64,000 bases of DNA from an uncultured Clostridia bacterium (lineage in GTDB: Bacteria > Bacillota > Clostridia > Christensenellales > UBA1242), in the NCBI GenBank assembly GCA_944362965.1, contig CALVTR010000001.1, positions 90,529-154,528 of the forward strand, in the 5' to 3' direction. The notes under the pieces were generated by a model that saw nothing but the letters and a program-made list of their open reading frames with translations, had not been told where the DNA came from and made no database searches. Positions 1 to 64,000 of the stretch are shown here, piece by piece. Each line of letters begins with the position of its first letter. Position 1 is the first letter of the stretch. Both the position numbers and the translations under genes were made by a program.

Positions 1-32
1 CTTTGATATAATAAGCCTAATAGGAGCAAAAA

Positions 33-734
33 TTGAGACGATTTTTCGGACGAGAACAAAACGGCAAAATTATAATTGAGAACAGCGAATACTTCCACCT
101 TAGCAAAGTGCTGAGAATGAAAGAAGGAGAAGAAGTGATTGCTTCTATAAATGACGAAAATGACTATTATTGCAAAATAGCAAGCCTAAATAAAAATAAC
201 TGCGTTCTTGCAATAGAAAGGGTTGAAAAATGCCCTGCTCTTCCTAAAAATAATATAGTGCTTTTTCAAATGATGCCTAAAAAAGAATATTTTGATAGCA
301 TTTTGCCAAAGGCTATAGAGCTAGGCGTAAGTGAAATCTATTTCTTTACAAGCAGCCGCGTTATGATAAAGAACTTCAAAAGAGAGCGAGTGGACAGCCA
401 AGTGAGCTCTGCCTGCAAACAATGCGAACGGTCAATTCTTCCTATTGTGCATGATATGATAACTTTTGAGCAAATGCTTGGAAAGTTAAAAGAGTTTGAA
501 TGCGTGATATTCCCAAACGAACATGAAAAAGAGCAACATTTTGAACCTAAGTTTGTGGAAGGCAAAAAGGATATCGCAGTTGTTGTTGGAAATGAAGGCG
601 GCTTCAGCGAAGAAGAAGCAGAGAAAATTATAGAGCGTGGCGGAAAATCATTTTCGCTTGGCACAAGGATACTACGCTGTGACACTGCAGTTACTGCCTC
701 GCTAACCCTTGCAAGCATTTTCTCAAATAATTAA
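33..734 (+). CDS. rsmE: 16S rRNA (uracil1498-N3)-methyltransferase RsmE
   Basis: 233-aa ORF with a TTG start after a TAGGAG RBS. C-terminal SPOUT-type motifs VVVGNEGGFSEEE and LGTRILRCDTA are typical of RsmE. Confidence 0.85.
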   Translation: MRRFFGREQNGKIIIENSEYFHLSKVLRMKEGEEVIASINDENDYYCKIASLNKNNCVLAIERVEKCPALPKNNIVLFQMMPKKEYFDSILPKAIELGVSEIYFFTSSRVMIKNFKRERVDSQVSSACKQCERSILPIVHDMITFEQMLGKLKEFECVIFPNEHEKEQHFEPKFVEGKKDIAVVVGNEGGFSEEEAEKIIERGGKSFSLGTRILRCDTAVTASLTLASIFSNN

Positions 735-885
735 AAAATAATTATTTTATCAATAAATAAAAATATAAAATAATTAAAATAAAAAATAGAAAAAAATATA
801 AAATTATAATAAAATCAAAATAAAAAAAATTCAAATTAAATAATCAAATTAAATAAAATTAAATTTATAATTTAAGGAGATATAT

Positions 886-1407
886 ATGATTTTATTTGTG
901 AGACATGGTCAAACAAATTGTAATGTGCAAAAAATATTGCAAGGTCAACTTGACGAAGCTTTAAACTCAAAAGGTATAGAGCAATCTGAAGAGACCGCTG
1001 AAAAGCTAAAAAGTGAAAAGATAGATGTTATCTACTGCTCTCCCCTTATCAGAGCTAGGCTAACCGCCGATATAATCAACAAATATCATGACGTTGAAAT
1101 AATTGAAGATGAGCGGCTACTTGAGCAAAATGCAGGTGACGCAACGGGAAGGCAAGAATACACAATCACCAAAGAAGAATTTGATGATTTTATGGCTGAC
1201 CCACACAAGTATAATGCAGAAAGCTTCCAAGATTTATATGACCGCAACATAGATTTCTTTAAAGAAATTGAAAACAGTGACAAAAACATCTTGATAGTTT
1301 CCCATAGTGGCGTGTGGAAGATGCTCTATAGATATGTTCATGGGCTATCAATAGACGACAAAGTAGAGTCTATTGGAAACGGCGAAGTTAAAATCTTGAA
1401 AAATTAA
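886..1407 (+). CDS. histidine phosphatase family protein (phosphoglycerate mutase-like)
   Basis: N-terminal LFVRHGQTNCN (RHG catalytic motif) and a later SHSGV histidine. AAGGAG RBS upstream. Confidence 0.8.
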   Translation: MILFVRHGQTNCNVQKILQGQLDEALNSKGIEQSEETAEKLKSEKIDVIYCSPLIRARLTADIINKYHDVEIIEDERLLEQNAGDATGRQEYTITKEEFDDFMADPHKYNAESFQDLYDRNIDFFKEIENSDKNILIVSHSGVWKMLYRYVHGLSIDDKVESIGNGEVKILKN

Positions 1408-1485
1408 AAATTTAAAATTTTTATAACTTTTTATAAAAATTTAAGGAATTTGGCAACAATTTTATATCAAATTTAATATAAAAAC

Positions 1486-1520
1486 AAAAAAGCATCTTAC
1501 AAAATCGTAAGATGCTTTTT
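1486..1520. terminator. bidirectional rho-independent terminator between convergent genes
   Basis: 10-bp stem AGCATCTTAC/GTAAGATGCT (1491-1500 / 1507-1516), flanked by an A-run and a T-run. Confidence 0.75.
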
Positions 1521-1549
1521 AATTTAATCATGCTCTTTGTTTTTAATTT

Positions 1550-1861
1550 TTACTCATGCCCGCCACATTCATAATCATAGGCATCACTTGATGGTTTAGA
1601 TTCATAAAGAACAGCCTTGTTTACCGATGTCCAAATGTAATTTCCACAACAAGAAGTTCTGAACATTGCAGAATCACTTTCACTATCACTCCATGATTCA
1701 ATGGTATGCAAAACGTCATGTCCATTTTCTTCAAGCACTGCATAACGAAGTGTATAGTTTGTGTCCCATAAATCCATATTACCGCAGGCAGTTAAACCTG
1801 CCATTGAAGCAAGAGTCAAAGCACTTGCAAGTGTGATTGTTGCTATCTTCTTTTTTATCAT
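1550..1861 (-). CDS. small lipoprotein, unknown function
   Basis: Signal peptide ending in the lipobox LTAC (MIKKKIATITLASALTLASMAGLTAC). Confidence 0.6.
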   Translation of the reverse strand: MIKKKIATITLASALTLASMAGLTACGNMDLWDTNYTLRYAVLEENGHDVLHTIESWSDSESDSAMFRTSCCGNYIWTSVNKAVLYESKPSSDAYDYECGGHE

Positions 1862-1930
1862 TTTTCGTCCCCTTTTATGAGCATATTATATCATATAATA
1901 AAGGGGTTGTCAATATTGATTTTTAAGATT

Positions 1931-2401
1931 TTAATCTGCTTTAAATAATCCTTGCATAATCTTCAAAGCAAAATCATAAGTTTTTTCAAAGTTTTCCTTA
2001 TCAGAGCTGCAATTACATATTATCACATTATCATCTATGCGGGAAAAAATAGTTGTTGTAAAGGTGTTTTGCAGCTTATACACCTGAACGTAAAGTTCTC
2101 TTCCATCTTGAGAGCCCAGTCTGTCATGAGAATATATTGTCATGCCTAAATTTTTGTTTTCTTGTGCAGAAGCATTCACAATATCTTTAAATTCTTCCTG
2201 ACTGCTGACCTTGCCTAAATAGTTTATAATTGCAAAAGTTTTAAGTCCGCTGTTTCCTAAAACCATTATACAATTTTTTCTTAGCGCTTCGTTATACTCA
2301 AGCAATTTAAGCACATCATTTTTGTTATAATAGATAACGCCTTCTGGCAGGTCAAACTTTACGCCATAATCTTTAAACACAACTTCCATTTTTCTCTCCA
2401 T
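1931..2401 (-). CDS. hypothetical protein
   Basis: 156-aa ORF with no motif I recognise. Confidence 0.5.
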   Translation of the reverse strand: MERKMEVVFKDYGVKFDLPEGVIYYNKNDVLKLLEYNEALRKNCIMVLGNSGLKTFAIINYLGKVSSQEEFKDIVNASAQENKNLGMTIYSHDRLGSQDGRELYVQVYKLQNTFTTTIFSRIDDNVIICNCSSDKENFEKTYDFALKIMQGLFKAD

Positions 2402-2443
2402 ATGGTATATTAAAAAATTTTGTCATTAAAAGCAATTCTATTT

Positions 2444-3577
2444 TTATTTCATTTTTTTGAGGTAATTTGTATATTTTGTGTAAGAGTTGTCTCCAATATC
2501 TTTTGCAAGCTCTTGAAGTTTTGCCTTTGTTTGTTTGTCAAGGCTCTTAGGAGTTTCAGCCTTAACTGTTACATAAAGGTCACCATAGGCTTCTCTATTG
2601 AGCTCTTTCACACCTTTATTTTTTAGTTTAAAAACTGTTCCGCTGGCAGTAAGCTCTGGAATATTTAGAGAATACAAACCTTCTAGCGTTGGAATATCTA
2701 CCTTTCCACCAAGAAGGGTTGTTGTGAAAGGCAAATATAAATCAATATAAAGGTCACTTCCTTTTCTCACAAGTATCTTATGAGGGCTTACTGATACTTT
2801 GATATTAAGGTCACCATTCACTCCATCTCGCGTTGGAGCATTGCCTTCCCCACGCATTCTTAAGGTTTGACCATTGTCAATTCCTGCAGGGAACTTTACT
2901 TTTATTGTCTTGTTTGTTCTTATAGTTCCCTTACCATTACATACCGAACATTTTTCTTTGATGATTTTTCCTGTCCCATTACATTTAGGGCAGCCTGCTT
3001 CTCGTATTGTAGTGCTAAAGAGTGTGTTTTGTTGATATCTTACTCTGCCCGTGCCGTTACATTCAGGACATACTGAAAACTCTCTGCCGTCTTTAGCGCC
3101 TGTGCCTTTGCAAGACGAACATTTGTCAAGTTTTCCTATGGTGATATTTTTCTCACAGCCAAAGCATGCTTCTTCAAAGGTAAGATTGATTGAAGTGTTG
3201 ATATCTTGACCACGCTCTCTTGTTCTGCTTTCAGCTCTACCGCTTCCGCCAAATGCAGAAAAGATGTCGGAGAAGATATCAGAAAAACCACCGCCGCCAC
3301 CGAAGAAGTCACCAAAACCACCACCGCTGCTTGCTCCGCCTCCAGCTCCAAAAGGATTGCCGTCAGCCGAGCCGAATTGGTCATAGTTCGCTCTCTTCTT
3401 TGCGTCGCCGAGCACGCTATAAGCTTCATTTATCTCTTTAAATTTTTCTGCTGCTTCTGGTGTTTTGTTAAGGTCTGGGTGATATTTCTTTGCAAGTCTG
3501 CGATATGCCGACTTGATTTCATCTTCACTAGCACTTTTATCAACACCAAGCACTGAATAATAATCTTTATTTGCCAT
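2444..3577 (-). CDS. dnaJ: molecular chaperone DnaJ
   Basis: J-domain with HPD (KKYHPDLN), a G/F-rich linker and four CxxCxGxG zinc-finger repeats. Confidence 0.97.
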
Positions 3578-3644
3578 AATCGTCCTTATATTTAATTTAT
3601 GTCACAATAATTTTAAAAACTATTTTCCCTTGTTAAAAACAATT

Positions 3645-4001
3645 TTATCGCTGCTGCTGTTGTTCGTCTCTTATTATTTCGCTTTCAAAAAAGCGTTCTT
3701 GAAACTCAGTTAAAGCACGGATCTGCTCGTCTGAATAGTCTTTATCTTGGCTCATCACAACCAGTTTGTCATCATTATCGTTTGTTCTATGAATGACAGC
3801 TTTAACAACACCTTCAAAAGCTTCAAGCGGTTTAAATTCACCAAGAACATAGGCATCAAGCTCTTCGCCATCACCTGAGATAGTCCCTGGAATGTAGCCA
3901 TAGTTGACAGGATAGATAAACCCATGCTTAGGATGTTTGCTCCCAAGCGGTCTATCCATTTTGACTATAACCTTTTTATTTAGATAATCTCTTGCATCCA
4001 T
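3645..4001 (-). CDS. short inorganic-pyrophosphatase-like protein
   Basis: 118 aa. The PVNYGYIPGT...GDGEELDAYVLG segment resembles the family I PPase acidic core, but the protein is much shorter than canonical PPase. Confidence 0.5.
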   Translation of the reverse strand: MDARDYLNKKVIVKMDRPLGSKHPKHGFIYPVNYGYIPGTISGDGEELDAYVLGEFKPLEAFEGVVKAVIHRTNDNDDKLVVMSQDKDYSDEQIRALTEFQERFFESEIIRDEQQQQR

Positions 4002-4004
4002 AAC

Positions 4005-4535
4005 TTACTCCATATCTTTTATTAGGCAATCCTTGCCGAAGTTTCTTATTGCAATATTTTTAAACTGCTTTAAAGGCATAGGGTTATTATTTGCTGAGCC
4101 AAGGCAGTTTTCAATAAATATTGGTTGCAAGCCCATGTCAAATAGCTGAAATCCTATTGCAAGAAGGCAGGCATCATAGTCTGTTCCACAAAGGTATACC
4201 TTCTCGCTACCCGCTTGCTTTAATCGCTGAGTAAAATCTAATGGCAAAGCGTAGGAATGTTTTTCTATTATCTCTAAATTTTCGGGCTCGTCAAACGCTA
4301 GGTCAATATCAGGGCTTTCTGTCATTTTGTGCCAATCTAAAAATCTTTGATATTGACCGCCATTCAAGTTGACAAATTTTGTTGCAAAAATTCTATCAAA
4401 ATGAGAGCGCTCAAGGAGTTTATTTATATTTTCAAGCATATTTTTATTGCTATTTGTAATAAACCCCTTCTGCACATCAACAATTATTAGAATTTTCTTT
4501 CCCCCGTCCATGTTATTTGTTGTCATCGTCAACAA
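4005..4535 (-). CDS. isochorismatase/cysteine-hydrolase family protein
   Basis: [13 protein letters not shown]-terminal motif and a later [10 protein letters not shown]. The start is uncertain: an ATG at 4511 lies 1 nt after the dnaK stop, while the longest ORF starts at 4535. Confidence 0.7.
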
Positions 4536-6354
4536 CTACTTCTGGGTCGCCGTCGTTGTTTCCGTTGTTGCCATTGCCGTTGCTGCCATCAGTTGTTCCG
4601 TTTGTTCCGTTTGGATTAGCTGATTGATACATCTTAGAAACAATGCCGTTTGAAACATTTGTAAGCTCGTCAATAGCTTTCTTTACAGTGTCAATGTCAT
4701 CGCTAGCCATATCGGTCTTAGCTTTTTCAATGGCATCTTGAAGCTTTTTCTTGTCATCTTCTTGAAGCTTATCACCATTTTCTTTTATCATCTTTTCAAG
4801 ACCATAGACGAGGTTGTCTGCTTGGTTCTTTGTTTCAACAAGTTCCTTACGCTTCTTATCTTCTTCAGCGTGAGCTTCAGCTTCTTTGATAGCGTTTTGA
4901 ATATCTTCTTCCTTAAGGTTTGAAGATGCTGTGATTGTGATATTTTGTTCCTTATTTGTTCCAAGATCCTTTGCAGAAACTTTAACTATACCGTTTGCAT
5001 CAATATCAAAGGTAACTTCGATTTGTGGAACGCCTCTTGGTGCTGGTGGAATATCTGTAAGTTGGAATCTTCCAAGAGTTTTGTTTTGATTTGCAAATTC
5101 TCTTTCACCTTGAAGAACGTGGATATCTACGGCTGGTTGGTTATCAACTGCAGTTGAGAATACTTGAGATTTTCTTGTAGGTATTGTTGTGTTTCTTTCA
5201 ATAAGTTTTGTAAACACGCCGCCAAGAGTTTCAATGCCAAGTGAAAGTGGAGTTACATCAAGAAGAAGAACATCTTTAACTTCTCCGCCAAGAACACCTG
5301 CTTGAATTGCAGCACCAATAGCAACGCATTCATCAGGGTTGATGCCCTTGTATGGATCTTTGCCGATAAATTCTTTAACAGCTTCTTGAACAGCAGGAAT
5401 ACGTGTTGAACCACCAACTAAGATAACTTTATCAATTTGATTCTTGTCAAGTTTAGCGTCAGCAAGAGCTCTTACTGTGCAGTCGATTGTTTCTTTAACA
5501 AGGTCTTCAGTAAGTTGGTCAAACTTAGCACGAGTAAGTTCATATTCCATATGTTTAGGACCTGTTGCGTCAGCAGAAATGAATGGAAGTGATATTGTTG
5601 TCTTTGGAGTTGCTGAAAGGTCTATCTTAGCCTTTTCTGCAGCTTCCTTGAGTCTTTGCATAGCAAGTTTATCAGTTGAAAGGTCTATATTGTTTGTCTT
5701 TTTGAACTCTTCAACAAGAAGGTCAATAATTCTATTATCAAAGTCATCGCCACCAAGACGAGTGTTGCCATTTGTTGAAAGAACTTCAAACACACCGTCA
5801 CCTATTTCAAGAATAGATACATCGAATGTTCCACCGCCCAGGTCGTAAACTAAAATCTTTTGATTTGCGTTTTCACCTTTGTCAAGACCATAAGCAAGAG
5901 CGGCTGCAGTAGGCTCGTTGATGATACGAAGAACATCAAGTCCTGCAATCTTACCAGCGTCTTTTGTTGCTTGACGTTGTGAGTCGTTAAAGTATGCAGG
6001 CACTGTGATAACAGCCTGAGTAACAGGTCCACCAAGATAGCTTTCTGCATCAGCCTTCAATTTTGAAAGTATCATAGCAGAGATTTCTTGTGGTGTGTAT
6101 TCTTTGCCGTTAAGAGTAACCTTATAGTTTGTTCCCATTTCACGTTTAATTGATTGAACTGTGTTTTCAGCATTTACTATCGCTTGACGCTTAGCAACTT
6201 TGCCGACAAGTCTTTCTCCTTCCTTTGTGTAAGCTACAACTGAAGGCGTTGTTCTATCTCCTTCAGCATTTGCTATAACGGTTGGTTTTCCACCTTCCAT
6301 AACAGCTACACATGAGTTTGTTGTTCCTAAGTCTATTCCAATAATTTTTCCCAT
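4513..6354 (-). CDS. dnaK: molecular chaperone DnaK (Hsp70)
   Basis: [17 protein letters not shown] and [11 protein letters not shown] motifs, full length at 613 aa. Confidence 0.98.
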
Positions 6355-6357
6355 AAT

Positions 6358-7140
6358 CTAATCCTCCTTTTTATTGACAGAGACTATAGCATATCGTATA
6401 ACTTTATCATTAAATTTATATCCAGCTTGGTATTCTTCCAAGATGATATCATTTTCTTTGCTGTCGTCTTTTCGAACAGCTATTGCATTGTGCAAATGTG
6501 GATTGTATTTTTCACCAACGGTGCTAATTTTTTCAACGCCTAAGCTTTTCAAAGCTCCGTTGATACTTTCTTCAATCATTTCAACACCTTTAAGCACATT
6601 TTCGTCGGTGATTGATTTCTTTGCTTCCTTAAAAGTGTCAAGGCATGGCAAGAACACTTCTATCACTGATGCCTGCCCGCTGATTTTGGCTTGTTTGATA
6701 TCTTCAACAGCATGACGTCTGAAGTTTTCAAAGTCAGCTTGAATTTGCTTTGCAAGATTTAAGTATTCAAGGCTTTTGTCATGTTCATGCTCACAGCAAG
6801 AACACTCGCTGTCACCTTCTTTTTCGCAAGTGCCTTCTTCGCAGGTGCAATTTTCGCACTCACAATTCTCTCCGCAAGTGCATTCCTGCCCGTCCTTACA
6901 ACCACAATTTTTCTCGTGGTCGCACTCGCATTCTTCGCCGCACGCGCATTCGTCATCATGAGCGCAGCACTTTTCTTTATCGCATTCGCAGCCATCCGAG
7001 CATTTATTTTCGCTGTCACACTTGCAATTCTCACCACAAGTGCAGTTTTCATTGCAATCGCAGTTTTTTTCTTGCTCGCAGCCGCATCCATTTTCGTCAC
7101 AGTGACTTGACGCGTTTTCTTCATCAAAATATTGTGACAT
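6358..7140 (-). CDS. grpE: nucleotide exchange factor GrpE with a Cys-rich N-terminal extension
   Basis: The C-terminal ~140 aa is GrpE-like (FENFRRH...GEKYNPHLHNAI). The start ATG directly abuts the hrcA stop (TAG-ATG), with AAAGGAG upstream. The N-terminal ~120 aa contains 30 Cys. Confidence 0.9.
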   Translation of the reverse strand: MSQYFDEENASSHCDENGCGCEQEKNCDCNENCTCGENCKCDSENKCSDGCECDKEKCCAHDDECACGEECECDHEKNCGCKDGQECTCGENCECENCTCEEGTCEKEGDSECSCCEHEHDKSLEYLNLAKQIQADFENFRRHAVEDIKQAKISGQASVIEVFLPCLDTFKEAKKSITDENVLKGVEMIEESINGALKSLGVEKISTVGEKYNPHLHNAIAVRKDDSKENDIILEEYQAGYKFNDKVIRYAIVSVNKKED

Positions 7141-8142
7141 CTATTCTCCTTTTAAGTTGTTTAGGTTATCTATAACAACTTTTAATGCAGAGGCTATTCC
7201 CGCATAATCCATTCGCTGCGGCCCAATCACACCAATAGAGGCAAGTTGATGTCCTTTCAAAACAATAGGTGCTTTGACGACTGAGCAACTTGCATCATTT
7301 TCGTCTGCAACCGTCACTTCGATGTCGCCCTTGCCTTCAAGTTCCATCATGTTTGAAAGTTCTTTTTCATTTTCAAGCACATCAAGAACTTTTTTAGCAG
7401 CTTCAACATCATTCTTGTTTTCAAGAAGTTTTGCACTGCCTTGACGGCGGACATTGAGCAGTTTTTGCTTGTTCAATTTCTTAAGACCATCTATAAGCGA
7501 ACTTACCACATTTTCAAAGGCTTCAATTTCGCTGTGCATACCTTCTTCAAGCTGCTCAATGTTGTCTATCATAAACCCGATTGTCTCACCTTTGAAGTGT
7601 TTTGTAAGATAGTTTGAAGCGTCATTGCAGTCTTCCACGCTCGCCTTAACGTCCAGCGTTTGATTGATGTAACCGGCTATTGTTCCAATCAGCACCATGA
7701 TTTTATCTTCAAGAAGGGGTATGATTTTAAAATCAGTTAGCACTAAATTTTCAACGCCGTCCACCATAACAACCGTTGGGTAGTTTGTGGCTTCAGAAAC
7801 AATCTTTGCAATTCCTGAAACAATCTCGTTTAAACTGCTTGTGCGTGAAGAGATAAGGTTTTGCACTTCGTCAAGCTGTCTGTCACTTGCTGTAGAATTT
7901 TCAAGCAAATGCTCCACATAGTAGCGATAGCCCTGCGCAGTAGGCACACGCCCACCAGATGTGTGCAGCTGTCTTAAAAATCCCATAGCTTCAAGTGCGT
8001 TAAGCTCACTTCGAAGTGTTGCAGTTGAACAGCCTATTGAAGAAGCTTCCTTGATTCCACCACTTGTGATGGGACTGCAATCTTTGATGTATTCTTCAAC
8101 AGCCATGCATAAGATTTTTTGTTTGCGGTCAGATAATTCCAT
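7141..8142 (-). CDS. hrcA: heat-inducible transcription repressor HrcA
   Basis: N-terminal winged-helix (LSDRKQKIL...PITSGGI...STATLRSELNALE). Sits first in the operon, downstream of CIRCE. Confidence 0.93.
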   Translation of the reverse strand: MELSDRKQKILCMAVEEYIKDCSPITSGGIKEASSIGCSTATLRSELNALEAMGFLRQLHTSGGRVPTAQGYRYYVEHLLENSTASDRQLDEVQNLISSRTSSLNEIVSGIAKIVSEATNYPTVVMVDGVENLVLTDFKIIPLLEDKIMVLIGTIAGYINQTLDVKASVEDCNDASNYLTKHFKGETIGFMIDNIEQLEEGMHSEIEAFENVVSSLIDGLKKLNKQKLLNVRRQGSAKLLENKNDVEAAKKVLDVLENEKELSNMMELEGKGDIEVTVADENDASCSVVKAPIVLKGHQLASIGVIGPQRMDYAGIASALKVVIDNLNNLKGE

Positions 8143-8347
8143 CTTTTCTCCGTTTGCATAAAATGTGTAGACCGAACTTTTAAATAAATCTAATTTTAAA
8201 TAGGATTGTAAGGCTGTTATTATAAGTCAAAGTGAATATGTTGCCGTCTTGCAATGCCAATTTAAAAAGAGTTTATTTAGTCAATGGTCATTTTATGCAG
8301 TTTAGATTACCCTAAGCAACCTCTAACTTTTCGACTTTTAGTATTTT

Positions 8348-8374
8348 TTAGCACTCTAATCTTTTAAGCGCTAG
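8348..8374 (-). promoter_or_regulatory. CIRCE operator (HrcA binding site), degenerate in one arm
   Basis: TTAGCACTC-N9-AAGCGCTAG versus the consensus TTAGCACTC-N9-GAGTGCTAA. One arm is perfect and the other matches 6/9. It lies 4 nt from the -10 box. Confidence 0.75.
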
Positions 8375-8378
8375 CACT

Positions 8379-8407
8379 ATTATATGCAGTTTTTTCAAAA
8401 TAGTCAA
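8379..8407 (-). promoter_or_regulatory. sigmaA-type promoter of the hrcA operon
   Basis: Minus strand reads TTGACT (8402-8407), a 17-nt spacer, then TATAAT (8379-8384). Confidence 0.65.
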
Positions 8408-8432
8408 CTAATTTTGCCAAAAATTTAAAATT

Positions 8433-8473
8433 TTTTAAAAAAAATGTCTTACACTTAAGTAAGACACTTTTTT
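8433..8473. terminator. rho-independent terminator downstream of the LRR gene
   Basis: Stem TGTCTTAC/GTAAGACA (8445-8452 / 8459-8466), with a T-run on the minus strand (A-run 8433-8444 on plus). Confidence 0.7.
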
Positions 8474-8475
8474 AT

Positions 8476-10395
8476 TTATACAATCGCAGTCCAATCTCGT
8501 TTATAATAAGTAGAACTTCCTAAATACTCTAAAGCATTCACAGGAATTGACGAAGCTTGAACAGTTGTTGAAGCGTAACCATTGCCTGACACCCTCCAAT
8601 TACATGTTGTATTTAGTGTTATCGTTTCAAGCCCTGTTACACTTTGGAAAGCATAGTAGCCTATAAATGTAACGCTTTCTGGGATTACTAGAGAAGTTAC
8701 AGCAAATCCACAATAATAAAAGGCAAGTCTACCTATACCTGTCACATTTGAAGATAGTTCTATCGTGATATTATCAAGCCCTGCGAAAGCACCAATTTCA
8801 ATATACGTGATTATACTATAAAGATAGCTTCCTTCGGTTATTGTTGTATTATCTGTTGCACGTATTAAAGCCATATCTTCAAGTCTAATTAAGCAGTTCA
8901 GTTCATTACCATCACTATCTCGACTTGTAAAGTATTGATTTTCAGGGTCTACATATATAGTTTTGATATTTTGGCACCCTGAAAATGCATATTCACTAGT
9001 AATATCATTAACATTTTTCCCTATATGGATGTTGCTAATAGATATGTTATTATAGTATTTATCATGACTATCTTCTTCAAGATATGATCTAAATAAATTT
9101 GGTATAGTTTCAACACTATCACCAAAAATGAAATTTGTTATAGTAGAGCCACTAAAAGTAGCAATGGTTGTTCCATCATACAAATAATTAAGACTCGCAT
9201 TTTTTGCATTATAATAAATTGTGTTTACACTTAAATCACTAAAAGCCTTGTGACCTATCCTTTCTACATTTGCACCTATAGTCAATTCTTCAAGATTGTC
9301 GCAAGCACAGAAAGCATATCCATCTATATCTGTCACGCTATCTGGAATTGTTATATTTGTTAAACTACTGCAATAATAGAAAGCATAATTACCTATACTT
9401 GTCACACTGTCTGGAATTACTATACTTGTTAAACTATCGCAACCAGAGAAAGCACGATCTCCTATACTTGTCACACTAAAAGTATAAGGTGATACTTCTG
9501 AGTTATAGGTTTCTGTTGGTATTTTTAATCCAATCACACTTGTATCACAGCCTGTAACACTTGCTGTGCCATCTGTGCCATCTTCGTTATAAGAATATGT
9601 TAAATAATTATCTGGCTCTTCAAATATTGCATAATAGGTTGCGGCAGAAGTATCGTCATATGTAAATTCATAATCAAAACTTGTTGATACAAGCTCTCCT
9701 GTTTCACTACCTGCTCTCCAACCTAAGAAAGCTGCTCCGTCAACGTCTGTAAAGTTGGCTGAAAGTGCAACTTGCTGCCCTATTTCTACTACTCCACCAC
9801 CTGTTGCTGTGCCTAGTGTTTCATTAGTCGATATCGCTGTCACTGATAGTGCTTCTTTTATTGTGATAACTATTTCTCCTAAATCTATGCTGTCAGAGTT
9901 TGGTGCCATGATTGTCAGCTCAAGTGTGCCGTCTGCTTGCGTAGTTGCAGGGTCAAATTCTTTAAAATCGTCACCATCTGAATCGGTTAAGTCATTCACA
10001 CCAATAATTCCGCTATGCCTTTCTGACACGCCGTCATTTGTAAGGGAGCTCAAGTCTACGTCCGCTATTTGCCAATAACTATCCGTTGCATTGATTATAT
10101 CAAAATACAAGGTAAAAGAGCCGTGACCATTCTCTTCTGTGTTTAAAGACGTTAAATCCATATTAAAGTTTCCGTTTATGTAACCCGGTGTAAAACTATC
10201 AACAACTATCTCTTCTCCGCCCGCTTCTTGATACCTGACTTCTTTAACATACAAGCTCTTGTCTGGAACTACAAAACTTAAACTTCCTTGCATGCTTATC
10301 TGTTGCTGCGTCGCTGCATATACCCCAAGTATCAATACACCAAGCATAAGCATAAATAACGAAATACATGATATTAGTTTTAATTTTAATGACAT
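8476..10395 (-). CDS. secreted/surface BspA-type leucine-rich-repeat protein (locus 1)
   Basis: The likely start is the MSLKLKL Met at 10395, preceded by AAGGAGAG; the 26 codons upstream run through the leader and are rejected. N-terminal K-rich and hydrophobic signal. The C-terminal half has ~23-aa repeats (SLTSIVIPDSVTSIGNYAFYYC). Confidence 0.85.
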   Translation of the reverse strand: MSLKLKLISCISLFMLMLGVLILGVYAATQQQISMQGSLSFVVPDKSLYVKEVRYQEAGGEEIVVDSFTPGYINGNFNMDLTSLNTEENGHGSFTLYFDIINATDSYWQIADVDLSSLTNDGVSERHSGIIGVNDLTDSDGDDFKEFDPATTQADGTLELTIMAPNSDSIDLGEIVITIKEALSVTAISTNETLGTATGGGVVEIGQQVALSANFTDVDGAAFLGWRAGSETGELVSTSFDYEFTYDDTSAATYYAIFEEPDNYLTYSYNEDGTDGTASVTGCDTSVIGLKIPTETYNSEVSPYTFSVTSIGDRAFSGCDSLTSIVIPDSVTSIGNYAFYYCSSLTNITIPDSVTDIDGYAFCACDNLEELTIGANVERIGHKAFSDLSVNTIYYNAKNASLNYLYDGTTIATFSGSTITNFIFGDSVETIPNLFRSYLEEDSHDKYYNNISISNIHIGKNVNDITSEYAFSGCQNIKTIYVDPENQYFTSRDSDGNELNCLIRLEDMALIRATDNTTITEGSYLYSIITYIEIGAFAGLDNITIELSSNVTGIGRLAFYYCGFAVTSLVIPESVTFIGYYAFQSVTGLETITLNTTCNWRVSGNGYASTTVQASSIPVNALEYLGSSTYYKRDWTAIV

Positions 10396-10435
10396 AACAC
10401 ACTCTCCTTTTTTTGCGAGCAAGCTTCGCCTAAGC

Positions 10436-10539
10436 GAGAAGGCATAAAGGCTGATAAGCCTTTCAGAAGGCAAAAGCTTTTGCCTTGTTGTGCATTTTGG
10501 AAAAATGCACGTGCCTTCTCACACTCGCGGCGAAGCCGC
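10436..10539 (-). promoter_or_regulatory. structured 5' leader of locus 1 (four-way junction plus GC hairpin)
   Basis: Outer stem GAGAAGGCA/TGCCTTCTC (10436-10444 / 10512-10520) encloses three hairpins at 10446-10463, 10467-10486 and 10490-10510. A GCGGC-GAA-GCCGC hairpin follows at 10527-10539. Confidence 0.55.
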
Positions 10540-10581
10540 TCGCTCGCGATAGCCGCTTGACGCGTCTATCTTTATGCTATT

Positions 10582-10609
10582 AGTATACCCCCCCCGCAAC
10601 CCACGTCAA
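10582..10609 (-). promoter_or_regulatory. promoter P1 with a G8 tract in the spacer
   Basis: Minus strand reads TTGACG (10604-10609), TGGGTTGC, G8 (10588-10595), then TATACT (10582-10587), giving a 16-nt spacer. An A/T-rich UP-like region lies upstream. Confidence 0.65.
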
Positions 10610-10707
10610 GCAAATTTAACAAATTTTTTAAATTTTTTTGAAAAATTTTGTGCCTTAGGCACTTTTTATCGTGTGACTTGTCTATAATGCCGAGTTTATC
10701 TGTTCCA

Positions 10708-10826
10708 AGAGAGCGGTGATAAAGTTTATTTTTGAAACAACCTAATCTGACAATCGTCAAACATTTGGTTTGCGGACAGTGATGCAAACTAAGTTTGCCG
10801 GATAGTCGTCGAACATTTGGTTCGGT
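10708..10826 (-). repeat. copy of the hairpin-repeat family, inverted relative to the 21.4-21.8 kb array
   Basis: 10774-10821 matches the reverse complement of 21494-21541 at about 45/48 nt. Contains two AAAC/GAAC-CAAAT-GTTT/GTTC-GACG hairpin units. Confidence 0.7.
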
Positions 10827-10874
10827 GGCTTAGCCACTTTTTATCGACAAGTGTATCTATAACAAAGCATTTTT

Positions 10875-10900
10875 AAAAAAAGCAGGCTTTGGAAACCTGC
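10875..10900 (-). terminator. probable sigG terminator
   Basis: Minus strand reads GCAGG...CCTGC hairpin followed by T7. Confidence 0.5.
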
Positions 10901-10933
10901 AAATCTAATTAGAAATTATAAAATCACACAAAT

Positions 10934-11704
10934 TTACACTAAAAACTCTTTGATGATTTTTAGGGCGTTCTTTTCAAGGCGGGAAACTTGGGCTTGGCTT
11001 ATGCCTATCTCTTCACTGACTTCGGTTTGCGTCTTGCCAATGTAATAGCGCATAAGCAAAATTTCCTTCTCTTTTTCTGGCAACACTTTGATTGCGTCCT
11101 TGATTGATATGTTTTCATAAAGATGCTCATCAGTGTTCTTCGTGTCAGCTATCTGGTCAAGCAGTTCTATAGTTTCAGTTCCGTCACTGTATATAGGGTC
11201 GCTGAGAGACACTGTATCGCTTATAGCGTCAAGTGCAAAGGTGACAGTCTTGAGCGGAACGTCAATCTCTTTTGCAATTTCTTCTAGCGTAGGCTCTTCA
11301 ACCGATTTTTTCATCAATCTTTCCTTAGCCTGCAATGCCTTATAAGCAATATCACGCATAGAACGAGAGACACGCACTGAATTGTTGTCACGAAGATAGC
11401 GTTTAATCTCACCTATAATCATAGGCACGGCATAGGTTGAAAACTTGACGTTCAAGTTTTCATCAAAATTATCGATAGCCTTCATAAGCCCAACGCAGCC
11501 AACTTGAAACATATCGTCAGCCTTTTCGCCTTTGCTGCCAAACCTATGAACAACAGACAGCACCAGTCTTAAATTTGCAACTATAAAGTAGTCGCGAGCT
11601 TTTTCATCACCCGCCTTAATCTTTTTTATAAACTCAAGCATATCTTCGTTTGTAAGTTTTGGCAATTTGTTTGTGTCAACCCCTGAAATACTGACTTTAG
11701 ACAT
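10934..11704 (-). CDS. sigG: sporulation sigma factor SigG
   Basis: ISGVDTNKLP, NLRLVLSVVHRF, KFSTYAVPMIIGEIKRYLRDN and VRVSRSMRDIAYKALQ closely match SigG. It follows sigE as in Bacilli and Clostridia. The start is taken at MSKVSISG after AAAGGGAG. Confidence 0.9.
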   Translation of the reverse strand: MSKVSISGVDTNKLPKLTNEDMLEFIKKIKAGDEKARDYFIVANLRLVLSVVHRFGSKGEKADDMFQVGCVGLMKAIDNFDENLNVKFSTYAVPMIIGEIKRYLRDNNSVRVSRSMRDIAYKALQAKERLMKKSVEEPTLEEIAKEIDVPLKTVTFALDAISDTVSLSDPIYSDGTETIELLDQIADTKNTDEHLYENISIKDAIKVLPEKEKEILLMRYYIGKTQTEVSEEIGISQAQVSRLEKNALKIIKEFLV

Positions 11705-12034
11705 ACCCCTGCTCCCTTTAAGGTATATCTTTTGCAAACAAAATAAAAAGTATACAAGGTCGACAAAAAATTATAAAAAAATTAAATAAATTAAATTAAA
11801 AATCAATATTTAAATAAATATTTAAATATAAAATTATAAAAATTTAAAAATAATTAAATAATTAAATAAAAACAATATAGAAACTTATAAAAAAATTAAA
11901 AAAATCAATAAAATAAAATTAAAAATTGAAATAATTATAAAAATTTATAAAAATTAAATAAAAAAACAATAATTATTTATTTTTTAAATATTATTGCTTT
12001 TTTAAATTATTTTTAATTATTATTTTTATTTATT

Positions 12035-12760
12035 TTAAGATAATCTTTCTATTTCTTCTTTCATATCATTTAAAATTCTTTTTTCTAGGCGAGAAATATA
12101 GCTTTGACTTATTCCAAGTTTTAAGGCAACTTCTCTTTGCGTCAGTTCTTGATGCCCCATAAGTCCATAGCGGAGAATCATTATCTCGCGTTCACGATGA
12201 TTGAGTTTGCCAATAAGCTCGTTTATTATCTGCTTATCGGCAGGCTCGTCCACCGCCTGCGTTATAACATCATCTTCACCCGGCAAGATATCTGCAAGCA
12301 CAAGTTGATTGCCATCACTATCTTCACAAAGCGGTTTGTCAAGGCTTATATCATTCTTTATCTTAGACGTTTTTCTGATTTGCATAAGAATTTCATTCTC
12401 TATACAACGCGACGCATAGGTTGCAAGCCTGATATTCTTATCAACCTTAAAAGTTCTAACTGCTTTGATAAGCCCTATTGCACCTATTGAAATCAAATCT
12501 TCAAACTCGATGCCCGTATTTTCAAACTTCTTTGCAATATAGGCAACAAGTCTTAGGTTGTGTTCTATAAGCTTTTCGGTGGCAGTCATATCACCGCTTT
12601 CTTTTAGGATGAGAAGTCTGTTTTCTTCGTCCGGTTCAAGTGGTGGCAAAAACTCATCATTTCCACAGACATAGCACACAATATTCTTTACATTTAAAAG
12701 ATTGTGCTTATGAAACAAATTATAGACAAAAAGTTTTATTTTAAAGATAAGATTTTTCAT
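12035..12760 (-). CDS. sigE: sporulation sigma factor SigE (pro-sigmaE)
   Basis: A pro-sequence followed by YVCGNDEFLPPL, HNLRLVAYIAKKFENTGIEFEDLISIGAIGLIKAV and ATYASRCIENEILM. Confidence 0.92.
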   Translation of the reverse strand: MKNLIFKIKLFVYNLFHKHNLLNVKNIVCYVCGNDEFLPPLEPDEENRLLILKESGDMTATEKLIEHNLRLVAYIAKKFENTGIEFEDLISIGAIGLIKAVRTFKVDKNIRLATYASRCIENEILMQIRKTSKIKNDISLDKPLCEDSDGNQLVLADILPGEDDVITQAVDEPADKQIINELIGKLNHREREIMILRYGLMGHQELTQREVALKLGISQSYISRLEKRILNDMKEEIERLS

Positions 12761-12768
12761 ATAACCCC

Positions 12769-13569
12769 CTATATAAGTGCTTGATTTAAAAGCACACGTT
12801 TCCCAAAACTCTTGTCAAAGCCTGAAAAGGACAGCCCAAGAGCCACATCCTTATAGCATTTGTCTTTGCCAACATGCACTTCATCCACTCTGAACACCAA
12901 AATGCTGCTGCTTGAGCCGACGCCTTTTATTTGAACAAAGTGCCCGTCTTTTATTGCGTTTTTATCATAATTTTTTGTGACAGCATTTATATAATTTATA
13001 TTAGAGTAGAGCTTGTGAAATACATCAAAAGTCACAAGAATAATAGGTTTTTTTGTAAGAGTATCGTAAAGCACGTTGCCGCTGTCAAGATAGCCTTCTT
13101 CATAAAAAGTTTTGCCATTATCAACAAGTGTGACTTGATATGTAAACTTTTCTATCATACTTTTTCTCTGCTGAACCTTGACAATAATTTTTGTTATTAT
13201 ATAAATAACCATCACAACGATTGCCACAACAAAAAGCGGAAAACTTCCTATGAGATTTGAAAGCGCATAGCACGCCCCACCAAAAAGAAAGGTTGAGGCA
13301 AATAGCGAGCAAAAATAAATCAAAAATTTTTTGAAAGATTTAACCTGAAAAGATATACAAACCATAAGAGAACACATTGCAAGCGTAATCACGATTTTTA
13401 ACGCCCAACTTAAATTATAAAGTGGCAAGATAATGGCAACGATGCTCCCTATCAATGCAGATATCATCCAAAGTCTTGGCGGCTCTTTCAATAAAAGCCC
13501 AGTCAATTTTAATATTAATGAATTTACAAAAAAGTTTATTACAAAAGAATATTCTATAATAATTTCCAT
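12769..13569 (-). CDS. spoIIGA: sigma-E processing aspartic peptidase SpoIIGA
   Basis: Polytopic N-terminus and the C-terminal GYLDSGNVLYDTLTKKPI motif (DSGN). Positioned upstream of sigE. The start is taken at MEIIIEY (13569); the ORF extends to 13680. Confidence 0.85.
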   Translation of the reverse strand: MEIIIEYSFVINFFVNSLILKLTGLLLKEPPRLWMISALIGSIVAIILPLYNLSWALKIVITLAMCSLMVCISFQVKSFKKFLIYFCSLFASTFLFGGACYALSNLIGSFPLFVVAIVVMVIYIITKIIVKVQQRKSMIEKFTYQVTLVDNGKTFYEEGYLDSGNVLYDTLTKKPIILVTFDVFHKLYSNINYINAVTKNYDKNAIKDGHFVQIKGVGSSSSILVFRVDEVHVGKDKCYKDVALGLSFSGFDKSFGKRVLLNQALI

Positions 13570-13707
13570 TTTTGCCTCGCTTGAAAAAATTATAAAATAA
13601 ACTTTTAAAAATAAATAAATAAAATATTTTATAAATTTGTTGAAATTTTGATTTTTTAAATAAAAAAAGACGACTTGCAATTTGTCGCCTTTTTATGTAT
13701 TATTTAA

Positions 13708-14910
13708 TTATTTTTTATTTCTTCTTAATTTTTCAATCCATGGTGGAACGTTTGTTGATTTTACGTCAACTCTTGAAGAAGAAAGGTCATCATGACGCTC
13801 AAGCGAAACATTTGGTTTTGCTTCTTCCATTTCTCTTTCCTTTTGAACATAGTTTGAGAACATGCTGCGAGTGTCATATTTAGCTTTAGCCTGCCCCATA
13901 TTGCCTATAGAACGAGCACTTTCCATCTCCTTCTTTCTCTCATCTTCCTTAGCTTTTTCGTCATTTGCATTTTTAAAGCCTGTGGCAATAAGAGTGATTT
14001 CAACTTCATCATGCATATTATCGTCAATGCAAGTTCCAACAATGATATTGCACCCTTCGTCAGCAACTTCTCGAACAAGTGCAGCAGACTCACTGACATC
14101 GTCTTGAGTTAAATCGCCACCACCTTTGATATTGATAAGCACACCTGTTGCTCCTTCAATCGTTGTTTCAAGAAGTGGGCTGGCAACTGCCTGTTTAACG
14201 GCATCAAGAGCTTTGCTGTCGCCTGTGCCATAACCTATACCCATGTGTGCAAGACCTTTGTCTTTCATAACTGTTGTTACATCGGCAAAGTCAAGGTTGA
14301 TAAGACCTGGATATGCAATAAGGTCTGAAATTCCCTGAACACCTTGTCTTAGCACGTCGTCAGCAAATCTAAAGGAATCTTTGATAGGCGTCTTCTTAGG
14401 CATTATTTCAATCAATTTTTGATTTGGTATAACAACAAGAGCATCGACATATTTTCTTAATTTCTCAAGCCCTTCTTCAGCATTGTTCGCCCTAACCTTT
14501 CCTTCAAAATCAAATGGCTTTGTTACTACTGCAATGGTTAAAATACCAAGCTCTTTTGCAATTTGTGCAATAACAGGAGCAGCACCTGTTCCTGTTCCGC
14601 CACCCATACCTGCTGTGATAAATAAAAGGTTTGTGCCCTTCAACATTTCAGTGATAGAGGTCTTGCTTTCTTCTGCAGCCTTTTGTCCTATTTCTGGCTT
14701 TGCCCCCGCACCTTGTCCATCTGTAAGGCGTTCCCCTATTTGAAGTCTTGTTTCAGCCTTGCTGATAAGAAGTGCCTGTTGGTCTGTGTTGACAGCGATA
14801 AACTCAGCAGAGCTTACCCCAGCTTCAATCATGCGGTTCACAGCGTTGTTTCCACCGCCACCTACACCAATAACTTTAATCTTTGTGACAGAAGTTGCTA
14901 AATTATCCAT
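13708..14910 (-). CDS. ftsZ: cell division GTPase FtsZ
   Basis: [13 protein letters not shown] and the tubulin signature [11 protein letters not shown]. Confidence 0.98.
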
Positions 14911-15189
14911 AATTTTCTCCTTAAACTCCCCTTTTTCTAGAGATTTGTTTATATTTAAAAAGCCTTACTTTGGCTTTTAAATATCACTTATGCATATTGT
15001 AATACATTTTGAATAAATTTGCAATCAAATCTATAAAAATTTTTAAAATTTTGCTAAAAACCACTTTTTCAAGTTAAATCATGCATAATTATTCATTTCT
15101 ATTATAACAAACTTTTTGCAAATATCAAGAGTTTTTTCAAAGATTTTTTATAAACTTTTTTTAAATGTCTTATCTTGCAGACTATAAAA

Positions 15190-16314
15190 TTATTGATTAA
15201 GCTCTAGTGCACTGTTTGTAAGTGACAAAATAGACGCAAGCTCGGGCTTATCTTTGCCCGGAAGTGGTGGAAGTCCATAACTTACATTGCGGCCGAGACA
15301 CTTGCCAAGATAATCTCGTCCGCCTTTTATCTTGCTAATTCCTGCACCTGTCAGATATACAGGAAGATAGGATAGAAATTCTTTTGTATTCATTTGAACA
15401 CACTTTGATATAACCTGAGCTATCTCTTCAATGCGATAGCCAACAACTTCGTTTGCACTGTTGAGCGGAATCTTGATAACCTTGCCAACGTCTGCGGTGA
15501 GCTCATAGAAGTCACTTTGCTTGCCCTTAACTGACAGCACTATCAGTCTTTTTAGTTTGTCCGCCTCATTTATTGAAATATCAAAGGCATCTGCAAGGTC
15601 ATTGGTTATAAAACCGCCACCACGTGAAAAACTTGTGAGTGCGTAAAGTCCGTCGCCTTTGACAAAGGATATACTTGAAGTCAAATCACCAACGTCTATC
15701 AAAAGCGCAAGGTCTTCCCGTCTTTCTTTAGGTATAATAAAAAGTGCTTGGGCAAGCGGCTCTGAAATATATTCAACACTTGAATAGTCAAGACCTGCAA
15801 CTATTGTGTTGAACATTTCTATAAACTTTTTATCCGCATATATTATAGACAGGTTTGCAGTGATAGAAAGTGCATTTTCCCCAATGGGCTCTAGCGTAAC
15901 CCTGCCATCATCTATTATATAGGATATAGGATTTACTGAAACAACTTCAACTGAGCTATCCTTTGCCTTCTCACTTGCCATATAGAAAAGAGAATCTATG
16001 TCCGCTTGTTTAATCTTTCGTCTTGTGCCAAAATTGATAGAAACTTCGCTGCGTTTAACTGATGAAAATTCTGCAGGCACGCCTATATAAATCTTATCGA
16101 GTTCGCGTGACCTTGAAACGTCTAGCTCTGATGTGAGCTGCTCGAAAAGCGGAGAGATTTTTTCTGGTCTTATAAACTCCCCTTGATAGAATCCGTCATA
16201 CTCATATTCCTTAAAGCCTTTTATATTAAATGTGTTGTTAAGCCCCCTTCCTGCATAAATTGCACGAAGTTTTAACGAGCCAATATCAATTACCAAACAA
16301 AAATCATCTTTCAT
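15190..16314 (-). CDS. ftsA: cell division protein FtsA (actin-like ATPase)
   Basis: N-terminal VIDIGSLKLR phosphate-1 motif and LIDVGDLTSS. Position upstream of ftsZ. Confidence 0.8.
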   Translation of the reverse strand: MKDDFCLVIDIGSLKLRAIYAGRGLNNTFNIKGFKEYEYDGFYQGEFIRPEKISPLFEQLTSELDVSRSRELDKIYIGVPAEFSSVKRSEVSINFGTRRKIKQADIDSLFYMASEKAKDSSVEVVSVNPISYIIDDGRVTLEPIGENALSITANLSIIYADKKFIEMFNTIVAGLDYSSVEYISEPLAQALFIIPKERREDLALLIDVGDLTSSISFVKGDGLYALTSFSRGGGFITNDLADAFDISINEADKLKRLIVLSVKGKQSDFYELTADVGKVIKIPLNSANEVVGYRIEEIAQVISKCVQMNTKEFLSYLPVYLTGAGISKIKGGRDYLGKCLGRNVSYGLPPLPGKDKPELASILSLTNSALELNQ

Positions 16315-16505
16315 CTTTCACCCGCAAAAATCTTTATAAAAATTGTAACGCAAAAATGCTTGATTGTCAAGCAGCTTAATCTATTATAATGCTTCTTTCG
16401 ACAAAAAAATCTTGATAAAAGATAATAAATCCCACAAAATGCTATTTGGTTTGACTTAAAATGAATAAAGTGATATAATGGCATAGCTAATAGTTAGGAG
16501 GAATA

Positions 16506-17579
16506 ATGAGATCACTTGAAAAGTGTGTTGAAGATATTATAAACTCAAAAAACATAGCTATTTTTTGTCACACAGCTCCTGATGCCGACACTCTAGCATC
16601 TGCAGTTGCTCTCAAAAAGATTATAAAACAAAATATAGATATAGAGACAAACCCAAAACAGATTGACATATTTGTTGATGCCGAAGAGATTGGTGATATA
16701 AACCAAGCTATTATTAAGGGTGTTAACATAAACCAGCAAACGGTAGAAAAGTATGACCTTGCCATAAGCGTTGATGCTGCGTCTTTATCAAGGCTTGGCA
16801 AGTGGCAAGAGCTTTTTACAAGCACTATAAACACCATAAATATCGACCACCACCAAAGTAACACACAATTTGCAAAGAATAATCTCGTGCTTAAAACTTC
16901 GTCAACTTGCGAGGCAATATATATGCTTTCAAAGATAAAAAATCTCACCATGTCGGACGACGTTTTAAATCTTTTATATTCTGGTATAATAACCGATACG
17001 AACAACTTGACGCAGGGCGTGATAACCGTCAACACCCATAAGGTTATAGCTGAAATGATGCTACGACATATTAATATAGATGCACTAAAAACTCACTTTT
17101 TCCAAAATAACCCTAAGTCAAAGGCTTATCTTCTTCAAAAGGCACTTGGCTCTCTTAGATTTTTAGCATCTGACCGAATAGCCTTTATGAAAATCACTAA
17201 GCAAGACTTGCAAGATGCTGAGGCTTCTTTTGATGACAGCGTTGGCATTGTCAATCACGGCATCGATATTAAGGGAGTTGACATCGCAATACTTGCAATC
17301 AAACAGGAAGACAATTCATATTATGTCAGTCTGCGTGGCAAGAATGGAATTGACGTAAGCCGTATTGCAAAAGAATTTGGTGGCGGCGGACATGACAGTA
17401 TGGCAGCATTTCAATATAACGGACTTTTAACTGAGCTTAATCCACTTCTTACTAAAGCATGCAAGGAAGAGCTTGCACTGCACCCAAGAGAAGAGCTTGG
17501 CGAAAACTTATTCTTTGGCGATGATGACGAAATTAGCAATGATAAAAAAGAAGAAAACAATAGTGAAAATGATAAATAA
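16506..17579 (+). CDS. nrnA: DHH/DHHA1 phosphoesterase (NrnA-like oligoribonuclease/pAp phosphatase)
   Basis: HTAPDADTLAS, NIDHHQSN and GGGGHDSMAAF motifs. Acidic C-terminal tail. Confidence 0.8.
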   Translation: MRSLEKCVEDIINSKNIAIFCHTAPDADTLASAVALKKIIKQNIDIETNPKQIDIFVDAEEIGDINQAIIKGVNINQQTVEKYDLAISVDAASLSRLGKWQELFTSTINTINIDHHQSNTQFAKNNLVLKTSSTCEAIYMLSKIKNLTMSDDVLNLLYSGIITDTNNLTQGVITVNTHKVIAEMMLRHINIDALKTHFFQNNPKSKAYLLQKALGSLRFLASDRIAFMKITKQDLQDAEASFDDSVGIVNHGIDIKGVDIAILAIKQEDNSYYVSLRGKNGIDVSRIAKEFGGGGHDSMAAFQYNGLLTELNPLLTKACKEELALHPREELGENLFFGDDDEISNDKKEENNSENDK

Positions 17580-17614
17580 ACTATAAATTATTAATCTAAT
17601 AAAAACTTATTATT

Positions 17615-17645
17615 AAAAAAATCGCGAAAAATTCGCGATTTTTCT
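17615..17645. terminator. bidirectional terminator
   Basis: ATCGCGAA-AAA-TTCGCGAT hairpin flanked by an A-run and a T-run. Confidence 0.75.
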
Positions 17646-17713
17646 TTGTTTTTTCTTAAATTTTCTTTAATTTTCTCATATTTTAATTAAAATTATATTT
17701 ATTTTATTTTTTA

Positions 17714-18574
17714 TTAAATTGTTGCAGGAATTATATCAAAATAACAATCTTCCTGCCCATGCTCTCTATAGTCATAATAGTTTTTTATCACAATGGTGGC
17801 GGTTTTAAGATTATCTTCTGTTAAAACCACATCTTCGCCGCTGACCTTTATAGTCTGCCCAATATATGTGTATATCTGCGAAAAGACATCAAGCATAAGT
17901 TCTACTTTATAGGTAAGCCCATAGGTTGAATTATATATAATATAGGTTTGTCCATTAAAAAACTTAAGTTCTATTGCGCTTTGATTTGTTTGCAGCACGT
18001 CGTCATAAATTTCAGTCAAATTGATGCTTTCAATAAGCGTTATTTGCTCGCTAAGTGGTCTATTGTTTTCAAAAAGGGCATCATATATTGGTTGATAGCC
18101 ACTCACGTTCATAAACTGCCCGACCGCATAGTTTTCGTCCGCCACTTGCAAACCTTCAAGGAGTATAGCGTTGGTTTGGTCTGAAATATAGCTATCTGTT
18201 ATTTTCAGCACCTTAAACTCATCATCTGTGATATAGAATTGGTCGTTGTGCTCTATTGCAAAGATTTCCTGCCTTTCGGCAACATGAATAACAAATTTTG
18301 ACGGAAAAACTGTCTCAATATTGATAACCTTTATATATGGATTTTTGCTCTCGATTTTTTCTATATATTTATTTTTATTGCAGAAGAACACCGAACCGCC
18401 CATTTTTATCTCTCCGCTTTCAATAATCTCTTCGTCAGTTGCAGTGATATAGGTCTTATTTGTTCGATAGTCAAGCTCAATCGTTCTAAGTGAAAACAAA
18501 GTAAAAGATAGTATCACAAAGATTACTATCACGGCGACAATGGCACTAAGAGCAATTATCCACTTTTTTTTCAC
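17714..18574 (-). CDS. ftsQ: FtsQ/DivIB-type cell division protein
   Basis: A single N-terminal TM helix followed by a POTRA-like region. Lies between murA and ftsA. Confidence 0.6.
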   Translation of the reverse strand: MKKKWIIALSAIVAVIVIFVILSFTLFSLRTIELDYRTNKTYITATDEEIIESGEIKMGGSVFFCNKNKYIEKIESKNPYIKVINIETVFPSKFVIHVAERQEIFAIEHNDQFYITDDEFKVLKITDSYISDQTNAILLEGLQVADENYAVGQFMNVSGYQPIYDALFENNRPLSEQITLIESINLTEIYDDVLQTNQSAIELKFFNGQTYIIYNSTYGLTYKVELMLDVFSQIYTYIGQTIKVSGEDVVLTEDNLKTATIVIKNYYDYREHGQEDCYFDIIPATI

Positions 18575-19841
18575 ATTTTATCCTTTTAACGTGTGCACCA
18601 AGTGAAGAGAGCTTATCTTCTAAATGGAAATAGCCACGATCTATAAGCTCAACATTATTTATCGTTGTATACCCTTCAGCAACAAGCCCTGCCAGTGTGA
18701 GAGCCGCCCCACCGCGAAGGTCAGGCACATTTACTTCTGCACCATATATTTTTTCCTTTCCTTTAACGATACATACCCCATTTTTGCATCTTATATCACA
18801 CCCCATTTTGAGAAGCTCTCCAATATGCTTAAAACGGGCTTCAAAAAGGTTTTCAATTATAAGGCTGTAGCCATCACTTATCGACGCAAGGGCAAACATA
18901 GGTGCTTGCAAGTCGGTTGGAAAGCCCGGATATACCGCAGTTTCCACTTCGCCAAAAGAAAGCGGACGGCGAGTTCTGCTTATTATTATTCTATCATCAT
19001 CGCAAATTAAATTGCAAACGGTTTTTGAAAGTTTTGCAAGCAGCTCTTGATTATGCTCTTGATTAACGTTTTTAACGACAAGCTCTTTCCCGCACATAGC
19101 ACCAGCAATCAAAAATGTCCCCGCTTCTATTCTGTCACTTATCGCCTGATACTCACAGCCATGCAGTTTTTTCACGCCCTTTATTGTTATAAGGTTGCTT
19201 CCCGCACCTGTTATCTTTGCCCCGCAAGAATTTAGGAAGTTTTGAAGGTCAACAATCTCAGGCTCTCTTGCGGGGTTAAAAATACGGCTCTCGCCTTCTG
19301 TAAGAGTGGCAAGCATCATAATATTTTCAGTCGCACCCACACTTGGGAAGGACAGCATAACATCACCAGACCTTAGCTTGCTTCCGTCTGCATATATGTA
19401 GCCATTTTTGTCAACAACCTTGCACCCCATCTGCTTAAGCCCGCTTAAGTGTATATCAATCGGTCTAAGCCCAATGTCGCACCCGCCCGGATATGAGACC
19501 TTTGCAATCTTTTTACGCCCGAGTATTGAGCCAAGCGTAAAGATAGAAGAGCGAACCTTGCAGGCAAGTTCATTTGGCACATCGCTATAGATTATATCTC
19601 GGCAATCTATGTAAAGGTCTTGATTTGCAAATTTCCCTTGAGTAAACTTAGTTTTCCCGCCAAGATGCTCAAGTATCATGCACATATAGAGAACATCACT
19701 ATACTTCGGCACATTTTCAAGCAAGATTTCGCCGTCAACCAATATGCAACCTGCCAAGATTGGAAGAAGTGAATTTTTTGCCGTGTCAATTTCAACTTCC
19801 CCTTCAAGTGAGCTTCCGCCCACAATATAAAAACTTTCCAT
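18546..19841 (-). CDS. murA: UDP-N-acetylglucosamine 1-carboxyvinyltransferase MurA
   Basis: Full-length EPSP-synthase-fold protein with the catalytic loop PGGCDIGLRPID. Confidence 0.93.
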   Translation of the reverse strand: MESFYIVGGSSLEGEVEIDTAKNSLLPILAGCILVDGEILLENVPKYSDVLYMCMILEHLGGKTKFTQGKFANQDLYIDCRDIIYSDVPNELACKVRSSIFTLGSILGRKKIAKVSYPGGCDIGLRPIDIHLSGLKQMGCKVVDKNGYIYADGSKLRSGDVMLSFPSVGATENIMMLATLTEGESRIFNPAREPEIVDLQNFLNSCGAKITGAGSNLITIKGVKKLHGCEYQAISDRIEAGTFLIAGAMCGKELVVKNVNQEHNQELLAKLSKTVCNLICDDDRIIISRTRRPLSFGEVETAVYPGFPTDLQAPMFALASISDGYSLIIENLFEARFKHIGELLKMGCDIRCKNGVCIVKGKEKIYGAEVNVPDLRGGAALTLAGLVAEGYTTINNVELIDRGYFHLEDKLSSLGAHVKRIKCEKKVDNCS

Positions 19842-19979
19842 ATAAGAGTATATGCCAAGACAAAAAAGAATGATAAAAATAAATAATTTTTAAAACAATC
19901 ACCATTCACTAACAAAAAATCCCATGTCTAAACATGAGATTTTGTTAGCTTTTATTTTGTAGTTTTAATAATCATATTT

Positions 19980-21196
19980 TTATTCAACAATAGCCCGCCA
20001 ATATCTATTGTAATAAGTATCTGTTAAATAAGTCAATGCATTTGTTTGAACTTCTGAAGCCGTTGACGTTGCTATAATTGATGAATCTGAGAAAGAACTG
20101 CTACTTGCTATTTCCCAGTTATATGGCGTATTGAATGTTATTGCTGTGAGTCTACCGCAACCATAGAAAGCTTCCCTACCTATACTTGTCACACTGTCTG
20201 GGATTGTTATACTTGTTAAACTACTGCAACCTCGGAAAGCACCTTCAAGTATACTTGTCACTCCTTCTGGGATTGTTATACTTGTTAAACTAGAGCAATT
20301 TTGGAAAGTAAAACTACCTATACTTGTCACTCCTTCTGGAATTACTATACTTGTTAAACTAGAGCAATTTTGGAAAGTAAAACTACCTATACTTGTCACT
20401 CCTTCTGGAATTACTATACTTGTTAAACTATCGCAACCAGAGAAAGCACGATCACACTAAATTCGTAAGGTGAACGAGAAGTTCTATATATTGTTGACGG
20501 GGTTACTAATTCTCCTGTTGCACTTGTATTACAATCTGATACTCTTGCTGTGCCTGGTGAAGTTGTATAACTATATTTTAAATTACTATTTGCTGTTTCA
20601 AATATTGCATAATAGGTTGTTGGTGAATTCTCTGTGAAGGTGAAATTATAGTCTGTAAGAGTTGATACAAGCTCTAGTATAGGAGATCGTGCTTTCTCTG
20701 GTTGCGATAGTTTAACAAGTATAGTAATTCCAGAAGGAGTGACAAGTATAGGGTCAAATTCTTTAAAGCCGTCTTCATCTGCGTCGGTTAGGTCATTCAC
20801 GCCAATTATCCCGCCATGTCTTTCTGACACACCATCATTTGCAAGAGCTCCTAAATCTACACTTTCTATTGACCACAGAATATCCGTTGCATTGATTATA
20901 TCAAAATACAAGATAAAAGAACCGTGACCATTCTCTTCTGTCTCTAAAGACGTTAAGTCCATATTAAAGTTTCCATTTATGTAACCCGGTGTGAAGCTAT
21001 CAACAACAATCTCTTCACCACCCGCTTCTTGATACCTGACTTCTTTAACAAACAAGCTTCTATCAGGCACGACAAAGCTTAAATTGCCTTGTATGCTTAT
21101 ATGCTGTTGCGTCGCTGCATATACCCCAAGTATCAACGCCCCTAGCATAAGCATAAATAATGAAATTGTGGATATCAATTTTACTTTTAATGACAT
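19980..21196 (-). pseudogene. rearranged BspA-type LRR surface protein paralog (locus 2)
   Basis: The N-terminal 150 aa are near-identical to locus 1. After KEFDP, about 85 codons are replaced by an antisense LRR unit. A 13-nt deletion at the FSV/DRAFSG junction causes a frameshift and stop at 20423. The LRR C-terminus continues in ORF 19980-20399. Confidence 0.8.
20386..20752. repeat. perfect 68-bp inverted repeat flanking a 231-bp segment
   Basis: 20386-20453 is the exact reverse complement of 20685-20752, checked base by base. Both arms encode one LRR unit (DRAFSGCDSLTSIVIPEGVTSIG). Confidence 0.9.
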
Positions 21197-21354
21197 AAAT
21201 CTCTCCTTAACGCAAAAATTTTATTTTTATTTTGTTTAATCACTGCTGTTTTTATGCAAATTTCGACCTTACTTGCATATCTTAGCCACATTTTAGCATT
21301 TTTGCAATCCCTTTGTCTCAAGGGTGACGGCACGATGCCGTCAAATCACGACCC

Positions 21355-21780
21355 GAATTTTCGAACCATATGTTCGACGATTGTTCGATTAAGAGTGTCT
21401 AAGTTTTAAACTACATCTCCGCTCTCTAAGCCTAACGCTTGGCGGTTATACGGCAGAGTGAGAATAAGAGATAAGCTATGTCTCCGCTCTTAAGCCAAAT
21501 GTTTGACGGCTGTCCGGCAAACTTAGTTTGCATCACTGTCCGATAAAGTGAATATAAGAAACAAACTTTATCTCCGCTCTCTAAGCCTAACGCTTGGCGA
21601 CTATCCGGCAGAGTAAGTTGAAAAAATAAACTTTGTCGCCGCTCTCAAACCTTACGTTTGACGATCGTCCGCGAGCCAGATGCTCGGCGTTTGTCCGGCA
21701 GAGTGACATAAAAGAATAGTCTTTATTCCCGCTCTCTTTAACCATATGTTCGACGGCTGTCTATGTGAGCGAGCTTTGTC
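21355..21780 (+). repeat. tandem array with alternating 65/90-bp units
   Basis: Unit heads T(C/T)(T/G/C)CCGCTCT at 21416, 21481, 21571, 21636 and 21726, giving spacings of 65, 90, 65 and 90. Each unit carries a 4-5 bp hairpin with a 5-nt loop followed by G(G/A)CG. Confidence 0.8.
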
Positions 21781-21788
21781 GCAGATAT

Positions 21789-21874
21789 GAGAAGGCATAA
21801 AGGCTGACAAGCCTTTTGGAAGGCAAAAAGTTTTTGCCTTCTTGTGCATTTTGAAAAAATGCACATGCCTTCTC
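21789..21874 (-). promoter_or_regulatory. locus 2 copy of the four-way-junction leader
   Basis: About 90% identical to 10436-10520, with the same outer stem GAGAAGGCA/TGCCTTCTC and three hairpins. Here about 590 bp of repeats separate it from the gene. Confidence 0.55.
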
Positions 21875-21928
21875 ACACTCGCGGCGAAGCCGCTCGCGAT
21901 GGACATAGTATGTCCATCTTTTGCTATT

Positions 21929-21956
21929 AGTATACCCCCCCCGCAACCCTTGTCAA
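21929..21956 (-). promoter_or_regulatory. promoter P2 with a G8 tract in the spacer
   Basis: Minus strand reads TTGACA (21951-21956), AGGGTTGC, G8 (21935-21942), then TATACT (21929-21934), giving a 16-nt spacer. Confidence 0.6.
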
Positions 21957-22112
21957 CAAATTTTAAGCATTTTTTTAAAAAATTTTTATTTTTTTTGTGG
22001 ATTTGTCTTATATTGATAAATTTTCCCTATCTCCACTTTATATGAATATCTTTTCATATAACTATAATTCCATTGTATACTCCCTTTCTTTTTCATTACA
22101 GCTTATAATTTG

Positions 22113-22230
22113 TTTCTCCGCCGCAGGCAAGCGAATGAGGGATTTTTATTAAAAAATCACAATAGGCAAAATATGTTTTGCCTATAAAAACTCTAGTGAG
22201 TTTTTCATTCGCTTGCCTGCGGCGGAGAAA
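22113..22230. other. nested palindrome D: 26-bp outer stem plus three hairpins
   Basis: TTTCTCCGCCGCAGGCAAGCGAATGA (22113-22138) pairs perfectly with 22205-22230. Inner hairpins lie at 22141-22158, 22162-22185 and 22187-22204. Confidence 0.7.
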
Positions 22231-22336
22231 ACTCAAAACCAGTTCTGTTCTATAAATTCCATCCTTATTATCTCTTCACCTTTCACTCTTCATTTTTCAC
22301 TCCCGCGTCAGCGGTATGTCGCCAAGCGTCCGGCTT

Positions 22337-22365
22337 AAAAAAAAGGTAGCCAATTCTGGCTACCC
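22337..22365 (-). terminator. ftsW terminator
   Basis: Minus strand reads GGTAGCC-loop-GGCTACC followed by T8. Confidence 0.75.
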
Positions 22366-22451
22366 ATAAATTAAATTTAAAGTTAAATTTATTTTTTATC
22401 ATAATTTTCACTAAAAAATGCAAAAATATGTGGTTATTTTGTCATTTTTAT

Positions 22452-23618
22452 TTAATTTTGCTTTGATTTTGAGAATTTCAGCTTTTTAAATTTTATCACT
22501 TTCACATCTCCGCCCTTTGACTGACGCAAGACGTTAAGACAAATTCCAATGCCTGCCATAAACACCATAACAGACGTCCCACCACTTGAAATAAACGGAA
22601 GTGGCAAGCCTGTTGGCGGGATTGAGCCTGTGACTACCGCAATATTAAGCAGTGTTTGAACGGCGATTATAAATGCAACACCGCTGACCAGCATTGAGCC
22701 AAACCTATCTTTTGCGTTTAGTGCAATTTTGATAAGCCTGTAGACAAGCACAAAGAACACAATCATCAAAATTGTCACACCAACAAAACCAATCTCTTCG
22801 CCGATGATTGACAAAATAAAGTCTGATTCAGCAAAAGGAAGAAAAAGGTATTTTTGACGAGAGTTGAAAAGTCCAACACCAAACCACCCGCCGTCACCAA
22901 GCGAATAGAGCGACTGAATAAGCTGAAAGCCTTCTCCTTGCGGTGACGCCCATGGGTCTATGAAGGCAAGCAGTCTTCTTAGGCGGTATGGCTCAAGCAC
23001 CACAAGCAGCGGAACGCAAGCAGCGGCAGGAATTGAGAACATAAGGGTGTGTTTTTTGCTCATTCCACCGATAATCAGCATAAAAAGAGTTACAAACGCG
23101 ATACACATAGTCACGCTCATTGACGGCTCTAGCATGATAAGCACGCACATCAGCCCGCCAACTATCAAAACAGACAGAAGCCCTTTAAAGGTTTTGACCT
23201 TGTCATGATTGTCGGACATATAGGCGGCAGTGAAAATCACTAGTGCAAACTTTGCTATCTCTGATGGCTGAATTGAAAACCCAAGTATTGACACCCAGCG
23301 TTTTGCACCATAACTTTCCATTCCAAGTCCAGGCACAAAGACAAGCACTAAAAGCACAAAAGTTCCGCCAACAATCCACCATTTATATTTTTTTAGCAGA
23401 TGATAGTCAAAAAAGGTGAAAAATATCATTGCGATAACGCCAAGCACCACACCAAAAATTTGTTTTATAAGAAAGAAATATTTGTTGCCATAGTGATAAT
23501 TTGCACTATAATATGACGCGCTATAAACCATTAAGCACCCAAAAATCACAAGTGCCATAACAAGTAGCGCAATTACTATAATATCAGTTCTGCATTTCGA
23601 TTTTTTCAAAGTTATCAA
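22452..23618 (-). CDS. ftsW: SEDS-family peptidoglycan polymerase FtsW/SpoVE
   Basis: Polytopic protein with LPFISSGGTS and ESDFI motifs. The start is uncertain: I favour the TTG at 23618, 7 nt after AAGGAG; the ORF extends to 23681, overlapping murD. Confidence 0.85.
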   Translation of the reverse strand: MITLKKSKCRTDIIVIALLVMALVIFGCLMVYSASYYSANYHYGNKYFFLIKQIFGVVLGVIAMIFFTFFDYHLLKKYKWWIVGGTFVLLVLVFVPGLGMESYGAKRWVSILGFSIQPSEIAKFALVIFTAAYMSDNHDKVKTFKGLLSVLIVGGLMCVLIMLEPSMSVTMCIAFVTLFMLIIGGMSKKHTLMFSIPAAACVPLLVVLEPYRLRRLLAFIDPWASPQGEGFQLIQSLYSLGDGGWFGVGLFNSRQKYLFLPFAESDFILSIIGEEIGFVGVTILMIVFFVLVYRLIKIALNAKDRFGSMLVSGVAFIIAVQTLLNIAVVTGSIPPTGLPLPFISSGGTSVMVFMAGIGICLNVLRQSKGGDVKVIKFKKLKFSKSKQN

Positions 23619-24897
23619 ACATAATCTCCTTAAAGATTTCACCGCGAACAGCATAGGATGAAAATTCATCAAAACTTGCACACGCAGGGGCTAGCAGTAT
23701 CTTCTGCCCAGGCTGTGCATTCGCCTTTGCATAAAAGGCAGCTTCTTTCATGCTTGCAAAAAGCAAGGGCTGATAGCCGTAACCTACTGCACAATCAAAA
23801 ATCTCCTGTCCCGCCTGACCAAAGCAGAGAACCTGCTCAAAGTTATAATTTTTATTGAAAATTTCATCAAACTTGAATCCCTTATTTTGTCCGCCAAGCA
23901 AAAGCACAAGCCCATTTTCTCCAAGTGAGCTGATTGAAGCAAGAGCGGCAGAGATATTGGTTGCCTTAGAATCGTCAAAGACGTCAGCCCCACCGACCTG
24001 TCCAAGATATTCAAGGCGGTGCGGCGGAGCTTTAAAACTGACAATAGCCGCCTTAATAACTGCTGGCTTTACTTTCATTTTTACCGCAATAGACACCGCA
24101 GCCAAAACGTTTTCAAGATTTTTTTCACCAAAAAGCGGCAAGTCATTTAGTGAAATAATTTTTGTTTTATTATGAAAAATTGCATTATTTTTCACAAAAA
24201 CACCTTTATTCAGCATTTTTTTTGAAAAAAACAGCACTTTTTTATCAATTAACAATTTATTTGTGTTTTCATCATCATAGTTTAGCACCACCTTTTGTCT
24301 GTGTTTGCCTGTCAAAATTTTCTTCTTGACGCGCAGATATTCTTCAAAACTGCCATGCCTGTCTATATGGTCAGGTGCAAGATTTAAAATGCAGGCAACA
24401 TCTGCCGCAAAATAGCTTGAAAGTTCAAGCTGAAAGTTGCTAACTTCACACACTATAACTGAATTTTTGTCAGTTTTTAGTGCTATATTTGATATTGGCT
24501 GTCCGATATTTCCACAGACAAAGGTTTGCTTGTTCGACTTTTTCATGATGTCACCAACAAGAGAAGTTGTTGTTGTCTTGCCGTTAGTGCCTGTTATGCC
24601 AATAATCTTGCCCTTTGAAAAAAGATAGCCGAGGTCAAGTTCACTTATAACCGGTGTATTATTCATAAAAAAATGCGATATAAGCCCGTTGCCAATAACC
24701 TTTATGCCAGGACTGACAACAACAAAATCATATTTCTTTTGAAGTGGCTCCTTTTCATAGTTAAAAATATTTGAAAACCTGTTCTCATCGTCATAGATGC
24801 TAACGCACGCACCCTTCTCATGAAGCAGTTTGCAAGCAGCTTGCCCACTTATACCCATGCCATACACAAGCACATTTTTACCTTTTAATTTTATCAT
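23584..24897 (-). CDS. murD: UDP-N-acetylmuramoylalanine--D-glutamate ligase MurD
   Basis: VLVYGMGISGQA, GITGTNGKTTTT and the Mur ligase domains. The start is taken at MIKLKGKN, overlapping the mraY stop by 4 nt. Confidence 0.92.
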   Translation of the reverse strand: MIKLKGKNVLVYGMGISGQAACKLLHEKGACVSIYDDENRFSNIFNYEKEPLQKKYDFVVVSPGIKVIGNGLISHFFMNNTPVISELDLGYLFSKGKIIGITGTNGKTTTTSLVGDIMKKSNKQTFVCGNIGQPISNIALKTDKNSVIVCEVSNFQLELSSYFAADVACILNLAPDHIDRHGSFEEYLRVKKKILTGKHRQKVVLNYDDENTNKLLIDKKVLFFSKKMLNKGVFVKNNAIFHNKTKIISLNDLPLFGEKNLENVLAAVSIAVKMKVKPAVIKAAIVSFKAPPHRLEYLGQVGGADVFDDSKATNISAALASISSLGENGLVLLLGGQNKGFKFDEIFNKNYNFEQVLCFGQAGQEIFDCAVGYGYQPLLFASMKEAAFYAKANAQPGQKILLAPACASFDEFSSYAVRGEIFKEIMFDNFEKIEMQN

Positions 24898-25856
24898 AAC
24901 ACCCCTGTGACAAATAGATAGCCGATAAGCGTGCCTAGTCCGCACACCATCGTTATTACTATATATACTGCCACAATGCGATTTTCATGCACACCGCTTT
25001 TCTCAAAATGATGATGAAGCGGCGCCATTTTGAATACCCTTTTATGTGTCTTTTTATAGTAGCCCACTTGAATAATATCTGAAAGCGCCGTAAGCACATA
25101 CAAAATGCCGATTATTGGAAGGATAAGCTCAAGCTTTGTGAATACCGCGAGCGACGCAATCGCACCGCCGAGTGCAAGCGAGCCTGTATCTCCCATAAAT
25201 ATCTTTGCGGGAAAGCAGTTGAAAAGAAAAAAGCCTACAAGAGCCCCTAAGAGTGCAAAAGCAATTATTGAATAGTTATAACCGCCTGCAAGTAATGCTG
25301 TGATTATGCCAAAGAATAACAGATAGGTTCCGCTCACCCCTGTGGCGAGTCCATCAAGTCCGTCAGTCAAATTGACTGCATTTGTGACCGCAACATAAAA
25401 AATTATAATAAATGGTATGATAAAAAGCCCTAAATCTAGCTGTAACCCGAAGAAATTCAGGTCGCTTCCAACCTTAAAATAAGCAAAAATTGCAATTATT
25501 GTTGCAATAGATACTTGTCCAATAATCTTCTGATAAGGCTTTAACCCTTCATTTTTATGATATTTTATCTTGATAAAGTCGTCCATAAAGCCAAGAAGCC
25601 CATAGCCAAGCATAGTTAAAAGCACAAGCACCGGCATATAAACTTCGCCACGTAGAAATATTCCGCAAGCAAAAAGCGTGGCTAGAATAAAAATCCACCC
25701 GCCCATAGTTGGCGTTCCGCTTTTCCCTGCATGCTTGTCCACATAATGCAAAATAGTCTGCGAAAGGTGAAATTTCTTGCATAATTTAAGTATTGGCACA
25801 CCTAAAATAAGTGCCAGACTCAACCCCACTAAAAATACTAAAAAAAATTCAAGCAT
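24894..25856 (-). CDS. mraY: phospho-N-acetylmuramoyl-pentapeptide transferase MraY
   Basis: Ten-TM protein with NAVNLTDGLDGLA, MGDTGSLALGG and APLHHHFE motifs. Confidence 0.96.
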   Translation of the reverse strand: MLEFFLVFLVGLSLALILGVPILKLCKKFHLSQTILHYVDKHAGKSGTPTMGGWIFILATLFACGIFLRGEVYMPVLVLLTMLGYGLLGFMDDFIKIKYHKNEGLKPYQKIIGQVSIATIIAIFAYFKVGSDLNFFGLQLDLGLFIIPFIIIFYVAVTNAVNLTDGLDGLATGVSGTYLLFFGIITALLAGGYNYSIIAFALLGALVGFFLFNCFPAKIFMGDTGSLALGGAIASLAVFTKLELILPIIGILYVLTALSDIIQVGYYKKTHKRVFKMAPLHHHFEKSGVHENRIVAVYIVITMVCGLGTLIGYLFVTGVL

Positions 25857-26000
25857 ATGTCGCTCCTAAATATATTTATTATTTAGTTTACGCAAGTATG
25901 CCTGAATTATAAGAAAAAATAGAATAAAGAGAATTTATAAATATAGATTTTTTAAATTTACAAAATAAGATTAAATAAATATTGTATAGCTTTTGTATAT

Positions 26001-26119
26001 GGGCGGCGACAAAATTTTAAAACAAAAGTTTTAAAATTTAAAAAGAGAAACTTTTTATCGCTCCGAGATAAAAAGTTTCTCTTTTTTGCTCGCTTTTTCA
26101 AAGCGAGCGGTCGCCGCCC
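26001..26119. other. nested palindrome A: 10-bp GC outer stem plus three perfect hairpins
   Basis: GGGCGGCGAC (26001-26010) pairs with GTCGCCGCCC (26110-26119). Inner stems of 12, 16 and 9 bp lie at 26012-26039, 26044-26082 and 26088-26108. Confidence 0.7.
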
Positions 26120-26145
26120 TGCTTATAAGCTAAACATACACACAT

Positions 26146-26176
26146 AAAAAAACAAGAAACAAAAATGTTTCTTGTT
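26146..26176 (-). terminator. terminator of the 26305-27444 gene
   Basis: AACAAGAAAC/GTTTCTTGTT 10-bp stem with a T-run on the minus strand. Confidence 0.7.
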
Positions 26177-26304
26177 TTAACTAAAAGTTTTTAAGTTATT
26201 ATTTTTTCTTAATTTTATTGATTTTTTACTTATTTTTATGTAATTTTTGTGTTTTTAAGATAAATTTTATAATATTTTATTAAACTTCATCTTATAAGCA
26301 ATGA

Positions 26305-27444
26305 CTACACGCTCTCCGGATCGCCGCCAACTACTTCATCACCAATATAGGCATAGAGCTTATTTATAAGAGACTTTCTCTTTATTCTTGGCTCAAGAAT
26401 AGTAAGTAATTTTACAATTTTATCACCGTTTGCTATAACATCTTCTGTCCTTGCATATTCTAAAATGCCTTCAAGAAGCTCATCAATACTGATATTTCTT
26501 ACATATAAATTCTTTTCTTTATCGCCACGCGTTAAAATCTCAAGCACATTGCAGATATATTCAACATCCCCGCTCTCAGCAAGCTTGCTTGTGGCTTCCA
26601 CTCTACAATATCCAGTTGAGAGAGCAAATTGCATGCAGGCTCTTGGATTCTTGCATTTTTGCATAAATTTTTCAGCAATAACCTGTGAATACACCGGAGT
26701 ATAAGCATTTGCATACCTAATAACCTTATAAGGCTCCATTTCACTTACAATTTCTGCAATGGCGTTGATAAGAAATTTGCGACTTGCTCCCTTGATAGCA
26801 GGTCCATTATTTCCTATATAATCACAAAGTTTATGCAGGTATTCAACATTTCCTATCTCAACAAGCGCATCAATAATCCTATCTAATTTTGTTCTTCCAA
26901 GTCTTGCAAGGTGGTATATTGCTCGCGGGTTTTTGCTTTTAAGTATTGCACTTTCAAGTTTTATAAAATCATCACCATCTACTTGAGAAGCAACTTCAAG
27001 CATAAGCATTGGGTCATTTTTTTGAATAACCGAATCTATATATAAATCTTTGCTTATATTCTTTATATTTGCGGTAAAGCGTGCAAGTGCATTTGTATCG
27101 TTTGATTTTAGCACAATTTGTCCAATAATTTCTTTTTCTTCTTCAAAAAGACACTCTTGATTTTTTTCGGTATACTCAACTATACTATTTGGAGAATAAA
27201 CATAACTTAATAGACTAACAGGTATATGAAGATTATAAAACTTAACGCTTGGCAAATTTGCAAAAGCTTTAGCGTTAGATTGGCGAGCCACCTTTTGAAC
27301 TATTCCATCAGTCTCTTGTGGGCGAATATAAGCTTCAATATCTTTAAGCACATAAGTTATCTCGGCATCATTCCATGCGCGCGTTATAATCCCCACTCTA
27401 TTTACTCTGTCTGTCAATTTGCTTAATAATTCTTTAAATTCCAT
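26305..27444 (-). CDS. hypothetical alpha-helical repeat protein
   Basis: The start is taken at MEFKELL; the ORF extends to 27507. Internal repeats KNPRA...(A/L) and G(N/D)VEY(L/I). No catalytic motif recognised. Confidence 0.55.
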   Translation of the reverse strand: MEFKELLSKLTDRVNRVGIITRAWNDAEITYVLKDIEAYIRPQETDGIVQKVARQSNAKAFANLPSVKFYNLHIPVSLLSYVYSPNSIVEYTEKNQECLFEEEKEIIGQIVLKSNDTNALARFTANIKNISKDLYIDSVIQKNDPMLMLEVASQVDGDDFIKLESAILKSKNPRAIYHLARLGRTKLDRIIDALVEIGNVEYLHKLCDYIGNNGPAIKGASRKFLINAIAEIVSEMEPYKVIRYANAYTPVYSQVIAEKFMQKCKNPRACMQFALSTGYCRVEATSKLAESGDVEYICNVLEILTRGDKEKNLYVRNISIDELLEGILEYARTEDVIANGDKIVKLLTILEPRIKRKSLINKLYAYIGDEVVGGDPESV

Positions 27445-27570
27445 ATTTTTTTCTCCCTTTGTAATATTTCTATAAGTATATTTTACTACAATATTAAAAA
27501 TAGTCAATACTAAAATTGTAATTTTTTATCATTGACATGACCGGCTTTTTATGTTATAACAAACTGGTAG

Positions 27571-28269
27571 GTGAAAATCATGGAAGAAGCTTTTTTAAAA
27601 CTTAAAAAAATTGATGAATTTATTGAGAAAAAATATAGAATTTCAGATAGCCGCGACTTTAAAATTATCAAACTTTATGCGGACGCTGTCTATGATTTTT
27701 TAGTCCACTATTGCACCTATGATAGTAGTTCTGCTAGCATTGTTAAAGCAAACAACAACGACACCGAAATATATAATAGACTTTTAAACTTAAAAAACTG
27801 CGTCTTGACAGGCAAAGGAGTGTGTGGACAGTTTGCTCAATTTTTTACCACTCTTGTGGCAAATAGAATTTATAAGGTATGTGGAAAAGCAAGATGCGGC
27901 ATTCTTAACGCAAAGATATACTTTACAGACAAAAATGGAAATAACAAAATAGACCCGCATAGCTTAAACTTTCTTTCCTTTGACGGCAGGCTTTATCTAT
28001 ATGACATTTCAATGGGCTTAAAACAAGCTGTAAAAGCACAAGAGCCTAACGCTTTCTGCGGAATTGACAGTGAGCTCTATCAAACTCGCCTTGCAAAGTT
28101 TGACAATAATTCCACTATAGAGTCAACAAATATGCTATATATTGAGCCTAAGCCAATGAAAGCAGTGTTTGAACTTTTCTATCCACATAAAAGTTTTTAT
28201 ATCAAAAAGACGGAAGATTATGAAGGCGTTAAAGCCCCAGATATCTTCACATCTCCAGAAAATTATTAA
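27571..28269 (+). CDS. transglutaminase-like cysteine peptidase-fold protein
   Basis: GKGVCGQFAQFF (the G-x-C-x-x-FA core), then DPHS and LYDIS about 16 aa apart, fit a Cys-His-Asp triad. The ATG at 27580 is a likelier start than the GTG at 27571. Confidence 0.55.
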   Translation: MKIMEEAFLKLKKIDEFIEKKYRISDSRDFKIIKLYADAVYDFLVHYCTYDSSSASIVKANNNDTEIYNRLLNLKNCVLTGKGVCGQFAQFFTTLVANRIYKVCGKARCGILNAKIYFTDKNGNNKIDPHSLNFLSFDGRLYLYDISMGLKQAVKAQEPNAFCGIDSELYQTRLAKFDNNSTIESTNMLYIEPKPMKAVFELFYPHKSFYIKKTEDYEGVKAPDIFTSPENY

Positions 28270-28283
28270 AAAATGAACATAAA

Positions 28284-28316
28284 AAACTCTATTAGAATTG
28301 ATAGAGTTTTATTTTT
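28284..28316 (+). terminator. rho-independent terminator
   Basis: AAACTCTAT/ATAGAGTTT stem followed by a T-rich run. Confidence 0.6.
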
Positions 28317-28386
28317 ATAAAAAATTTACTAAAAAACAACTAAAATTTAAGTTTTTTATGAATTTTTTGTTGATTTTTTATTATTT

Positions 28387-29886
28387 TTAATTATTTCCAT
28401 GATTTTCAATATTTTCGTCATCTTCTGGAGACTCATTATTAATAACACACGAAAGTTGCTTTCTAAAATAATCATACACCACATCAAAGTCATTATATGG
28501 GTATTTTTTGCCTTTTATCTCTTGATACTTTTCAGCACCTTTTCCAGCTATAACTATTGTCTGCCCGTCAGTATATTTTTTGAGAGCATACTCTATCGCA
28601 CGCTTTCTATTCTCTATAATATCACAATGCTTGTTCACCCCTTGTAAAATCTCCCCTATAATCACATAAGGGTCTTCAAAACGCGGATTGTCACTAGTTA
28701 AAATAACGTCGTCAGCGAGCCTACTTGCAATTTCCCCCATTATAGGACGTTTTTGCCTGTCTCTATTTCCACCGCATCCAAATATAGTAACAAGCGGTTT
28801 GTCTGAAAGCTCTCTTGCCGTTTTTAAAATCTTTTCAAGCCCGTCTGGAGTGTGAGCATAGTCTATCACAACATTGCTGCGACCTGTTTTTATTATATTG
28901 AATCTGCCTTCAACTGGGTTTATGCAGCTTAGTCCTAGACGCACAAGCTCTTTAGGCACGCCAAGACTTCGACATATAGCAATAGAGGCAAGTGCGTTTT
29001 GAACGTTATAATCTCCCACCAAATTTGTTTTAATATCTATTTTCTCGCCCATGTAGTCACATTGAAATTTTGAGCCATCAAAAGATTTCTTTATATTCTC
29101 GGCCTTCACATCGCAAAAATGTTCTTCACCATAAGAGATGCATGGCACATGCGGATGAATTAAAAACTCTCGGCAACGCTCGTCATCGCCACAAATTATG
29201 CCAAGTTTAACCTTGCCATACTCAAAAAGTTTAAATTTTGCCTTTGCGTAGCTATCCATGTCCCTAAAAAAGTCAAGGTGGTCTTCTGTGATATTTGTTA
29301 GCACGCCTATTTCAAATTTAATTCCGTCAAGCTTGTTTAGTGCAAGCGCATGGGCGGAGGCTTCCATAACAACATACTCGCACCCCTTTTCTTCCATCTC
29401 CTTAAAAAGTTTGTGGAGCATATATGGGTCTGGCGTAGTGAGACCTGTGTCCACAATTTCGTCATCAATCTTTGCTCCAAGCGTGCCAATCGTTCCAACC
29501 TTGCCGCTCGCATACCTTAAAATATCAGTCGTGATATTTGCTATTGTAGTCTTCCCATTTGTGCCAGTGACGGCAATTATTTTAAGTTTATCGCAAGCCC
29601 TATCAAAAAAGTTTTTAGAGATTAGTGCATAGGCAGACCTTGCATCTTCAACTTGCACCACTCTTGCGTCTGGGAATTTTTCTTCACTTAAAACCGCAGC
29701 CGCCCCACGCGACAGGGCATTTTGAATAAAATCATTTCCGTTGAATTTGCTGCCTTTAAGTGCAATATAAATATCGCCTTCTTCAACATCTTTGTCTGAA
29801 ATCTTAATGTCCTTAATATGCGTTTGATAAAGGTTGCTATTAATATTTTTAATTCTAACATCTTTTAAAAGGTCATCTAAAAGCAT
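28387..29886 (-). CDS. murE: UDP-MurNAc-L-Ala-D-Glu--2,6-diaminopimelate ligase MurE
   Basis: VTGTNGKTT and the DNPR motif (LTSDNPRFEDP) typical of meso-DAP-adding MurE. Acidic C-terminal tail. Confidence 0.93.
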   Translation of the reverse strand: MLLDDLLKDVRIKNINSNLYQTHIKDIKISDKDVEEGDIYIALKGSKFNGNDFIQNALSRGAAAVLSEEKFPDARVVQVEDARSAYALISKNFFDRACDKLKIIAVTGTNGKTTIANITTDILRYASGKVGTIGTLGAKIDDEIVDTGLTTPDPYMLHKLFKEMEEKGCEYVVMEASAHALALNKLDGIKFEIGVLTNITEDHLDFFRDMDSYAKAKFKLFEYGKVKLGIICGDDERCREFLIHPHVPCISYGEEHFCDVKAENIKKSFDGSKFQCDYMGEKIDIKTNLVGDYNVQNALASIAICRSLGVPKELVRLGLSCINPVEGRFNIIKTGRSNVVIDYAHTPDGLEKILKTARELSDKPLVTIFGCGGNRDRQKRPIMGEIASRLADDVILTSDNPRFEDPYVIIGEILQGVNKHCDIIENRKRAIEYALKKYTDGQTIVIAGKGAEKYQEIKGKKYPYNDFDVVYDYFRKQLSCVINNESPEDDENIENHGNN

Positions 29887-29992
29887 AACACCCCCGTTTT
29901 ATAGATATTTTACTTTGCAAAAGAAAAAATTTAACCATAATCTTAAAAATAGTTAAAATAAGACATTAAAATCTCACTTTTTCAATTTTGAC

Positions 29993-31108
29993 TTAATTCA
30001 TTTTATACTTCAAGTGGTCAGCCATATCAATAAACGCCTTGATTGCCTGGCTTGAAAAGGTATAGACGATATCTTTCTTCTTTTGATATTTTGCTATGCC
30101 TTCGTCTATTAGATTATTTAATAAGTCAGCAATAGGAAGCTTGAATAGATTGAAAGCCAGTGAGCCAGGAATAGAGTTGGCTTCATTGACATAAAGCGTT
30201 TCGCCGCCATATAGGAAATCCACTCGCACCACCCCATCACACTCCAAGATGTTATAAGTTTTCACGGCGAGAGCCTTGATTTGTTTGTCAAGAGTTTGAG
30301 AGACCGTGCTTTCTTCATCATCATGAGCGGTCAAATATTTTTCTGAAAAAGTATAGATTTTGCTCTTTTTTACTTCTTGAACGTTGCTTGCAAGCACCTT
30401 TTCGCCAACTTTCATAACCGCACAGCAAAATTCTCGTGCATTTGTTATATATTTTTCAACAATAATCTTCTCGTCATAATTAAAAGCTTCGCTGATAGCT
30501 TTTTCTAAATTTGTTTCATCTTCACATATGCTGATACCTACACTACTGCCTAGTGATGCAGGTTTTATAATGCAAGGAAAGGCTAAAGTCTCACAAATTT
30601 TATTTAAAATTTCTCTCTTCTTTGCCTTATATTCACTTATGTTAAAATGCACATATGCTGGCGACTTGATTTTGTTTGCCTTAAGCATAATCTTCGTCAA
30701 AACCTTATCCATGCAGATGGCACTAGACGCAAGAGAGCAAGAAGTGAACGGAATTTCGGCAAGTTCAAGCAGACCTTGCAAAGTGCCATCTTCGCCGCCA
30801 TGTCCATGATTGCAAAGCAGGGCACAATCAATTTTTATTTTGTCCTTAATTTTTTTGTTTTTGATGATAAGAAGCTGCGATGTGCCAAACTCAAAACTCA
30901 CTTCTTTAACGTTCTTGGCAAACCTAGAAAAATTCAAATAGGTTTTTGCATCGCATAAATTATCTCCAGTGCAAAACTTACCGTCAGGTTTTATATAGAT
31001 AGGAATAATTTTATAATTTTTTAAGCCTTTTATTGCCTGCATGGCAGAAATAACAGAAATATCATGTTCAACACTTTTACCACCAAAAAACACTGCAATA
31101 TTTTTCAT
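29993..31108 (-). CDS. ddl: D-alanine--D-alanine ligase
   Basis: FGGKSVEHDISVIS N-terminus, an ATP-grasp core and EANSIPG near the C-terminus. Confidence 0.92.
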   Translation of the reverse strand: MKNIAVFFGGKSVEHDISVISAMQAIKGLKNYKIIPIYIKPDGKFCTGDNLCDAKTYLNFSRFAKNVKEVSFEFGTSQLLIIKNKKIKDKIKIDCALLCNHGHGGEDGTLQGLLELAEIPFTSCSLASSAICMDKVLTKIMLKANKIKSPAYVHFNISEYKAKKREILNKICETLAFPCIIKPASLGSSVGISICEDETNLEKAISEAFNYDEKIIVEKYITNAREFCCAVMKVGEKVLASNVQEVKKSKIYTFSEKYLTAHDDEESTVSQTLDKQIKALAVKTYNILECDGVVRVDFLYGGETLYVNEANSIPGSLAFNLFKLPIADLLNNLIDEGIAKYQKKKDIVYTFSSQAIKAFIDMADHLKYKMN

Positions 31109-31250
31109 AAAAACTCCTTTAAAAAATAACTAATTAAAATTAAATATTAAAAATTAAAAAATAAATAAAATTAATAAAAATTTGAATAAAATTTATAAAA
31201 AACAATAAAAAAACATAAAAAATATTAAAATTAAAGTCGAATTTATTTAA

Positions 31251-32669
31251 TTATTTATAATTATCTGGCAAATCGTTTTCAAATAAAATCACACAGCCTT
31301 TCATGGTAAGTGTTTGCAAAATTTCCTTTTGTTTCTTTCGCGTGGATGCAAAATAGATTTTATTTCTGTCAAAATTGTGAGATATCGCGCCTGAGAGAAG
31401 ATAATTTTTGTTCACTTCATTCATTATTATAATATAGTCAGCAACGTCAGCTATCAGTCCACCAAGTTTAAAATTTGCATCTGACTGCTCACTTCCCATT
31501 TCAACAAGACCTGGTGTGACAACAATTTTGATTCCACTAAACTTTGATAGCACTTCAAGTGCTTCTCGGCTTCCAACAATATTTGAATTGTATGAGTCAT
31601 CTATTATAGTTGCATAATTATTTTTTAAAATCTCAAGTCTGTGCGGGGGTGGAGAAAGTGATTTTATTGCTGCAATTATATCTTCATCTGTTATACCTAA
31701 GATGTGCGCAAGAGTGCTTGCAGTGACAATATTGTCAATATTACATTTACCAAGCAGCCTTGTTGAAGCTTTCAAAGTCTTTCCGTCTAGAACAAGGTCA
31801 AAAGTGCTTCCATGCTCATTCATGCATATATTATCGGCATAGGCAAAGGCATTTTTGTGGTTTGTTAGATATTTATTTCCTTGAAATTTTTGATAAAGCC
31901 TATATGAGATAGGGCTGTCACCATTAAAGACCATAGTGCCATCTTTTGATATATTCTCTGGAAGTTCGTTCTTCGTCTCTTCTATATTTGCAAGCGTTCC
32001 AAAGGTTTCTATATGCTGGCTGCCTATTGTGGTGATTATGCCATATTTAGGTTTGACAAGTTTCGCAAGCGTCTCAATATCACCTTTGTGTTTTGCTCCC
32101 ATTTCAGCTATAAAAACATCGTGGTCATCTAGGTTTTTGAGTATTGCCTTTGTCACACCCATTTCGGTGTTGTAGTTCTTAGGGGTGGTGCAAACCTTAT
32201 ATTCCTTTTCAAGCATGGCGGCAAGAAAATCCTTTGTGGACGTTTTGCCAAAGCTTCCAGTTATGCCTATCTTTATAATATTAAGCTTTGCAAGTTTTTT
32301 TCTTGCTTTATGCACATAATATTTTTTTATAAGCTTTTCAATAGGAAGCAAACAGTAGTGAGAAAGCACTATCAAAAGTGGAGCAAAGAGAAAGATAATT
32401 GCAGCGTCAAGAATTTTTAGAAAGATGTTATCCACAAAAAAGTTGACCAAAAAGAAGAGCGCAGCAGCTAAAATCAGATAAAAAATCCAAAACCTTATCA
32501 TTCTTTTTGTGAAAACAAGCTTATTTTTATCACCAAAAGCTAGTTTAAACTCAAAAACATGGTTTAAAAACACTTGAACAAAATAGCCGTCAAGCTGATA
32601 GGTTTTAACTAAAATATAACTCCAAATTGCAAAGATGATAACACATACACAAATGTTCACATAAAGCAT
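31251..32669 (-). CDS. murF: MurF-type Mur ligase with a membrane-spanning N-terminal region
   Basis: GITGSFGKTSTKDF P-loop with Mur ligase middle and C-terminal domains, positioned next to ddl and murE. The first ~105 aa are strongly hydrophobic (3-4 predicted TM helices). Confidence 0.8.
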   Translation of the reverse strand: MLYVNICVCVIIFAIWSYILVKTYQLDGYFVQVFLNHVFEFKLAFGDKNKLVFTKRMIRFWIFYLILAAALFFLVNFFVDNIFLKILDAAIIFLFAPLLIVLSHYCLLPIEKLIKKYYVHKARKKLAKLNIIKIGITGSFGKTSTKDFLAAMLEKEYKVCTTPKNYNTEMGVTKAILKNLDDHDVFIAEMGAKHKGDIETLAKLVKPKYGIITTIGSQHIETFGTLANIEETKNELPENISKDGTMVFNGDSPISYRLYQKFQGNKYLTNHKNAFAYADNICMNEHGSTFDLVLDGKTLKASTRLLGKCNIDNIVTASTLAHILGITDEDIIAAIKSLSPPPHRLEILKNNYATIIDDSYNSNIVGSREALEVLSKFSGIKIVVTPGLVEMGSEQSDANFKLGGLIADVADYIIIMNEVNKNYLLSGAISHNFDRNKIYFASTRKKQKEILQTLTMKGCVILFENDLPDNYK

Positions 32670-33392
32670 CTATTCCTCCCAAAATTTTGAAATTAACTTA
32701 TAAAACTCAAGCGGTCTATCTAAAAAGCAAAAATGTCCTGCATCTTTTATCACCTTGAGCTGAGAATTTTTTATAAACTTATTTAATTTTTTTGCCATGT
32801 AAAGTGGGGTGTCATTGTCTTTTTCGCCCCATATAATAAGTGTTCTGGTGGACATTTTTCGCGCATAATCGTCAAGATAGGTGTTCACTATGCTGACAAA
32901 AGTCTTCTTCATGTCGGGTGAGAGCTGCTGATAGTCGGTTGAGCCCATGCCAGCAGTGCTTTTGCCAAGCTTCTTTTTTATCTTATATGAGCATATCTTC
33001 ATATAATACTTTATCGTTCTATGCGGCTTCATTCCAGCACTATCAACAAGTATGCATGAATGCACAAGCGAACGTTTAACGCAAGATAGTATGATTGCAA
33101 TTCGTCCGCCAAAGGAGTGACCCAAGATGTCACATTTATCTATGTGCAAATAATCACATAAACTCATGAGCATACCAACATATGTAAATATGTTCCAATC
33201 TTTGATAGTTTTGTCACTTTTGCCAAAAGGTGGAAAATCTACCACCAAAAAGGATTTTTTAGGGAAACTCTCTATAATGCTCTTAAAAATGTCGCTATTG
33301 CAACCCCACCCGTGCAATAAAAGGATAGGTCTCTGCGACCTTCCGTTATAAAATCTATAATAGATTTTCTTGCCATTATAAAGATACACCAT
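32670..33392 (-). CDS. alpha/beta hydrolase
   Basis: HGWG oxyanion region and the GHSFGG nucleophile elbow. Confidence 0.8.
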   Translation of the reverse strand: MVYLYNGKKIYYRFYNGRSQRPILLLHGWGCNSDIFKSIIESFPKKSFLVVDFPPFGKSDKTIKDWNIFTYVGMLMSLCDYLHIDKCDILGHSFGGRIAIILSCVKRSLVHSCILVDSAGMKPHRTIKYYMKICSYKIKKKLGKSTAGMGSTDYQQLSPDMKKTFVSIVNTYLDDYARKMSTRTLIIWGEKDNDTPLYMAKKLNKFIKNSQLKVIKDAGHFCFLDRPLEFYKLISKFWEE

Positions 33393-33533
33393 ATCTTTTT
33401 TTATGAAAATATCTTCAAGAAGTTGTAAATATAAGAAAAATTTATTAAAAATGTTTTGTTTTTCTTTGAAAACATTGTAAAATATAGTTAGGTTTTAAAA
33501 GACCAAAATTTACTAAAAGGAAGGTATAAAGAC

Positions 33534-33809
33534 TTGAAAATTACTGATGTTAGAATTAGACTTAAAGACGAAACAAAATTAAAGGGAGTTGCTTCAATAA
33601 CAATCGATGAATGCTTTGTTATTCATGACATCAAAGTTATCGAAGGAAAGGATGGACTTTTTATCTCTATGCCAAACAAGAAGACAGCAAGTGGAGAACA
33701 TAAAGACATTGCTCACCCAATCAACACTGAAACAAGAGAAATGATTAAAAATACAGTGCTTGAAGCCTACAACAAAGCATTAGAAGAAAAGAAAGAAAGT
33801 GCTGAATAA
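33534..33809 (+). CDS. spoVG: septation/sporulation regulator SpoVG
   Basis: MKITDVRIRL...ASITIDECFVIHDIKVIEGKDGLFISMP is a typical SpoVG sequence. TTG start. Confidence 0.93.
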   Translation: MKITDVRIRLKDETKLKGVASITIDECFVIHDIKVIEGKDGLFISMPNKKTASGEHKDIAHPINTETREMIKNTVLEAYNKALEEKKESAE

Positions 33810-33888
33810 TTAAAAATAAAAAAATAATTTATAAGGCTATTACTAATCATTTTGACATCCTGCATGCCAAAACTTTATTAGCCGCAAC

Positions 33889-33918
33889 AAAAAAAACAGG
33901 GAACTCCCCTGTTTTTTG
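33889..33918. terminator. bidirectional terminator
   Basis: ACAGGG-loop-CCCTGT hairpin between an A8 run and a T6 run. Confidence 0.7.
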
Positions 33919-33944
33919 TTTATATTATATTCATCTTCACCAAT

Positions 33945-34148
33945 TTATTCGTCCTCGCCAAAGAGATAGCCAATAGGAACTTTGAAATATTTTGCAATTT
34001 TTAGAATTATTTCTAAACTTGGGTCTATTTTGTTCGTTTCATATTTAGCTATTGTTGATTTATCTACCTTAATCTCTATCGCCAATTTCTCTTGACTTAA
34101 ATTTTGTTCTTTTCTTAATTCTTTTAATCTTTTTGCGAAAATTTCCAT
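33945..34148 (-). CDS. XRE-family helix-turn-helix regulator
   Basis: 67 aa. LKELRKEQNLSQEKLA...STIAKYE is a typical HTH_3 motif. Confidence 0.85.
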   Translation of the reverse strand: MEIFAKRLKELRKEQNLSQEKLAIEIKVDKSTIAKYETNKIDPSLEIILKIAKYFKVPIGYLFGEDE

Positions 34149-34164
34149 TTTAACCTTCTTTCAC

Positions 34165-34219
34165 TTTACATTCTGACACAAAATCAGTATAATTACTTAA
34201 AAACTGACTAATAATCAGT
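34165..34219 (+). promoter_or_regulatory. sigmaA promoter overlapped by two operator-like palindromes
   Basis: TTTACA (34165-34170), a 17-nt spacer, then TATAAT (34188-34193). Palindromes CTGAC-N5-ATCAG at 34173-34187 and ACTGA-N7-TCAGT at 34203-34219. Confidence 0.6.
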
Positions 34220-34234
34220 GCTTAGGAGTTTATT

Positions 34235-34474
34235 ATGGACTTAATTAAAGATATTATGCGTGATTTAGATAAATATAAGAAGATAATATTTCAAAATAGA
34301 TATGATTTTATATTTCTACACTATTCATTGGGTTTATATATAAGAAATAAATATATATGGGAAAATCCTAAAAACTTTGAATTTCTTAAAAATTATTTTT
34401 CAATAGATGATGCTGATGGAATTAGCTTAAAACTTATAAAACTTTATTTAACAAAAAATTCTAGTCCTTTGTAG
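34235..34474 (+). CDS. hypothetical small protein divergent from the XRE gene
   Basis: 79-aa ORF with a TAGGAG RBS. Confidence 0.5.
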   Translation: MDLIKDIMRDLDKYKKIIFQNRYDFIFLHYSLGLYIRNKYIWENPKNFEFLKNYFSIDDADGISLKLIKLYLTKNSSPL

Positions 34475-34546
34475 ACTAGAATTTTGAACGGCAATTTACT
34501 GATTAAAAAAAAGGATTTAAAAATTAAAATTAAAAATAAAATTAGG

Positions 34547-34662
34547 TTTTTGAGTTTAAAGGTTTTAAATTTGAGTTTAAAAATTATAAATTTTGAGTTT
34601 AAAAGTGTAAAATTGATTTCATAAAATTAAAATTTTGAGTTTAAAAGTAAAATTGATTTCAT
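34547..34662 (+). repeat. four direct TTTGAGTTTAAA(A) repeats, two extended to ~30 nt
   Basis: Copies at 34547, 34569, 34591 and 34633. The last two continue as AAAGT(G)TAAAATTGATTTCAT. They are embedded in an AT-only spacer. Confidence 0.75.
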
Positions 34663-34717
34663 TATTATTTAAAAATTAAAAATAAAAATTTAAGGAGTTT
34701 TTGTCTAAAAATAAAAC

Positions 34718-36235
34718 TTACATCAATAAATTGCCGTTGTCTGTTTCAATAACTTTCAAAACATTTTCCATTATGCCGTTTTCAACATTGTAATAAAAAT
34801 AATATGTGTTGCCTTCGTCATGTGCCTGCACTTCAACGCAAACAACTTCTCTATTATAGTCAAGTGGTGATAGTGCGTAACGTGATGAGATAACACTAAA
34901 CCTTGTTGGCACTTTCTCTTCAGCTTGTGATAGGCTTAAAGAGCCTTTGCTTAGAGTTCTATCCACGTGGTTTGTGAAATATGACGTTGCATCATACCCG
35001 ACAATCGTTCCACTTGTCATATTTACCTTGACTTTCACAAGGTCTGGATATAGCACGATGTTTTGACTTTGCGGAGCAATATTCAAATAGACATCACTTC
35101 CTATTGAATCTGACCACACAACAGCAGCATCTTCAATGCCATTTTGCGTTGCAAAGTCAAGTGCAATATTCTTCGCCTTTTCTATATCTATATTCTCCGC
35201 GCCACTTTGCCCTGCACCGCTTATAGTCAAAATGTGTCCGCCAATCTTTGTGACTTGAACATAAAGCATTTCATCATCGGCATTCTTAACAGTAAAATTA
35301 TATGTTTCAAAACGCCCTTTTGTTTCGCCATTGTTCTCTATTGTTGTTGCAGTTTTAAAGAATTTTTCAACATTCTGTTTAGCTTCGCTCTTTGTAACCT
35401 TGTCACCGCTCAAGCCTTTAACCTTACTGTTGACAACTGAATCAGAGAAAGGTCCATCATATATCATGCTTGGGTATTCAACGTCATTATCTTTGAGCGA
35501 TGCAAGTGAGCGAGAAAATGCATTTGAATTTGTGTCGATATCCATACTTGCGTCTATGATTGAATAATCATCTTTGATTTTATTTGCAAACTGGTTAAGC
35601 TGAGTTTTCAAACTCATAACGCTTTGCTCAATATCTTCAAGTGTTGCAATATCTTCTTGTGTTAAACTGCCACCATTTGCAAGATTATCTGCAAGCGTTG
35701 ACGTGTAACCTGATATTTGATTAACCATTTTCACTGTCTCATCTATATCACTTTGTGAGAATGGCAAGCTCGCCACAGCAATTTCGGCTTCACTTGCGTT
35801 CTTTGAAGCTTCAAGAAGGGTCTTTCTTTGATAAGACGATGAAGAAGAATTTAATATCTTTGTCATTTTTGTTTCAAGATTGTTTACGTTGTCAAGCAAG
35901 CTATAGAAGTTGCTTTGATAAACGTTTTCAAGGTCAGTCTTGTATTCCATTGCCATGCTGTCAGTGATTGCAAAGCCTATGCCAAGACCTATTGTTGAAA
36001 GACCTAGCACTGCCGTTGCTATGGAAAGAGCTGTGATAACTTTATTCTTTTTCTTGATTGATTTATCTTTGTCATTTTGTATTTTTTTGCTATTTTTGTT
36101 CTCTGTTGCACCTTCTAAGCCTAAATATTCTTGTTTTTTGTTCTTTTCTGCTGAATTTAACTTCAAAATGCTGTTTTTGTTTTCTTTTTCGCGAATATTT
36201 TTGCTTGTGCTTTTTACGTCTAATATATCACTCAT
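34718..36235 (-). CDS. ypeB: germination protein YpeB (PepSY domains)
   Basis: N-terminal TM helix and C-terminal PepSY-like repeats, immediately downstream of sleB. The start is taken at MSDILDV after GGGGGAG. Confidence 0.7.
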   Translation of the reverse strand: MSDILDVKSTSKNIREKENKNSILKLNSAEKNKKQEYLGLEGATENKNSKKIQNDKDKSIKKKNKVITALSIATAVLGLSTIGLGIGFAITDSMAMEYKTDLENVYQSNFYSLLDNVNNLETKMTKILNSSSSSYQRKTLLEASKNASEAEIAVASLPFSQSDIDETVKMVNQISGYTSTLADNLANGGSLTQEDIATLEDIEQSVMSLKTQLNQFANKIKDDYSIIDASMDIDTNSNAFSRSLASLKDNDVEYPSMIYDGPFSDSVVNSKVKGLSGDKVTKSEAKQNVEKFFKTATTIENNGETKGRFETYNFTVKNADDEMLYVQVTKIGGHILTISGAGQSGAENIDIEKAKNIALDFATQNGIEDAAVVWSDSIGSDVYLNIAPQSQNIVLYPDLVKVKVNMTSGTIVGYDATSYFTNHVDRTLSKGSLSLSQAEEKVPTRFSVISSRYALSPLDYNREVVCVEVQAHDEGNTYYFYYNVENGIMENVLKVIETDNGNLLM

Positions 36236-36246
36236 TACACTCCCCC

Positions 36247-36936
36247 TTATAAGCAGAATACATGGTTGCCAATCGTAACTACCACCTGTCTTGACCAAAT
36301 CCATGAGCTTGTTGCAGTTGCTGGGTTATAATAATAGATGCAACCATACGTTGGGTCCCAACCATTTAGGGCATCTTGAGCGGCTTTGTATGCAGTTGAG
36401 TCAGGTGTTAAATTTATTTGCCCGTCAGTCACCGCAGTGAATGCACCCTTTTGATAGATTACACCAGAGATAGTGTTCGGAAAAGATGCATTCTCCACCC
36501 TATTTAATATAACCGCTGCCACTGCCACCTGCCCTGTATAAGGCTCGCCACGTGCTTCAGCATATACACATTTTGCAAGAAGGTAAAGGTCGCTTGAAGA
36601 CTGTGATGAAGTAGAGCTTGAAAGCGTCATACCAAGTGCGGCTGCAGTGTTCGGCCCGACAATACCATCAACAGCAAGTCCGTTCTTCTGTTGAAAGTAT
36701 CTTACGGCAGCCCTTGTTTGAGATCCATAAATACCATCTATTGCACCGTTATAATAGCCCCATCTTTTAAGTTTTGTCTGAATTGTTCTGTTTTCTGCAG
36801 TTGTTGTTGCAGCATCTGTCACTATATCTCTGTCACGAGCGTCAATCACTTTAGGTTTCATGTTAAGTCCAAAACCTGTAAGTGCTATTGCCAAAACAAA
36901 CACAAGTGAAAATATAGCAAATAGTGTTTTTCTCAT
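36247..36936 (-). CDS. sleB: spore cortex-lytic enzyme SleB
   Basis: Signal peptide, a PG-binding domain (LKRWGYYNGAIDGIYGSQT) and a Hydrolase_2 core (YAEARGEPYTGQVAVAAVILNR). The start is taken at MRKTLF after AGGAGG. Confidence 0.88.
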   Translation of the reverse strand: MRKTLFAIFSLVFVLAIALTGFGLNMKPKVIDARDRDIVTDAATTTAENRTIQTKLKRWGYYNGAIDGIYGSQTRAAVRYFQQKNGLAVDGIVGPNTAAALGMTLSSSTSSQSSSDLYLLAKCVYAEARGEPYTGQVAVAAVILNRVENASFPNTISGVIYQKGAFTAVTDGQINLTPDSTAYKAAQDALNGWDPTYGCIYYYNPATATSSWIWSRQVVVTIGNHVFCL

Positions 36937-36944
36937 GTCTCCTC

Positions 36945-37463
36945 CTAGATTACACTTTGTATTATCTCCCAAATTCGCGAAATATATACAACATTATCCG
37001 ATTTTTTTGTTTTTGTAAAACAAAATGCAGGAAAGACTATACACCACCAGTTGTCACCCGTCCCACTGCCGAGCTCCAAAATAAGGGCGTCATAATAGCC
37101 TTCTTCTAGCGTGATATTCTCATAGGTTCTTGTTGGGAAATACTCATTATCAAGCTTTGCATTTGATTTATATGTAAATCCATTTTGAGCAAGCACGCTA
37201 TCTGCCGTATTTTCTATTAAGGCAAAGTTCTGAGATACTTTTTCTTTTGTTTCGTCAAAGGTTTCAACTTCGCTTAGCACTGGTATTAAAGCTTCAACTA
37301 TTGCATCTTTAACCTTATACTTAACATTCTGGTCGCACTCCAAGTTAGAGTTTGCCCTTATATGTATTCTCAGATATTCAACTTCCACATCACTGCCGGT
37401 AGGACAAAATATTAAAACTGCCACGATAACAAGCGCCGACAAAATTCCAAGCACATATTTCAT
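36945..37463 (-). CDS. spoIIR: stage II sporulation protein R
   Basis: LRIHIRANSN...QNVKYKVKDAIV and GDNWWCIVFPAFCF are SpoIIR hallmarks. Confidence 0.88.
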   Translation of the reverse strand: MKYVLGILSALVIVAVLIFCPTGSDVEVEYLRIHIRANSNLECDQNVKYKVKDAIVEALIPVLSEVETFDETKEKVSQNFALIENTADSVLAQNGFTYKSNAKLDNEYFPTRTYENITLEEGYYDALILELGSGTGDNWWCIVFPAFCFTKTKKSDNVVYISRIWEIIQSVI

Positions 37464-37645
37464 AATTTAACTCCGTGACAATATAATTGACTTAATTTAT
37501 AGATAAAATTCTGTGAAAACAATAAAAAATAGGTATTTTTTGTCTATTTTTGTGTTATTTTTATTTTGCACGATGAAAAATAAATAGTTTTTTAATTAAT
37601 TTAAAAAATAAGTTTAAATTTCCCTTAGTGTTATTTATGTTTTTT

Positions 37646-37787
37646 CCGCACCTTAGCGGAAGCTGTTTGACAAATTCTTGTCAAACCTTGCTTTTAAATA
37701 GCTCCCTAGAAAATCTAGGGGGCTATCTAAAAACAATAAAGCTTAAACGCTATTTGCGTTTAAGCTTTGCTTCCGCTAAGGTGCAGG
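37646..37787. other. nested palindrome B: 16-18 bp outer stem plus three hairpins
   Basis: 37648-37663 pairs with 37769-37784, plus 2 further bp beyond a bulge. Inner hairpins at 37665-37686 (9 bp), 37698-37726 (12 bp with one T-G) and 37738-37768 (13 bp). Confidence 0.7.
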
Positions 37788-37897
37788 TAAAAACACTTCT
37801 CTTCACATTTTTATAAAACTTTAATCAATAAACTTAAAATCTATACTTTCACCGTTTTTTCTTTAAATTTATGATTAATATTTATAAATTCTTAATA

Positions 37898-39409
37898 TTA
37901 AACTCTTTGATAGAAAAGTATCAAAGACGTGTCATCTGCAAGTGGGAAAGCAACGTCCGCGTTTTGAGTGACAATCTGCTCTTCTTTAACTTTCACACTC
38001 TTTGCAATCTCCCATAGCTCCTGACCAGCACGTGCAAAGACAACTTCCATAGCGTAATCTCTTGGTGGATACTCTTCGGTTTCCACAGCTTCAGTGATTA
38101 CTGCTGAGAGTTTGTCATAGCAGCAATTTACGCAAGCTTTGACCTTTGCATCATAGAAAAGTTCTCTACCCTTTTTAACCGCAACGTCAACGTCATCAGC
38201 GATTGCATCAACAACCAATATTCCACCTTCAGGGCAAGAAAATTTGTCAGAAATTGTGAACGGCACATCAATTTGAGCAGAATATAGTGCATTATCTTCG
38301 TCATTTAGATATACCACTGTGGTCTTTGCAATGCCTTCGATAAATATCTCGCCATCATTTATATAGCTGTTTGTCACTGTGACAGCGTTGCCGCCGCTGA
38401 ATAAAATCTTATCAACTCTTGGTTTATCTTCATCAAGCACAAGTGAGCCTTCAATCTTGCCTTCCACAACTTCCATAGGGCAAACATAGCTGTTATCAAA
38501 AGACTCAGTTGTAACTTTGATATCACTCTTTGTGCTATAAAGGTCTTGCACAACCATCAAACTCTCTTCGCTATAGGCTGTCGCATGAAGCTCAATAGGA
38601 ACTTTTATGGCTATCTTGCAACCTTTTTCATCTTCAACAATCTCTGCTGTAACATTTTCTTGTTTAACCTCGCCGCGTCCTTCCACAAGACTATCACGAG
38701 TCGTTCCTTCTATCTCAAGCTCTTCTTTGAACGTGTCGTAAACATATCCACTTTCAAACTTGTCGTTATCATTTAAAAATATCACTCTTGTGGAAACTTC
38801 GCCGCTCATTGTCACAAAATTGACACCACTTTCCACAGATTTTACTAGCACATTGCTTTCAGATAAGATGATTTTCTTGACCTTGTCACGAATGTTGATT
38901 TCACTTGACACTTCTATGCTTTCACTTGCATGACCTATAAATCTTACAACATTGATTTCGTCATTTTTCAGACAAACATCATCGTCGTTACTTCTTATAC
39001 TGTGCACTTCTTTATTGCAAGCGACAAAACCTGATTGCTGCACGCTGACAACTATTTTAATATTTTCGCCATTTATGCTATCAATGTTGTAGTCAATAAT
39101 CTTTAATTTTATATCAGCAAAGCAGCCATTTTCTATATTCTCACTTTCAAACTTGGAAGAAAATGGGCAGGTTGAACAAACTGTGTTTAATTGTCCATCT
39201 TCTGACAAGAACACAATCTTGGTGTCAATAACGCCAGAATAGTTTATCACCCCATTTAAAGTTTCACTGCTTGACAGGTGACTCCCAAGCGAAACTGACA
39301 AAACTTTTGCGACATTTTCCCCTGCACTGACATTGCATTCAACAGAAAATTCGCTTTTTGCTAAACAATATTTTTTAGCCACATTAAAATTATTTGTTTC
39401 AAATGCCAT
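37898..39409 (-). CDS. SipL-like spore morphogenesis protein (repeated beta-rich domain plus LysM-like C-terminus)
   Basis: The size, the repetitive domain and the C-terminal LysM-like segment (GQELWEIAKSVKVKEEQIVTQN) resemble clostridial SipL/DUF3794 proteins. The start is taken at MAFETNN after GGAGGG. Confidence 0.55.
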   Translation of the reverse strand: MAFETNNFNVAKKYCLAKSEFSVECNVSAGENVAKVLSVSLGSHLSSSETLNGVINYSGVIDTKIVFLSEDGQLNTVCSTCPFSSKFESENIENGCFADIKLKIIDYNIDSINGENIKIVVSVQQSGFVACNKEVHSIRSNDDDVCLKNDEINVVRFIGHASESIEVSSEINIRDKVKKIILSESNVLVKSVESGVNFVTMSGEVSTRVIFLNDNDKFESGYVYDTFKEELEIEGTTRDSLVEGRGEVKQENVTAEIVEDEKGCKIAIKVPIELHATAYSEESLMVVQDLYSTKSDIKVTTESFDNSYVCPMEVVEGKIEGSLVLDEDKPRVDKILFSGGNAVTVTNSYINDGEIFIEGIAKTTVVYLNDEDNALYSAQIDVPFTISDKFSCPEGGILVVDAIADDVDVAVKKGRELFYDAKVKACVNCCYDKLSAVITEAVETEEYPPRDYAMEVVFARAGQELWEIAKSVKVKEEQIVTQNADVAFPLADDTSLILFYQRV

Positions 39410-39531
39410 CTTACCCTCCAACATTTACAAGATATAACTACTCACTGATGCTAGAAAATATGACTAAAAAGTTTAAAAAGTTTTAATTTTGTCAATAATC
39501 GTTTTAACAAGCAGATTCAAGGAGAAAAAAA

Positions 39532-39759
39532 ATGAAAAGAAATATATTAAATATAGAAGATATAAAACTTAAGATTTTATCATTAAAAGGCGAAGAGGTT
39601 GAGATGAAATATAATCGCGGACGCAAAAAGTTTGACACTATAAGCGGAACAATAAAGGACGTCTACCCTAGCGTGTTCACGGTCAGCGTCAATGGGCAGT
39701 CCCAAGTGCAAACCTTTTCCTACTACGACGTCCTTTGCGGAAATGTTATAATTTTGTAA
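39532..39759 (+). CDS. veg: Veg family protein
   Basis: 75 aa. LKGEEVEMKYNRGRKKF...GTIKDVYPSVFTV...FSYYDVLCGNV matches Veg. Confidence 0.88.
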   Translation: MKRNILNIEDIKLKILSLKGEEVEMKYNRGRKKFDTISGTIKDVYPSVFTVSVNGQSQVQTFSYYDVLCGNVIIL

Positions 39760-39833
39760 ATAGATAAACCATACTTTTTCATTTATTTTACTGCTAAAGC
39801 TAAAGTTTCAAAAACATTTATTAAACAAAATAT

Positions 39834-39861
39834 AAAAAGGCAACCTTTGGTTACCTTTTTT
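39834..39861. terminator. terminator between convergent genes
   Basis: AAGGCAACC/GGTTACCTT stem with one mismatch, followed by T6. Confidence 0.6.
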
Positions 39862-39880
39862 ATAAATTGCAAATATTTTT

Positions 39881-40861
39881 CTAAGCCACTTCACCTATAT
39901 CTATAGTGACATTTTTTGTTATTTTACAAGTCAATATACTTTCATCGTCTGCTGTCGATGTTTCTATCTCATCATTTTCAACAGCGTGAGCAGTGATGTC
40001 GTAATCTACTTCGTCTGATGGCGTGACAATAGCCGTTGCATTTGTTGATGAAGCCGTGCTTGGGGATGAAGAAGCTTGCACATATGAAAGATATCCAATA
40101 ATCGCAGTGCCATTTGCATAAACAGTATATGAGTGAACATATCTACGTGGCTCTACGGAACTAGAATTTTCTTCCTGAGTTGAAACTTCATCTTGGAAAG
40201 GATTAGAAGCAAGTGTGAGATATAAATTAGAGCTTACATAAACTTCTGCACTGCCTTTTTCTTCAATAGTATAATACATTGAACTTCCTAAATCAGTTTT
40301 GAAACAAATCTCAATATCGCTCCTATAATTATTTATAGTAACCTTATACATAGTCGTTTCTGACAATTCTATGAAAATATTATTTAAGCTTATTGTTGTT
40401 GAGCTTGTTGCTTGAATATTAATATATATTGTGCCAGAAACCCCATCATATGTTGCTACTTCAGAAATTGGAACACCATCACCAGCTATTGTTCCGCTGA
40501 CGGTTAATGTTGCATTTGATATGTTAGATTGACTGCTTGCACTGTATGCTGTTGTGGTTGTATTGACAACATCTATTGCAACAGTTACTTTCCCACTATC
40601 TGTTAAAACTGTGCCGATATCAAGATCAAAGCTGTCTTGAACAAAGCCTGGAAAGAAATTTCCCATAGTCTGACCATCTGTCATGTCGGTGGATATCCTT
40701 ATGTCTTTTACATACAACGTTGAACCTTCTATATTAAATTGCACATTTCCTTTTAAATTTATGGTTATGTTACCAGTTACAGCCAAAACTCCCACCAAAA
40801 GCATACTAAATACTAACACAAAAGCTGAAATCATAGATACTAATTTTACTTTTAAACTCAT
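39881..40861 (-). CDS. secreted surface protein paralog without LRRs (locus 3)
   Basis: The N-terminal MSLKVKLVSMISAFVLVFSMLLVGVLAVTG and the following beta-rich domain (LYVKDIRIS...FFPGFV) are homologous to loci 1 and 2. The C-terminal part is Ser/Thr-rich. Confidence 0.8.
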   Translation of the reverse strand: MSLKVKLVSMISAFVLVFSMLLVGVLAVTGNITINLKGNVQFNIEGSTLYVKDIRISTDMTDGQTMGNFFPGFVQDSFDLDIGTVLTDSGKVTVAIDVVNTTTTAYSASSQSNISNATLTVSGTIAGDGVPISEVATYDGVSGTIYINIQATSSTTISLNNIFIELSETTMYKVTINNYRSDIEICFKTDLGSSMYYTIEEKGSAEVYVSSNLYLTLASNPFQDEVSTQEENSSSVEPRRYVHSYTVYANGTAIIGYLSYVQASSSPSTASSTNATAIVTPSDEVDYDITAHAVENDEIETSTADDESILTCKITKNVTIDIGEVA

Positions 40862-40926
40862 CTTTTCACTCCTTTTCTTTTTTATTTTTAGTTAAAGCTT
40901 TGTGAACATAGCTACGTGCTTTGCCC

Positions 40927-41032
40927 GTGCCTTAAGAAAACGTGCGAATTTTTAATTCGCACAGGCTGCAAATATTTGCAGCCTAAGAAACTCATTCGAG
41001 TTTCTGTTTTCTTAAGGCGCGGCCAAAGCCGC
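40927..41032 (-). promoter_or_regulatory. structured 5' leader of locus 3 (four-way junction plus GC hairpin)
   Basis: A 15-bp outer stem (40927-40941 / 41006-41020, one T-G pair) encloses hairpins at 40942-40962, 40963-40984 and 40986-41005, with 0-1 nt linkers. A GCGGC-CAAA-GCCGC hairpin lies at 41019-41032. Confidence 0.6.
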
Positions 41033-41076
41033 AGCCTATCCATTAAGAATAGAATATTATATCTTAATTCTCTTCT

Positions 41077-41103
41077 ATTATACCCCCCCGCAACCCACGT
41101 CAA
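41077..41103 (-). promoter_or_regulatory. promoter P3 with a G7 tract in the spacer
   Basis: Minus strand reads TTGACG (41098-41103), TGGGTTGC, G7 (41083-41089), then TATAAT (41077-41082), giving a 15-nt spacer. The upstream ~35 nt are identical to P1. Confidence 0.65.
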
Positions 41104-41349
41104 GCAAATTTAACAAATTTTTAAAAATTTTTTAAATTTTTTTATATTTTTTTATATTTTTTATTATTTTTATTATTTTTATTATTTGTATTATTAAAAA
41201 ATATTATACTCGATTTATATATCAAAAATCCAAATTAAACAAACATGGGTGCAAATAAAAAATATTACAAAGACATTTCATTGTGCTTTCTGTGTTTAAA
41301 AAAACCCAAAATTCTTGCTTTCTATAAACTTTTATACGCAAAGTTGACA

Positions 41350-41377
41350 CAAAAAAATAATGCCATTTCGGCATTAT
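41350..41377 (-). terminator. terminator of the coupling-protein gene
   Basis: ATAATGCC/GGCATTAT stem directly after the stop codon, with a T-run on the minus strand. Confidence 0.7.
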
Positions 41378-41378
41378 T

Positions 41379-43388
41379 TTAATTATCATTAAGAACAATG
41401 GCATTTCTTCTATCAATGTCGTAGAAGATTTTATCAACCTCAAGTTTTTTAGAAATTCCCATAGGTTCAGGAGCTGATGACTTAACCATACATTTAGTTG
41501 CATAGAACGGTGTCATGGTGTCCATCATGATTTCCTTTCTGAATATCTTTGCAACAACCGTCCATTGTTTAAGCTGTCTTAATTGTTGTTTATCAAGCAG
41601 CGGTCTGCGTGTTCGCTGAACAGAAGTCGAGATATTTTCTCCAGAATCTGATTCTTTTGTATTACGCGACCTATTCTCTTCTTCGTGGAATACCGTTGTT
41701 TCACCGCAGGCTTCTGAGAAGGCTTGAATAGTTGACGGGTCTTCTGAGCCTAAGAACACTTCCATCTGGAAGTTACCACGAATGTTTTGAGCTTCATCAG
41801 CACCATACTTAATATCAAGTTGTTTATATGATTGAAGAACTATTTCAAAGAACACGTTTCTTGAACGAGCAACTGTAACCATAGTTCCAAACTTAGGAAC
41901 AGGTGGCATATTACCAAACTCATCAAGAATGAAATATACAGGACGTTTAAGTTTTCCTGTCTTGCCATTCTTAGGATTTACTGTTCTGTTTGCGACATCG
42001 ACAAGCACCTTATAGAGCTGACTTATACAAAGCACGCCTAGTGGGTGACGTTCAGTTTTGTGGTCTGGAATACGAATGAAGAATGCTGTTGGACGTTCTG
42101 GGATATCTTCAAAATCAATATCCGTTCCGCTTGTCATATAGAAGATACCTTCGTCGCCGAGCATATTACCAATAGAAGAGCCAAGTGTTGAAATAAATGA
42201 CCTTTGTGTAACAGGGCTGGCAAGACAAACTGTTGACATAAGGTCATGCACGGTGCTAAGTCTTGGGTCTCTGCCTTCGCTATATTTTGTCAAAGTTTTA
42301 AGAGCATTTTCTCTATCACCCGCAGGATCACGGCGCATACAAATCTTATATAGATTATAGAAATTAAATTTGTCAAGAGTCATGCCCAGTCTCGGGTCGC
42401 GGCTATCTTCAAGCATACCTTCCATAATACCAAGAATAAAGTCACGACAACCATCAGGCCACATCTTATCTTTGGCATTAGGATCATCTGGAATAAGAGA
42501 AAGCGAAATGTTTTTTAAGTTAGATTTTGCTTCATCTTCAAGTTGAACACGTCTTGCTTCAAGTTCCTGTTGAAGGATGTCGTTATTTGGGAAAGCTTTT
42601 CCTTCAAAACCAAACCAAGTGTCGCCATAGGTTGCTCCACCAATTTGATCTGGCGAAAATCTTTTATAGCCCATCTCTTCAGGGGTTGCATTGCTTATCT
42701 TCTTTACTTCTTTTGCAAGATTTCCTGCTCTTTCATAAGTTTTATAAGCAATTTCCATAGGATTCCAACGTGATGACGCATAAGGATTTTCAAGGTTTAG
42801 AACGATAATATTATAGCCTTCTTCTCTTAAAGCGTTTGCATTATCGGCGTAAAGTTCGCCCTTAGGGTCAGTCATAACAAGGCTAGGCTTTTGCCCAGTG
42901 TGAGCAAGTATTCTAATTGTTGGATTTGCGAAAATCTGTGTCTTACCAGTACCAGTAGTACCTAAAACCAATGCGTGAGTTTCAGGTTTCATATTGACTT
43001 CATAATGCCCGCCAACTTCCTTATTTCTAAAAACAAAGCCTGTTTTCTTAAGCGATGGAAGATTGTTCCATGTTGAAAAGATAAGGTCTGGGTCAGTGCG
43101 TAATCTTTCAGTTGTGATAAATTTAGAGTCAAAGTTGATATCAGTCTTTTCGCCTTCAGCCGTAGTTCCAACATTAGAGCCCATACCTTTTTTCTCTTTT
43201 GATAAGAGCGCTGTGCATAGTCCTGCAATAACGCCTATCGCAAGCATAGCAAGTGATATAACATTGACAAGTGCATCCGTTATCTCTCTTGTGCCTTCTT
43301 GGGTAAAATAAGAAATTGCAACACCAATTCCATAACCAAGAATGCCAAATACCAACATTAAAATGACACTAAGCTTGAATTTCTTCAT
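41379..43388 (-). CDS. VirD4/TraG-type type IV coupling protein (membrane-anchored P-loop ATPase)
   Basis: Two N-terminal TM helices, Walker A LGTTGTGKTQ, the DPKGEL motif and Walker B YFILDEFGNM. Confidence 0.85.
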   Translation of the reverse strand: MKKFKLSVILMLVFGILGYGIGVAISYFTQEGTREITDALVNVISLAMLAIGVIAGLCTALLSKEKKGMGSNVGTTAEGEKTDINFDSKFITTERLRTDPDLIFSTWNNLPSLKKTGFVFRNKEVGGHYEVNMKPETHALVLGTTGTGKTQIFANPTIRILAHTGQKPSLVMTDPKGELYADNANALREEGYNIIVLNLENPYASSRWNPMEIAYKTYERAGNLAKEVKKISNATPEEMGYKRFSPDQIGGATYGDTWFGFEGKAFPNNDILQQELEARRVQLEDEAKSNLKNISLSLIPDDPNAKDKMWPDGCRDFILGIMEGMLEDSRDPRLGMTLDKFNFYNLYKICMRRDPAGDRENALKTLTKYSEGRDPRLSTVHDLMSTVCLASPVTQRSFISTLGSSIGNMLGDEGIFYMTSGTDIDFEDIPERPTAFFIRIPDHKTERHPLGVLCISQLYKVLVDVANRTVNPKNGKTGKLKRPVYFILDEFGNMPPVPKFGTMVTVARSRNVFFEIVLQSYKQLDIKYGADEAQNIRGNFQMEVFLGSEDPSTIQAFSEACGETTVFHEEENRSRNTKESDSGENISTSVQRTRRPLLDKQQLRQLKQWTVVAKIFRKEIMMDTMTPFYATKCMVKSSAPEPMGISKKLEVDKIFYDIDRRNAIVLNDN

Positions 43389-43565
43389 ACAACTCCCCCA
43401 ATATAATTTGTTCCTTCTTTACAAAAAATATAAGAAAAAACAATCTTTTCATAATTAAAATAACACTTTTAGTGAGTTTTGTCAATTAAATATGGTTACT
43501 ATAATAATAATTTTAAAATGATACTATTAATACCCTTTTTTGCTAAATAACTTTTTAGTAGTCAA

Positions 43566-43600
43566 TTAAAAATGGCACTTTTTACTTAGTGCCATTTTTA
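43566..43600 (-). terminator. terminator after the 163-aa membrane protein gene
   Basis: AATGGCACT/AGTGCCATT 9-bp stem. Confidence 0.6.
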
Positions 43601-43612
43601 TTTATTATAAAG

Positions 43613-44104
43613 TTAATTTATTTCAACTTCGTCATCTTCAAGAGGTTTGTTAATTTTTTGTTCGCCTTTGTTTTCAGCAATTTTCATACTCATTTGAGCA
43701 CCAAAAAGTGCTATAGTAGAAATAAGTCCTGCACCCATTCCGCCCAATAATCCAATGGAAAATACACTTTGACTTGCATATGAAGCATTGTATTGATTTA
43801 AAACATCGGTTGGGACAGAAGTGTCTGCATTCATGTAATCATGAACATTTAAATTTTTTAAGTTGTCTATCTCACTTTGATATTCTTGTGATGTAATCTC
43901 GCCATTGTTATACTGTTGATTAAGGTCGTCAATCTGCACTTGTTTATACAAAATATTAGCATTTTCATAATTTGTTTTTGACTTTGCATCTTCTTGAATC
44001 CCTGCATTTATTAAACAACCGATAAATGAAGCACCCAAAATCGTGGCTCCAACAAACAACCCAATTTTTGCAATTTTTAGTATTTTTTCACTCTTTTTTA
44101 TCAT
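43613..44104 (-). CDS. two-TM membrane protein, unknown function
   Basis: Hydrophobic segments at the N- and C-termini with a polar Q/N-rich middle. Confidence 0.55.
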   Translation of the reverse strand: MIKKSEKILKIAKIGLFVGATILGASFIGCLINAGIQEDAKSKTNYENANILYKQVQIDDLNQQYNNGEITSQEYQSEIDNLKNLNVHDYMNADTSVPTDVLNQYNASYASQSVFSIGLLGGMGAGLISTIALFGAQMSMKIAENKGEQKINKPLEDDEVEIN

Positions 44105-44329
44105 ACTATCTCCTATACTTAAATTTTAACATACAATGGTGTATTTGTCAATATACACATTTTTAAAAATTATCACTATTTGTTTTAAAAATAAAAAAAG
44201 TCAAACAGCATCATTTATCTCCACTAATTTAATAAGAGTATCCTTTTTTGCTATTTGACTTTAAACATAAATTTTAATTCTAATATATTTAGTTTTTAAT
44301 TCTAATATATTTTAGTTTATAAATAGAAA

Positions 44330-45040
44330 TTATATAAGTTTTATTAGTGTGTAGCCTGTTCGCCACTCATAATTTTTGCTTAGCAAATTGAAGGCTTGAG
44401 CTTCTCCCATTCCGCCTAATTTTAAAGATGTATGTTTGTCATAAGGCGTGGAAGAGAGTATTCTTAATGCTGAATAGCAGGCATCGCTAACCGCTATACA
44501 CGACGAAGTTTTGCAAGCAGGACATACAAGCTCACCGATATCAAGGTTGAGATATCTGCTTCCTAAAGTTGCTCCACATGATGAACATTTATCTGTTATA
44601 AAACTGCAACCCATTGCACTAAAAATATCTAGTAAGAATTTGTCAATCACATAAAATTTTTTCACATCTTCGTAACAAAGCGTTTCAAGTGCTTTAATTA
44701 TTGTTATAAATAGTTGCGGGTCGGGTTCTTTAACCACTTTATCAACTATATCTAAAATAGCACAAGCTTCATAATATTTCTCTATATTCTTTGAAAGGTC
44801 ATAGAAAGAATCAATTATAGAAACAGACGTCACTATATTTGCATTTTTTGTTGTCTCAATTATAAATTCACCGAAACAAAATATCTCTTTTGCTGATTTC
44901 AATTTTGCCTTATCACCGCGAACACCACGCATAGACACAACCATCTTGCCCTGTTCTAAGCTGTATAAGTGCAAGAGTTTGTCTTTGTCTTTAACGTTTG
45001 CCGCACGAATAACTATTGCTTTGACTTTTGTAGATGCCAT
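44330..45040 (-). CDS. recO: DNA repair protein RecO
   Basis: N-terminal OB-fold pattern (KAIVIRAANVKDKDKLLHLYS) and a C-terminal CxxC...CxxC zinc motif. Confidence 0.88.
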   Translation of the reverse strand: MASTKVKAIVIRAANVKDKDKLLHLYSLEQGKMVVSMRGVRGDKAKLKSAKEIFCFGEFIIETTKNANIVTSVSIIDSFYDLSKNIEKYYEACAILDIVDKVVKEPDPQLFITIIKALETLCYEDVKKFYVIDKFLLDIFSAMGCSFITDKCSSCGATLGSRYLNLDIGELVCPACKTSSCIAVSDACYSALRILSSTPYDKHTSLKLGGMGEAQAFNLLSKNYEWRTGYTLIKLI

Positions 45041-45041
45041 A

Positions 45042-45278
45042 TTAGTTCAGTTCTGGCTCCTCTTGGTCAATTTCATGTTGGGAATCTTGCAAAATAGTTT
45101 CTTCGCTCTGCTTAGCCTTCTCTTCTTCGTATTCTCTTAAAAGTGTGGTATATTTCTCGTAGTATTCAATAAGCAAACGGCAATCTTGGCAGTCCATAGT
45201 CACACTTGTGATATCTGTCCAACAACTCAACCATTCATCATGTGCAGCCTTCACTTGCTGTTCAAGAGTATTTGCCAT
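45042..45278 (-). CDS. hypothetical small acidic protein upstream of recO
   Basis: 78-aa ORF whose stop abuts the recO start. Confidence 0.5.
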   Translation of the reverse strand: MANTLEQQVKAAHDEWLSCWTDITSVTMDCQDCRLLIEYYEKYTTLLREYEEEKAKQSEETILQDSQHEIDQEEPELN

Positions 45279-45520
45279 AATCCCCTCCTGTTAGTTTTAG
45301 TATATACCAAAAATTTTAAAATCTGCAACAAAATTTAAGGGGATTTTAAAAATTCTTTGTCAGTTTTTAATGCTAAACTTTTAGGCAAAAATAGATAATT
45401 TCGTTAAAAATATATTAAAAATCATTTAAATTTAAACTAAAAGTGATAATTTAATAATCACCTTTTAAAAAATCGTTTATAGCTATGCAAAACTTTAAGA
45501 CATCAAAGTCACCAGAAACT

Positions 45521-46042
45521 CTAGTTTATCTTTTGAATGGTCACACTGCCACTATTCACAAGTTGTGGATTTGAATTTGTGTTTCTTATTGTTATAGCGC
45601 CCGTTGGAGCAGTTATTTGAACAAATGTGCTACCCGATACAGATGCCCCACTTCCTATTGTTCCAGAAGCAACCGCTGCTGAAGCTGGCAAAATATTCCC
45701 ATCTAAATATATGGCGTAACTGTTAAGTCCATTTGCGGAAATAACACCACTCAAGTTATAACTTACAAGGTATCTTCCGTTTATAAGAGTGAATGTGCCT
45801 GCATTGTCGTAGCTGATGGCACTCCCTTGACTGAAAGAAATGGTTGGAATAACATTTCCACCTGACGCAACTGTTTGCGGCGACGCGATTTCACTTATTG
45901 TATTTGACGCTTCTATAACAGGGTTGACTATTATGTTGCCAGATTGATTGAAAAGTGAAATGAAGTTTTGAAAACAGGTAAAAATAGGTCTTGGATAACT
46001 GCAACCTGTGAAACACTGGTTGAAATTTAAATTACAAGGCAT
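45521..46042 (-). CDS. hypothetical protein, possibly BclA-C-terminal (C1q/TNF-like) fold
   Basis: Cys-rich N-terminus. The C-terminal beta-rich segment (GTFTLINGRYLVSYNLSG...ITIRNTNS) is reminiscent of exosporium BclA C-terminal domains. This is a weak call. Confidence 0.4.
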   Translation of the reverse strand: MPCNLNFNQCFTGCSYPRPIFTCFQNFISLFNQSGNIIVNPVIEASNTISEIASPQTVASGGNVIPTISFSQGSAISYDNAGTFTLINGRYLVSYNLSGVISANGLNSYAIYLDGNILPASAAVASGTIGSGASVSGSTFVQITAPTGAITIRNTNSNPQLVNSGSVTIQKIN

Positions 46043-46409
46043 AATGTTCTCCTTAAATCACAGCCCTAATACATTATATTAAAAGGAAAGATATTTGTAT
46101 CAAAATTTTATTTAAAACATATATAGACATAAAGATACTGCAAATCTTAAAACAAATTTGCCATTCTTATTACACTGAAAAACTAAACAGGAAGAAAGCC
46201 AAGTGCATTTTTGAAAAACATTAACGTTTTATTTTGAATTACTATCTGTCTCAGCCTTGCAAGTAAGTTCGACTTTCAATATTATGATAACGAACAAAAT
46301 CATAACTTTGCCTCGTCCGCCCTAATATAATATAGGTTTTTAACTTATCTTTCAACATTAGTAAAAAATATTACAATAGAAAAAATATTAAATAAATTTA
46401 GAAAAATAG

Positions 46410-46438
46410 TTGACAAATACTTATAATTTTGGTATAGT
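46410..46438 (+). promoter_or_regulatory. sigmaA promoter for tRNA-Val
   Basis: TTGACA (46410-46415), a 17-nt spacer, then TATAGT (46433-46438). Confidence 0.6.
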
Positions 46439-46505
46439 AATAAGGCAAGCTTAATAAAGGTTTATAGTAGATGAAATCAAAAAAGCTTTGCAGAAAACTA
46501 AAAAC

Positions 46506-46581
46506 GGAAGTTTAGCTCAGCTGGGAGAGCATCTGCCTTACAAGCAGAGGGTCATAGGTTCGAGCCCTATAACTTCCACCA
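46506..46581 (+). tRNA. tRNA-Val (anticodon UAC) with encoded CCA
   Basis: Acceptor stem GGAAGTT/AACTTCC, D-loop AGCTCAGCTGGGAGAGC, anticodon loop CTTACAA, T-arm GGTTCGAGCCC and a 3' ACCA. Confidence 0.95.
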
Positions 46582-46586
46582 TGTTA

Positions 46587-46617
46587 AAATCATACTACAT
46601 ATAGTGGTATGATTTTT
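46587..46617 (+). terminator. tRNA terminator
   Basis: 12-bp stem AAATCATACTAC/GTGGTATGATTT followed by a T-run. Confidence 0.8.
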
Positions 46618-46693
46618 ATTTTATCACTATATATAGTGTCTTTAAAAATTTAGGAACATTTTAGGAACAAAAATAAAAAATAAGGGAAAGATT

Positions 46694-47419
46694 TTACTCT
46701 TTCCCTTTGTTTTTCTTATCTTTAATTTTCTTTTCTAATTTGTCAGCAAGTATATAGATAATGTATAGGTCAATTAAGCAAACTGATATAAAAACAAACC
46801 AATCAATGATTGTTAGCGCTGACCAATCTATTAGGTCGCTGCCAAGAAAACAGGTCATAGCCACGCAGACAGTTCGGCAAAATACAACTATCAGTAGGAA
46901 CTCCCACCAACGCATCTTAGTTATGCCAGCAACCATGCAAAGTGCGTCATCTGGAAAGAATGGAAATAAGAACATAAGCGGCAAGTATATCTTAGATTTT
47001 ACTGCTACTAAGTCTTGAGCTTTCTTTAGACTTTCTTCCCCTACCATTCTAATAGCTATTTTTTCTCCGCCGAATCTACCGATTAAAAACATAGCCATAC
47101 TTGATAGAACAACGCCAACAGAAGATATGACAAAGCCCTGCCATGCTCCAAATAGGATGATTGAAACAATAATAAAGGTCATGCTTGTTGCTGGGACTAA
47201 GCATAGCAACGTTGTCACTAGAACCTGTAATAATATAAACACTACCCATCCCCAAGCGCCACAGTCTGCTATTAGCGTTCGAAGACCATCAACTGATGTT
47301 ATACCAAGACTATCAAGAGTAATCCATGCTATGCCAGAGATAAAAACAATGCATGCAATTAGAATAACCCATTTAACCCACGTTTTCAGTTTCATTAGTG
47401 TCCTCGTCTTCAATAACAA
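46694..47419 (-). CDS. TVP38/TMEM64 (DedA-related) family membrane protein
   Basis: Polytopic protein with a pattern like the SNARE-associated/TVP38 family (LLQVLVTTLLCLVPATSM...GRFGGEKI). Overlaps the upstream gene; an alternative start lies at 47395. Confidence 0.65.
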   Translation of the reverse strand: MLLKTRTLMKLKTWVKWVILIACIVFISGIAWITLDSLGITSVDGLRTLIADCGAWGWVVFILLQVLVTTLLCLVPATSMTFIIVSIILFGAWQGFVISSVGVVLSSMAMFLIGRFGGEKIAIRMVGEESLKKAQDLVAVKSKIYLPLMFLFPFFPDDALCMVAGITKMRWWEFLLIVVFCRTVCVAMTCFLGSDLIDWSALTIIDWFVFISVCLIDLYIIYILADKLEKKIKDKKNKGKE

Positions 47420-48401
47420 TCTTTGATATTCCTAAGTCCTTAAGCATTTTAGTGTAAATCGATTTTCGGCTCTCAAGAGCTTTGTAGTATTTGCCAAGTA
47501 TGATTTTATTTGACAAACCTATTCCTTTAATCATAAACACAATTAAAGTCACAAGATTGATAAGCAGGCTTAAAACAGTGTTCCAACCTAAAGAATTAAA
47601 CGTTGGAAAGATTAAGCAGCTAACAAACCCTGCTGAAATTAAGCCTGTAGCGACATACTTCATTACACTTGCAGTAAGTTCTCTTTTTTCGTCAAAGAAG
47701 GCAGATGCAGGCTTAGTTCTTGTTTCTTCCACGTCTGATAATAAATTCCCCCAATAGATAGGCTTATAGTGCAGCTTTATTGTGCGAAACTTATACTCGT
47801 CAGTATTTAGCTCTTCACTCAGCTTTGAGATTTCATTAGCGTCACCTTTGTTTACAATTAGACTAATGCGTTTTCTGTCCTTCTTGACGTAATCTAATTG
47901 TTTTAAGAGTTCTTGCTTTTTCTGGGTTGTTTTATCAAACTCTAATTTCTTCTTGTCGTAATTTTTGTCACTTTTTTGCGGATCAACGCAGTGCAGCTTT
48001 TCATATAAAGATTTTATTTTATCTTCATAAATATCAAGTTTAATTTGATAGTTATAGACTTCCTTAAGCCAATTTTCCGCATCTGCAACCTTGTCCAGTG
48101 CATAGATAGTTTTTCTTTGCCCGTCAATCTCGTCTTGTATATCAGTAATCTTCTTTTTCTTTAAATCTCTACCTTTCTGTATGAGATACATGCCAAACAA
48201 AACTGAAAGTTCTGATGCAAGCAATATCGAAAAGCTTGCCCAATATGAGGCAGTAAGTATCTTGCTAAAATCAAAGCCTACCGTAATAAACGACATAAAA
48301 CCGTTAGCAATAAGAACTAAGATTATTATGAGCGTTCCAGAAATGCCACGAAGTAAATCCTTTTTGTTAATACTACTTATCTTGTCTTTCAGATTGTTCA
48401 T
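47373..48401 (-). CDS. membrane protein with a long central coiled coil
   Basis: Two N-terminal and about three C-terminal hydrophobic helices around a K/E-rich heptad region. Confidence 0.55.
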   Translation of the reverse strand: MNNLKDKISSINKKDLLRGISGTLIIILVLIANGFMSFITVGFDFSKILTASYWASFSILLASELSVLFGMYLIQKGRDLKKKKITDIQDEIDGQRKTIYALDKVADAENWLKEVYNYQIKLDIYEDKIKSLYEKLHCVDPQKSDKNYDKKKLEFDKTTQKKQELLKQLDYVKKDRKRISLIVNKGDANEISKLSEELNTDEYKFRTIKLHYKPIYWGNLLSDVEETRTKPASAFFDEKRELTASVMKYVATGLISAGFVSCLIFPTFNSLGWNTVLSLLINLVTLIVFMIKGIGLSNKIILGKYYKALESRKSIYTKMLKDLGISKIVIEDEDTNETENVG

Positions 48402-48897
48402 TTACCTTAACCCCACTTTTAGTCTTAATCCACTGAGCGACTCCATTAAAACCTAAGCCAACGCACATTGAGATTGACACAACCATGAGAGTGCCACGAA
48501 GTGATACAACTTGTTTTTCAATCATAGCAACAATAAACCATGCAAGCACAAATGGAGCTACAAAGCATGCATTTCTAAACATCTCTTGTTTTGCTTCCCA
48601 TTTTTTCTTTTGTGTAACAAGTTCGGATTTTTGATTATTGTCCACGCACTCAATACATTGATTAGTTATATCGTTTATCTTCTTTTTTAGGTGTCGCCCA
48701 TAAAAGAACACGGCTATAACCACCATAAGAGCGACAACAAATATCGCACTGCAACTGACCTTGTCCCACACGCTTGTTTGCTCGCTTATGAGAGTATCAA
48801 TTAAAAATGCATAGAGTGCATAGCCACCTGGAACGATATAACAAAAAACTCTGTATAACCATGTAAACAGAGTTAGTTTCCAATTCTTTTCTTTCAT
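48373..48897 (-). CDS. four-TM membrane protein
   Basis: 174-aa ORF with four hydrophobic segments, overlapping both neighbouring genes. Confidence 0.55.
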   Translation of the reverse strand: MKEKNWKLTLFTWLYRVFCYIVPGGYALYAFLIDTLISEQTSVWDKVSCSAIFVVALMVVIAVFFYGRHLKKKINDITNQCIECVDNNQKSELVTQKKKWEAKQEMFRNACFVAPFVLAWFIVAMIEKQVVSLRGTLMVVSISMCVGLGFNGVAQWIKTKSGVKVNEQSERQDK

Positions 48898-48900
48898 TTT

Positions 48901-49515
48901 TTACTCCACTATAACTCGTCTTGCTTTCTTGACTTTTTTAGACTTTGTGGCTGGCTGTGTTTGTGTTTCTAACTCTTTTTGCTCTTCTGTTGTCACCTGT
49001 TCGGGCTCTTGCGTTTCTTCGCTTACAGGCTCAATTTCAGGCTCATTTTTGCCTTCTTCTAGTGTATTTTGAGCTTCTTCAATTTTTGAGTTTAAGTCGT
49101 CAAGCAATTCTTGTGCACTCTCGCCTTCTGTTATAAGTTTATCGTAGAGCGCAACCTTTATCTTTTGAGCTTTCTTTAAAAGTTTTTGTATGTAAATTTT
49201 TAATTCTTCTTTCGTTTTTTCGGTTTGTTCATTTAGCAGCGTTTGCAATGACAACTGAAATTCGCTTATTGCTGATGTAACTTGAGCTCTTAGTGTTTCA
49301 AACGAAATTTGCAGCGGTGTTCCATTCTTTTTGTTGATTCTGCCCTGAACACATACAAGTATGAGTTTAGCAATAAAAGTAAGTATTGCAATTATACCAC
49401 TTGTTCCGCCAAGCACGCCTAAAAGCTTGTCCCAATTTTGTGTTATAAAATCGCTAGCTTCTGTAACCCACTGTGCCTGTAATAGTAAACCTATCATAGT
49501 CCCTCCTCCTTCCAT
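48901..49515 (-). CDS. membrane-anchored coiled-coil/acidic protein
   Basis: One TM helix near the N-terminus, then a coiled coil and an E/Q/T-rich tail ending in a basic KKVKKARR. Confidence 0.55.
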   Translation of the reverse strand: MEGGGTMIGLLLQAQWVTEASDFITQNWDKLLGVLGGTSGIIAILTFIAKLILVCVQGRINKKNGTPLQISFETLRAQVTSAISEFQLSLQTLLNEQTEKTKEELKIYIQKLLKKAQKIKVALYDKLITEGESAQELLDDLNSKIEEAQNTLEEGKNEPEIEPVSEETQEPEQVTTEEQKELETQTQPATKSKKVKKARRVIVE

Positions 49516-49928
49516 AACTTAATAAAAAAGTCCAACTTGGTGCTGAGCTCTTCTACTTTACTTTTAAGTTCTTTTATTGTGTCCCCCTGTTCTTCAATGA
49601 TTGATTTTAAAGCGTCAACTTCGGGTATTGCTTTAATCTCGTTATCTGTGTCTTGAATAATAAGTCTGTCGCATGGTATACGTTTAACGAGCGTGCCTTG
49701 ATAGTATATTTCAACATTTGTTTCAAGCACTCCATCAATGAACACTTCACTTGGCAAGGCAAAAGTATAATTTGCTTTGATTTTCGCACTTTTGTTACCA
49801 TTTTTAAAGCACAGATACACGTCATATTTATTGTCAATGTTGCGAACAAGAGTTATTATTTCATTGCAGACTATCGTTTTCTGTGACCAAAATCCCCTAT
49901 TATTTTCTATTCTTAGTTCCATATTCAC
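49494..49928 (-). CDS. phage hypothetical protein
   Basis: 144-aa ORF translationally coupled to its neighbours, with a C-terminal coiled coil. Confidence 0.5.
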   Translation of the reverse strand: MNMELRIENNRGFWSQKTIVCNEIITLVRNIDNKYDVYLCFKNGNKSAKIKANYTFALPSEVFIDGVLETNVEIYYQGTLVKRIPCDRLIIQDTDNEIKAIPEVDALKSIIEEQGDTIKELKSKVEELSTKLDFFIKLWKEEGL

Positions 49929-50257
49929 TCCTTAACTGCTCTAGGTTCTTTACCTAAAAGCTCTCTTAATTCATTATGGAGCTCAACAAATTCGGCTTTT
50001 CGCTCTTCGATATCTGGCACGACTTCGCCTGCCATATCTTGAATAATATCTTGGTCAAGCTGAGTTAAACGTTCTTGAATTTCATATTTTCTTTTATTGC
50101 CCAATTCTTTTTGAGTTGGCTCAATTTTTTGAATTTGAAATCTTCTGCCTTGCTCGTCTGGCTCGAGTTCAACAATCGTAAGTCCGTTTTGATTACAATA
50201 ATTCGCTCTTGCTGAATATTCGCCGTCTAAATAAAAAATATCTCCTACATTATACAT
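49925..50257 (-). CDS. phage hypothetical protein
   Basis: The start is taken at MYNVGD after AAGGAG, directly downstream of the fibre gene stop. Confidence 0.5.
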   Translation of the reverse strand: MYNVGDIFYLDGEYSARANYCNQNGLTIVELEPDEQGRRFQIQKIEPTQKELGNKRKYEIQERLTQLDQDIIQDMAGEVVPDIEERKAEFVELHNELRELLGKEPRAVKE

Positions 50258-50268
50258 AATTTCTCCTT

Positions 50269-51255
50269 TTATTTGCCTATAGCAACCCAATAAACATCAA
50301 CAGTAGAACTTGCTGTTATTTTAAAACCTGTTAAATTTGGATTACTAATTGACAAATCATAATTCGAAGCCTTACTGAAAGAAACTGGGGACACAATTAT
50401 AGACGAAACACTTTCAGTATAAGGTGTTTCATAGTTCGCAGTATAATTAAGAGCCCCAATAACAATCCCCCAGTTAACAATAGTTTCTCCTATTTTTACT
50501 GAATTAGTTCCTTGTTGAATTAAATTTATGATTTTATTGTTTAAGTTATTGAACTGCGTTTGTGGGTCACTGTCAAAGTTTAAATTTTGTTGTAATTCTC
50601 CACCAACATTGACTGCGGTTTTAGTTTCAACAGCAGAATCTACTTCCGTCTGCGTCACATAACCTGCTCCATTCGTAAGCTGATTATTATTTGTTGGAAG
50701 CTGTGACGTAGTGGCATACCCTGCACCATTTGAAAGTTGTGAGTTATCTGTAGGTATGGTTGGCTTGCCTGTTAAGTCTTCATAAGAACCACTTGTTGCA
50801 ACTGAAGCAAGAGATGATACATCTGCTTTTAAATCTGCATCCCATGTAGTTTGTGGTTGTCCACCTACAATAACAGTCGTTCCACCTTCAGTTAGAGTTT
50901 GCGGTGTTAGGTTTCCGTCGTCACCAACAAGCATTACTTTGCCTGCATTTGCGATACCTTGATTTTTGTCTAGTTTGTCAGTTTCAAGATTGGTTATATC
51001 AGTCGTATTTGATTGAACGCCACTTTGCAATGTTGATACATTATCTTCCAGAGTTGACACATCAGTCTTGAGCTGTGCAATATCACTTGTGTTTTGTGCA
51101 ACCTGCTCTGTCATATTGTCCTCGACAACATAAGTTGTGTCCTTAGGTGAATATGTGTAAACTATGCTATTAACCGTTATAGTCCCGTTTTCTTTTAACT
51201 CGTCAAACTGCTCTTTTGTTAGTTTAACGACACCTTTATATAGATTGTTGCTCAT
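50269..51255 (-). CDS. phage tail fibre protein
   Basis: Coiled-coil N-terminal part plus two N-x-QL-x-NGAGY-x-T repeats typical of phage tail-fibre repeats. Confidence 0.7.
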   Translation of the reverse strand: MSNNLYKGVVKLTKEQFDELKENGTITVNSIVYTYSPKDTTYVVEDNMTEQVAQNTSDIAQLKTDVSTLEDNVSTLQSGVQSNTTDITNLETDKLDKNQGIANAGKVMLVGDDGNLTPQTLTEGGTTVIVGGQPQTTWDADLKADVSSLASVATSGSYEDLTGKPTIPTDNSQLSNGAGYATTSQLPTNNNQLTNGAGYVTQTEVDSAVETKTAVNVGGELQQNLNFDSDPQTQFNNLNNKIINLIQQGTNSVKIGETIVNWGIVIGALNYTANYETPYTESVSSIIVSPVSFSKASNYDLSISNPNLTGFKITASSTVDVYWVAIGK

Positions 51256-51433
51256 CTTCGTTTATCTCCTTAGGTAATTCTTCATCACTCTCAATATAAG
51301 TGTATTTATTAGGAATATCTATTGCTTCAACATACTTCTTGCCCGTTTCGTTTTGAATAATATACTTATTAGCGTCACTGTATGTCTTTATAAGTTGTCT
51401 GTCGTTTACAATTATTGTTTCTTGTTTAATCAT
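51236..51433 (-). CDS. small phage protein
   Basis: 65-aa ORF overlapping both neighbouring genes. Confidence 0.45.
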   Translation of the reverse strand: MIKQETIIVNDRQLIKTYSDANKYIIQNETGKKYVEAIDIPNKYTYIESDEELPKEINEDEQQSI

Positions 51434-53262
51434 TCGCTCACCTCACTTGCTTTTACCCATTCTACATTTGTTAATGATACCCAGTTCGTTGCAGTTGTCC
51501 ACTCATCGTATAGTGCGTCTGGAATTATTATTTGACAGTTTGTAGCATGTCCTAAATAACTCACATTCGACAAGGTTGGAATAGTTGTGCAATATCTAAA
51601 ATCATACTTAGTAATTGCATTGCAGCTGCTATATTGTGATGAGTTTATATTTGGCGCCTGTCCTAGATAAGTTACAGACAACAAACTACTACAGCTTTGA
51701 AAGCATTGCCCTCCAACGTTTTCTACGCTTGATGGAATAGTTATGCTTGTTAAACCACTACAACTCATAAATACTGCATTATCTATATCTTTTAAAGAAT
51801 TAGGCAATATAACAGATTGCAATTCACGACATTGATGAAACGCACCATAACCTAACTGTAATAAGCCATCTGGAAGTGACACAGTTTTTAGATAATAACA
51901 ATTTTCAAACGCATCAGATAATATTATTTTACAATCTTTGTGAACTACGCATGAAGAAATGTGAGTATTTACGCAAGATTTTAATACAAGATATGAATTA
52001 TTCTTGCTAGAAAGATACCCTGCGTTGTCATAAACTTTTACATTTAAACTATAGCAATAATCAAAAGCACTAGAACCTATATCTTTTAAATTATCAGGAA
52101 GAGTTATATTTTTAAGGTTATGACAGCCATTAAATGCACTTATGTTTATTGTTGTTAAATTGTCGCAATCGGATAAATCAACTGTATTTAGACTATAGCA
52201 ATTTTGAAAGGCATAATTACCAATTTCTGTTATCGGCAACGATAGTTCTATATCTTTTATCTTTTTACAACCATTGCAAAGGTCACTTTCTATTTCTGTT
52301 ATATTTGTTTTCTCTAAATTTAAAGAATTTAAGCTATTACATTGCGAAAAAGCATTTGTATCTAATTCTGATATGTTGTTAGATATGCTTATTGATTCTA
52401 AGTTACTACAATTACAAAACGCATCACTTTTTATTGAATTGACAGATTGTGGCAACACAATATTTTTTAAATTATAGCAACTATAAAAACTATACTGCCC
52501 AATTTCAGTAATAGAATTAGGAATAACACAAGCTTTAAGATTGTAACAATAATAAAACATTCTTTCAAGATTAGTATATGGTTGCGTTCTCTTTGGTATC
52601 GTTATTGTTTCTAACGAGACCGCATATTGACACATTCTTAATAATGATGTATGTTGTTCGAGTCCAAGCCTGATATTTTTGCAACAATATAGATTGTTAT
52701 AAGCAATATTTGTGAATAAACTATAAGCACCATTAGAAACACTAAAATAAAACTCAAATGAGCCTGTAGCACTGACTTCAATGGTATAATTACCTTTCTG
52801 CTGATAAGTATGGCTATAGATAGTTGAATTAGCTCCCGACCTAACAGCATAAGTATCTGTTGTTCCATCACCCCAAGACACACTTATTGAACAATTATTA
52901 TCTACCATACTTGTTACGTTTATATTGCGAAATTGAACATATAGTCCAGTGCTATCATTTAGTTCAATATCAAACTCATCATTTTCGCTTGTTGTGATGT
53001 ATGTCGCACCAATAGTTATGTCGCTATCTTCAACTATTATTTGTCCATCAACGATATCTACAGGGCTCGTCCACTCTTGAAATGTCAATCTATCATGTGC
53101 TGGTGGCTCTGTAGGCAGCGTAAACGTATCGCCCGTGTCAAGCCAATCTTCTTTTAAGATTGTTCCATCGTAGTCAATTACTTTAATCCAATACTTGCCA
53201 TTGTGCATTTTGTCAGTATTGACTACAACTCCAACTTCCTTTCCATCTATGTATACTGGCAT
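51430..53262 (-). CDS. phage tail/receptor-binding protein with a PKD-like domain and BspA-type LRRs
   Basis: VSWGDGTTD...HTYQQKGNYTIEV is a PKD-like signature. About 13 repeats of the L-x-x-I-x-(L/I)P-x-S(V/I)-x-x-I-x-x-x-AF-x-x-C type follow. Confidence 0.7.
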   Translation of the reverse strand: MPVYIDGKEVGVVVNTDKMHNGKYWIKVIDYDGTILKEDWLDTGDTFTLPTEPPAHDRLTFQEWTSPVDIVDGQIIVEDSDITIGATYITTSENDEFDIELNDSTGLYVQFRNINVTSMVDNNCSISVSWGDGTTDTYAVRSGANSTIYSHTYQQKGNYTIEVSATGSFEFYFSVSNGAYSLFTNIAYNNLYCCKNIRLGLEQHTSLLRMCQYAVSLETITIPKRTQPYTNLERMFYYCYNLKACVIPNSITEIGQYSFYSCYNLKNIVLPQSVNSIKSDAFCNCSNLESISISNNISELDTNAFSQCNSLNSLNLEKTNITEIESDLCNGCKKIKDIELSLPITEIGNYAFQNCYSLNTVDLSDCDNLTTINISAFNGCHNLKNITLPDNLKDIGSSAFDYCYSLNVKVYDNAGYLSSKNNSYLVLKSCVNTHISSCVVHKDCKIILSDAFENCYYLKTVSLPDGLLQLGYGAFHQCRELQSVILPNSLKDIDNAVFMSCSGLTSITIPSSVENVGGQCFQSCSSLLSVTYLGQAPNINSSQYSSCNAITKYDFRYCTTIPTLSNVSYLGHATNCQIIIPDALYDEWTTATNWVSLTNVEWVKASEVSE

Positions 53263-53263
53263 A

Positions 53264-54676
53264 TCAATTCTCCTCGTCTAAAATTATTATTCTTGGCAGC
53301 TCTGAAGCATTAGCTTTCAAAACAAGCTGAGCATCAACATAAGAAGTGTCGGCTTTCTCATCAATAGCAGAGTTAAACTCTTCCTTAGTGACATAGTCAC
53401 CAATGTTAATTCGAGTTGAGCCTATACACTCATACCTGCTCTCTTCTGCAAGCCAGATATATTCGTCATAATAATCTTCAACTACAGCTTCTTCATCTTC
53501 AGCGAGCGGTGTTGGCTGTGGAACAGGCACGAGATATATCTTTGTTGGGTCACCTTGAACTGGAAGTTCATCTACAACTACAAACTGAAAACCTGCAGCA
53601 GTTCCAAGCAGACTTTTTATTTCGTCTTTGGTGTAAGTTTGTGACTTGGTGTAATAGTTATTTGCCAAGTTATTTCTTGTGTCTTGGATTAAACTTGCAT
53701 TGCTATTCACCTGCACTGTCAAGTTGCTTATGTTGGTGGCATTAGCATCAATCCTGTTAGAGTTGCTTGAGATATCACTTGTATTTTTAGTAACTTGACT
53801 TGTAAGCTGAGAAATAAGATTTCTTATATCAGAATGAGCAGTTCCGCTTGTGTTATGGGCTGTTATTTTATCATCTGTATAGTCTAAGAAGGTATCGTTG
53901 ACAAGTGATACGTCGTAAAAATCACCTGCATCAGTGGTCGTAATATTGTTTATGGTTTGTTGAAGTATTGTTCGTGCATAAATCTTATTCTCCGTGAACA
54001 AATACTCATATTGCTTTATTGTGTTAGTGTCTATGTTTTCTGCAAACACAAATAAATTGCCTTGAACGTTAGATGCTCGATATTCTTCATGCTCCCAGTC
54101 AAAAAATTTAACTTGATGCGAATAGCCCATATAAATAGCAGGGGCTTCCTTAACACCATTTTCAGTATAAGGTATCAATACTTGCCCACTTTGAATATCA
54201 GAAACATTGTATTTCTTTACTGTATATTTCTCAATATCGTTTAAATGTTCTTCAAAATTTGTAAGCACGCTATCATCAACTATTCCCGGAACGAATTGAC
54301 TTCCTGGATAAACATTGACAGCAACACTTGCTTGTGATTTGATGGCTGAAACATTAGTAATAATGTCTCTTGTTTTAATAATAACATTGATAGTCATTTC
54401 TTCTATTGTAGTCAAATTGTAATCAAGCTCTTCCCCTGTTGACAACAACCTAAATCTGTTATCAAGTATTCGTTCGCAGATAAGTGGTGCAAGTTTTTGA
54501 TTATCTGGTCTTGTAAATGAGATATATACCAAGTCATTTGCTGATAGATTTTCAGTAAAATCAACATAATACTCAACACTTGCAACGCTGCCTGCATAAA
54601 TTTTGTTGCTGTTTTCTTGCAACGATAAAAAATTACCGCTCATATCGAACGACAATAAAACTTTATTGTTTTGCAT
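53264..54676 (-). CDS. phage tail fibre/baseplate-associated protein
   Basis: 470 aa with a central Asn/Ser-rich coiled coil (NTSDISSNSNRIDANATNISNLTVQVNSN). Called from its position in the tail module. Confidence 0.55.
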   Translation of the reverse strand: MQNNKVLLSFDMSGNFLSLQENSNKIYAGSVASVEYYVDFTENLSANDLVYISFTRPDNQKLAPLICERILDNRFRLLSTGEELDYNLTTIEEMTINVIIKTRDIITNVSAIKSQASVAVNVYPGSQFVPGIVDDSVLTNFEEHLNDIEKYTVKKYNVSDIQSGQVLIPYTENGVKEAPAIYMGYSHQVKFFDWEHEEYRASNVQGNLFVFAENIDTNTIKQYEYLFTENKIYARTILQQTINNITTTDAGDFYDVSLVNDTFLDYTDDKITAHNTSGTAHSDIRNLISQLTSQVTKNTSDISSNSNRIDANATNISNLTVQVNSNASLIQDTRNNLANNYYTKSQTYTKDEIKSLLGTAAGFQFVVVDELPVQGDPTKIYLVPVPQPTPLAEDEEAVVEDYYDEYIWLAEESRYECIGSTRINIGDYVTKEEFNSAIDEKADTSYVDAQLVLKANASELPRIIILDEEN

Positions 54677-54704
54677 ATTTTCTCCTTAAATTAAAAAAGC
54701 AAGA

Positions 54705-55190
54705 CTACTTGTCCTGCTTTGTTTCGTTATTTTTTAATCTCTGTTTTGCTTCATCATGTTTAAATACATTACTTGACAATCTTACAAGCAAATCATCTTC
54801 TTCTTTCGGAAATAGATATTCCGCTATTATTTTAGGAATTTTTATCAATGCTGTTATTATACTTGCAATTGCTGCTACTACGCTAGGAACGATTGTATAC
54901 CATTCACTAGCAAAGATAGGAACAATTATAGTAGTCGCTATTCCACCTAATATTACAACAACATACATAATCATTACTATCAAGAAAAATGGTTTTTTTA
55001 ACTTTCTTTTCTGCTCATGGTTTTTTATGCTTGATTCAGCTACATTTTTAAGGATTTCATTATGTAAATCGTTATCGGGATGTTCATTTGCTATCTCTTT
55101 AGATATAGATACATCTTTAACCTGCATTACATTATTAGAAATTAACTCTTGTAATTCTTTTATTTGGTCTTGTAAATTAGTAGGAGTCAT
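54705..55190 (-). CDS. two-TM membrane protein, translationally coupled to the ImmA-like gene
   Basis: ATGA overlap with 55187-55726. Central hydrophobic hairpin. Confidence 0.55.
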   Translation of the reverse strand: MTPTNLQDQIKELQELISNNVMQVKDVSISKEIANEHPDNDLHNEILKNVAESSIKNHEQKRKLKKPFFLIVMIMYVVVILGGIATTIIVPIFASEWYTIVPSVVAAIASIITALIKIPKIIAEYLFPKEEDDLLVRLSSNVFKHDEAKQRLKNNETKQDK

Positions 55191-55726
55191 CTCTGCCTCC
55201 TGCTATATTCATCAAACTTAATCTTTGCAGCTGAATATGAAACTTGGAATTTGTTAGATATAAATCTTGGTATATCTGAAAAAAGTAAATCAACGTTTTT
55301 AATATTCCTTAATTCATACTTTAAAAAATCAATTGGCATTAAAAGTTCACTAGCAAATTTATCGGCTTCTCTTTCTTTTTTATAATCATCAATAATTTGT
55401 TCTCTATGAACATAATAATATGGAATTGTATCTTCTTTTTCGTGTATTTCTAAAAAATAATGTCCAAGTTCATGTGCAATGGTAAATCTCTTTCTTAAGG
55501 GATTCTCGGATGTGTTTATAGCAATAATTTTATTGTATTTTTTCTCATTGTAAAGTAACCCATTTTTGCTATAAATTAAAAACCCTGATTCATCATCTTC
55601 CATTACTTTTTCAATTACCAAAAAACCATAATTTTCAGCAATTTCTACTATAGGAACAGGAGCTTTTACGACATTACATGCTTTTAGAATTTCTCTGACT
55701 AACTCTTCTATTTTTCTGTTTTCCAT
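55187..55726 (-). CDS. ImmA/IrrE-family zinc metallopeptidase
   Basis: HEXXH motif in FTIAHELGHYFL, plus a downstream E...READKFASELLMP typical of COG2856. Confidence 0.8.
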   Translation of the reverse strand: MENRKIEELVREILKACNVVKAPVPIVEIAENYGFLVIEKVMEDDESGFLIYSKNGLLYNEKKYNKIIAINTSENPLRKRFTIAHELGHYFLEIHEKEDTIPYYYVHREQIIDDYKKEREADKFASELLMPIDFLKYELRNIKNVDLLFSDIPRFISNKFQVSYSAAKIKFDEYSRRQR

Positions 55727-55743
55727 GCTCCCTCCTTTTTATT

Positions 55744-55773
55744 ATTATAGTATTTTATCATAAAATTTGTCAA
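55744..55773 (-). promoter_or_regulatory. internal sigmaA-type promoter in front of the ImmA-like gene
   Basis: Minus strand reads TTGACA (55768-55773), an 18-nt spacer, then TATAAT (55744-55749), followed by an AAAGGAGGGAG RBS. Confidence 0.55.
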
Positions 55774-55874
55774 GTACAAGATTTAATTTTATAAGAAATG
55801 GAATTTTGCCCAATATTTTTGCGATTTTTGCACTTTTTATGCAAATATTTAAAAAATAATATCAACTTTCCCCT

Positions 55875-56363
55875 TTATTTCTCCATTTTATCAATGTCTT
55901 GTGGAGTTGTATTCTCTTTAGACGATAGATGAAGTTTTGAAATAAATTCATTTTTATGATTTATTATATAAAATACATTAAACAAACAAATTGCTTCAGT
56001 AATAAGCATAATTAGAATAAAACAAATAAAAGGCAAGATGCTATAAATTAGTTCAAACTTCCAATCAATTGTATATTCGGGAAGAGGTGTATTATAATCA
56101 ACTGAAAGAACAAAGAGTACAATAAACATTATAATTGCAATAACAACATTCAATAACTCTAAAATATTATTATTCTTTAAAAATATATTAAGTATTAGAA
56201 AAATTACAGAAATACATAATATAGTTATAAATAATATATCTGTGTTTGCAATTTCCCCGAAATACAATGAATAACCATTAGTTACAATAACAGTGATTAA
56301 GATATCTATAAGAGCAACGACTGATATAATGCTAAACAGAATATAATTCAATTTATTTTTCAT
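55875..56363 (-). CDS. polytopic membrane protein
   Basis: 162 aa with about five hydrophobic helices; very AT-rich coding sequence. Confidence 0.55.
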   Translation of the reverse strand: MKNKLNYILFSIISVVALIDILITVIVTNGYSLYFGEIANTDILFITILCISVIFLILNIFLKNNNILELLNVVIAIIMFIVLFVLSVDYNTPLPEYTIDWKFELIYSILPFICFILIMLITEAICLFNVFYIINHKNEFISKLHLSSKENTTPQDIDKMEK

Positions 56364-56408
56364 AAACTAATGATAATATATTGGCAATATTTTGTCAACG
56401 GAAAATTT

Positions 56409-56960
56409 TTATTCATCCAGCTTATTTATCTTGTCCTGTAAATGTTTGCGGCGTTTTTCTTTCCAAGATTGCCTAAATTGAGTAAAATCTATGCGTGGGA
56501 AATTTTTATTTTTTATATCAACAATGACTTGAACTGCAACAAAAACAAAAGCCATAAATAAGAATATTGTTGCAAATAATTGAGTCAACATAAAAGTTGT
56601 TAATTCATTATTTGAAAAAATTTCATTCCAACTTAACGACATTTTGCTTAAGTAAAAAGTAAAGTCATCAATTGTGTATGTTAAAGATAAAATAAAACTT
56701 ATAATAAGAAATATCAAAGATGCAACCTTTAATAATATTAGCCATGAAAAATTTTTATGTTTTGTAAAATAAAAACATATTACACAATACATAATAGTTG
56801 CAAGCAACAAAAACACAAACATAAAAATCAATCGTAATAAATCACTTCCGGTAATACCATATTTTATAAAATAATCCACATGGTATGAAAGTAAACCTAT
56901 AGAAACGATTAAAAACACGCATGTTGTAATTAGAAATGTTTGATTTATATATTTTTTCAT
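56409..56960 (-). CDS. polytopic membrane protein
   Basis: 183 aa with about five hydrophobic helices and a basic C-terminal tail. Confidence 0.55.
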   Translation of the reverse strand: MKKYINQTFLITTCVFLIVSIGLLSYHVDYFIKYGITGSDLLRLIFMFVFLLLATIMYCVICFYFTKHKNFSWLILLKVASLIFLIISFILSLTYTIDDFTFYLSKMSLSWNEIFSNNELTTFMLTQLFATIFLFMAFVFVAVQVIVDIKNKNFPRIDFTQFRQSWKEKRRKHLQDKINKLDE

Positions 56961-57005
56961 AAAACCTCTTATTTTATTTTAATAAATAATTAGTTTATAT
57001 GTCAA

Positions 57006-59696
57006 CTAAATACAAATATTTAAAGAATTGTTGTAAATATGTTTATCTATATTATTTATAATCAATAACGGATTGTTTAGATTATCTAAAAAAACAACGG
57101 ATGCTTGATTACTAAAATCACCGTCTATTTTTATTACTAAACTATTATTTGTTTCTTCAACTGTAACATTGAATGTTTGGTTACTTGCATCTTTAAAACT
57201 GTCATATTCTGTTTTATTTTTAGAGAAACATTTAACTATATAATTAACATTAGAGTTGTTGCCATTTAATATAGAATCTTGTAAAAACTGTTGACAAAAG
57301 ATTATATCTTCATTGTCTAACTGAAACGACAATGTTATATTTAATCTCTCAAGCATGTCTTTATAGTAATTTATATTATTTAAAGCATATATATTTGATA
57401 ACTTTAATGAATCTATAAAACTATCATTGATTTGTGGTATCCCTGCAGCAAATATAAAACTATCAACTAACGTTTGATAAATTTCTTCTGTTACGTTATC
57501 AGTATCTATAGCATCTCCATTAGATGCATTACCATTTGTTAGATATTGAGTTACATCAATATTTGGTAGATTGCATAGAAATATATTCAGCAAACCTATT
57601 TCTCCAAGTGGGTCTGTATATAAAACTGGTATTTGTGCTTGAACACTTCCATATTCATGAACAAACCTTGTAGATGAAGAACTACTAGTATAATTTAATG
57701 TTTTACTATTTCCACAATAAGCATTATTTGGCATAAGTATATTAAAACAAATTGTATTATTTGAGAAAAAAGTGTTTATAGGATACGCAATAGTCCTTTC
57801 ATAATTTTCTATTGTTGCATCATTTTTTGTTAATACACTTTTAATTTCAAATAGAGCAATTTGTGGATTTGCTTGTCCTATTTGAGATTTATCTAAAAGA
57901 CTAGAAAATACAAGTTTTTTGAGATTTATCCCAATATCACTATTTTGCTGATTATTTTCAAAACCAATTTTAATAATTTTATTAAAACTAGTCTTTCTTT
58001 CCTGTATATTTTGATAACTTATAGCTATATTACTTCTTATAGATTTATTGGCTTTAACTGAGTTATTCCTTCTAAAATGATTTTCATTAAGTTGATAAAC
58101 TGCTAATAGTTCAAAGTTAAGATTTTGATAAGAAGAACCTGTAATCATATATCTTTTATCATTTTCCTCATCATAAACCAAGCTACCTATTTCATACATT
58201 TCTTCTGGATGGTAATGCTTTTTTATAATAGTCAAATCACTTTTTCCCATTGACTGTAAATATTTGTGAAGATATTTATAATATTTAAAAGCATCAAGTT
58301 GACTATCTACTTGGTTATAAATAGTTTGATATTCAGTATTCCCTAACTCTAATTTGGGGTTAATAAAAGGTTCAAACTCTATATAATACCAATAAGAATA
58401 ATCTTTACGTCCATCAGTTCCATTAGAAGCATAATAATAATTTTTAATATATAAAAAATCATCCCCTTCTGCATAATGGTATAACTCAGTCATACTTTCC
58501 TTTTCATCATCTGTCAAAACGAGATATTGTTGGTCTTCATAACAAAATTTTTCCAATCCATCACTAATTACAGCACCTACTTTGTATTCATCTGGTAATA
58601 AATTATAATTTTCATATCTTAACCTAATTTTTAATATTTTTATCTTATTTATCTTCTTTATAGGGCATGGAAACTTAATACCCCAACCGCTATCTGGCGT
58701 ATCAGCTGCAGTTGTATCTCTTTGTGTTGAATTAAGTTCAGGTGCTGCCCAAAAGTTTTGAGAAGGAAACGCAAGATTAGAACCCGTCACAAGATTTTCT
58801 ACGTTGCTGACAACGCCTGTGGCGAAGTTTGATAGACTTGATTTATAAGTTACATTTTGTGCGTTTGCGGTGATATCTGATAAGTTAAGAACAGGTTTAT
58901 CAAAACCGTCTTGGCGAAGAAATTTAAGTATATACTCATCTCTGTCTAGGTTGCGAGGCAGGTCAGTTTCTGTGTCCATGTCAAAAAACATGCATGGTGT
59001 TCTTCCTGTGCTTTTGTCATACTTAAACAAAATGGTATACAAATCAGGTTCGGTGAATGAGTCACTGTCAAAAGGTATATTCTTTAAAAAGTCCTTATCA
59101 AGAATTTTTATTCTATTAAACCAAGACTTATTGTTATGCGGATTGTATCCTTCGTCATAGTTATCGCAGTTCGCAGGTGTAACCTTTAAAAAACGCTCTA
59201 GAGCGGTCAAATGATTATAAGGCTCTTTAATATATGTTACAGTGTTTCCTGAGCCATCTGTGACTGTTTTTGACGTCTGATTAGTATAGGCTAAAGTTTC
59301 GCCAACAACAAATCGCATACGTTCTATAGGCTCAAGTAATGACAGTTTAACAAGCCAATATGATTTATCTTTACTCTGAGCCATTTGAAAGTCGCCGATA
59401 ACATATTGACTATGATTTAGTGGCAATCCGTTTTCATCATAGGTCGCCACCATATTGTCACCTTTATGAAAGTGCAATATTCTTGCCCACTGCATGTGTT
59501 TTATATTAGGCTTTGCGGAACTTCGCCACTTAAAGTTTAAGCTTGCATCATCAGTTGTTTCATCTTGAACAAATGTTTCACCAAAGCCAATTTGTGGTGC
59601 AAGCAAACTCGACCACTGCCCTGTATCTCTGTCGAAAAACTGAAATTTGCAAAGCCAGTCTTGTGTATTTTTACCCTCTGTTGTAGACATACTCAT
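57006..59696 (-). CDS. large phage tail structural protein
   Basis: About 896 aa, the largest protein of the module, positioned after the putative tail proteins. The start is taken at MSMSTTEG after GGGGGAGAG. Confidence 0.55.
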   Translation of the reverse strand: MSMSTTEGKNTQDWLCKFQFFDRDTGQWSSLLAPQIGFGETFVQDETTDDASLNFKWRSSAKPNIKHMQWARILHFHKGDNMVATYDENGLPLNHSQYVIGDFQMAQSKDKSYWLVKLSLLEPIERMRFVVGETLAYTNQTSKTVTDGSGNTVTYIKEPYNHLTALERFLKVTPANCDNYDEGYNPHNNKSWFNRIKILDKDFLKNIPFDSDSFTEPDLYTILFKYDKSTGRTPCMFFDMDTETDLPRNLDRDEYILKFLRQDGFDKPVLNLSDITANAQNVTYKSSLSNFATGVVSNVENLVTGSNLAFPSQNFWAAPELNSTQRDTTAADTPDSGWGIKFPCPIKKINKIKILKIRLRYENYNLLPDEYKVGAVISDGLEKFCYEDQQYLVLTDDEKESMTELYHYAEGDDFLYIKNYYYASNGTDGRKDYSYWYYIEFEPFINPKLELGNTEYQTIYNQVDSQLDAFKYYKYLHKYLQSMGKSDLTIIKKHYHPEEMYEIGSLVYDEENDKRYMITGSSYQNLNFELLAVYQLNENHFRRNNSVKANKSIRSNIAISYQNIQERKTSFNKIIKIGFENNQQNSDIGINLKKLVFSSLLDKSQIGQANPQIALFEIKSVLTKNDATIENYERTIAYPINTFFSNNTICFNILMPNNAYCGNSKTLNYTSSSSSTRFVHEYGSVQAQIPVLYTDPLGEIGLLNIFLCNLPNIDVTQYLTNGNASNGDAIDTDNVTEEIYQTLVDSFIFAAGIPQINDSFIDSLKLSNIYALNNINYYKDMLERLNITLSFQLDNEDIIFCQQFLQDSILNGNNSNVNYIVKCFSKNKTEYDSFKDASNQTFNVTVEETNNSLVIKIDGDFSNQASVVFLDNLNNPLLIINNIDKHIYNNSLNICI

Positions 59697-60150
59697 CTCT
59701 CCCCCATTTACCTTTTTGTATCGTGTAACCATATAAGTCTAAACTGCCAGCAAGAACAAGGCTATTATCACGCTCATTTGCTTCCGCAGCTTCCTGTCTA
59801 AGCTCGGCAATTCTATTCTGTATAGCTGAAATTATAGACGTTATGGCTTGAGTTGCTATTCCAAGAATTGCTCCTGTTATTGCTCCTGCCCCAGCACCTG
59901 TGATTATAGCTTTACCTAAGCTTACAACAGGTGACAAATTAAAGCCTATTTGAGATGACACTTGGCTTATCATTTGCCCTGAAAGTTGTCCAATAAGCTT
60001 GCCTGTTGCTTCTTCAAAACCGCTTTTCTTACCTTTGTTTTGCTGACCTATGCTGTTTAGTGAAGTTGTGCCTTCTTGAATGTTTGTCTGTCTTAAAACA
60101 CCATCTTCTGTGTTGTCAACAAAAGAGATAGTATAGTATTTCTGTTGCAT
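59671..60150 (-). CDS. phage protein with a Gly/Ala-rich hydrophobic core
   Basis: 159 aa. The segment GKAIITGAGAGAITGAILGIATQAITSIISAI resembles tape-measure or internal-protein segments, but the protein is far too short for a canonical tape measure. Confidence 0.45.
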   Translation of the reverse strand: MQQKYYTISFVDNTEDGVLRQTNIQEGTTSLNSIGQQNKGKKSGFEEATGKLIGQLSGQMISQVSSQIGFNLSPVVSLGKAIITGAGAGAITGAILGIATQAITSIISAIQNRIAELRQEAAEANERDNSLVLAGSLDLYGYTIQKGKWGRDEYVYNRG

Positions 60151-61068
60151 CTATTCTTCCTTCCTTGTGCATGATATTGTAAACGAGCCAACGTCAGAGT
60201 CACCATAGCTATAAATAAGACTTGCAGACAATACAGCTGCATAACTTACTTGTTCGGTATATTCACCATTCTTTTTCTTGCTAATCCTAAGCCAGAAATC
60301 TTGCTTAGACGTTTCTCCACTTAATGCAAGCTTAGTCAGTAGTTCGTTAAGTTCTTCATCTTCACTAGAGTCGTCAACTGAAAAGACGCAACCCTGTTTG
60401 ACAGCTTCAACTGTTTCTTCAGGTATTATCTCGCCCTGTTCGTGATTTTCAATTGTGGAAGGCTGTGGATTGAAGCTTAAGCTTGTGATGTCCTTTACGG
60501 TCAAATATTCAAGCTCACCTTCGTCATTAAGCCTGCCTATTTCTATTTTATAGTCACGCCCATAATAACCTTTAGTTGTGAAGTTTATTTTCCCTGTGAC
60601 AACTAAAATCTTGCGTTTATAACTGCCACTATTCTCTTGTCCGCCACCTACGGATGTTGGCTCGCTAAAGGTCATTTCACCCTTATAGCCATCACCAAAA
60701 TCAATAGTTGTATTGTTTAATGTTTCTCGTAAGGTTTTTATATCACTATCAACATTGAATTTATCTGGCTTCAACAGTTCGCCGTTTGCATTTACAAGTT
60801 TATAATTTACAGGCACCCACAATGTAAGCGAATAAGTAGAATTTAATGCAGCAAATGAAGTTACTGAATATTGAGCAGTCTGCACCTGCACGACACCTAT
60901 TATCTTATCTTTATGCCTTTCAAATGCATCATAGTTGATAAGTTGAGTATATTGTCCATTTACAGGTATAACGGTTGTGAAATTTCTGTCAAAATAGTCA
61001 TTATCATAGAGTTCATACTGATTGCCAAGTATATTTTTAAATTTATTTATTATAAGTTTTTCTATCAT
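60151..61068 (-). CDS. phage structural protein (candidate major tail protein)
   Basis: 305 aa. Called from position only. Confidence 0.45.
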   Translation of the reverse strand: MIEKLIINKFKNILGNQYELYDNDYFDRNFTTVIPVNGQYTQLINYDAFERHKDKIIGVVQVQTAQYSVTSFAALNSTYSLTLWVPVNYKLVNANGELLKPDKFNVDSDIKTLRETLNNTTIDFGDGYKGEMTFSEPTSVGGGQENSGSYKRKILVVTGKINFTTKGYYGRDYKIEIGRLNDEGELEYLTVKDITSLSFNPQPSTIENHEQGEIIPEETVEAVKQGCVFSVDDSSEDEELNELLTKLALSGETSKQDFWLRISKKKNGEYTEQVSYAAVLSASLIYSYGDSDVGSFTISCTRKEE

Positions 61069-61397
61069 ATCAAAGTGCCTCCAAGTCTAGTTGCAAGCAT
61101 GCTCGCATAAGAATCAAAAAAGTTGTCAAAATAGCCATAGTGTCTATTTGTATAACTTCCCTTTCTACCATTTAAGTTGTAATTTATAGTAGGATACTCG
61201 TTTAAAATAATGCCGTATTGCAAACCTTTATTTCTGCAAAAATCAAAGCCAAGAGAGTTGTCGCCTTGCGGGTTATAAAAATCAGTACTCATGCCTGTAG
61301 TAGCAAGTCTGCCCGTTCGCCAGGGAATGTGTGGAAAAAATGATGATTGATAGTCAACGGCTATATCAAGCAAATTCATTAGGCACTCCACCATCAA
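61065..61397 (-). CDS. phage head-tail joining candidate
   Basis: Small overlapping ORF between the capsid and tail genes. Confidence 0.45.
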   Translation of the reverse strand: MMVECLMNLLDIAVDYQSSFFPHIPWRTGRLATTGMSTDFYNPQGDNSLGFDFCRNKGLQYGIILNEYPTINYNLNGRKGSYTNRHYGYFDNFFDSYASMLATRLGGTLI

Positions 61398-61725
61398 GAT
61401 AAATAGTATAAGCCATAAGTTTGCCTGTGCTAGCGTTTAACACTCTATCAATATCACGTATAGTCATAGTGCAGTTGTCGTCCATGATAATCTGCCCACC
61501 CTTCGTGAAAGGCAAATCTATTTGTGTTGTATAGATAGTTTCTGTAGGCTCTATAAACTCGCCAGGCAAAGCAGAAGTCATGCTCGCATACTTTCTATTA
61601 GCCATACTTGCATACTTAAAAGGCATCTTGTCTAAACGATTATCTCGCAGAACTATAACATATCCACTCAAGTTTTCATTATAAGTCATGCTATTTTTAG
61701 CTGTCACTTGTTTCCAATAATTCAT
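61366..61725 (-). CDS. phage head-tail joining candidate
   Basis: Small overlapping ORF between the capsid and tail genes. Confidence 0.45.
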   Translation of the reverse strand: MNYWKQVTAKNSMTYNENLSGYVIVLRDNRLDKMPFKYASMANRKYASMTSALPGEFIEPTETIYTTQIDLPFTKGGQIIMDDNCTMTIRDIDRVLNASTGKLMAYTIYLDGGVPNEFA

Positions 61726-62141
61726 TTGCCCACCCTTGAGAACTTGCCTGTTTGAACAAATCCTAAAAACGATAAATTACTTTTAAATTCTGGGCACACA
61801 TCATAAGTTTGGTCAGCTCTTTGCATGGTAACTCGTCCATTTTCTAGGTCATATATAATCTGCTTTGCCATTGCAAGTTTGAATAGATATTTCCTAAAAT
61901 TTATATCATCTATGGAGCAAATAATGCTGTTTAACTTATCGGTCGGTAAATATAATCCGTTGAGCACTCTTTCTATAGTTTGTGGAGTTGGTCTTGTAAA
62001 ATGATTTTCATAAATATAGTTGCAGGTTTTGATATAGTAATCTTTAAAAATAGTCTTTTCTTCCTTATCCGTTGTTGGCATTTTATAACCCACTTCATTT
62101 AGCATAAAATTATTGTCTAGCATAGTTGCGTCTTCTAACAT
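61722..62141 (-). CDS. phage head-tail connector candidate
   Basis: 139-aa ORF with an AAGGAG RBS, first gene after the capsid gene. Confidence 0.45.
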   Translation of the reverse strand: MLEDATMLDNNFMLNEVGYKMPTTDKEEKTIFKDYYIKTCNYIYENHFTRPTPQTIERVLNGLYLPTDKLNSIICSIDDINFRKYLFKLAMAKQIIYDLENGRVTMQRADQTYDVCPEFKSNLSFLGFVQTGKFSRVGK

Positions 62142-62189
62142 ACTTTCTCCTTATATAAGAATAAAGGCTCCCACTTTGAGAGCCTTATA

Positions 62190-63146
62190 TTATTCTAAAT
62201 CATCCTCTGGTTCAGTTGGAGTTGCAGCTTTCTTTGTAACAACATAGATACCTTCAATCTTGCCATCTTTACCATTAGGGAATACAAAAGTGTCCCACAT
62301 AGAACGGTTTGCATACCAGTCGCCATCACCTTCAGTATGTTCGCCTGCTTTCTTGATATAGATAGCATTTGTTTTAGGAACAGTTTTAACAACGTCAGTT
62401 GAAGCAAAAACAATAGCAAGTGCTTTTGCATCAGATGCAGCCTCGAAACCATCAGTGTAATCAAATTTAGAGTAGAATCTCTCATCATCAATAACTTCGA
62501 AGAGATAAACTCCGTCAATATTGGTTACGCGGGTTTCAATACCTATTCCGCCGTCTGCAATAGTTGTAAGTTCTACTTTAAGCTTACTCTCTGTTGAAAG
62601 TTCAAGCATATTCATTATTTCGCTTGTCACATAAGCAATAAGAGAGCCTCTTGCTATGTATCTACGAAGTTTGCCTTTAAGCATATAGTTTTTAATAGTT
62701 GAAAGAACATTGTCCTTTGTAAGAGTAGACACATCAAGTTCTTCGGTAAGTGTATTTGTGTTTGCAACGTTATATACTTGTTCAAAGAAACGTGCATCAA
62801 CTTCTGGAGCTTCTTGAGTTGCAGTAAACACCTTTGATACATTATCTATAGATGCAGTTCCATTAGATTCGTCAATGTCTATTCTATCTACAAGGAAAGA
62901 TATGTCACGATCATGTGCGATTGTGTAATCAACGTCAGATTGAGTTACGTTGCCCTTATTCCAACCACCATCTCGTGAGTGTGCTTTGAACCCGCTTGTT
63001 GCAGCTTGTGTAAAGTGGAGTGTTTTAGCTCCTGTCCATTCAACTGAATCTGCATCAGCAATAAATGGACTTGTGATTGTGTTTTGATTTAAGATTTCTA
63101 AAATCTCTGGTTGCCATTTTTCAGCATAATTTATTGTATTTGCCAT
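62190..63146 (-). CDS. phage major capsid protein
   Basis: 318 aa, immediately downstream of the scaffold gene, with a strong RBS. Size and position are typical of a capsid protein. Confidence 0.65.
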   Translation of the reverse strand: MANTINYAEKWQPEILEILNQNTITSPFIADADSVEWTGAKTLHFTQAATSGFKAHSRDGGWNKGNVTQSDVDYTIAHDRDISFLVDRIDIDESNGTASIDNVSKVFTATQEAPEVDARFFEQVYNVANTNTLTEELDVSTLTKDNVLSTIKNYMLKGKLRRYIARGSLIAYVTSEIMNMLELSTESKLKVELTTIADGGIGIETRVTNIDGVYLFEVIDDERFYSKFDYTDGFEAASDAKALAIVFASTDVVKTVPKTNAIYIKKAGEHTEGDGDWYANRSMWDTFVFPNGKDGKIEGIYVVTKKAATPTEPEDDLE

Positions 63147-63161
63147 TTTTATTCTCCTTTA

Positions 63162-63689
63162 TTACTTATTTTTGTTCCAAGCCTTTGAATTGGTGGGCTT
63201 GGCTGACACCTTTGTTGTTGACGTCATAGGCGGATTTTTGCCACGAATTTTATCAGCAACGGCATTTTCAATAGAAGAGCGAAACATTTTTTCAAAGCTA
63301 TCAAGATTTTGTTTTGTAGTTTCTGCGTTGTCTGTAACTAAAAAAGATGCGAACTCTGCAGGCAACTTTCGATTTATAAGTTCCTTTGATGTTTGCATCT
63401 TCATTTTTTCAATTTCAAACGCTTTCTTTTCAGCTTCAAAATCCGCCCTTTCTTTGTCGCGTTCTCTAATTTTTTGAGCCATACGCTCTTTTGTGCGTTC
63501 CGCTTCTGTCATCTTTGCAAGTCTTTCGTATTCGGCTATCGCCTTTTTCTTTTCGGTTGCAATCATTTTGTTAACTTCGTCACGTGTGAATGATTTTTCA
63601 GCCTTTGTTTCAACTTGCTTGTTTTCTTTGTTTTCTTGTGAGTTGATATCAGTCTCAACCCCATTGTCTTGAGTTATTTCCTCTGACAT
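63162..63689 (-). CDS. phage capsid scaffolding protein (DUF4355-like)
   Basis: E/K-rich coiled coil (FTRDEVNKMIATEKKKAIAEYERLAKMTEAERTKER). The start is taken at MSEEITQ after AAGGAGAAAAAC. Confidence 0.7.
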   Translation of the reverse strand: MSEEITQDNGVETDINSQENKENKQVETKAEKSFTRDEVNKMIATEKKKAIAEYERLAKMTEAERTKERMAQKIRERDKERADFEAEKKAFEIEKMKMQTSKELINRKLPAEFASFLVTDNAETTKQNLDSFEKMFRSSIENAVADKIRGKNPPMTSTTKVSAKPTNSKAWNKNK

Positions 63690-63836
63690 GTTTTTCTCCT
63701 TGTGTTTTACGCCCACACGGCAAATTTTGGAAAACGCTCCATAACGAAATAGTTTTACGCCATATTTAGGGCAAAATATATCAAAAAAGAGCAAGCATTA
63801 AACTTACTTTTTTCATTACTTAAAGTTGGTTCTATT

Positions 63837-64000
63837 TTAGTCATGGTGTTTGTGATAATATTCTAGTTTCTCTTCTATAGTCCAAGAATCGTCAAATTCA
63901 AGTAGCATCATAAATTGCCTTTCGGACATTTCTCGCGCCAACTTTTCAAGGTTATTTTTTCTTCTTGATTTTTCTGCTACATATCGAATGAGTCTTTTTT
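63837..64000 (-). CDS. 3' end of a phage gene truncated by the window edge
   Basis: An open minus-strand frame ...LAREMSERQFMMLLEFDDSWTIEEKLEYYHKHHD-stop runs from the window edge. Confidence 0.3.
   Translation of the reverse strand, partial: KRLIRYVAEKSRRKNNLEKLAREMSERQFMMLLEFDDSWTIEEKLEYYHKHHD

Follow-up and report, generated by a model that had tools for sequence, protein, structure and literature searches.

The grpE gene of the window, as we call the whole 64-kb stretch of DNA analysed here, encodes a GrpE whose N-terminal tail is rebuilt as a module of 30 cysteines, and tails of this kind recur in at least two deep GrpE lineages of abundant uncultured gut Firmicutes. The tail is under purifying selection for its cysteines and, to judge from its sequence, probably binds metals. 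The reading that we favour, with somewhat better than even confidence, is that the tail would act as a heat-shock-inducible metal-thiolate sink, buffer or store carried on GrpE, both the metal binding and the role being argued by analogy. What appears new, from the literature searched, is the presence of a Cys tail on GrpE; the principle of a Cys/His-rich metal-binding extension on a chaperone or co-chaperone is already known from HspA and SlyD.

Composition of the GrpE tail

The gene, its parts and the surrounding operon are listed in Table 1. An earlier note on this DNA had described 30 Cys and 12 CxC pairs within residues 14-116, running out into CSCCEHEHD, and these coordinates and counts are exact; two CC motifs lie in the same stretch. 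The only CxxC in the tail runs from Cys95 to Cys98, and there is no CxxCxxC. Cys makes up 25% and Asp+Glu 31% of the tail as a whole (residues 1-121), which has a net charge of -30 and contains five His, also the family median. Its three hydrophobic or aromatic residues all fall within the first five positions, and Phe, Trp and Tyr do not occur in residues 14-121. Measured against the 1.7% Cys found in the long ORFs of the window, the enrichment in the module has a binomial probability of about 3e-28, so chance is no explanation for the Cys count, and no comparably Cys-rich ORF is found elsewhere in the window, which has a base composition of 35% GC. Tandem Repeats Finder returned a single weak 15-bp repeat of 2.5 copies in the array, which argues that it is not the product of recent tandem duplication or slippage at the DNA level. 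Two plus-strand ORFs in the same region (6750-7175 and 6781-7110) were rejected as genes since they are frame shadows of the low-complexity region.

Table 1. Positions of the grpE gene, its segments and the associated operon elements in the window
Feature	Positions	Strand	Remarks
dnaJ	2444..3577	minus	377 aa, with CXXCXGXG zinc-finger domain; precomputed Pfam families, identical gene on L081
dnaK	4513..6354	minus	613 aa; begins 3 nt past the grpE stop; Pfam HSP70 5e-254
grpE	6358..7140	minus	ORF of 260 aa
Canonical GrpE body, residues 122-260 and stop codon	6358..6777	minus	stalk helix, helical bundle, beta-wing
EHEHD junction, GrpE residues 117-121	6778..6792	minus	His-x-His between the last Cys and the stalk helix
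Cys-rich module, GrpE residues 14-116	6793..7101	minus	30 Cys in 103 residues
Acidic leader MSQYFDEENASSH, grpE codons 1-13	7102..7140	minus	kept in P0001-P0005
hrcA, heat-shock repressor	7141..8142	minus	333 aa; Pfam HrcA 5.3e-32
AAGGAG, grpE ribosome-binding site	7146..7151	minus	within the last hrcA codons
CIRCE-like inverted repeat CTAGCGCTT-N9-GAGTGCTAA, putative HrcA operator	8348..8374		directly after the -10 hexamer
TATAAT, -10 hexamer	8379..8384	minus	read from the sequence
TTGACT, -35 hexamer of the hrcA-grpE-dnaK operon promoter	8402..8407	minus	read from the sequence; 17 nt upstream of TATAAT

Translation and operon context

The earlier note had also held the start codon to be well supported, and so it is. 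The grpE ATG (7140-7138) abuts the hrcA stop TAG (7143-7141) and is served by the AAGGAG motif of Table 1; AAAGGAGAATAG stands before the ATG, and the AAAGGAGAATAG/A context is seen again in relatives. There is no alternative in-frame ATG, GTG or TTG between codons 1 and 159, the latter lying inside the GrpE fold, and an internal start was rejected for this reason. With a ribosome-binding site at the ATG and no other start before codon 159, the reading frame implies that the Cys-rich tail must be translated. The tail is also not an artefact of assembly, because the identical GrpE protein is found on 22 contigs of independent assemblies, always in the arrangement hrcA-grpE-dnaK.

In the window hrcA, grpE and dnaK are followed in the operon by genes of the isochorismatase and pyrophosphatase families and then by dnaJ. 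Every relative checked has a sigma-70-type promoter and then CIRCE ahead of hrcA, and a CIRCE-like element is present once apiece upstream of hrcA in 23 of 23 relative loci. The window itself has one CIRCE-like match, with three mismatches, compared to 0.02 expected by chance. The position of this element 5' of hrcA means that the Cys-rich GrpE is most likely heat-shock inducible via HrcA, by extension from the established HrcA/CIRCE system. Near the operon lie spoIIGA, sigE, another sporulation-type sigma-factor gene, ftsA and ftsZ, a neighbourhood that indicates a spore-forming member of the Clostridia. No metal-handling genes were found adjoining the operon, and Rfam yielded nothing near it, its sole match in the window being a tRNA at 46506-46578.

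The GrpE body and its junction with the tail

The naming of the gene as grpE in the earlier note agrees with the profile evidence, from which the gene is a GrpE with a predicted function in nucleotide exchange. Pfam PF01025 matches residues 122-257 at 114.3 bits (cutoff 25.8; 5.9e-33) over profile positions 26-165. The NCBIfam GrpE models reach E = 3.6e-31 at best, yet this is under their equivalog cutoffs; both the GrpE fold and the hrcA-grpE-dnaK-dnaJ/CIRCE context expected of a GrpE are present. The curated profile libraries cover the GrpE body only. Among relatives the body is highly conserved and contains invariant columns.

An AlphaFold2 model built with a 29-sequence alignment has pLDDT below 50 over most of residues 1-118, and values of 77-93 for residues 122-260, where it places helices at 122-176 and 180-200 followed by a beta-wing of six strands. 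The nearest solved structure is Geobacillus GrpE (4ANI, E = 4.5e-22), in which chain residues 77-212 align with residues 125-256 of the query. In the alignment to E. coli GrpE (PDB 1DKG) residue 132 of the window protein corresponds to residue 64, so that the start of its stalk helix at residue 122 is equivalent to about E. coli residue 54. Because of this offset, and because positions 1-25 of the Pfam GrpE profile find no match, the stalk seems to be truncated N-terminally, with the Cys array directly abutting it. The distance from the last Cys to the stalk has a median of only five residues across the family. In the GrpE dimer, the stalk tip would carry two such arrays next to each other.

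Distribution among close and distant relatives

A protein search returned 708 GrpE homologues, and Cys-rich tails are present in almost all of the best 120 of these 708, which were inspected for tails. The earlier note had proposed a search for GrpE homologues with Cys-rich N-termini; in a set of 116 sequences (115 close homologues and the window protein) 111 have at least eight tail Cys, with a median of 17 and a range of 0-31. Tail length in this set is 31-133 aa, and the window protein stands at the upper extreme of the set. Across the 116 tails CxC makes up 47% of Cys-Cys spacings and Cx3C 23%, and CxxC accounts for 62 of about 1900 (about 3%). The Cys core of the family consists of 28.7% Cys, 17.7% Glu, 11.8% Asp, 8.6% Lys, 7.4% Gly, 7.0% Asn and 6.8% His, that is, 30% Asp+Glu, and less than 2% is hydrophobic. 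The related GTDB species representatives (GrpE body identity at least 59%) are all uncultured Clostridia or Firmicutes gut MAGs, and 15 of these 18 carry 12-33 tail Cys; the taxonomy here and for the distant clade described below is that of the submitters' record titles. Record names of close species refer to human gut (UMGS), mouse (MGBC) and possibly rabbit ('Lapin'). Some relatives have His-rich tails, with 24 His in L014, 15 in L017 and 17, beside 39 Cys, in the more distant sister L019.

The claim in the earlier note that canonical GrpE N-termini are Cys-free holds for 61 outgroup GrpEs from Bacilli, Paenibacillus, Actinobacteria and other Clostridia, which have 0-4 tail Cys and mostly none. 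A few nested relatives (L006-L008, P0110, P0112 and P0119) lack most or all of the cysteines. In a neighbour-joining tree (a rough, midpoint-rooted distance tree) the Cys-poor sequences L006-L008, P0110, P0112, P0098 and P0105 fall within the Cys-rich clade, which suggests secondary loss. Since some nested relatives have lost the cysteines, the tail is dispensable for GrpE function.

Cys tails are also found in a second, distant GrpE clade. A degenerate DNA probe for CxCG[DE]xCxCx3CxCx3CxC, which by construction picks repeat-bearing genes only, was run on metagenome contigs and matched at least 120 loci; among the matches listed there are 117 usable ORFs, 12 of which encode GrpE. Eleven of these 12 are just 27-35% identical to the window GrpE body, come from DNA of 25-30% GC, and group in the same rough tree beside Cys-free Bacilli and not with the window clade. 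A protein search free of the bias of the probe, seeded with one of the eleven (L178), gave 120 best matches that all have 7-21 tail Cys. One member of the distant clade lies in an hrcA-grpE-dnaK-dnaJ operon, and its record name points to a human-gut (Hadza/Nepal) sample. The second deep clade implies either that Cys tails evolved on GrpE at least two times or that they are old and have been lost many times. The tail is not, then, the singular oddity that it seemed when the window was read by itself; it is a lineage-wide trait of at least two deep GrpE clades.

Selection and turnover of the tail

The tail is under purifying selection for its cysteines. Compared to P0005, a homologue 73% identical to the window GrpE over its full length, 27 of the 30 Cys are kept, versus 50 of 92 non-Cys positions (54%; Fisher p = 4e-4), and nine of the conserved Cys codons carry a silent TGC/TGT swap. 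In the same comparison the tail has pN 0.185, pS 0.72 and dN/dS of about 0.09, next to about 0.07 for the GrpE body, the Nei-Gojobori pS of the tail being inflated by codons that are almost without exception two-fold degenerate; silent two-fold differences were counted as well for this reason. Counted in this way against L089, silent differences affect 39% of conserved two-fold codons in the tail and 12% in the body. Nucleotide identity to L089 is 92% for hrcA, 92% for dnaK and 94% for the GrpE body versus 78% for the tail, which additionally differs by a 15-aa indel. Selection therefore holds the Cys pattern and composition and not the precise sequence, while length and linkers change fast. 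A Cys pattern kept amid fast turnover is the behaviour expected of a capacity-driven metal-binding array.

The same repeat on other proteins

The repeat CxCG[D/E]x is common to the GrpE tail, a SlyD homologue, a trigger factor and a thioredoxin-like protein. In the SlyD homologue (L194; NCBIfam PRK10737, residues 1-199) it forms a C-terminal tail, CHCGDDCHCGDDCNCGDDCQC, built of CxCGDD units and placed where E. coli SlyD bears its characterised metal-binding extension (PMC7840056). Matches to the probe include the trigger factor L198, with the C-terminal tail CHCGQDCHCGDDCECDDDCDCGDDCDC, the Thioredoxin_3 protein L095, in which the repeat is again a C-terminal tail, the SIMPL/DUF541 protein L103, in which it is an N-terminal one, and the mannose-6-phosphate isomerase L192, which has an internal Cys/His insertion. 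The probe also matched many ORFs that stand alone, encode 50 aa with 12 Cys and belong to no Pfam or NCBIfam family. By comparison with H. pylori HspA and E. coli SlyD, the shared repeat points to a portable metal-binding tail. The GrpE tails resemble extensions of the HspA/SlyD type in being lineage-specific and variable in length, and the repeat occurs at the metal-binding position of SlyD.

Searches with the tail or its Cys module itself found little. Pfam Metallothio PF00131 scores 16.2 bits on the tail, below its cutoff of 23, and NCBIfam has no metallothionein match to it. The PDB search with the module returned only an alcohol dehydrogenase zinc lobe at an insignificant E = 0.62. With the module alone, phmmer gave no matches among 1.84 billion representatives, and a word-seeded search gave 13 candidates of which HMMER scored none; the composition correction of HMMER is probably to blame for the lack of matches to the module. 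Because the module-only searches are without matches, homology of the Cys module at the level of domains cannot be claimed. The description metallothionein-like thus stands in part. The Cys content, the CxC and CC motifs and the lack of aromatic residues are those of metal-thiolate proteins, and the repeat recurs on a SlyD homologue, but the tail matches no curated family and does not have the stand-alone size of a metallothionein. The CxC-repeat domains that the earlier note had suggested looking for were found by the DNA probe on a SlyD homologue and a trigger factor. In the literature searched, no paper brings GrpE together with a domain that is Cys-rich or resembles metallothionein. The disordered N-terminus of GrpE-like factors is covered at length in a 2025 review, which treats its role as an open question and in which the words 'metal' and 'zinc' do not occur (PMC12987570).

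A proposed metal-thiolate store and its alternatives

In the mechanism that we propose, the disordered acidic N-terminal tail of GrpE would have been turned into a metallothionein-like, thiolate-rich metal-binding domain, in which short linkers of acidic residues or glycine divide about 12 CxC units and which directly adjoins the N-terminus of the stalk helix in the dimer. Mammalian metallothionein uses 20 Cys to bind 7 Zn, and by this analogy one tail could hold about 10 Zn(II) or Cd(II), or more Cu(I), the dimer offering 60 Cys in total. As a product of the same CIRCE-controlled heat-shock operon that yields HrcA, DnaK and DnaJ, the tail would raise the thiolate capacity of the cell whenever proteins unfold. 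Thiophilic metals such as Zn, Cu, Ni and Cd would be held beside the Hsp70 machine in a stress-inducible sink, buffer or store, a logic that would be shared with the Cys/His-rich extensions of H. pylori GroES (HspA) and of SlyD. Several observations weigh against such a sink. The tail has no significant likeness to any curated metallothionein family and, at its net charge, is far more acidic than classical metallothioneins; it is dispensable for GrpE function, and the operon lacks adjoining metal-handling genes. GrpE is usually a low-abundance protein, which would limit the capacity of a sink.

The tail might instead be a regulatory switch, in which metal loading or thiol oxidation alters the stability of the stalk or dimer and so tunes nucleotide exchange on DnaK; in a strict anaerobe exposed to O2, for example, the thiolates would become oxidised and GrpE inactive, DnaK remaining an ADP-bound holdase. 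We regard this as possible but doubtful. It is kept alive by the fixed position of the Cys array against the stalk, where formation of a cluster at so short a distance from an apparently shortened helix could act directly, and by precedents in the family, since the E. coli GrpE stalk is a thermosensor and Mge1 and GRPEL2 (Cys87) are redox sensors (PMC12987570, PMC3596242, PMC6089081). However, one would expect less variation from a precise allosteric device than is seen in a tail of 0 to 31 Cys and 31 to 133 aa attached to a highly conserved body, and unrelated proteins bear the same repeat at one terminus or the other. Because of this variation among close relatives, because of the unrelated carriers, and because the cysteines have been lost in some nested lineages, a sink or store governed by capacity is favoured over a switch. 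The fuller proposal that the Cys array is a new input to the Hsp70 cycle, its metal or thiol state reversibly gating nucleotide exchange through the truncated stalk, is offered as a rather unlikely one.

The remaining alternatives are less probable. A neutral low-complexity spacer, that is, an ancestral acidic disordered tail that drifted to high Cys content and was tolerated in a reducing anaerobe, would account for the lack of a confident fold in the AlphaFold2 model, for the fast indels and substitutions relative to the flanking genes and for the absence of the cysteines from some relatives. We consider it improbable nonetheless, because drift is contradicted by the selection data (cysteines kept over linkers, with silent changes at the kept Cys codons), and the regular CxC-x3 pattern in more than 100 homologues and the recurrence of the tail in a second deep GrpE clade also stand against it. 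Iron-sulfur clusters, or carriage of sulfur as persulfide or polysulfide, in place of Zn, Cu or Ni thiolate clusters would suit the very high Cys density and the sulfide- and iron-rich setting of hosts that are apparently anaerobic gut Firmicutes, as gut sample and record names and sporulation genes suggest. But the ferredoxin-type spacing CxxCxxCxxxC is absent and no Fe-S or sulfur-transfer genes were found in the operon; with CxxC spacings so rare in the window tail and in the family, Fe-S binding is unlikely, and we hold this reading as a whole to be very improbable. Finally, the mature protein could lack the Cys stretch, either because the start codon is wrongly assigned or because the N-terminus is processed. 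That starts called in metagenome assemblies are predictions is a general caution, to which the sequence here lends no support. Against this reading are the strong ribosome-binding site at the annotated ATG, the lack of another start before the GrpE fold, and a frame that is uninterrupted in hundreds of homologues and shows purifying selection there, so that this explanation is scarcely credible.

Implications

If the tail binds metal, the HspA/SlyD principle of combining a chaperone with a metal reservoir would extend to the Hsp70 system, and proteostasis would be tied to metal or redox homeostasis in gut anaerobes. If the switch were true, gut Firmicutes that are strict anaerobes would perceive metal or oxygen stress directly through their DnaK system, and the trigger factor and SlyD homologues with the module would point to a broader class of chaperones in these bacteria that bear a metal or redox tag. 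The GrpE Cys tail is a ready-made construct for asking whether a tail influences DnaK cycling. The tails of trigger factor and SlyD homologues and the unannotated 50-aa, 12-Cys proteins are possible bacterial metal-binding sequences and worth study in their own right.

Comparison with known systems

The extension of H. pylori HspA is about 27 aa long with 8 His and 4 Cys; the window GrpE module has about 108 aa, 30 Cys and 5 His arranged with CxC repeats. Both proteins are co-chaperones from heat-shock operons in which a canonical fold is joined to a lineage-specific, low-complexity, Cys-containing terminal extension, but HspA is a GroES extended at its C-terminus, whereas here a GrpE is extended at its N-terminus. 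The His/Cys-rich extension of HspA sequesters nickel and serves hydrogenase maturation (PMC4671568). The tail of E. coli SlyD, with 13 His and 6 Cys, binds up to 7 Ni, and the tails of its homologues vary between 2 and 50 residues (PMC7840056). SlyD, an FKBP-type prolyl isomerase and chaperone, is like GrpE a folding helper with a variable-length tail rich in Cys and carboxylates, that of SlyD being rich in His as well, and in the L194 homologue this tail is made of the same repeat as that of GrpE. It differs in host protein and in terminus, and the GrpE tail is longer, has fewer His and is without any link to hydrogenase or HypB.

With metallothioneins the GrpE module shares about 29% Cys, CxC and CC motifs, the lack of aromatics and the lack of a predicted metal-free fold. 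Metallothioneins, however, are small stand-alone proteins, whereas this is a fused and strongly acidic domain that scores below the Pfam Metallothio threshold and has no NCBIfam, PDB or HMMER homologues. Cys-coordinated zinc is familiar in other proteins of chaperone systems: Hsp33 uses a CxC...CxxC zinc site as a redox switch, and DnaJ, whose zinc finger is encoded in the grpE operon itself, has four CxxCxGxG motifs. These are four-Cys sites within folded domains, unlike the repetitive, variable-length GrpE array, which has no Pfam match to either. E. coli GrpE, yeast Mge1 and human GRPEL2 are exchange factors of the same family in which stress is sensed by the stalk or dimer, GRPEL2 through a Cys disulfide and Mge1 through Met oxidation (PMC12987570, PMC3596242, PMC6089081). 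In Mge1 and GRPEL2 a single residue of the conserved fold is involved, while the window GrpE has an appended array of some 100 residues rich in Cys. Of all these systems, HspA and SlyD would be the closest functional analogues of the GrpE Cys tail.

Divergence of the Cys-rich segment of GrpE

The segment of grpE that encodes the Cys-rich tail is a divergence hotspot at the DNA level. Alignment of window positions 6778-7140 with positions 2371-2769 of the relative L089 gives 78% nucleotide identity, whereas hrcA, dnaK and the GrpE body of the same pair are 92-94% identical, and silent-site differences reach 39% in the segment versus 12% in the GrpE body. The two tails also differ by a 15-aa indel. 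Possible causes include reshuffling of repeats, recombination, or misalignment of repeat units. The two long plus-strand ORFs that span this region (Table) were rejected: each is a frame shadow of the low-complexity coding sequence on the opposite strand, and neither merits annotation as a gene.

The distant GrpE of the sister locus L019 has a 245-aa tail that contains 39 Cys and 17 His; its repeat is different and longer (ACNSDCDCGCVD...), and the tail ends in a His-rich run. A CIRCE element with perfect consensus lies upstream of this gene.

Features of the window and of comparison loci (L006, L007 and L019 are relatives)
Feature	Locus	Position	Strand	Remark
Pyrophosphatase-family gene	window	3645-4004	minus	between dnaK and dnaJ
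Isochorismatase-family gene	window	4005-4535	minus	between dnaK and dnaJ; overlaps end of dnaK
Antisense ORF, 141 aa	window	6750-7175	plus	spans grpE Cys-rich region
Antisense ORF, 109 aa	window	6781-7110	plus	spans grpE Cys-rich region
LRR_5 (BspA-like) protein, 665 aa	window	8476-10473	minus	just upstream of heat-shock operon
Sporulation and cell-division cluster	window	10934-16314		sporulation-type sigma factor, sigE, spoIIGA, ftsZ, ftsA; adjoins heat-shock operon
Distant GrpE, 380 aa	L019	2061-3203		39% body identity
Cys/Asn-rich protein	L006	11519-12040	minus	
Cys/Asn-rich protein	L007	10837-11331	minus	homologue of L006 protein

Gene neighborhood

The hrcA-grpE-dnaK-dnaJ operon has an unusual layout, with the isochorismatase-family and pyrophosphatase-family genes inserted at window positions 3645-4535, and this pair is kept at the same place in the relatives L081, L087 and L089. 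The LRR_5 locus upstream of the operon differs among strains: in L082 the same protein is split into two ORFs, and L087 carries in its place two far larger LRR proteins of 1466 and 916 aa. The sporulation and cell-division cluster indicates an endospore-forming host within the Clostridia.

Related repeats and other Cys-rich proteins

The CxCG[D/E]x repeat of the GrpE tail is also appended to or inserted in other metagenome proteins among the matches listed, namely trigger factor (L198), a SlyD homologue (L194), Thioredoxin_3 (L095), mannose-6-phosphate isomerase (L192) and SIMPL/DUF541 (L103), from a search biased towards repeat-bearing genes. Two of these, trigger factor and the SlyD homologue, are further folding helpers, and both carry the repeat as a C-terminal tail.

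Both species that have lost most GrpE cysteines, L006 and L007, carry a gene for a Cys/Asn-rich protein. The homologues, of 164-173 aa, start with MLFNNFNNCNCGCNNKVWQNPCFNPC and end with CLLAGCILGNCCRNRCC, and the gene lies ~5 kb downstream, adjoining an RsmE-like methyltransferase gene.

A stand-alone ORF of ~50 aa with 12 Cys (e.g., MTNETQKQCRCEKASCGCAKAASAPCTCGERCACKSNCECGAGCACNARK; L155, from 2588 onward) is recurrent, with similar ORFs at L129, L133, L137, L165, L168, L173, L175, L183 and L197 among the matches listed. It matched none of the Pfam or NCBIfam families, and these ORFs may represent small metallothionein-like proteins of bacteria that form a family so far lacking annotation.

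Follow-up and report, generated by a model that had tools for sequence, protein, structure and literature searches.

The 5' leader of a predicted surface-protein gene in an uncultured Clostridia bacterium folds into an elaborate four-way junction, and we asked what such a structure is doing there: is it a regulatory RNA dedicated to that gene, or one instance of something more widely spread in the genome? The gene lies at 8476..10395 on the minus strand of the 64,000-nt stretch of DNA that we analysed (hereafter the window), and its product is a secreted BspA-type leucine-rich repeats (LRR) protein (Pfam LRR_5, E = 1.6e-44). An initial annotation had placed a near-perfect four-way junction between the promoter and the ribosome binding site (RBS) of this gene, here called locus 1, and had suggested that the junction might work as a switch.

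RNAfold of the 104 nt at 10436-10539 on the minus strand returned the structure that had been described: a hairpin GCGGC-UUC-GCCGC (hairpin B) came first, followed by an outer stem with three hairpins inside, at -47.5 kcal/mol compared with -26.2 +/- 3.0 kcal/mol for 200 dinucleotide shuffles (z = -7.2). The junction alone, at 10436-10520, has a dG of -38.7 kcal/mol, and linkers of 1-3 nt separate its helices, as had been noted. From promoter to RBS, the order in the leader is hairpin A, hairpin B and then the junction element (Table 1). The three hairpins measure 9, 8 and 7 bp in transcript order (6, 8-10 and 9 bp in the initial annotation). The structure is real and its first description was accurate, with one correction: the GCGGC hairpin 5' of the junction appeared in the local fold but not in the minimum-energy fold of the full 186-nt leader (-85.4 kcal/mol, z = -7.2), where it gives way to a long-range helix that lengthens the outer stem, and in which the entire leader becomes one rod with the junction as its cap. 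The leader is putatively transcribed, given a consensus match to a sigma-70-type promoter, and this promoter-like block recurs at two further loci in the window (loci 2 and 3).

Table 1. Positions in the window of leader features, junction copies and promoter elements.
Feature	Position (nt)	Strand	Context or remark
Four-way-junction element, copy 1	10436..10520	-	5' leader of 8476..10395; covariance-model match E = 2e-7
Copy 1 outer stem, 9 bp	10520-10512 / 10444-10436	-	Strands GAGAAGGCA/UGCCUUCUC
Copy 1 first hairpin in transcript, 9 bp	10510-10490	-	
Copy 1 middle hairpin, 8 bp	10486-10467	-	
Copy 1 third hairpin, 7 bp	10463-10446	-	
Hairpin B, GCGGC-UUC-GCCGC	10527..10539	-	Local fold; competes with long-range closing helix 10547-10529 / 10430-10415
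Long-range closing helix, 3' strand GGCGAAGCUUGCUCGC	10415..10430	-	Directly upstream of RBS; 186-nt fold
Hairpin A, 5'-proximal in leader	10548..10570	-	Tip varies among otherwise 99%-identical strains
RBS AAGGAGAG of gene 8476..10395	10409-10402	-	Unpaired in minimum-energy leader fold
Promoter-like site TTGACG-16-TATACT, sigma-70-type	10582..10609	-	G8 run (10588-10595) in spacer
Junction copy 2	21788..21875	-	Far 5' leader of locus 2, downstream of promoter 21956-21929
Junction copy 3, 25-bp outer stem	22113..22230	.	After ftsW/spoVE terminator (22365-22344), about 160 nt upstream of promoter P2
Junction copy 4, hairpins 9, 20, 12 bp	26001..26119	.	30 nt past intrinsic terminator (26178-26149), 145 nt upstream of mraY
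Junction copy 5, 137 nt	37648..37784	.	Between SipL-domain gene and spoIIR
Junction copy 6, outer stem 13 bp, hairpins 8, 9, 9 bp, linkers 0-1 nt	40929..41018	-	Locus 3 leader
Locus 3 promoter-like site, G7 in spacer	41077..41103	-	G8, G9 in two other assemblies
Poly-G tracts in promoter spacer	41083-41089 (G7), 10588-10595 (G8), 21935-21942	-	Loci 3, 1, 2
Covariance-model matches	10427-10529, 21780-21883, 22121-22222, 26001-26119, 37652-37780, 40925-41022	Both	

The proposed switch rested on the motif AAGGCA/UGCCUU, which is indeed duplicated in the outer stem and middle hairpin of loci 1 and 2. A leader-specific riboregulator of this kind would alternate the 5' strand of the outer stem between two partners and thereby control the LRR gene; the mutual exclusivity of hairpin B and the long-range closing helix would suit it, as would a leader structure that stops about 5 nt upstream of the RBS. 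The energetics of the alternatives, however, argue against a built-in switch. When the 5' outer strand was made to pair with the 3' arm of the middle hairpin, the fold reached -30.6 kcal/mol, and with the other AAGGCA alternative -24.5 kcal/mol, which are 8.1 and 14.2 kcal/mol less stable than the junction. These two pairings would also cross, and the helices of the junction have a mean pair probability of 0.95. The duplicated motif is missing from locus 3 and from the versions in the relatives L017, L021 and L034. We found no conserved unpaired binding core (linkers of 0-3 nt differ between versions and the loops vary) and no expression platform, as no U-tract terminator follows the element and the RBS is not sequestered. 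Rfam 15 at gathering thresholds had no match at any element in the window and 14 related loci, and at E <= 10 only chance-level matches, in agreement with the first impression that the fold resembles no known riboswitch core. The genes downstream of the element copies do not form a single functional class, homologous cassettes exist that lack a junction, and the same architecture is found at unrelated genes, outside transcripts and with its interior flipped, as described below. Like riboswitches and other cis-regulatory leader RNAs, the element sits between promoter and RBS, is highly structured and forms a multi-helix junction; unlike them, it has no conserved junction or loop nucleotides, platform, gene-class association or Rfam match, and it tolerates inversion. 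A dedicated riboswitch for the LRR gene was rejected on the finding that the leader element is one copy of a dispersed intergenic family, and we consider control of the gene by alternating partners very improbable. A tRNA-like cloverleaf was discarded as well: ARAGORN and Rfam gave only the tRNA-Val at 46506-46581, and the loops of the element are 3-4 nt and its arms 7-20 bp.

Several of the hairpins combine an A-run, a GC core and a T-run, and a consensus scan flagged two sites as terminator-like, which would be expected if the leader attenuated transcription through a group of weak intrinsic terminators. The T-runs are paired inside the stems, however, and the sites flagged by the scan belong to the leader's antisense strand. 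The outer stem is not followed by a U-tract on either strand, while canonical hairpin-plus-U terminators, separate from the element, adjoin several copies. For lack of U-tracts we dropped the terminator and attenuator readings, which we find scarcely credible.

The junction turned out to be far from unique to locus 1. We scanned about 190 kb of sequence from the lineage for perfect Watson-Crick pairing with an outer stem of at least 6 bp enclosing adjacent hairpins of at least 6 bp, and obtained 19 closed three-hairpin elements and one weak, AT-rich two-hairpin match. The same strict scan found no closed multi-hairpin structure in ten shuffles of the window or in 133 kb of unrelated loci, which excludes chance as their source. 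In a relaxed RNAfold scan, all matches below -35 kcal/mol were three-branched, and the two-branch matches were all weak and mostly within ORFs of at least 150 aa. A covariance model built from locus-3-type sequences only, and run with no filters, gave exactly six window matches at E < 0.01, each on both strands, and copy 1 was among them (Table 1). Altogether the family numbers 24 copies in about 160 kb of the lineage, six of them in the window, a density biased upward by the sampling of loci outside the window through presence of the promoter. No copy occurred in a further 41 kb or so of the organism's sequence, most of it prophage.

What unites these copies is architecture: the family is defined not by sequence but by an outer inverted repeat around three almost perfectly paired hairpins. 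The outer repeat spans 8-27 bp, the junction and linkers leave 0-7 nt unpaired per element, and the unit is 84-137 nt long, about 90 nt being typical. Every strong copy found has three hairpins, and a single copy (L007 7158-7250) has a degraded arm. Summed over the 24 elements, 85% of bases are paired, in 982 Watson-Crick pairs compared with 11 G-U pairs, and loops measure 3-7 nt, mostly 3-4. Such pairing means that both DNA strands fold equally, and the dG is nearly the same for the two strands of an element; either strand, or RNA copied from either, could adopt the four-way junction. In sequence the copies have little in common: outer stems and hairpins vary, only a loose vocabulary of hairpins recurs, and MAFFT did not align the divergent subfamilies (six members), which lack a common consensus. 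We found no transposase, target-site duplication or near-identical recent copy of the element. A miniature transposable element (MITE) was considered on account of the outer inverted repeat and rejected, as the flanks have no target duplication and the copies within the genome are highly divergent.

The copies also differ in where they lie, and the idea of an element specific to leaders did not survive this comparison. None of the 24 overlaps coding sequence, in DNA that is 14% non-coding (P about 7e-21), and within that strictly intergenic space they occupy 5' leaders, one 3' UTR, intercistronic gaps, spacers beyond terminators or upstream of promoters, and a gap between convergent terminators. 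The neighbours are unrelated in function (LRR genes, mraY, spoIIR and SRP RNA). As the initial annotation had reported, locus 2 carries a copy about 90% identical to that of locus 1 (89-94% in our comparison), and locus 3 has the same topology made from unrelated stem sequences, in the 5' leader of the gene at 39881..40861. Copy 3, by contrast, falls outside the locus 2 leader, and its homologs in L001 and L017 lie 125-200 nt upstream of the same promoter. Among the relatives, three elements are 18-25 nt from start codons inside gene strings (L001 4746, L014 4464 and L024 251), two are between divergent genes (L007 2067 and L017 3490), and one (L046 10248-10339) is placed between the terminator of a plus-strand protein gene and that of a minus-strand SRP RNA, outside both transcription units. 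Orientation is equally free: both hairpin orders relative to gene direction occur, and copies of a subfamily whose outer stems end in GAAAGU differ in whether the AT-rich hairpin comes first or last. Presence, too, is variable. The junction is missing from three cassettes that share the promoter (L024, L001 and L045, the last of a more distant species), and the spacer of L045 orthologous to the site of copy 5, between the SipL-domain gene and spoIIR, is 114 nt long and carries no element.

Relatives of these loci were found by scanning public collections for the promoter block TTGACNNGGGTTGCG6+, which led to three contigs of the Clostridia MAG CAWVLM01 and nine contigs of the metagenome assembly ERZ1090861, two of these contigs being 98-99% identical to the window; the remaining matches were GC-rich chance matches. 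BLAST of promoter plus leader found no real similarity to plasmids or phages. At least five sequence-distinct versions of the junction occur downstream of this promoter, with outer stems GAGAAGGCA, GCCUUAAGAAAAC, CUGCCCAAGAAAAC, GAGCGAAUGU and GCGAGAAU. The pairing pattern is conserved where sequence is not: aligned by sequence alone, locus 3 of the window and L021 still differ by at least six pair changes that are fully compensated, while the loops vary freely, even between close homologs. Elements are kept at orthologous sites in CAWVLM01 and ERZ1090861, and the more distant relative L046 also has a copy. One uncompensated A.C mismatch was seen, in the locus 1 middle hairpin of L056 and L057. 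The tip of hairpin A (CGCGTCAAGCG) is exchanged for another palindromic tip (CACCTTTAGGTG) in L019, L056 and L057, which are otherwise about 99% identical, and the leader of L038 joins the locus 2 junction to a hairpin A like that of locus 1. The tip swap and this mosaic suggest gene conversion among paralogous leaders.

Homologs differ not only by symmetric changes in both arms but by flipped interiors. The flanks of the element in L020 are 99% and 92% identical to those of locus 2, but its interior is 54% identical in the forward direction and 90% identical to the reverse complement, with the asymmetric loop UGUC turned into GACA. The interiors of L007 and L017 behave in the same way (28/48 forward, 41/48 as reverse complement), and the covariance model, relative to locus 3, scores loci 1 and 2 higher on the antisense strand and L020 higher on the sense strand. 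An interior flipped between 9-13-bp inverted repeats in two homologous leader pairs, together with mosaic leaders and genes for variable secreted proteins, brings to mind programmed invertible DNA (a mini-inverton) or a recombination hotspot that diversifies or phase-varies paralogous surface-protein cassettes. In invertons of the C. difficile cwpV type, a segment between inverted repeats likewise exists in both orientations; here the two orientations were found only between diverged homologs. The interior is palindromic and gives the same junction either way; a flip leaves topology, promoter and RBS as before, no promoter or terminator changes with orientation, and on/off logic is not apparent. 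Moreover, the outer repeats differ among copies and provide no shared site for a recombinase, the proteins scanned nearby included no recombinase, and elements flank housekeeping genes too. Interior orientation is constant at locus 1 in four assemblies and at locus 3 in three. Flipping of the interior is therefore not fast, which weakens fast programmed inversion in particular, and we judge a diversifying inverton or hotspot improbable.

Perfect arms and inverted spacers are, on the other hand, known signatures of template switching between short inverted repeats, which homogenises arms and inverts the spacers between them (PMC8604942, PMC7202029), so that the palindromes are probably maintained at the DNA level. 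Template switching between the arms of an inverted repeat would uphold both the perfect arms and the flip/flop interiors of this family. Our best explanation, to which we assign a probability of roughly 60%, is that the 85-nt structure at locus 1 belongs to a lineage-specific group of dispersed, REP/BIME-like palindromic repeats that are defined by structure and kept perfect by template switching in DNA. One observation counts against a repeat reading: the copies are old, divergent and without a consensus, yet almost none has decayed. This rarity of decay points to active maintenance or selection and not to neutral selfish DNA.

Combined with the three hairpins of each copy, it keeps alive a reading in which the functional form of a selected, structure-specific signal is the single-stranded four-way junction, either in RNA or in ssDNA at a replication fork. 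The invariant hairpin number fits poorly with a passive repeat and is better explained by a need for such a junction. That every strong copy found retains three hairpins (in one, an arm has decayed) and leaves 0-7 junction or linker nucleotides unpaired, that structure survives sequence turnover through compensated changes, that elements persist at orthologous sites in CAWVLM01 and ERZ1090861, and that L046 has a copy as well would all be expected of a selected shape. Against it, neither loop nor junction nucleotides are conserved, copies lie both in transcripts and in spacers that are apparently untranscribed, the orthologous spacer of L045 has no element, and template switching by itself also yields perfect pairing and flipped interiors. 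We therefore treat selection on the junction as a possible but tentative alternative. We are just as tentative about its recognition by a junction-binding or double-strand-specific protein (HU-like, RNase III or resolvase-like), for which we have no candidate, and likewise about its use as transcript punctuation, decay barrier or chromosomal signal, with the leader copy as one use of a host system. Slightly more doubtful is the boldest form of the idea: a previously undescribed, shape-defined class of bacterial element, a perfect four-way junction that would be actively kept, flippable and read by a junction-specific host factor as a general punctuation, stability or chromosomal signal, and that would have been co-opted in LRR leaders together with a poly-G phase-variable promoter.

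Returning to the repeat reading, the closest known systems are the REP, BIME and REPIN sequences of Enterobacteria and Pseudomonas, for which roles as mRNA decay barriers and in local 3' UTR regulation have been proposed (PMC3116915, PMC3733652, bioRxiv 10.64898/2026.03.23.713779). These, like the junction elements, are abundant GC-rich palindromes confined to extragenic DNA, and they lie in either orientation, in repeat mosaics, UTRs and intercistronic gaps. REPs, however, are single imperfect hairpins of 20-40 nt with a family consensus, a GTAG/CGTC tag and a link to the RAYT transposase, whereas the junction element is a closed three-hairpin unit with essentially perfect pairing, and has neither consensus nor a GTAG or CGTC head; no Y1 transposase (RAYT/TnpA-REP) was seen among the 18 proteins scanned from about 200 kb of genome. 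BOX elements of S. pneumoniae (PMC3049150) and Correia repeats of Neisseria (PMC2229807) are small modular repeats, often placed in the 5' leaders of surface-protein genes; they are co-transcribed, with predicted stable structures that would affect mRNA processing or stability. Both resemble the junction family in these respects. They differ in that conserved modules of sequence, or inverted repeats at the ends, define the families (Correia also has target duplications), and neither is a closed perfect four-way junction. In form only, the family recalls the inverted terminal repeat (ITR) of the parvovirus AAV, a T-shaped three-way structure at the end of a linear genome whose flip and flop arise by terminal resolution: in each, an outer stem surrounds small palindromes and the interior occurs in two orientations against constant flanks. 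The junction element, however, is internal, chromosomal and four-way. Mobile GC clusters and hairpin elements of AT-rich organelle genomes are intergenic and lineage-specific (PMC2800124, PMC4524435). They share with our elements GC-rich palindromic units in extremely AT-rich spacers, but are organellar, belong to sequence-defined families and form single or double hairpins. In the window the contrast in composition is marked: intergenic spacers are extremely AT-rich (6% GC at 11750-12049) next to about 40% GC in genes, and the GC-rich palindromic modules stand out against this background. Our search of the literature returned no description of intergenic repeats with a four-way junction or cloverleaf, and the element is best filed as an architecturally distinctive extragenic palindromic repeat.

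What began as a tempting "new riboswitch" call has become a testable repeat family in which architecture is conserved and sequence is not. Selection on the shape would imply that this uncultured Clostridia lineage has a so far unknown system for recognising junctions; without such selection, the family would offer a clean natural example of palindromes shaped by template switching, with both arm homogenisation and spacer inversion. In practical terms, elements of this kind cause metagenome assemblies to break at the loci concerned, and searches for non-coding RNA that rely on structure can be misled by them.

Within the LRR leaders, the element would be merely co-transcribed as a closed and very stable domain. 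It would at most protect or insulate the mRNA, as has been proposed for REP/BIME, BOX and Correia sequences, and would neither sense a ligand nor toggle between folds; as an RNA domain it is probably either inert or stabilising. A more plausible seat of on/off control for the LRR genes is the poly-G tract in the spacer of the promoter. The locus 3 spacer has G7 in the window, G8 in L036 (8160) and G9 in L055 (1257), giving lengths of 15, 16 and 17 nt, differences that homopolymer sequencing error could also produce; leaders and proteins are otherwise identical among the three, and L036 is 98-99% identical to the window. Other cassettes carry G7-G9 (for example L034 3245), with G8 present in the distantly related L045 too. 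Phase-variable promoters are classically laid out with such a tract in the spacer, as in Mycoplasma vlp and the opa/porA-type systems of Neisseria. By this layout, at least ten secreted-protein genes look like targets of slipped-strand phase variation, and the spacer is more plausibly the control point of the LRR and other secreted-protein paralogs than the junction is. The N-terminal domain of these secreted proteins is very rare, with 10 clusters among 5.8 billion proteins.

The loci themselves vary in gene structure. A signal-peptide and N-terminal module and an LRR (or DUF6273) part form one ORF of 639 aa at locus 1; at locus 2 (19980-21196, minus strand) the same modules are separate ORFs of 257 aa and 139 aa, as they are in several relatives (L043, L046 and L049), and the split could be a gene fission, a pseudogene or a two-gene arrangement. 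A module TTTGACGGCATCGTGCCGTCAC...TGCTAAAAT (21290-21345, minus strand) that lies near the locus 2 start codon and is conserved at homologs of this locus in L017, L020 and L044 holds an extended -10-like site, GAGACA-18-TAAAAT preceded by TG, and could act as a second promoter, proximal to the gene.

Directly upstream of locus 3 lies a gene for a TraG/VirD4-type coupling protein (41379-43388, minus strand); no further conjugation genes were identified among the ORFs examined. Beyond it, a 677-bp segment at 43554-44231 with a gene for a predicted 163-aa membrane protein and its own terminator is missing from the 98-99%-identical L036, and a direct repeat AGCAAAAAAGG is common to both of its boundaries. 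We considered this indel as a mobile element tied to the junctions and set it aside as an unrelated small membrane-protein gene between direct repeats. The part of the window from about 46700 to 64000, adjoining the tRNA-Val, is probably a prophage: the syntenic contig L054 has terminase, SPP1-type portal and capsid-related genes around the counterpart of the gene at 62190..63146. It contains no junction elements.

Other repeats share the AT-rich spacers. Divergent GC-rich units of about 64 nt stand in tandem at 21380-21760 (minus strand) and 10690-10830 (plus strand) of the window, at L045 9480-9700 and L017 5730-5800, and in L020 and L038, in either orientation and upstream or downstream of the poly-G promoter. 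Each opens with a small covarying hairpin (TCGAAC/GTTCGA or TCAAAC/GTTTGA) after CG; they have no Rfam match and are too divergent for Tandem Repeats Finder, which misses them. A purine-rich heptad run (GTGAAAA GTGAAAG GTGAAGA G...) occupies 22270-22302 (minus strand), in the spacer adjoining copy 3, and similar heptads occur at L001 300-345, just downstream of the poly-G promoter, and at L038 2300-2340, upstream of the 16S rRNA promoter. A second repeat family, with units of about 55 nt (CTGATAAACTnnnCGTTATAGAC...GTGCCTAAGGCAC), forms arrays directly upstream of the 16S rRNA promoter (L038 2140-2480 and L001 100-330), and one such unit, at 10650-10700 of the window, abuts the promoter of locus 1.

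Follow-up and report, generated by a model that had tools for sequence, protein, structure and literature searches.

Slippage-based switches of gene expression are known mainly from pathogens. In Mycoplasma hyorhinis, every vlp gene has a poly-A tract within its promoter spacer, and these homopolymers confer independent ON/OFF states, resulting in combinatorial expression and combinatorial cell surfaces. Poly-G tracts are found between the -35 and -10 boxes of Treponema pallidum tp0126 and Neisseria meningitidis porA, an experimentally established arrangement with an optimum of 17 nt (PMC7864442), and the length of these tracts varies both between and within isolates (PMC7864442). In the T. 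pallidum tpr genes (tprE, G, J, F, I and L), the poly-G tract instead lies just upstream of the transcription start (PMC7864442); it comprises 7–11 G, with lengths of up to 8 G being permissive, and its length varies in vivo (PMC7864442). In Streptococcus pyogenes M28, a 1-nt indel in an intergenic homopolymer at Spy1336/R28-Spy1337 is reported to alter the transcript level of a surface-protein gene (PMC7098570). Phase variation in gut commensals has been described mainly in terms of invertible promoters and methylation. The Clostridia cases cited in a review, which also cites the Vlp system, are invertible promoters (PMC11868660). The literature searched contained no account of a Clostridia promoter with a homopolymer in its spacer.

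Here, we analyzed a 64,000-nt stretch of DNA (the window) from an uncultured gut bacterium. It is chromosomal DNA of a sporulating Firmicute, carrying spoIIGA-sigE-sigG, hrcA-grpE-dnaK, spoVE/ftsW, a gene for a SipL-domain protein, and veg. An initial annotation of the window had described three minus-strand promoter modules of ~65 bp with G8, G8 and G7 tracts and spacers of 16, 16 and 15 nt, and all of these coordinates, sequences and lengths were reproduced. Copy 1 (10582–10640) consists of an UP region with phased A-tracts (10610–10640), a TTGACG -35 box (10609–10604), a 16-nt spacer read directly as TGGGTTGC plus G8 (tract at 10588–10595, C8 on the plus strand), and a TATACT -10 box (10587–10582). 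Copy 2 (21929–21990, including its UP region) has TTGACA at 21956–21951, a directly read 16-nt spacer of AGGGTTGC plus G8 (21935–21942), and TATACT at 21934–21929. Copy 3 (41077–41140), whose UP region has A-tracts phased at 10 bp, combines TTGACG (41103–41098), a directly read 15-nt spacer of TGGGTTGC plus G7 (41083–41089, the most polymorphic of the three tracts), and TATAAT (41082–41077). The layout is the same in all three copies: UP region, TTGAC(G/A), (T/A)GGGTTGC, G7–8 and TATA(C/A)T. A 20-nt core, TTGACNNGGGTTGCGGGGGG, occurs three times in the window, as compared with 0.02 occurrences expected from shuffled sequences. In the window, which has ~35% GC, no G/C run of at least 7 nt and no G run of at least 6 nt occurs outside the three tracts.

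The hexamers of the three modules match the sigma-70-type consensus at 10–11 of 12 positions, and copies 1 and 2 are among the best sigma-70-like sites of their own regions in a consensus scan that accepts spacers of 16–18 nt. The hexamers of copy 3 were read directly because its 15-nt spacer falls outside that range. Upstream of each -35 box, the A-tracts are phased at ~10 bp (TRF period 10), as they are in UP elements and bent DNA. The original reading of these elements as promoters holds: both hexamers are near-consensus for sigma-A, and related MSLK genes in relatives of this species are preceded by plain TTGACA/T-17-TATAAT promoters.

All three copies place a homopolymer between recognizable -35 and -10 hexamers (TTGACR, 8 nt plus G7–8, TATAMT). 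They resemble porA and tp0126 in having ~7–11 G within the sigma-70-type spacer of a surface-protein promoter, and in a tract length that would set the spacing around the 17-nt optimum. They differ in that the host is an uncultured, spore-forming, low-GC gut Firmicute rather than a Gram-negative or spirochaete pathogen, in that the tract abuts the -10 box, and in that the same cassette stands at 13 or more genes (see below). The tpr genes are likewise paralogous surface-protein genes, each with a promoter poly-G, although the tpr tract adjoins the transcription start and does not separate clear -35 and -10 boxes, and a CRP-like regulator cooperates in that system (PMC7864442). The M28 locus offers a Firmicute precedent for a homopolymer effect; it is reported, however, as a T tract at a single locus and is not described as a family-wide -35/-10 spacer (PMC7098570).

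As had been proposed, each of the three modules lies upstream of an MSLK(V/L)KL gene. All three genes open with MSLK(L/V)KL followed by a hydrophobic helix. Gene 1 (8476–10395, minus strand) encodes a 639-aa MSLKLKL protein with a signal/anchor helix, a beta-sandwich domain and, at its end, LRR_5 repeats of the BspA type identified by profile search. The gene 2 paralogue (19980–21196, minus strand) is broken into two ORFs, a 257-aa MSLKVKL ORF (20423–21196) and a 139-aa LRR_5 fragment (19980–20399), and its orthologue in metagenome assembly ERZ1090861 is intact at 616 aa. The difference between the split and intact forms lies within a tandem array of 69-nt repeats (a 23-aa LRR unit) at 20176–20438, suggesting recombination among LRR repeats as the origin of the split. 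Gene 3 (39881–40861, minus strand) encodes a 326-aa MSLKVKL protein with a predicted N-terminal helix and beta-sandwich, and no Pfam domain was matched in it. A 669-aa TraG/VirD4-type coupling protein gene (41379–43388) stands alone between recO and the copy 3 cassette, in a neighborhood that otherwise consists of housekeeping and sporulation genes. Elsewhere in the window, GC content falls to 24% at 56001–58000, which covers the 3′ end of a 908-aa ORF (57006–59732) and the ORFs preceding it.

BspA-type LRR_5 repeats occur in many family members beside the N-terminal signal/anchor helix and beta-sandwich domain, and the proteins are presumably located at the cell surface. An AlphaFold model places the beta-sandwich at residues 30–170 with moderate confidence, the remainder being disordered. 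No Pfam or NCBIfam family matched this N-terminal domain. A Foldseek search against the PDB gave no match at E ≤ 1e-3; among the 50 matches listed there was a weak resemblance to Gram-positive pilins and adhesins, and no TasA. The label "camelysin-signal" attached to these proteins by the initial annotation is not supported: no TasA, camelysin or SipW match was obtained in Pfam or NCBIfam (E ≤ 0.01), including the Peptidase_M73/TasA and SipW-cognate signal models, and no fold match was obtained either. The resemblance to camelysin presumably extends to the first residues, MSLK.KL, only.

The extent of the family was assessed by scanning metagenomes with a pattern that stops short of the G tract, which leaves the search unbiased with respect to tract length. 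The scan returned 13 modules, all in assembly ERZ1090861 and at similar coverage, three of which are orthologues of the window loci (98–99.6% identity). The family thus comprises at least 13 cassettes per genome, a lower bound and a scale that the initial annotation did not contain. Every module with readable 3′ sequence is followed by an MSLK gene. Conversely, every MSLK gene in the window and the module-selected loci (193 kb) is preceded by a module at a distance of 61–1035 nt, the window's three being the only MSLK genes sampled without regard to the module. Throughout these 193 kb of the species, all G/C runs of at least 6 nt lie inside modules. Conservation is confined to approximately -65 to -7, with 82–86% pairwise identity as compared with 29–46% on the flanks, and the paralogues show mosaic combinations of promoter and leader subtypes, which suggests gene conversion.

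The tracts of the 13 ERZ1090861 paralogues are G8 in seven cases, making 16 nt the modal spacer, G7 in one, G9 followed by A in one, and GGAGGGGG, TGGGGGGG, GAGGGGG and GCGGGGG in the others. The latter four are interrupted, "locked" tracts that nevertheless keep a spacing of 15–16 nt, and the G run is therefore not indispensable. At locus L018 (1311–3832), all that follows a G8 promoter and a cloverleaf leader is a 78-aa C-terminal LRR remnant, which makes this a decayed family member whose tract is still intact. Near the contig end, ORF translations resemble rRNA antisense artefacts, suggesting an rRNA gene there. When GTDB species representatives were scanned for the module, the result was two chance matches only, on GC-rich contigs from Spirochaetaceae and Alphaproteobacteria. 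The scanned representatives thus lack the species, or at least its poly-G promoter.

The genes lie 170–730 nt downstream of the modules, behind very stable structured leaders that had not been noted previously. Each leader begins, a few nt past the presumed transcription start, with a 5′ hairpin, followed by a predicted cloverleaf in which a closing stem of 25–30 bp encloses three hairpins of 8–12 bp; the Shine-Dalgarno region is unpaired in the predicted fold. On the minus strand, the copy 1 leader (10396–10575, ~170 nt) has its 5′ hairpin at 10548–10570 and its cloverleaf at 10415–10543, with a minimum free energy of -83 kcal/mol (z -6.4) and a compensatory hairpin variant in other strains. 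The copy 3 leader (40862–41071, ~210 nt; hairpin 41042–41068, cloverleaf 40904–41041) reaches -89.9 kcal/mol (z -11.8) and shares the architecture of copy 1 with a different sequence. The copy 2 leader is longer (21197–21923, ~730 nt; hairpin 21898–21918, cloverleaf 21765–21897) and contains 4–5 GC-rich tandem units of 65–90 nt at 21358–21761. The cloverleaf architecture is alike in almost all paralogues (L006–L018) while the sequences differ, and in L009 the order of the hairpins is permuted.

At the gathering threshold, Rfam identified only a tRNA-Val in the window and no leader family, and at E ≤ 1 there was no match in the copy 1 and copy 2 leaders. RNAalifold recovered the outer stems of the cloverleaf only, as divergence or permutation of the inner hairpins prevents their alignment; in the outer stems, 10 of 22 pairs carry compensatory changes. 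The cloverleaf leader is a separate lead, a candidate for a new class of structured RNA. The GC-rich units of 65–90 nt (e.g., ...CCGGACAGCCGTCAAACATTTGGC...) vary in number in the long leaders, which extend up to ~1 kb. One unit is found inverted upstream of the copy 1 promoter (10773–10820), and similar units occur in two other contigs (L056 and L058, see below) and in intergenic DNA of related species. Judging by their sequence arrangement, the units look like a REP/BOX-like modular element. Pneumococcal BOX and REP-like repeats are modular GC-rich hairpin units that occur in variable number and order in 5′ untranslated regions. The likeness, which was compared by description and applies to the leaders only, lies in the modular, very stable GC-rich structures; unlike BOX, the cloverleaf keeps a constant layout and goes with a single gene family, and it has no Rfam match.

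In its family-wide layout, the system resembles the tpr genes and also the Vlp system. The Vlp family and the one described here are both surface multigene families with a highly conserved 5′ cassette (promoter, leader and signal peptide), in which each copy has its own spacer homopolymer. However, the homopolymer is poly-G here and poly-A in vlp, the vlp genes lack a long structured leader, and the Vlp lipoproteins are encoded in one locus, whereas the genes described here are dispersed along the chromosome (three in 31 kb of the window and the others on separate contigs).

Hypermutable tracts are expected to differ in length between closely related strains, a check that the initial annotation had proposed. 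Corresponding loci were collected from ~15 independent samples via exact copies of the SigG, Veg, FtsW, MurA, TraG and MSLK proteins, and the outcome was positive: locus 3 occurs with G7, G8, G9 and G9+AG, and loci 1 and 2 have other alleles of altered spacer length. These alleles were read from consensus metagenome assemblies, some at 3–4x coverage, in which G homopolymers are error-prone. At locus 3, G7 was found in the window, L034 and L037; G8 in L032, L036 and L039; G9 in L029; and G9+AG in L033 (eight samples in all), while a further allele in L035 is doubtful, being located at a contig end. Tract length differs within single SNP haplotypes, namely between G7 of the window and L037 and G9 of L029, and again between L033 and L034. 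Across 22,428 bp aligned between the window and the ERZ28615321 contigs, three positions are mismatched, and the one indel is the G7/G9 difference at locus 3. AT-rich, microsatellite-like repeats (9-nt and TTA units) are located upstream of the copy 3 UP region at 41161–41196, and a 9-nt unit, AAATAATAA, is missing upstream of locus 3 in one strain.

At locus 2, the window strain has G8 and L015 has GCGGGGG; L044 and L045, from two samples whose assemblies name their contigs differently, have GGGTTGGGGGG, a 4-nt-shorter allele with a 12-nt spacer. Locus 1 has G8 in six of seven samples and the same 4-nt-shorter allele in L019. The short allele is located at ~2598–2615 of L019 and at ~3100–3120 of L044 and L045. 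Since L019 and L045 come from the same sample, the short allele is present there at two paralogous promoters, and a second sample has it at one of the two, which suggests movement between paralogous promoters by gene conversion; gene conversion between promoters and recurrent deletion are both possible. The alleles of loci 1 and 2 are not steps of one G but a 4-nt deletion that includes a C, and a substitution plus a deletion. As a control, A/T runs of 7–8 nt were scored in the same alignments. Length variants were observed in 3 of 3 G tracts as compared with 3 of 34 A/T runs (hypergeometric p ~0.003). Thus, the tract is more polymorphic than the surrounding sequence between close strains. Locus 1 is mostly invariant, and its G8 in six samples means that the tract is not visibly unstable everywhere.

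The promoters of related species were also compared. In a sister species whose sigE-sigG region is 80% identical at the nucleotide level, an MSLKVKL LRR gene occupies the syntenic position, and its promoter in seven samples is TTGACA-17 nt-TATAAT, with neither a G tract nor a GC-rich leader. Two further relatives also have 17-nt spacers before MSLK genes. These spacers hold palindromes, ATTAGGCATTGCCTAAC and TACGAGAAATTCTCGTA (L040, ~1675–1760, reverse strand; L057, 1400–1500), beside which lies a divergent XRE/HTH_3 regulator gene. This arrangement points to repressor-operator control in relatives at the position where the window species has its G tract.

Two other contigs, retrieved by protein similarity alone, retain the G run. 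In L058, from a species ~72% identical at the nucleotide level in a Mur ligase gene, the promoter is TTGACA-AAAAAGGC-G8-AG-TAAACT. In L056, whose kinship to the window species is not established, it is TTGACA-AAAAAAGC-G7-TAGAAT. In both, GC plus the G run (G7 in L056, G8 in L058) is preserved beside the -10 box, and A's have taken the place of the spacer's 5′ half. Retention of this uninterrupted GC+G7–8 block, with the rest of the spacer replaced, argues for selection on the run itself.

We favor, with a probability of roughly 60%, the reading that these are sigma-A promoters in which a hypermutable G tract would set a spacer of 15–17 nt and thereby cause phase or volume variation of a surface-protein family. 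The module would be a strong sigma-A promoter, with a bent, A-tract-rich UP region and near-consensus TTGACR and TATAMT boxes. An unbroken G run immediately 5′ of the -10 box would set the distance between the two, such that G7, G8 and G9 would give spacers of 15, 16 and 17 nt. A spacer of 17 nt is the general optimum. Slipped-strand mispairing of the run at replication would add or remove G's, and the promoter would be weak with G7, intermediate with G8 and at full strength with G9, with 19-nt or 12-nt spacer alleles being off. By analogy with the characterized poly-G promoters, expression presumably depends on tract length; on the other hand, G8 with its 16-nt spacer may already be fully functional, and 1-nt changes may therefore matter little.

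From the position of the boxes, RNA polymerase would be expected to use these hexamers, and the transcript would start a few nt past the -10 box, carrying the 5′ hairpin and cloverleaf and leaving the ribosome-binding site free. The hairpin and cloverleaf probably stabilize the mRNA, by analogy with 5′ stem-loop stabilizers. Each family member would be graded or switched ON/OFF independently, and switching is presumably reversible and of high frequency. Because each of at least 13 paralogues has its own copy of the module, many combinations of surface proteins would be possible, as in a contingency-locus system.

A more conservative account is that an ordinary strong constitutive promoter was copied together with the gene's 5′ end as the family expanded and was homogenized by gene conversion, the G run being an inherited passenger without a regulatory role and its length variation either neutral or an assembly or sequencing artefact. 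We consider this rather unlikely but worth serious attention, since gene conversion would fit both the high identity of the promoters relative to their flanks and the promoter/leader mosaics. A neutral homopolymer, however, should have decayed in a genome of 35% GC in which 193 kb hold no other G run of at least 6 nt, and G7–8 persists at ~28% nucleotide divergence even though neighboring spacer bases have changed. The constancy of G8 at locus 1 throughout six samples and the tolerance of interrupted tracts in 4 of 13 copies would be expected of a passenger, and the low coverage of some contigs would be compatible with assembly error; yet the same lengths recur across independent samples and sources (ENA assemblies and Logan contigs), and A/T runs of equal length are stable in the same contigs. 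Alternatively, the GC+G7–8 block might bind a regulator or act as a rigid G/C stretch that adjusts promoter melting, in which case control would be deterministic and length variants would represent damage, not a switch. This explanation, which we think improbable, draws on the fact that all three lineages share GC plus G7–8 as the retained portion of the spacer. In addition, relatives without the G tract have a palindromic operator at the same spacer position together with a divergent XRE-type gene, which would make the spacer a regulatory site in the clade. A binding site has no need of a homopolymer, though, interrupted and length-variant alleles are frequent, and the modules of the window have no regulator gene associated with them.

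Least plausible, and in our judgment very improbable, is that the promoters belong to another sigma factor, with GGGTAT as a sigma-B/sigma-F-like -10 element, or are switched by DNA inversion as in Clostridioides difficile and Bacteroides. The sigma-F -10 pattern, a loose one, is GGnnAnAHTR, and on direct reading GGGTATACTA and GGGTATAATA fit it; locus 1 also lies just downstream of sigG. The sigma-B/sigma-F reading was nevertheless rejected, because direct reading revealed no matching -35 motif at the required distance, while the boxes are canonical for sigma-A and relatives have plain sigma-A promoters. An invertible promoter was rejected as well: no inverted repeats flank the promoter other than low-complexity A/T ones, and the orientation is the same in all of the more than 30 contigs. 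A G-quadruplex was dropped from consideration, as direct reading gives three G3 runs only.

Slipped-strand control by a poly-G spacer, the reading favored here, belongs to a classical class of mechanism; what is new is the host lineage, the scale (at least 13 dispersed cassettes), and the coupling to an unannotated structured leader. A broader proposal is that a gut Clostridia commensal employs combinatorial slippage phase variation over at least 13 dispersed surface genes by means of a portable cassette (UP element, poly-G sigma-A promoter, hairpin and cloverleaf) that has replaced the repressor-operator control seen in some relatives and spreads among paralogues by gene conversion. We advance this version tentatively, as a possibility with an appreciable but limited chance of being correct in full. 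The cassette itself constitutes a compact natural set of parts, a strong promoter and a stabilizing leader. If slippage does control these genes, the contingency strategy of Neisseria, Treponema and Mycoplasma would extend to an uncultured, spore-forming gut Firmicute, and tract length at each locus would be a marker, directly readable from metagenomes, of the organism's surface state from host to host.

Follow-up and report, generated by a model that had tools for sequence, protein, structure and literature searches.

Does a long perfect inverted repeat inside a surface-protein gene mark a switch or a scar? The question is raised by locus 2, a rearranged LRR gene in the window, as we call the whole 64-kb stretch of DNA analysed here, and the initial annotation of this DNA left both readings standing, proposing either a recombination scar or an inversion cassette. 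Locus 2 lies in a division and cell-wall cluster with the order mraY, murD, ftsW, locus 2, murA, a divIB-like gene, DHH, ftsA, ftsZ, spoIIGA and sigma factors, and its host is an uncultured, spore-forming Clostridia lineage of gut type. Since the best MurA match among GTDB representatives is just 69% identical (to an uncultured Clostridia MAG; Christensenellales reach ~51%), the species is unrepresented among them. We conclude that the repeat in locus 2 is a recombination scar in a fast-shuffling gene family and that a programmed inversion cassette is unsupported. Locus 2 itself is probably a strain-specific, recent and frame-broken allele of the gene between ftsW and murA, a scar or pseudogene best explained by strand switching during repair or replication.

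Build of the rearranged gene

The argument turns on the following features.

8476..10395, minus strand: locus 1, the intact paralog, which encodes 639 aa (ATG at 10395); outside locus 2, no sequence is closer to the arms than its first LRR unit (9392-9468)
19980..21196, minus strand: locus 2, a rearranged, frame-broken allele of a BspA-type LRR surface protein, with ORFs 21196-20423 (257 aa) and 20399-19980 (139 aa, LRR_5)
20753..21196, minus strand: segment A, which runs from the start codon through a hydrophobic N-terminal helix into a predicted beta-sandwich, of which it contains the first part; ends ...KEFDP
20685..20752, minus strand: left arm, an antisense copy of the first LRR unit whose in-frame reading is ILVTPSGITILVKLSQPEKARS
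20676..20684, minus strand: 9 further nt of the inverted copy, TCCTATACT (reverse complement: AGTATAGGA, unit-boundary bases that are absent at the right junction)
20454..20675, minus strand: middle domain (M), in normal orientation and in frame with segment A; 220/222 identical to the intact allele on contig L088
20453/20454, minus strand: site of a 13-nt deletion relative to locus 1 and to the alleles on contigs L083 and L088, which puts the LRR array out of frame
20386..20453, minus strand: right arm, the LRR unit that opens the sense array, DRAFSGCDSLTSIVIPEGVTSIG; it agrees with the first unit of locus 1 at 66/69 positions
20277..20430, minus strand: exact 69-nt tandem duplication in the LRR array (85-nt exact match at a 69-nt offset)
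19980..20177, minus strand: last LRR unit and C-terminal tail, 198/198 identical to both intact alleles
19916..19943, minus strand: terminator-like hairpin directly past the stop codon of locus 2

Locus 2 opens like locus 1, as had been noted: its N-terminal 444 nt (21196-20753) are ~85% identical to positions 10395-9949 of locus 1. Segment A is 85-88% identical to locus 1 and, in one comparison, 94-96% identical to the two intact alleles introduced below (96-97% for that on L083 in another). The claim that some 85 codons after KEFDP have given way to an antisense LRR unit also proved accurate. Gene positions 448-698 (251 nt, ~84 codons), which locus 1 and the intact alleles retain and which we term the B segment, are replaced by a 77-nt inverted copy, with the frame kept and a net loss of 174 nt.

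The two arms (20386-20453 and 20685-20752) are 68 nt each, 100% complementary and 231 nt apart in a repeat search, so the sense array does begin with the exact reverse complement of the antisense unit, at the coordinates first proposed. A scan of the whole window returned this pair as its only long perfect inverted repeat. The inverted copy is longer than its arm: all 77 nt (20676-20752) align at 96% identity to positions 9392-9468, the first LRR unit of locus 1. The initial annotation was right that the middle domain keeps its normal orientation; its start at 20684 has to be moved, as the first 9 nt (20676-20684) belong to the inverted copy, and the repeat now encloses a middle domain of 222 nt. 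The other sense LRR units of locus 2 match the inverted unit at just 79-83%, and between the right arm and the first unit of the intact alleles identity is only ~85%. Each arm is mosaic, its 5' part resembling locus 1 and its 3' part locus 2. The first 3 nt of the left arm (CCT) are also the end of segment A, and are thus shared at the junction of the arm with the N-terminal part. With breakpoints marked by a slash, the assembled junctions of locus 2 read GACCCT/ATACTTGTCAC, GCACGATCTCCTATACT/AGAGCTTG and TTTAGTGTG/ATCGTGC.

The missing 13 nt are ACAAGTATAGGAG, or an equivalent register, and include the bases AGTATAGGA; they are lost exactly at the loop-proximal end of the sense arm. The frame is indeed closed by this junction deletion, as had been inferred at the outset: the ORF from 21196 ends at 20423, within the right arm, and the LRR array and C-terminus stand in a different frame as the ORF of 139 aa. 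Tandem LRR_5 repeats with a period of 69 nt are present in that ORF (Pfam, E = 4.9e-31) and in locus 1 (E = 1.6e-44); a third window gene, 51430-53262, is likewise LRR_5 (BspA-type) by Pfam. The two perfect 69-bp tandem units reported downstream exist only in a shifted register, in which 20430-20362 equals 20361-20293; in the LRR register, units 2 and 3 agree at 66/69 positions.

The 257-aa product consists of segment A, 26 aa encoded by the antisense unit plus the adjoining 9 nt, the middle domain and a 10-aa tail. Segment A, the antisense unit and the middle domain share one open frame; we roughly put the probability of this arising by accident at ~5%, a possible hint that an expressed product was selected. 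The export or anchor signal and the LRR array, combined in a single ORF in locus 1 and in the genes on L088 and L083, are not so combined in locus 2. For the first 312 aa of locus 1, AlphaFold (AF2) with a 23-sequence alignment predicts a membrane helix (residues 3-29) and a beta-sandwich (34-181), with pLDDT 70-85 over 34-181 and poor values beyond. The last two predicted strands of the sandwich (156-163 and 169-181), and also a linker, fall in the segment deleted from locus 2, so loss of the B segment would leave the N-terminal domain of the 257-aa product incomplete. The sandwich model had no significant fold match in the PDB by Foldseek, and neither it nor the middle domain matched a Pfam or NCBIfam family; NCBIfam returned just a far sub-threshold LRR match to the HupY/LrrG adhesin. 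We regard locus 2 as a pseudogene.

Intact alleles and the origin of the inverted copy

Comparison with other strains shows what the gene looked like before it was rearranged. A homology search with the 257-aa ORF, followed by cluster inspection, found the protein P0024, and a search with P0024 found P0026. The latter is the product of an intact 616-aa gene on L088 (ENA ERZ1090861, a 21-kb contig), which has no inverted unit and keeps the ftsW-gene-murA synteny of the window. The flanks are 99.1-99.5% identical, and L088 therefore represents the same species. Its junction is intact (GTGACAAGTATAGGTGATGG), with the 13 nt present. P0024 is the second intact allele (644 aa), on L083 (ENA ERZ1090881, a 2.1-kb contig); this contig matches the upstream region of locus 2, is ~93% identical in the middle domain and 92.5% in the C-terminal part over ~400 nt, and carries both the 84 codons and the 13 nt absent from the window. 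It, too, has no inverted unit. Since other strains hold an intact gene at the same position without the inverted unit, the structure of locus 2 is derived and strain-specific, which bears out the scar of the initial annotation. To judge from these alignments, the arrangement in the window is apparently a recently formed allele of an ancestral intact gene. Its LRR array is far shorter than those of the intact alleles, and the remaining units are mosaics of intact-allele units.

The perfect identity of the arms had been taken to imply either recent gene conversion or ongoing recombination. It fits a recent event. Ongoing conversion between the arms is unneeded, because the allele is younger than its 0.5-0.9% split from the L088 lineage and fewer than one difference would be expected in 68 nt; we therefore rejected continued homogenisation as unnecessary given the youth of the allele. 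The identity of the arms appears to reflect that youth and no maintenance mechanism.

How might such an allele have arisen? The initial annotation proposed a search for a plus-strand LRR gene that could have donated the inverted unit; the window contains no plus-strand LRR donor besides the arm itself, and the donor is instead the first LRR unit of locus 2, which is itself locus 1-like. We propose that a break or a stalled fork occurred in the B segment, a hotspot of conversion between paralogs, and that the 3' end at ...GACCCT then primed on the wrong strand at ...AGTATAGG, using a 3-nt CCT/AGG microhomology. From there one LRR unit would have been copied backwards for 77 nt, and the copied end rejoined at the conserved start of the middle domain. 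At the switch points, microhomology amounts to 3 nt (CCT) at the junction of segment A with the arm, and none is evident at the junction of the arm with the middle domain. The resulting allele would have been in frame throughout, and was possibly tolerated until the loss of 13 nt cut off the LRR array. That loss lies where the stem and loop of the new hairpin meet, a place at which, speculatively, processing of the hairpin could be expected to act. A single event is insufficient: the loss of 13 nt, the shorter array and the duplicated 69-nt period come on top of it, and the order and number of events that led to locus 2 are not reconstructable from these alleles. Simple inversion with staggered breaks and double-inversion schemes were considered and are ruled out by the direct orientation of the middle domain together with the missing B segment.

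Paralogs, promoters and sequence exchange

The position of the breakpoints is best seen against the exchange of sequence within the family. In the sample ERZ1090861, nt 430-713 of locus 2 (L088) are 100% identical to the sample's own locus 1 (L105) with diverged flanks, a conversion tract of 284 nt, and the borders of this tract bracket the breakpoints of the window at 447/448 and 698/699. The B segment thus behaves as a recombination-prone module between the conserved blocks ...KEFDP and GELVST... A second case comes from L001, an assembled contig that carries the rearranged allele: the three SNPs that set it apart from the window are all bases of the third paralog (locus 3) of the same sample, in a tract bounded at 27-164 nt. 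With such tracts and the mosaic alleles in hand, the view of locus 2 as a rearranged paralog in a family shuffled by homologous recombination holds good: sequence clearly passes between the paralogs by homologous recombination and gene conversion. A scan of metagenome_contigs with a 17-mer from the arm gave 93 matches; among those listed (L089-L168), only L105, the locus 1 of sample ERZ1090861, matched loci 1 and 2 by BLAST. Our literature search on gene conversion in BspA genes found only unrelated papers on plant and animal LRRs.

The third paralog adjoins rpsF-ssb-rpsR in other contigs. It has an in-frame TAA after KEFAPATT in 10 protein variants from several samples, and past this TAA it is collinear and open in the same frame where a contig reaches that far (L084, L085).

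Upstream of the coding regions, a promoter-like motif with a poly-G run between the -35 and -10 elements is common to all three window genes with the N-terminal domain.

21929..21956, minus strand: TTGACA-16-TATACT, the best promoter-like site ahead of locus 2; its spacer contains a G8 run
Motif positions: 10609 (G8, locus 1), 21956 (G8, locus 2) and 41103 (G7, gene 39881-40861)
Spacer of the locus 2 promoter: 16 nt (window, L001), 15 nt (L088), 12 nt (L184, L185)

The variable poly-G spacers suggest slipped-strand phase variation, with the proviso that G runs are error-prone in assemblies. The leader of locus 2 is 730 nt long and contains 155-nt tandem repeats of variable copy number. Rfam found nothing in locus 2 or its leader, the matches at the E-value threshold being just generic hairpin matches to miRNA models. 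Given the conversion tracts with their cassette-like borders, the variable poly-G spacers and the conserved stop in the third paralog, the genes of this family are probably contingency loci.

Scar, switch and known systems

Could the inverted unit be an artefact of metagenome assembly, in which the repetitive LRR region was traversed along a chimeric or wrongly joined path? The data are metagenomic, assemblies break at LRR repeats, and several contigs end in or near the locus (L002 at 20209; L184-L189). Against this, L001 (ENA ERZ28615321 scaffold_302, 86 kb) has the identical locus 2 structure, with 3 mismatches in 13,296 aligned bases and no gaps or Ns, so that two assemblies with a differing consensus (the 3 SNPs) agree on the structure; the window assembly and L001 possibly come from the same or related samples, and both may then rest on the same reads. 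The diagnostic 139-aa ORF occurs on only two contigs in a collection of 15 billion proteins. A 32-mer across the left junction had no match in GTDB genomes, and an exact look-up of the 257-aa product was empty, though the identical protein P0001 is in the homology collection. At none of the three novel junctions does the sequence shared with the intact arrangement exceed 3 nt, from which we infer that k-mers spanning them must derive from reads of real molecules. The insertion also preserves the reading frame. We consider an assembly artefact highly improbable. A different objection is that the allele is real and functional, its 257-aa product (anchor, partial N-terminal domain, 26-aa linker, middle domain and hydrophobic tail) being expressed and selected as a variant without LRRs. 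The single open frame through segment A, the antisense unit and the middle domain would favour this, as would a promoter-like site with the longest spacer (16 nt) among the alleles seen and the existence of other family members without LRRs, for example 39881-40861, P0007 and P0010-P0012. The loss of two predicted beta-strands speaks against it, as does the rarity of the allele. So does the transcript, which would hold a perfect 68-bp duplex in our folding computation (MFE -149 kcal/mol, z = -16); a perfect RNA duplex of this length is a likely target of RNase III. A functional new allele therefore seems to us unlikely, if less so than an artefact, and we retain the reading of locus 2 as a decayed allele left by strand switching.

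The remaining alternative is the one with which the locus was introduced, spelled out here as a programmed intragenic cassette whose 231-nt segment would be flipped by an invertase, or usefully by RecA, to toggle phase-variable adhesin products. A perfect 68-nt repeat inside a surface-protein gene invites this interpretation, the family bears other signs of contingency (variable poly-G promoter spacers, mosaic alleles), and intragenic invertons that give premature stops are documented (PMC10028968). We flipped the 231-nt spacer in silico. The predicted junctions of the flipped form are GCACGATCACACTAAATTCG and CAAGCTCTAGTATAGGAGATCG, or, with the breakpoints marked, GCACGATC/ACACTAAATTCG and CAAGCTCT/AGTATAGGAGATCG. 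Flipping sets AGTATAGGA beside GATCGTGC and so restores the normal unit start AGTATAGGAGATCG at the sense array, a point in favour of a cassette that has no coding consequence: the product becomes 172 aa, versus 257 aa as assembled, and the LRR array is unreached in both. Because the 13-nt deletion is independent of the orientation of the spacer, the array is out of frame either way, and the N-terminus is never joined to it. The same-species strains have a plain intact gene without the repeat, and the arms duplicate a coding unit, whereas the repeat of thiC has 11 positions (PMC10028968). Pfam found no integrase, resolvase or recombinase domain in ORFs of at least 150 aa across the 64-kb window, which leaves room for an enzyme encoded elsewhere, a single spacer orientation is present in the two assemblies that carry the allele, and the 172-aa product of the flipped form is absent from the protein collection. 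On these grounds the inversion cassette of the initial annotation is not supported, and we judge it very unlikely. Just as doubtful is a more elaborate version, an active switch in which inverted duplication turned an LRR unit into a long recombination site and the middle-domain segment (231 nt) flips within a clone, inside a multi-layer contingency system of poly-G promoter spacers, B-segment conversion and the third-paralog stop. With 68 bp of perfect homology, RecA could plausibly flip the spacer on rare occasions. Such flipping would be without functional effect; it would not restore the gene, and would be a by-product rather than a switch.

A scar left by strand switching, our preferred reading, has its nearest counterparts in template-switch (quasi-palindrome or four-point) mutations and fold-back inverted duplications that arise in replication or the repair of breaks (for the concept, see PMC7954356, PMC7202029 and PMC8604942). 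As in those events, a reverse-complement copy of nearby sequence from the same locus replaces the original in locus 2, a short microhomology (CCT) lies at the first switch, and a new perfect inverted repeat results. Locus 2 exceeds the scale of typical short-range events: the copy is 77 nt, its donor lies ~300-560 nt away and 251 nt were replaced. No quasi-palindrome existed beforehand, and further steps are required for the 13-nt deletion, the shorter array and the duplicated unit. Locus 2 is a clean natural case, with the intact ancestral allele in hand, of strand-switching repair in a repeat-rich gene giving rise to a long perfect inverted repeat.

A second comparison is with intragenic invertons. 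The thiC inverton has an 11-position repeat, and inversion has been attributed to site-specific recombinases (Chanin et al., PMC10028968). Locus 2 likewise has a pair of inverted repeats inside a surface-related coding region, and inversion would move the termination of the product. In contrast to invertons, its arms are a 68-nt duplicated coding unit and not short recombinase sites, no invertase lies nearby (64 kb), the repeat is absent from same-species strains and both states are truncated. We would caution that long inverted repeats within genes are not automatically invertons.

As members of the BspA-type LRR proteins (LRR_5, PF13306), the genes described here share the 23-residue (69-nt) period, the hydrophobic N-terminal anchor and the presence of several paralogs per genome, whereas the N-terminal beta-sandwich and middle domain are without a matching Pfam or NCBIfam family and locus 2 is frame-broken. 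Contingency and antigenic-variation families combine conversion from paralogs or silent copies with slipped-strand tracts, as in pilE/pilS and opa of Neisseria and vlp of Mycoplasma. The paralogs of the window resemble these in their conserved blocks flanking variable segments, in a perfect conversion tract of 284 nt, in promoter homopolymer tracts that vary between strains and in broken copies (locus 2, and locus 3 with its in-frame TAA). They differ in having no dedicated silent-cassette array, and the inverted unit of locus 2 belongs to no such described mechanism. Taken by itself, locus 2 matters little, as one more decayed copy in a recombining surface-protein family, and this family context is a more promising lead than the inverted repeat itself. 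In conclusion, locus 2 is a new example in which both the kind of event, probably strand switching within a locus, and the kind of gene family, a recombining set of surface-protein paralogs, are already known.

Exchange between the paralogs

In sample ERZ1090861, the same-species contig with an intact locus 2 (L088) and locus 1 of that sample (L105) are perfectly identical over 284 nt (locus 2 gene positions 430-713), between clearly diverged flanks. Here the B segment, the 251-nt stretch of intact alleles that an inverted LRR unit replaces in the window's locus 2, has undergone gene conversion in a cassette-like manner. The window and L001, another assembly with the rearranged locus 2, differ at three sites in total over 13.3 kb, all of them in the N-terminal region of locus 2 and confined to 27 nt (window 20913, 20921 and 20939; L001 4929, 4921 and 4903). 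At each site L001 has the base found in that sample's third paralog (L084). The cluster reflects either a short conversion tract or cross-talk between paralogs in the assembly consensus.

The third paralog, carried by contigs L084-L087, adjoins rpsF-ssb-rpsR (e.g. L084 3-1475). It has an in-frame TAA after KEFAPATT, at a site where the other paralogs have CAA, and its 152-aa product occurs in several samples as 10 distinct sequence variants (third-paralog proteins P0002, P0016, P0017, P0019-P0023 and P0025 of the homology collection). In L084 and L085, the contigs long enough, the part after the TAA keeps the order of the intact genes and stays open in an unchanged frame, as a 280-aa ORF with LRR_5. 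The third paralog may be a pseudogene that is old and tolerated; a more interesting possibility would be, for example, readthrough.

The N-terminal module and a possible mobile element

Features of the distal part of the window
39881-40861, minus strand: 326-aa gene without LRRs
41379-43388: type IV secretion coupling protein gene (TraG/VirD4-like)
46506-46581: tRNA-Val, near the ORF block at 47000-64000
51430-53262: further LRR_5 gene, within that ORF block

In its N-terminal region, the gene without LRRs shares about 32% identity with loci 1 and 2; members of this family pair the N-terminal module with differing C-terminal parts (compare P0007 and P0010-P0012). Downstream of the TraG/VirD4-like gene, most ORFs of the block at 47000-64000 are unannotatable; the block contains a capsid scaffolding domain (DUF4355) and an IrrE-like peptidase. 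This region, near tRNA-Val, may be what remains of a mobile element or prophage.

Promoter-like sites and leader sequences

Promoter-like sites, hairpins and repeats
10582-10609, minus strand: promoter-like motif of locus 1, G8 run within the spacer
21929-21956, minus strand: promoter-like motif of locus 2, G8 run within the spacer
about 41076-41103, minus strand: promoter-like motif of gene 39881-40861, G7 run within the spacer
21382-21760, minus strand: tandem repeats of the locus 2 leader
22113-22230: hairpin downstream of ftsW, 26-nt perfect arms and 66-nt loop
21773-21890: related imperfect hairpin, directly downstream of the locus 2 promoter-like site
10436-10560: related imperfect hairpin, directly downstream of the locus 1 promoter-like site
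20186-20420, plus strand: promoter-consensus matches antisense to LRR units (consensus match only)
20718-20745, minus strand: promoter-consensus match in the inverted arm (consensus match only)

The locus 2 leader, 730 nt from the promoter-like site to the ATG, holds tandem units of about 155 nt, of which L088 has one more copy. A 48-nt piece of the repeat recurs inverted, at 94% identity, upstream of locus 1 (10773-10820). Rfam searches returned no matching family for the leader repeats and only generic hairpin (miRNA-model) noise for the three hairpins.

On its antisense strand, every LRR unit fits the promoter consensus TTGTCA-16-TATACT, as a consensus match only. Because of the inverted arm, one of these motifs lies in sense orientation within locus 2, upstream of the middle domain and LRR array.

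All three N-terminal-domain genes of the window share the motif TTGAC(A/G)-spacer-TATA(C/A)T. The locus 2 copy has a 16-nt spacer in both the window and L001, a 15-nt spacer in L088 (GCGCGGGGG, about 4071-4140) and a 12-nt spacer in L184 and L185, two other contigs with this promoter region (GGGTTGGGGGG, about 6086-6150). With their poly-G spacers, these motifs look like slipped-strand phase-variable promoters.
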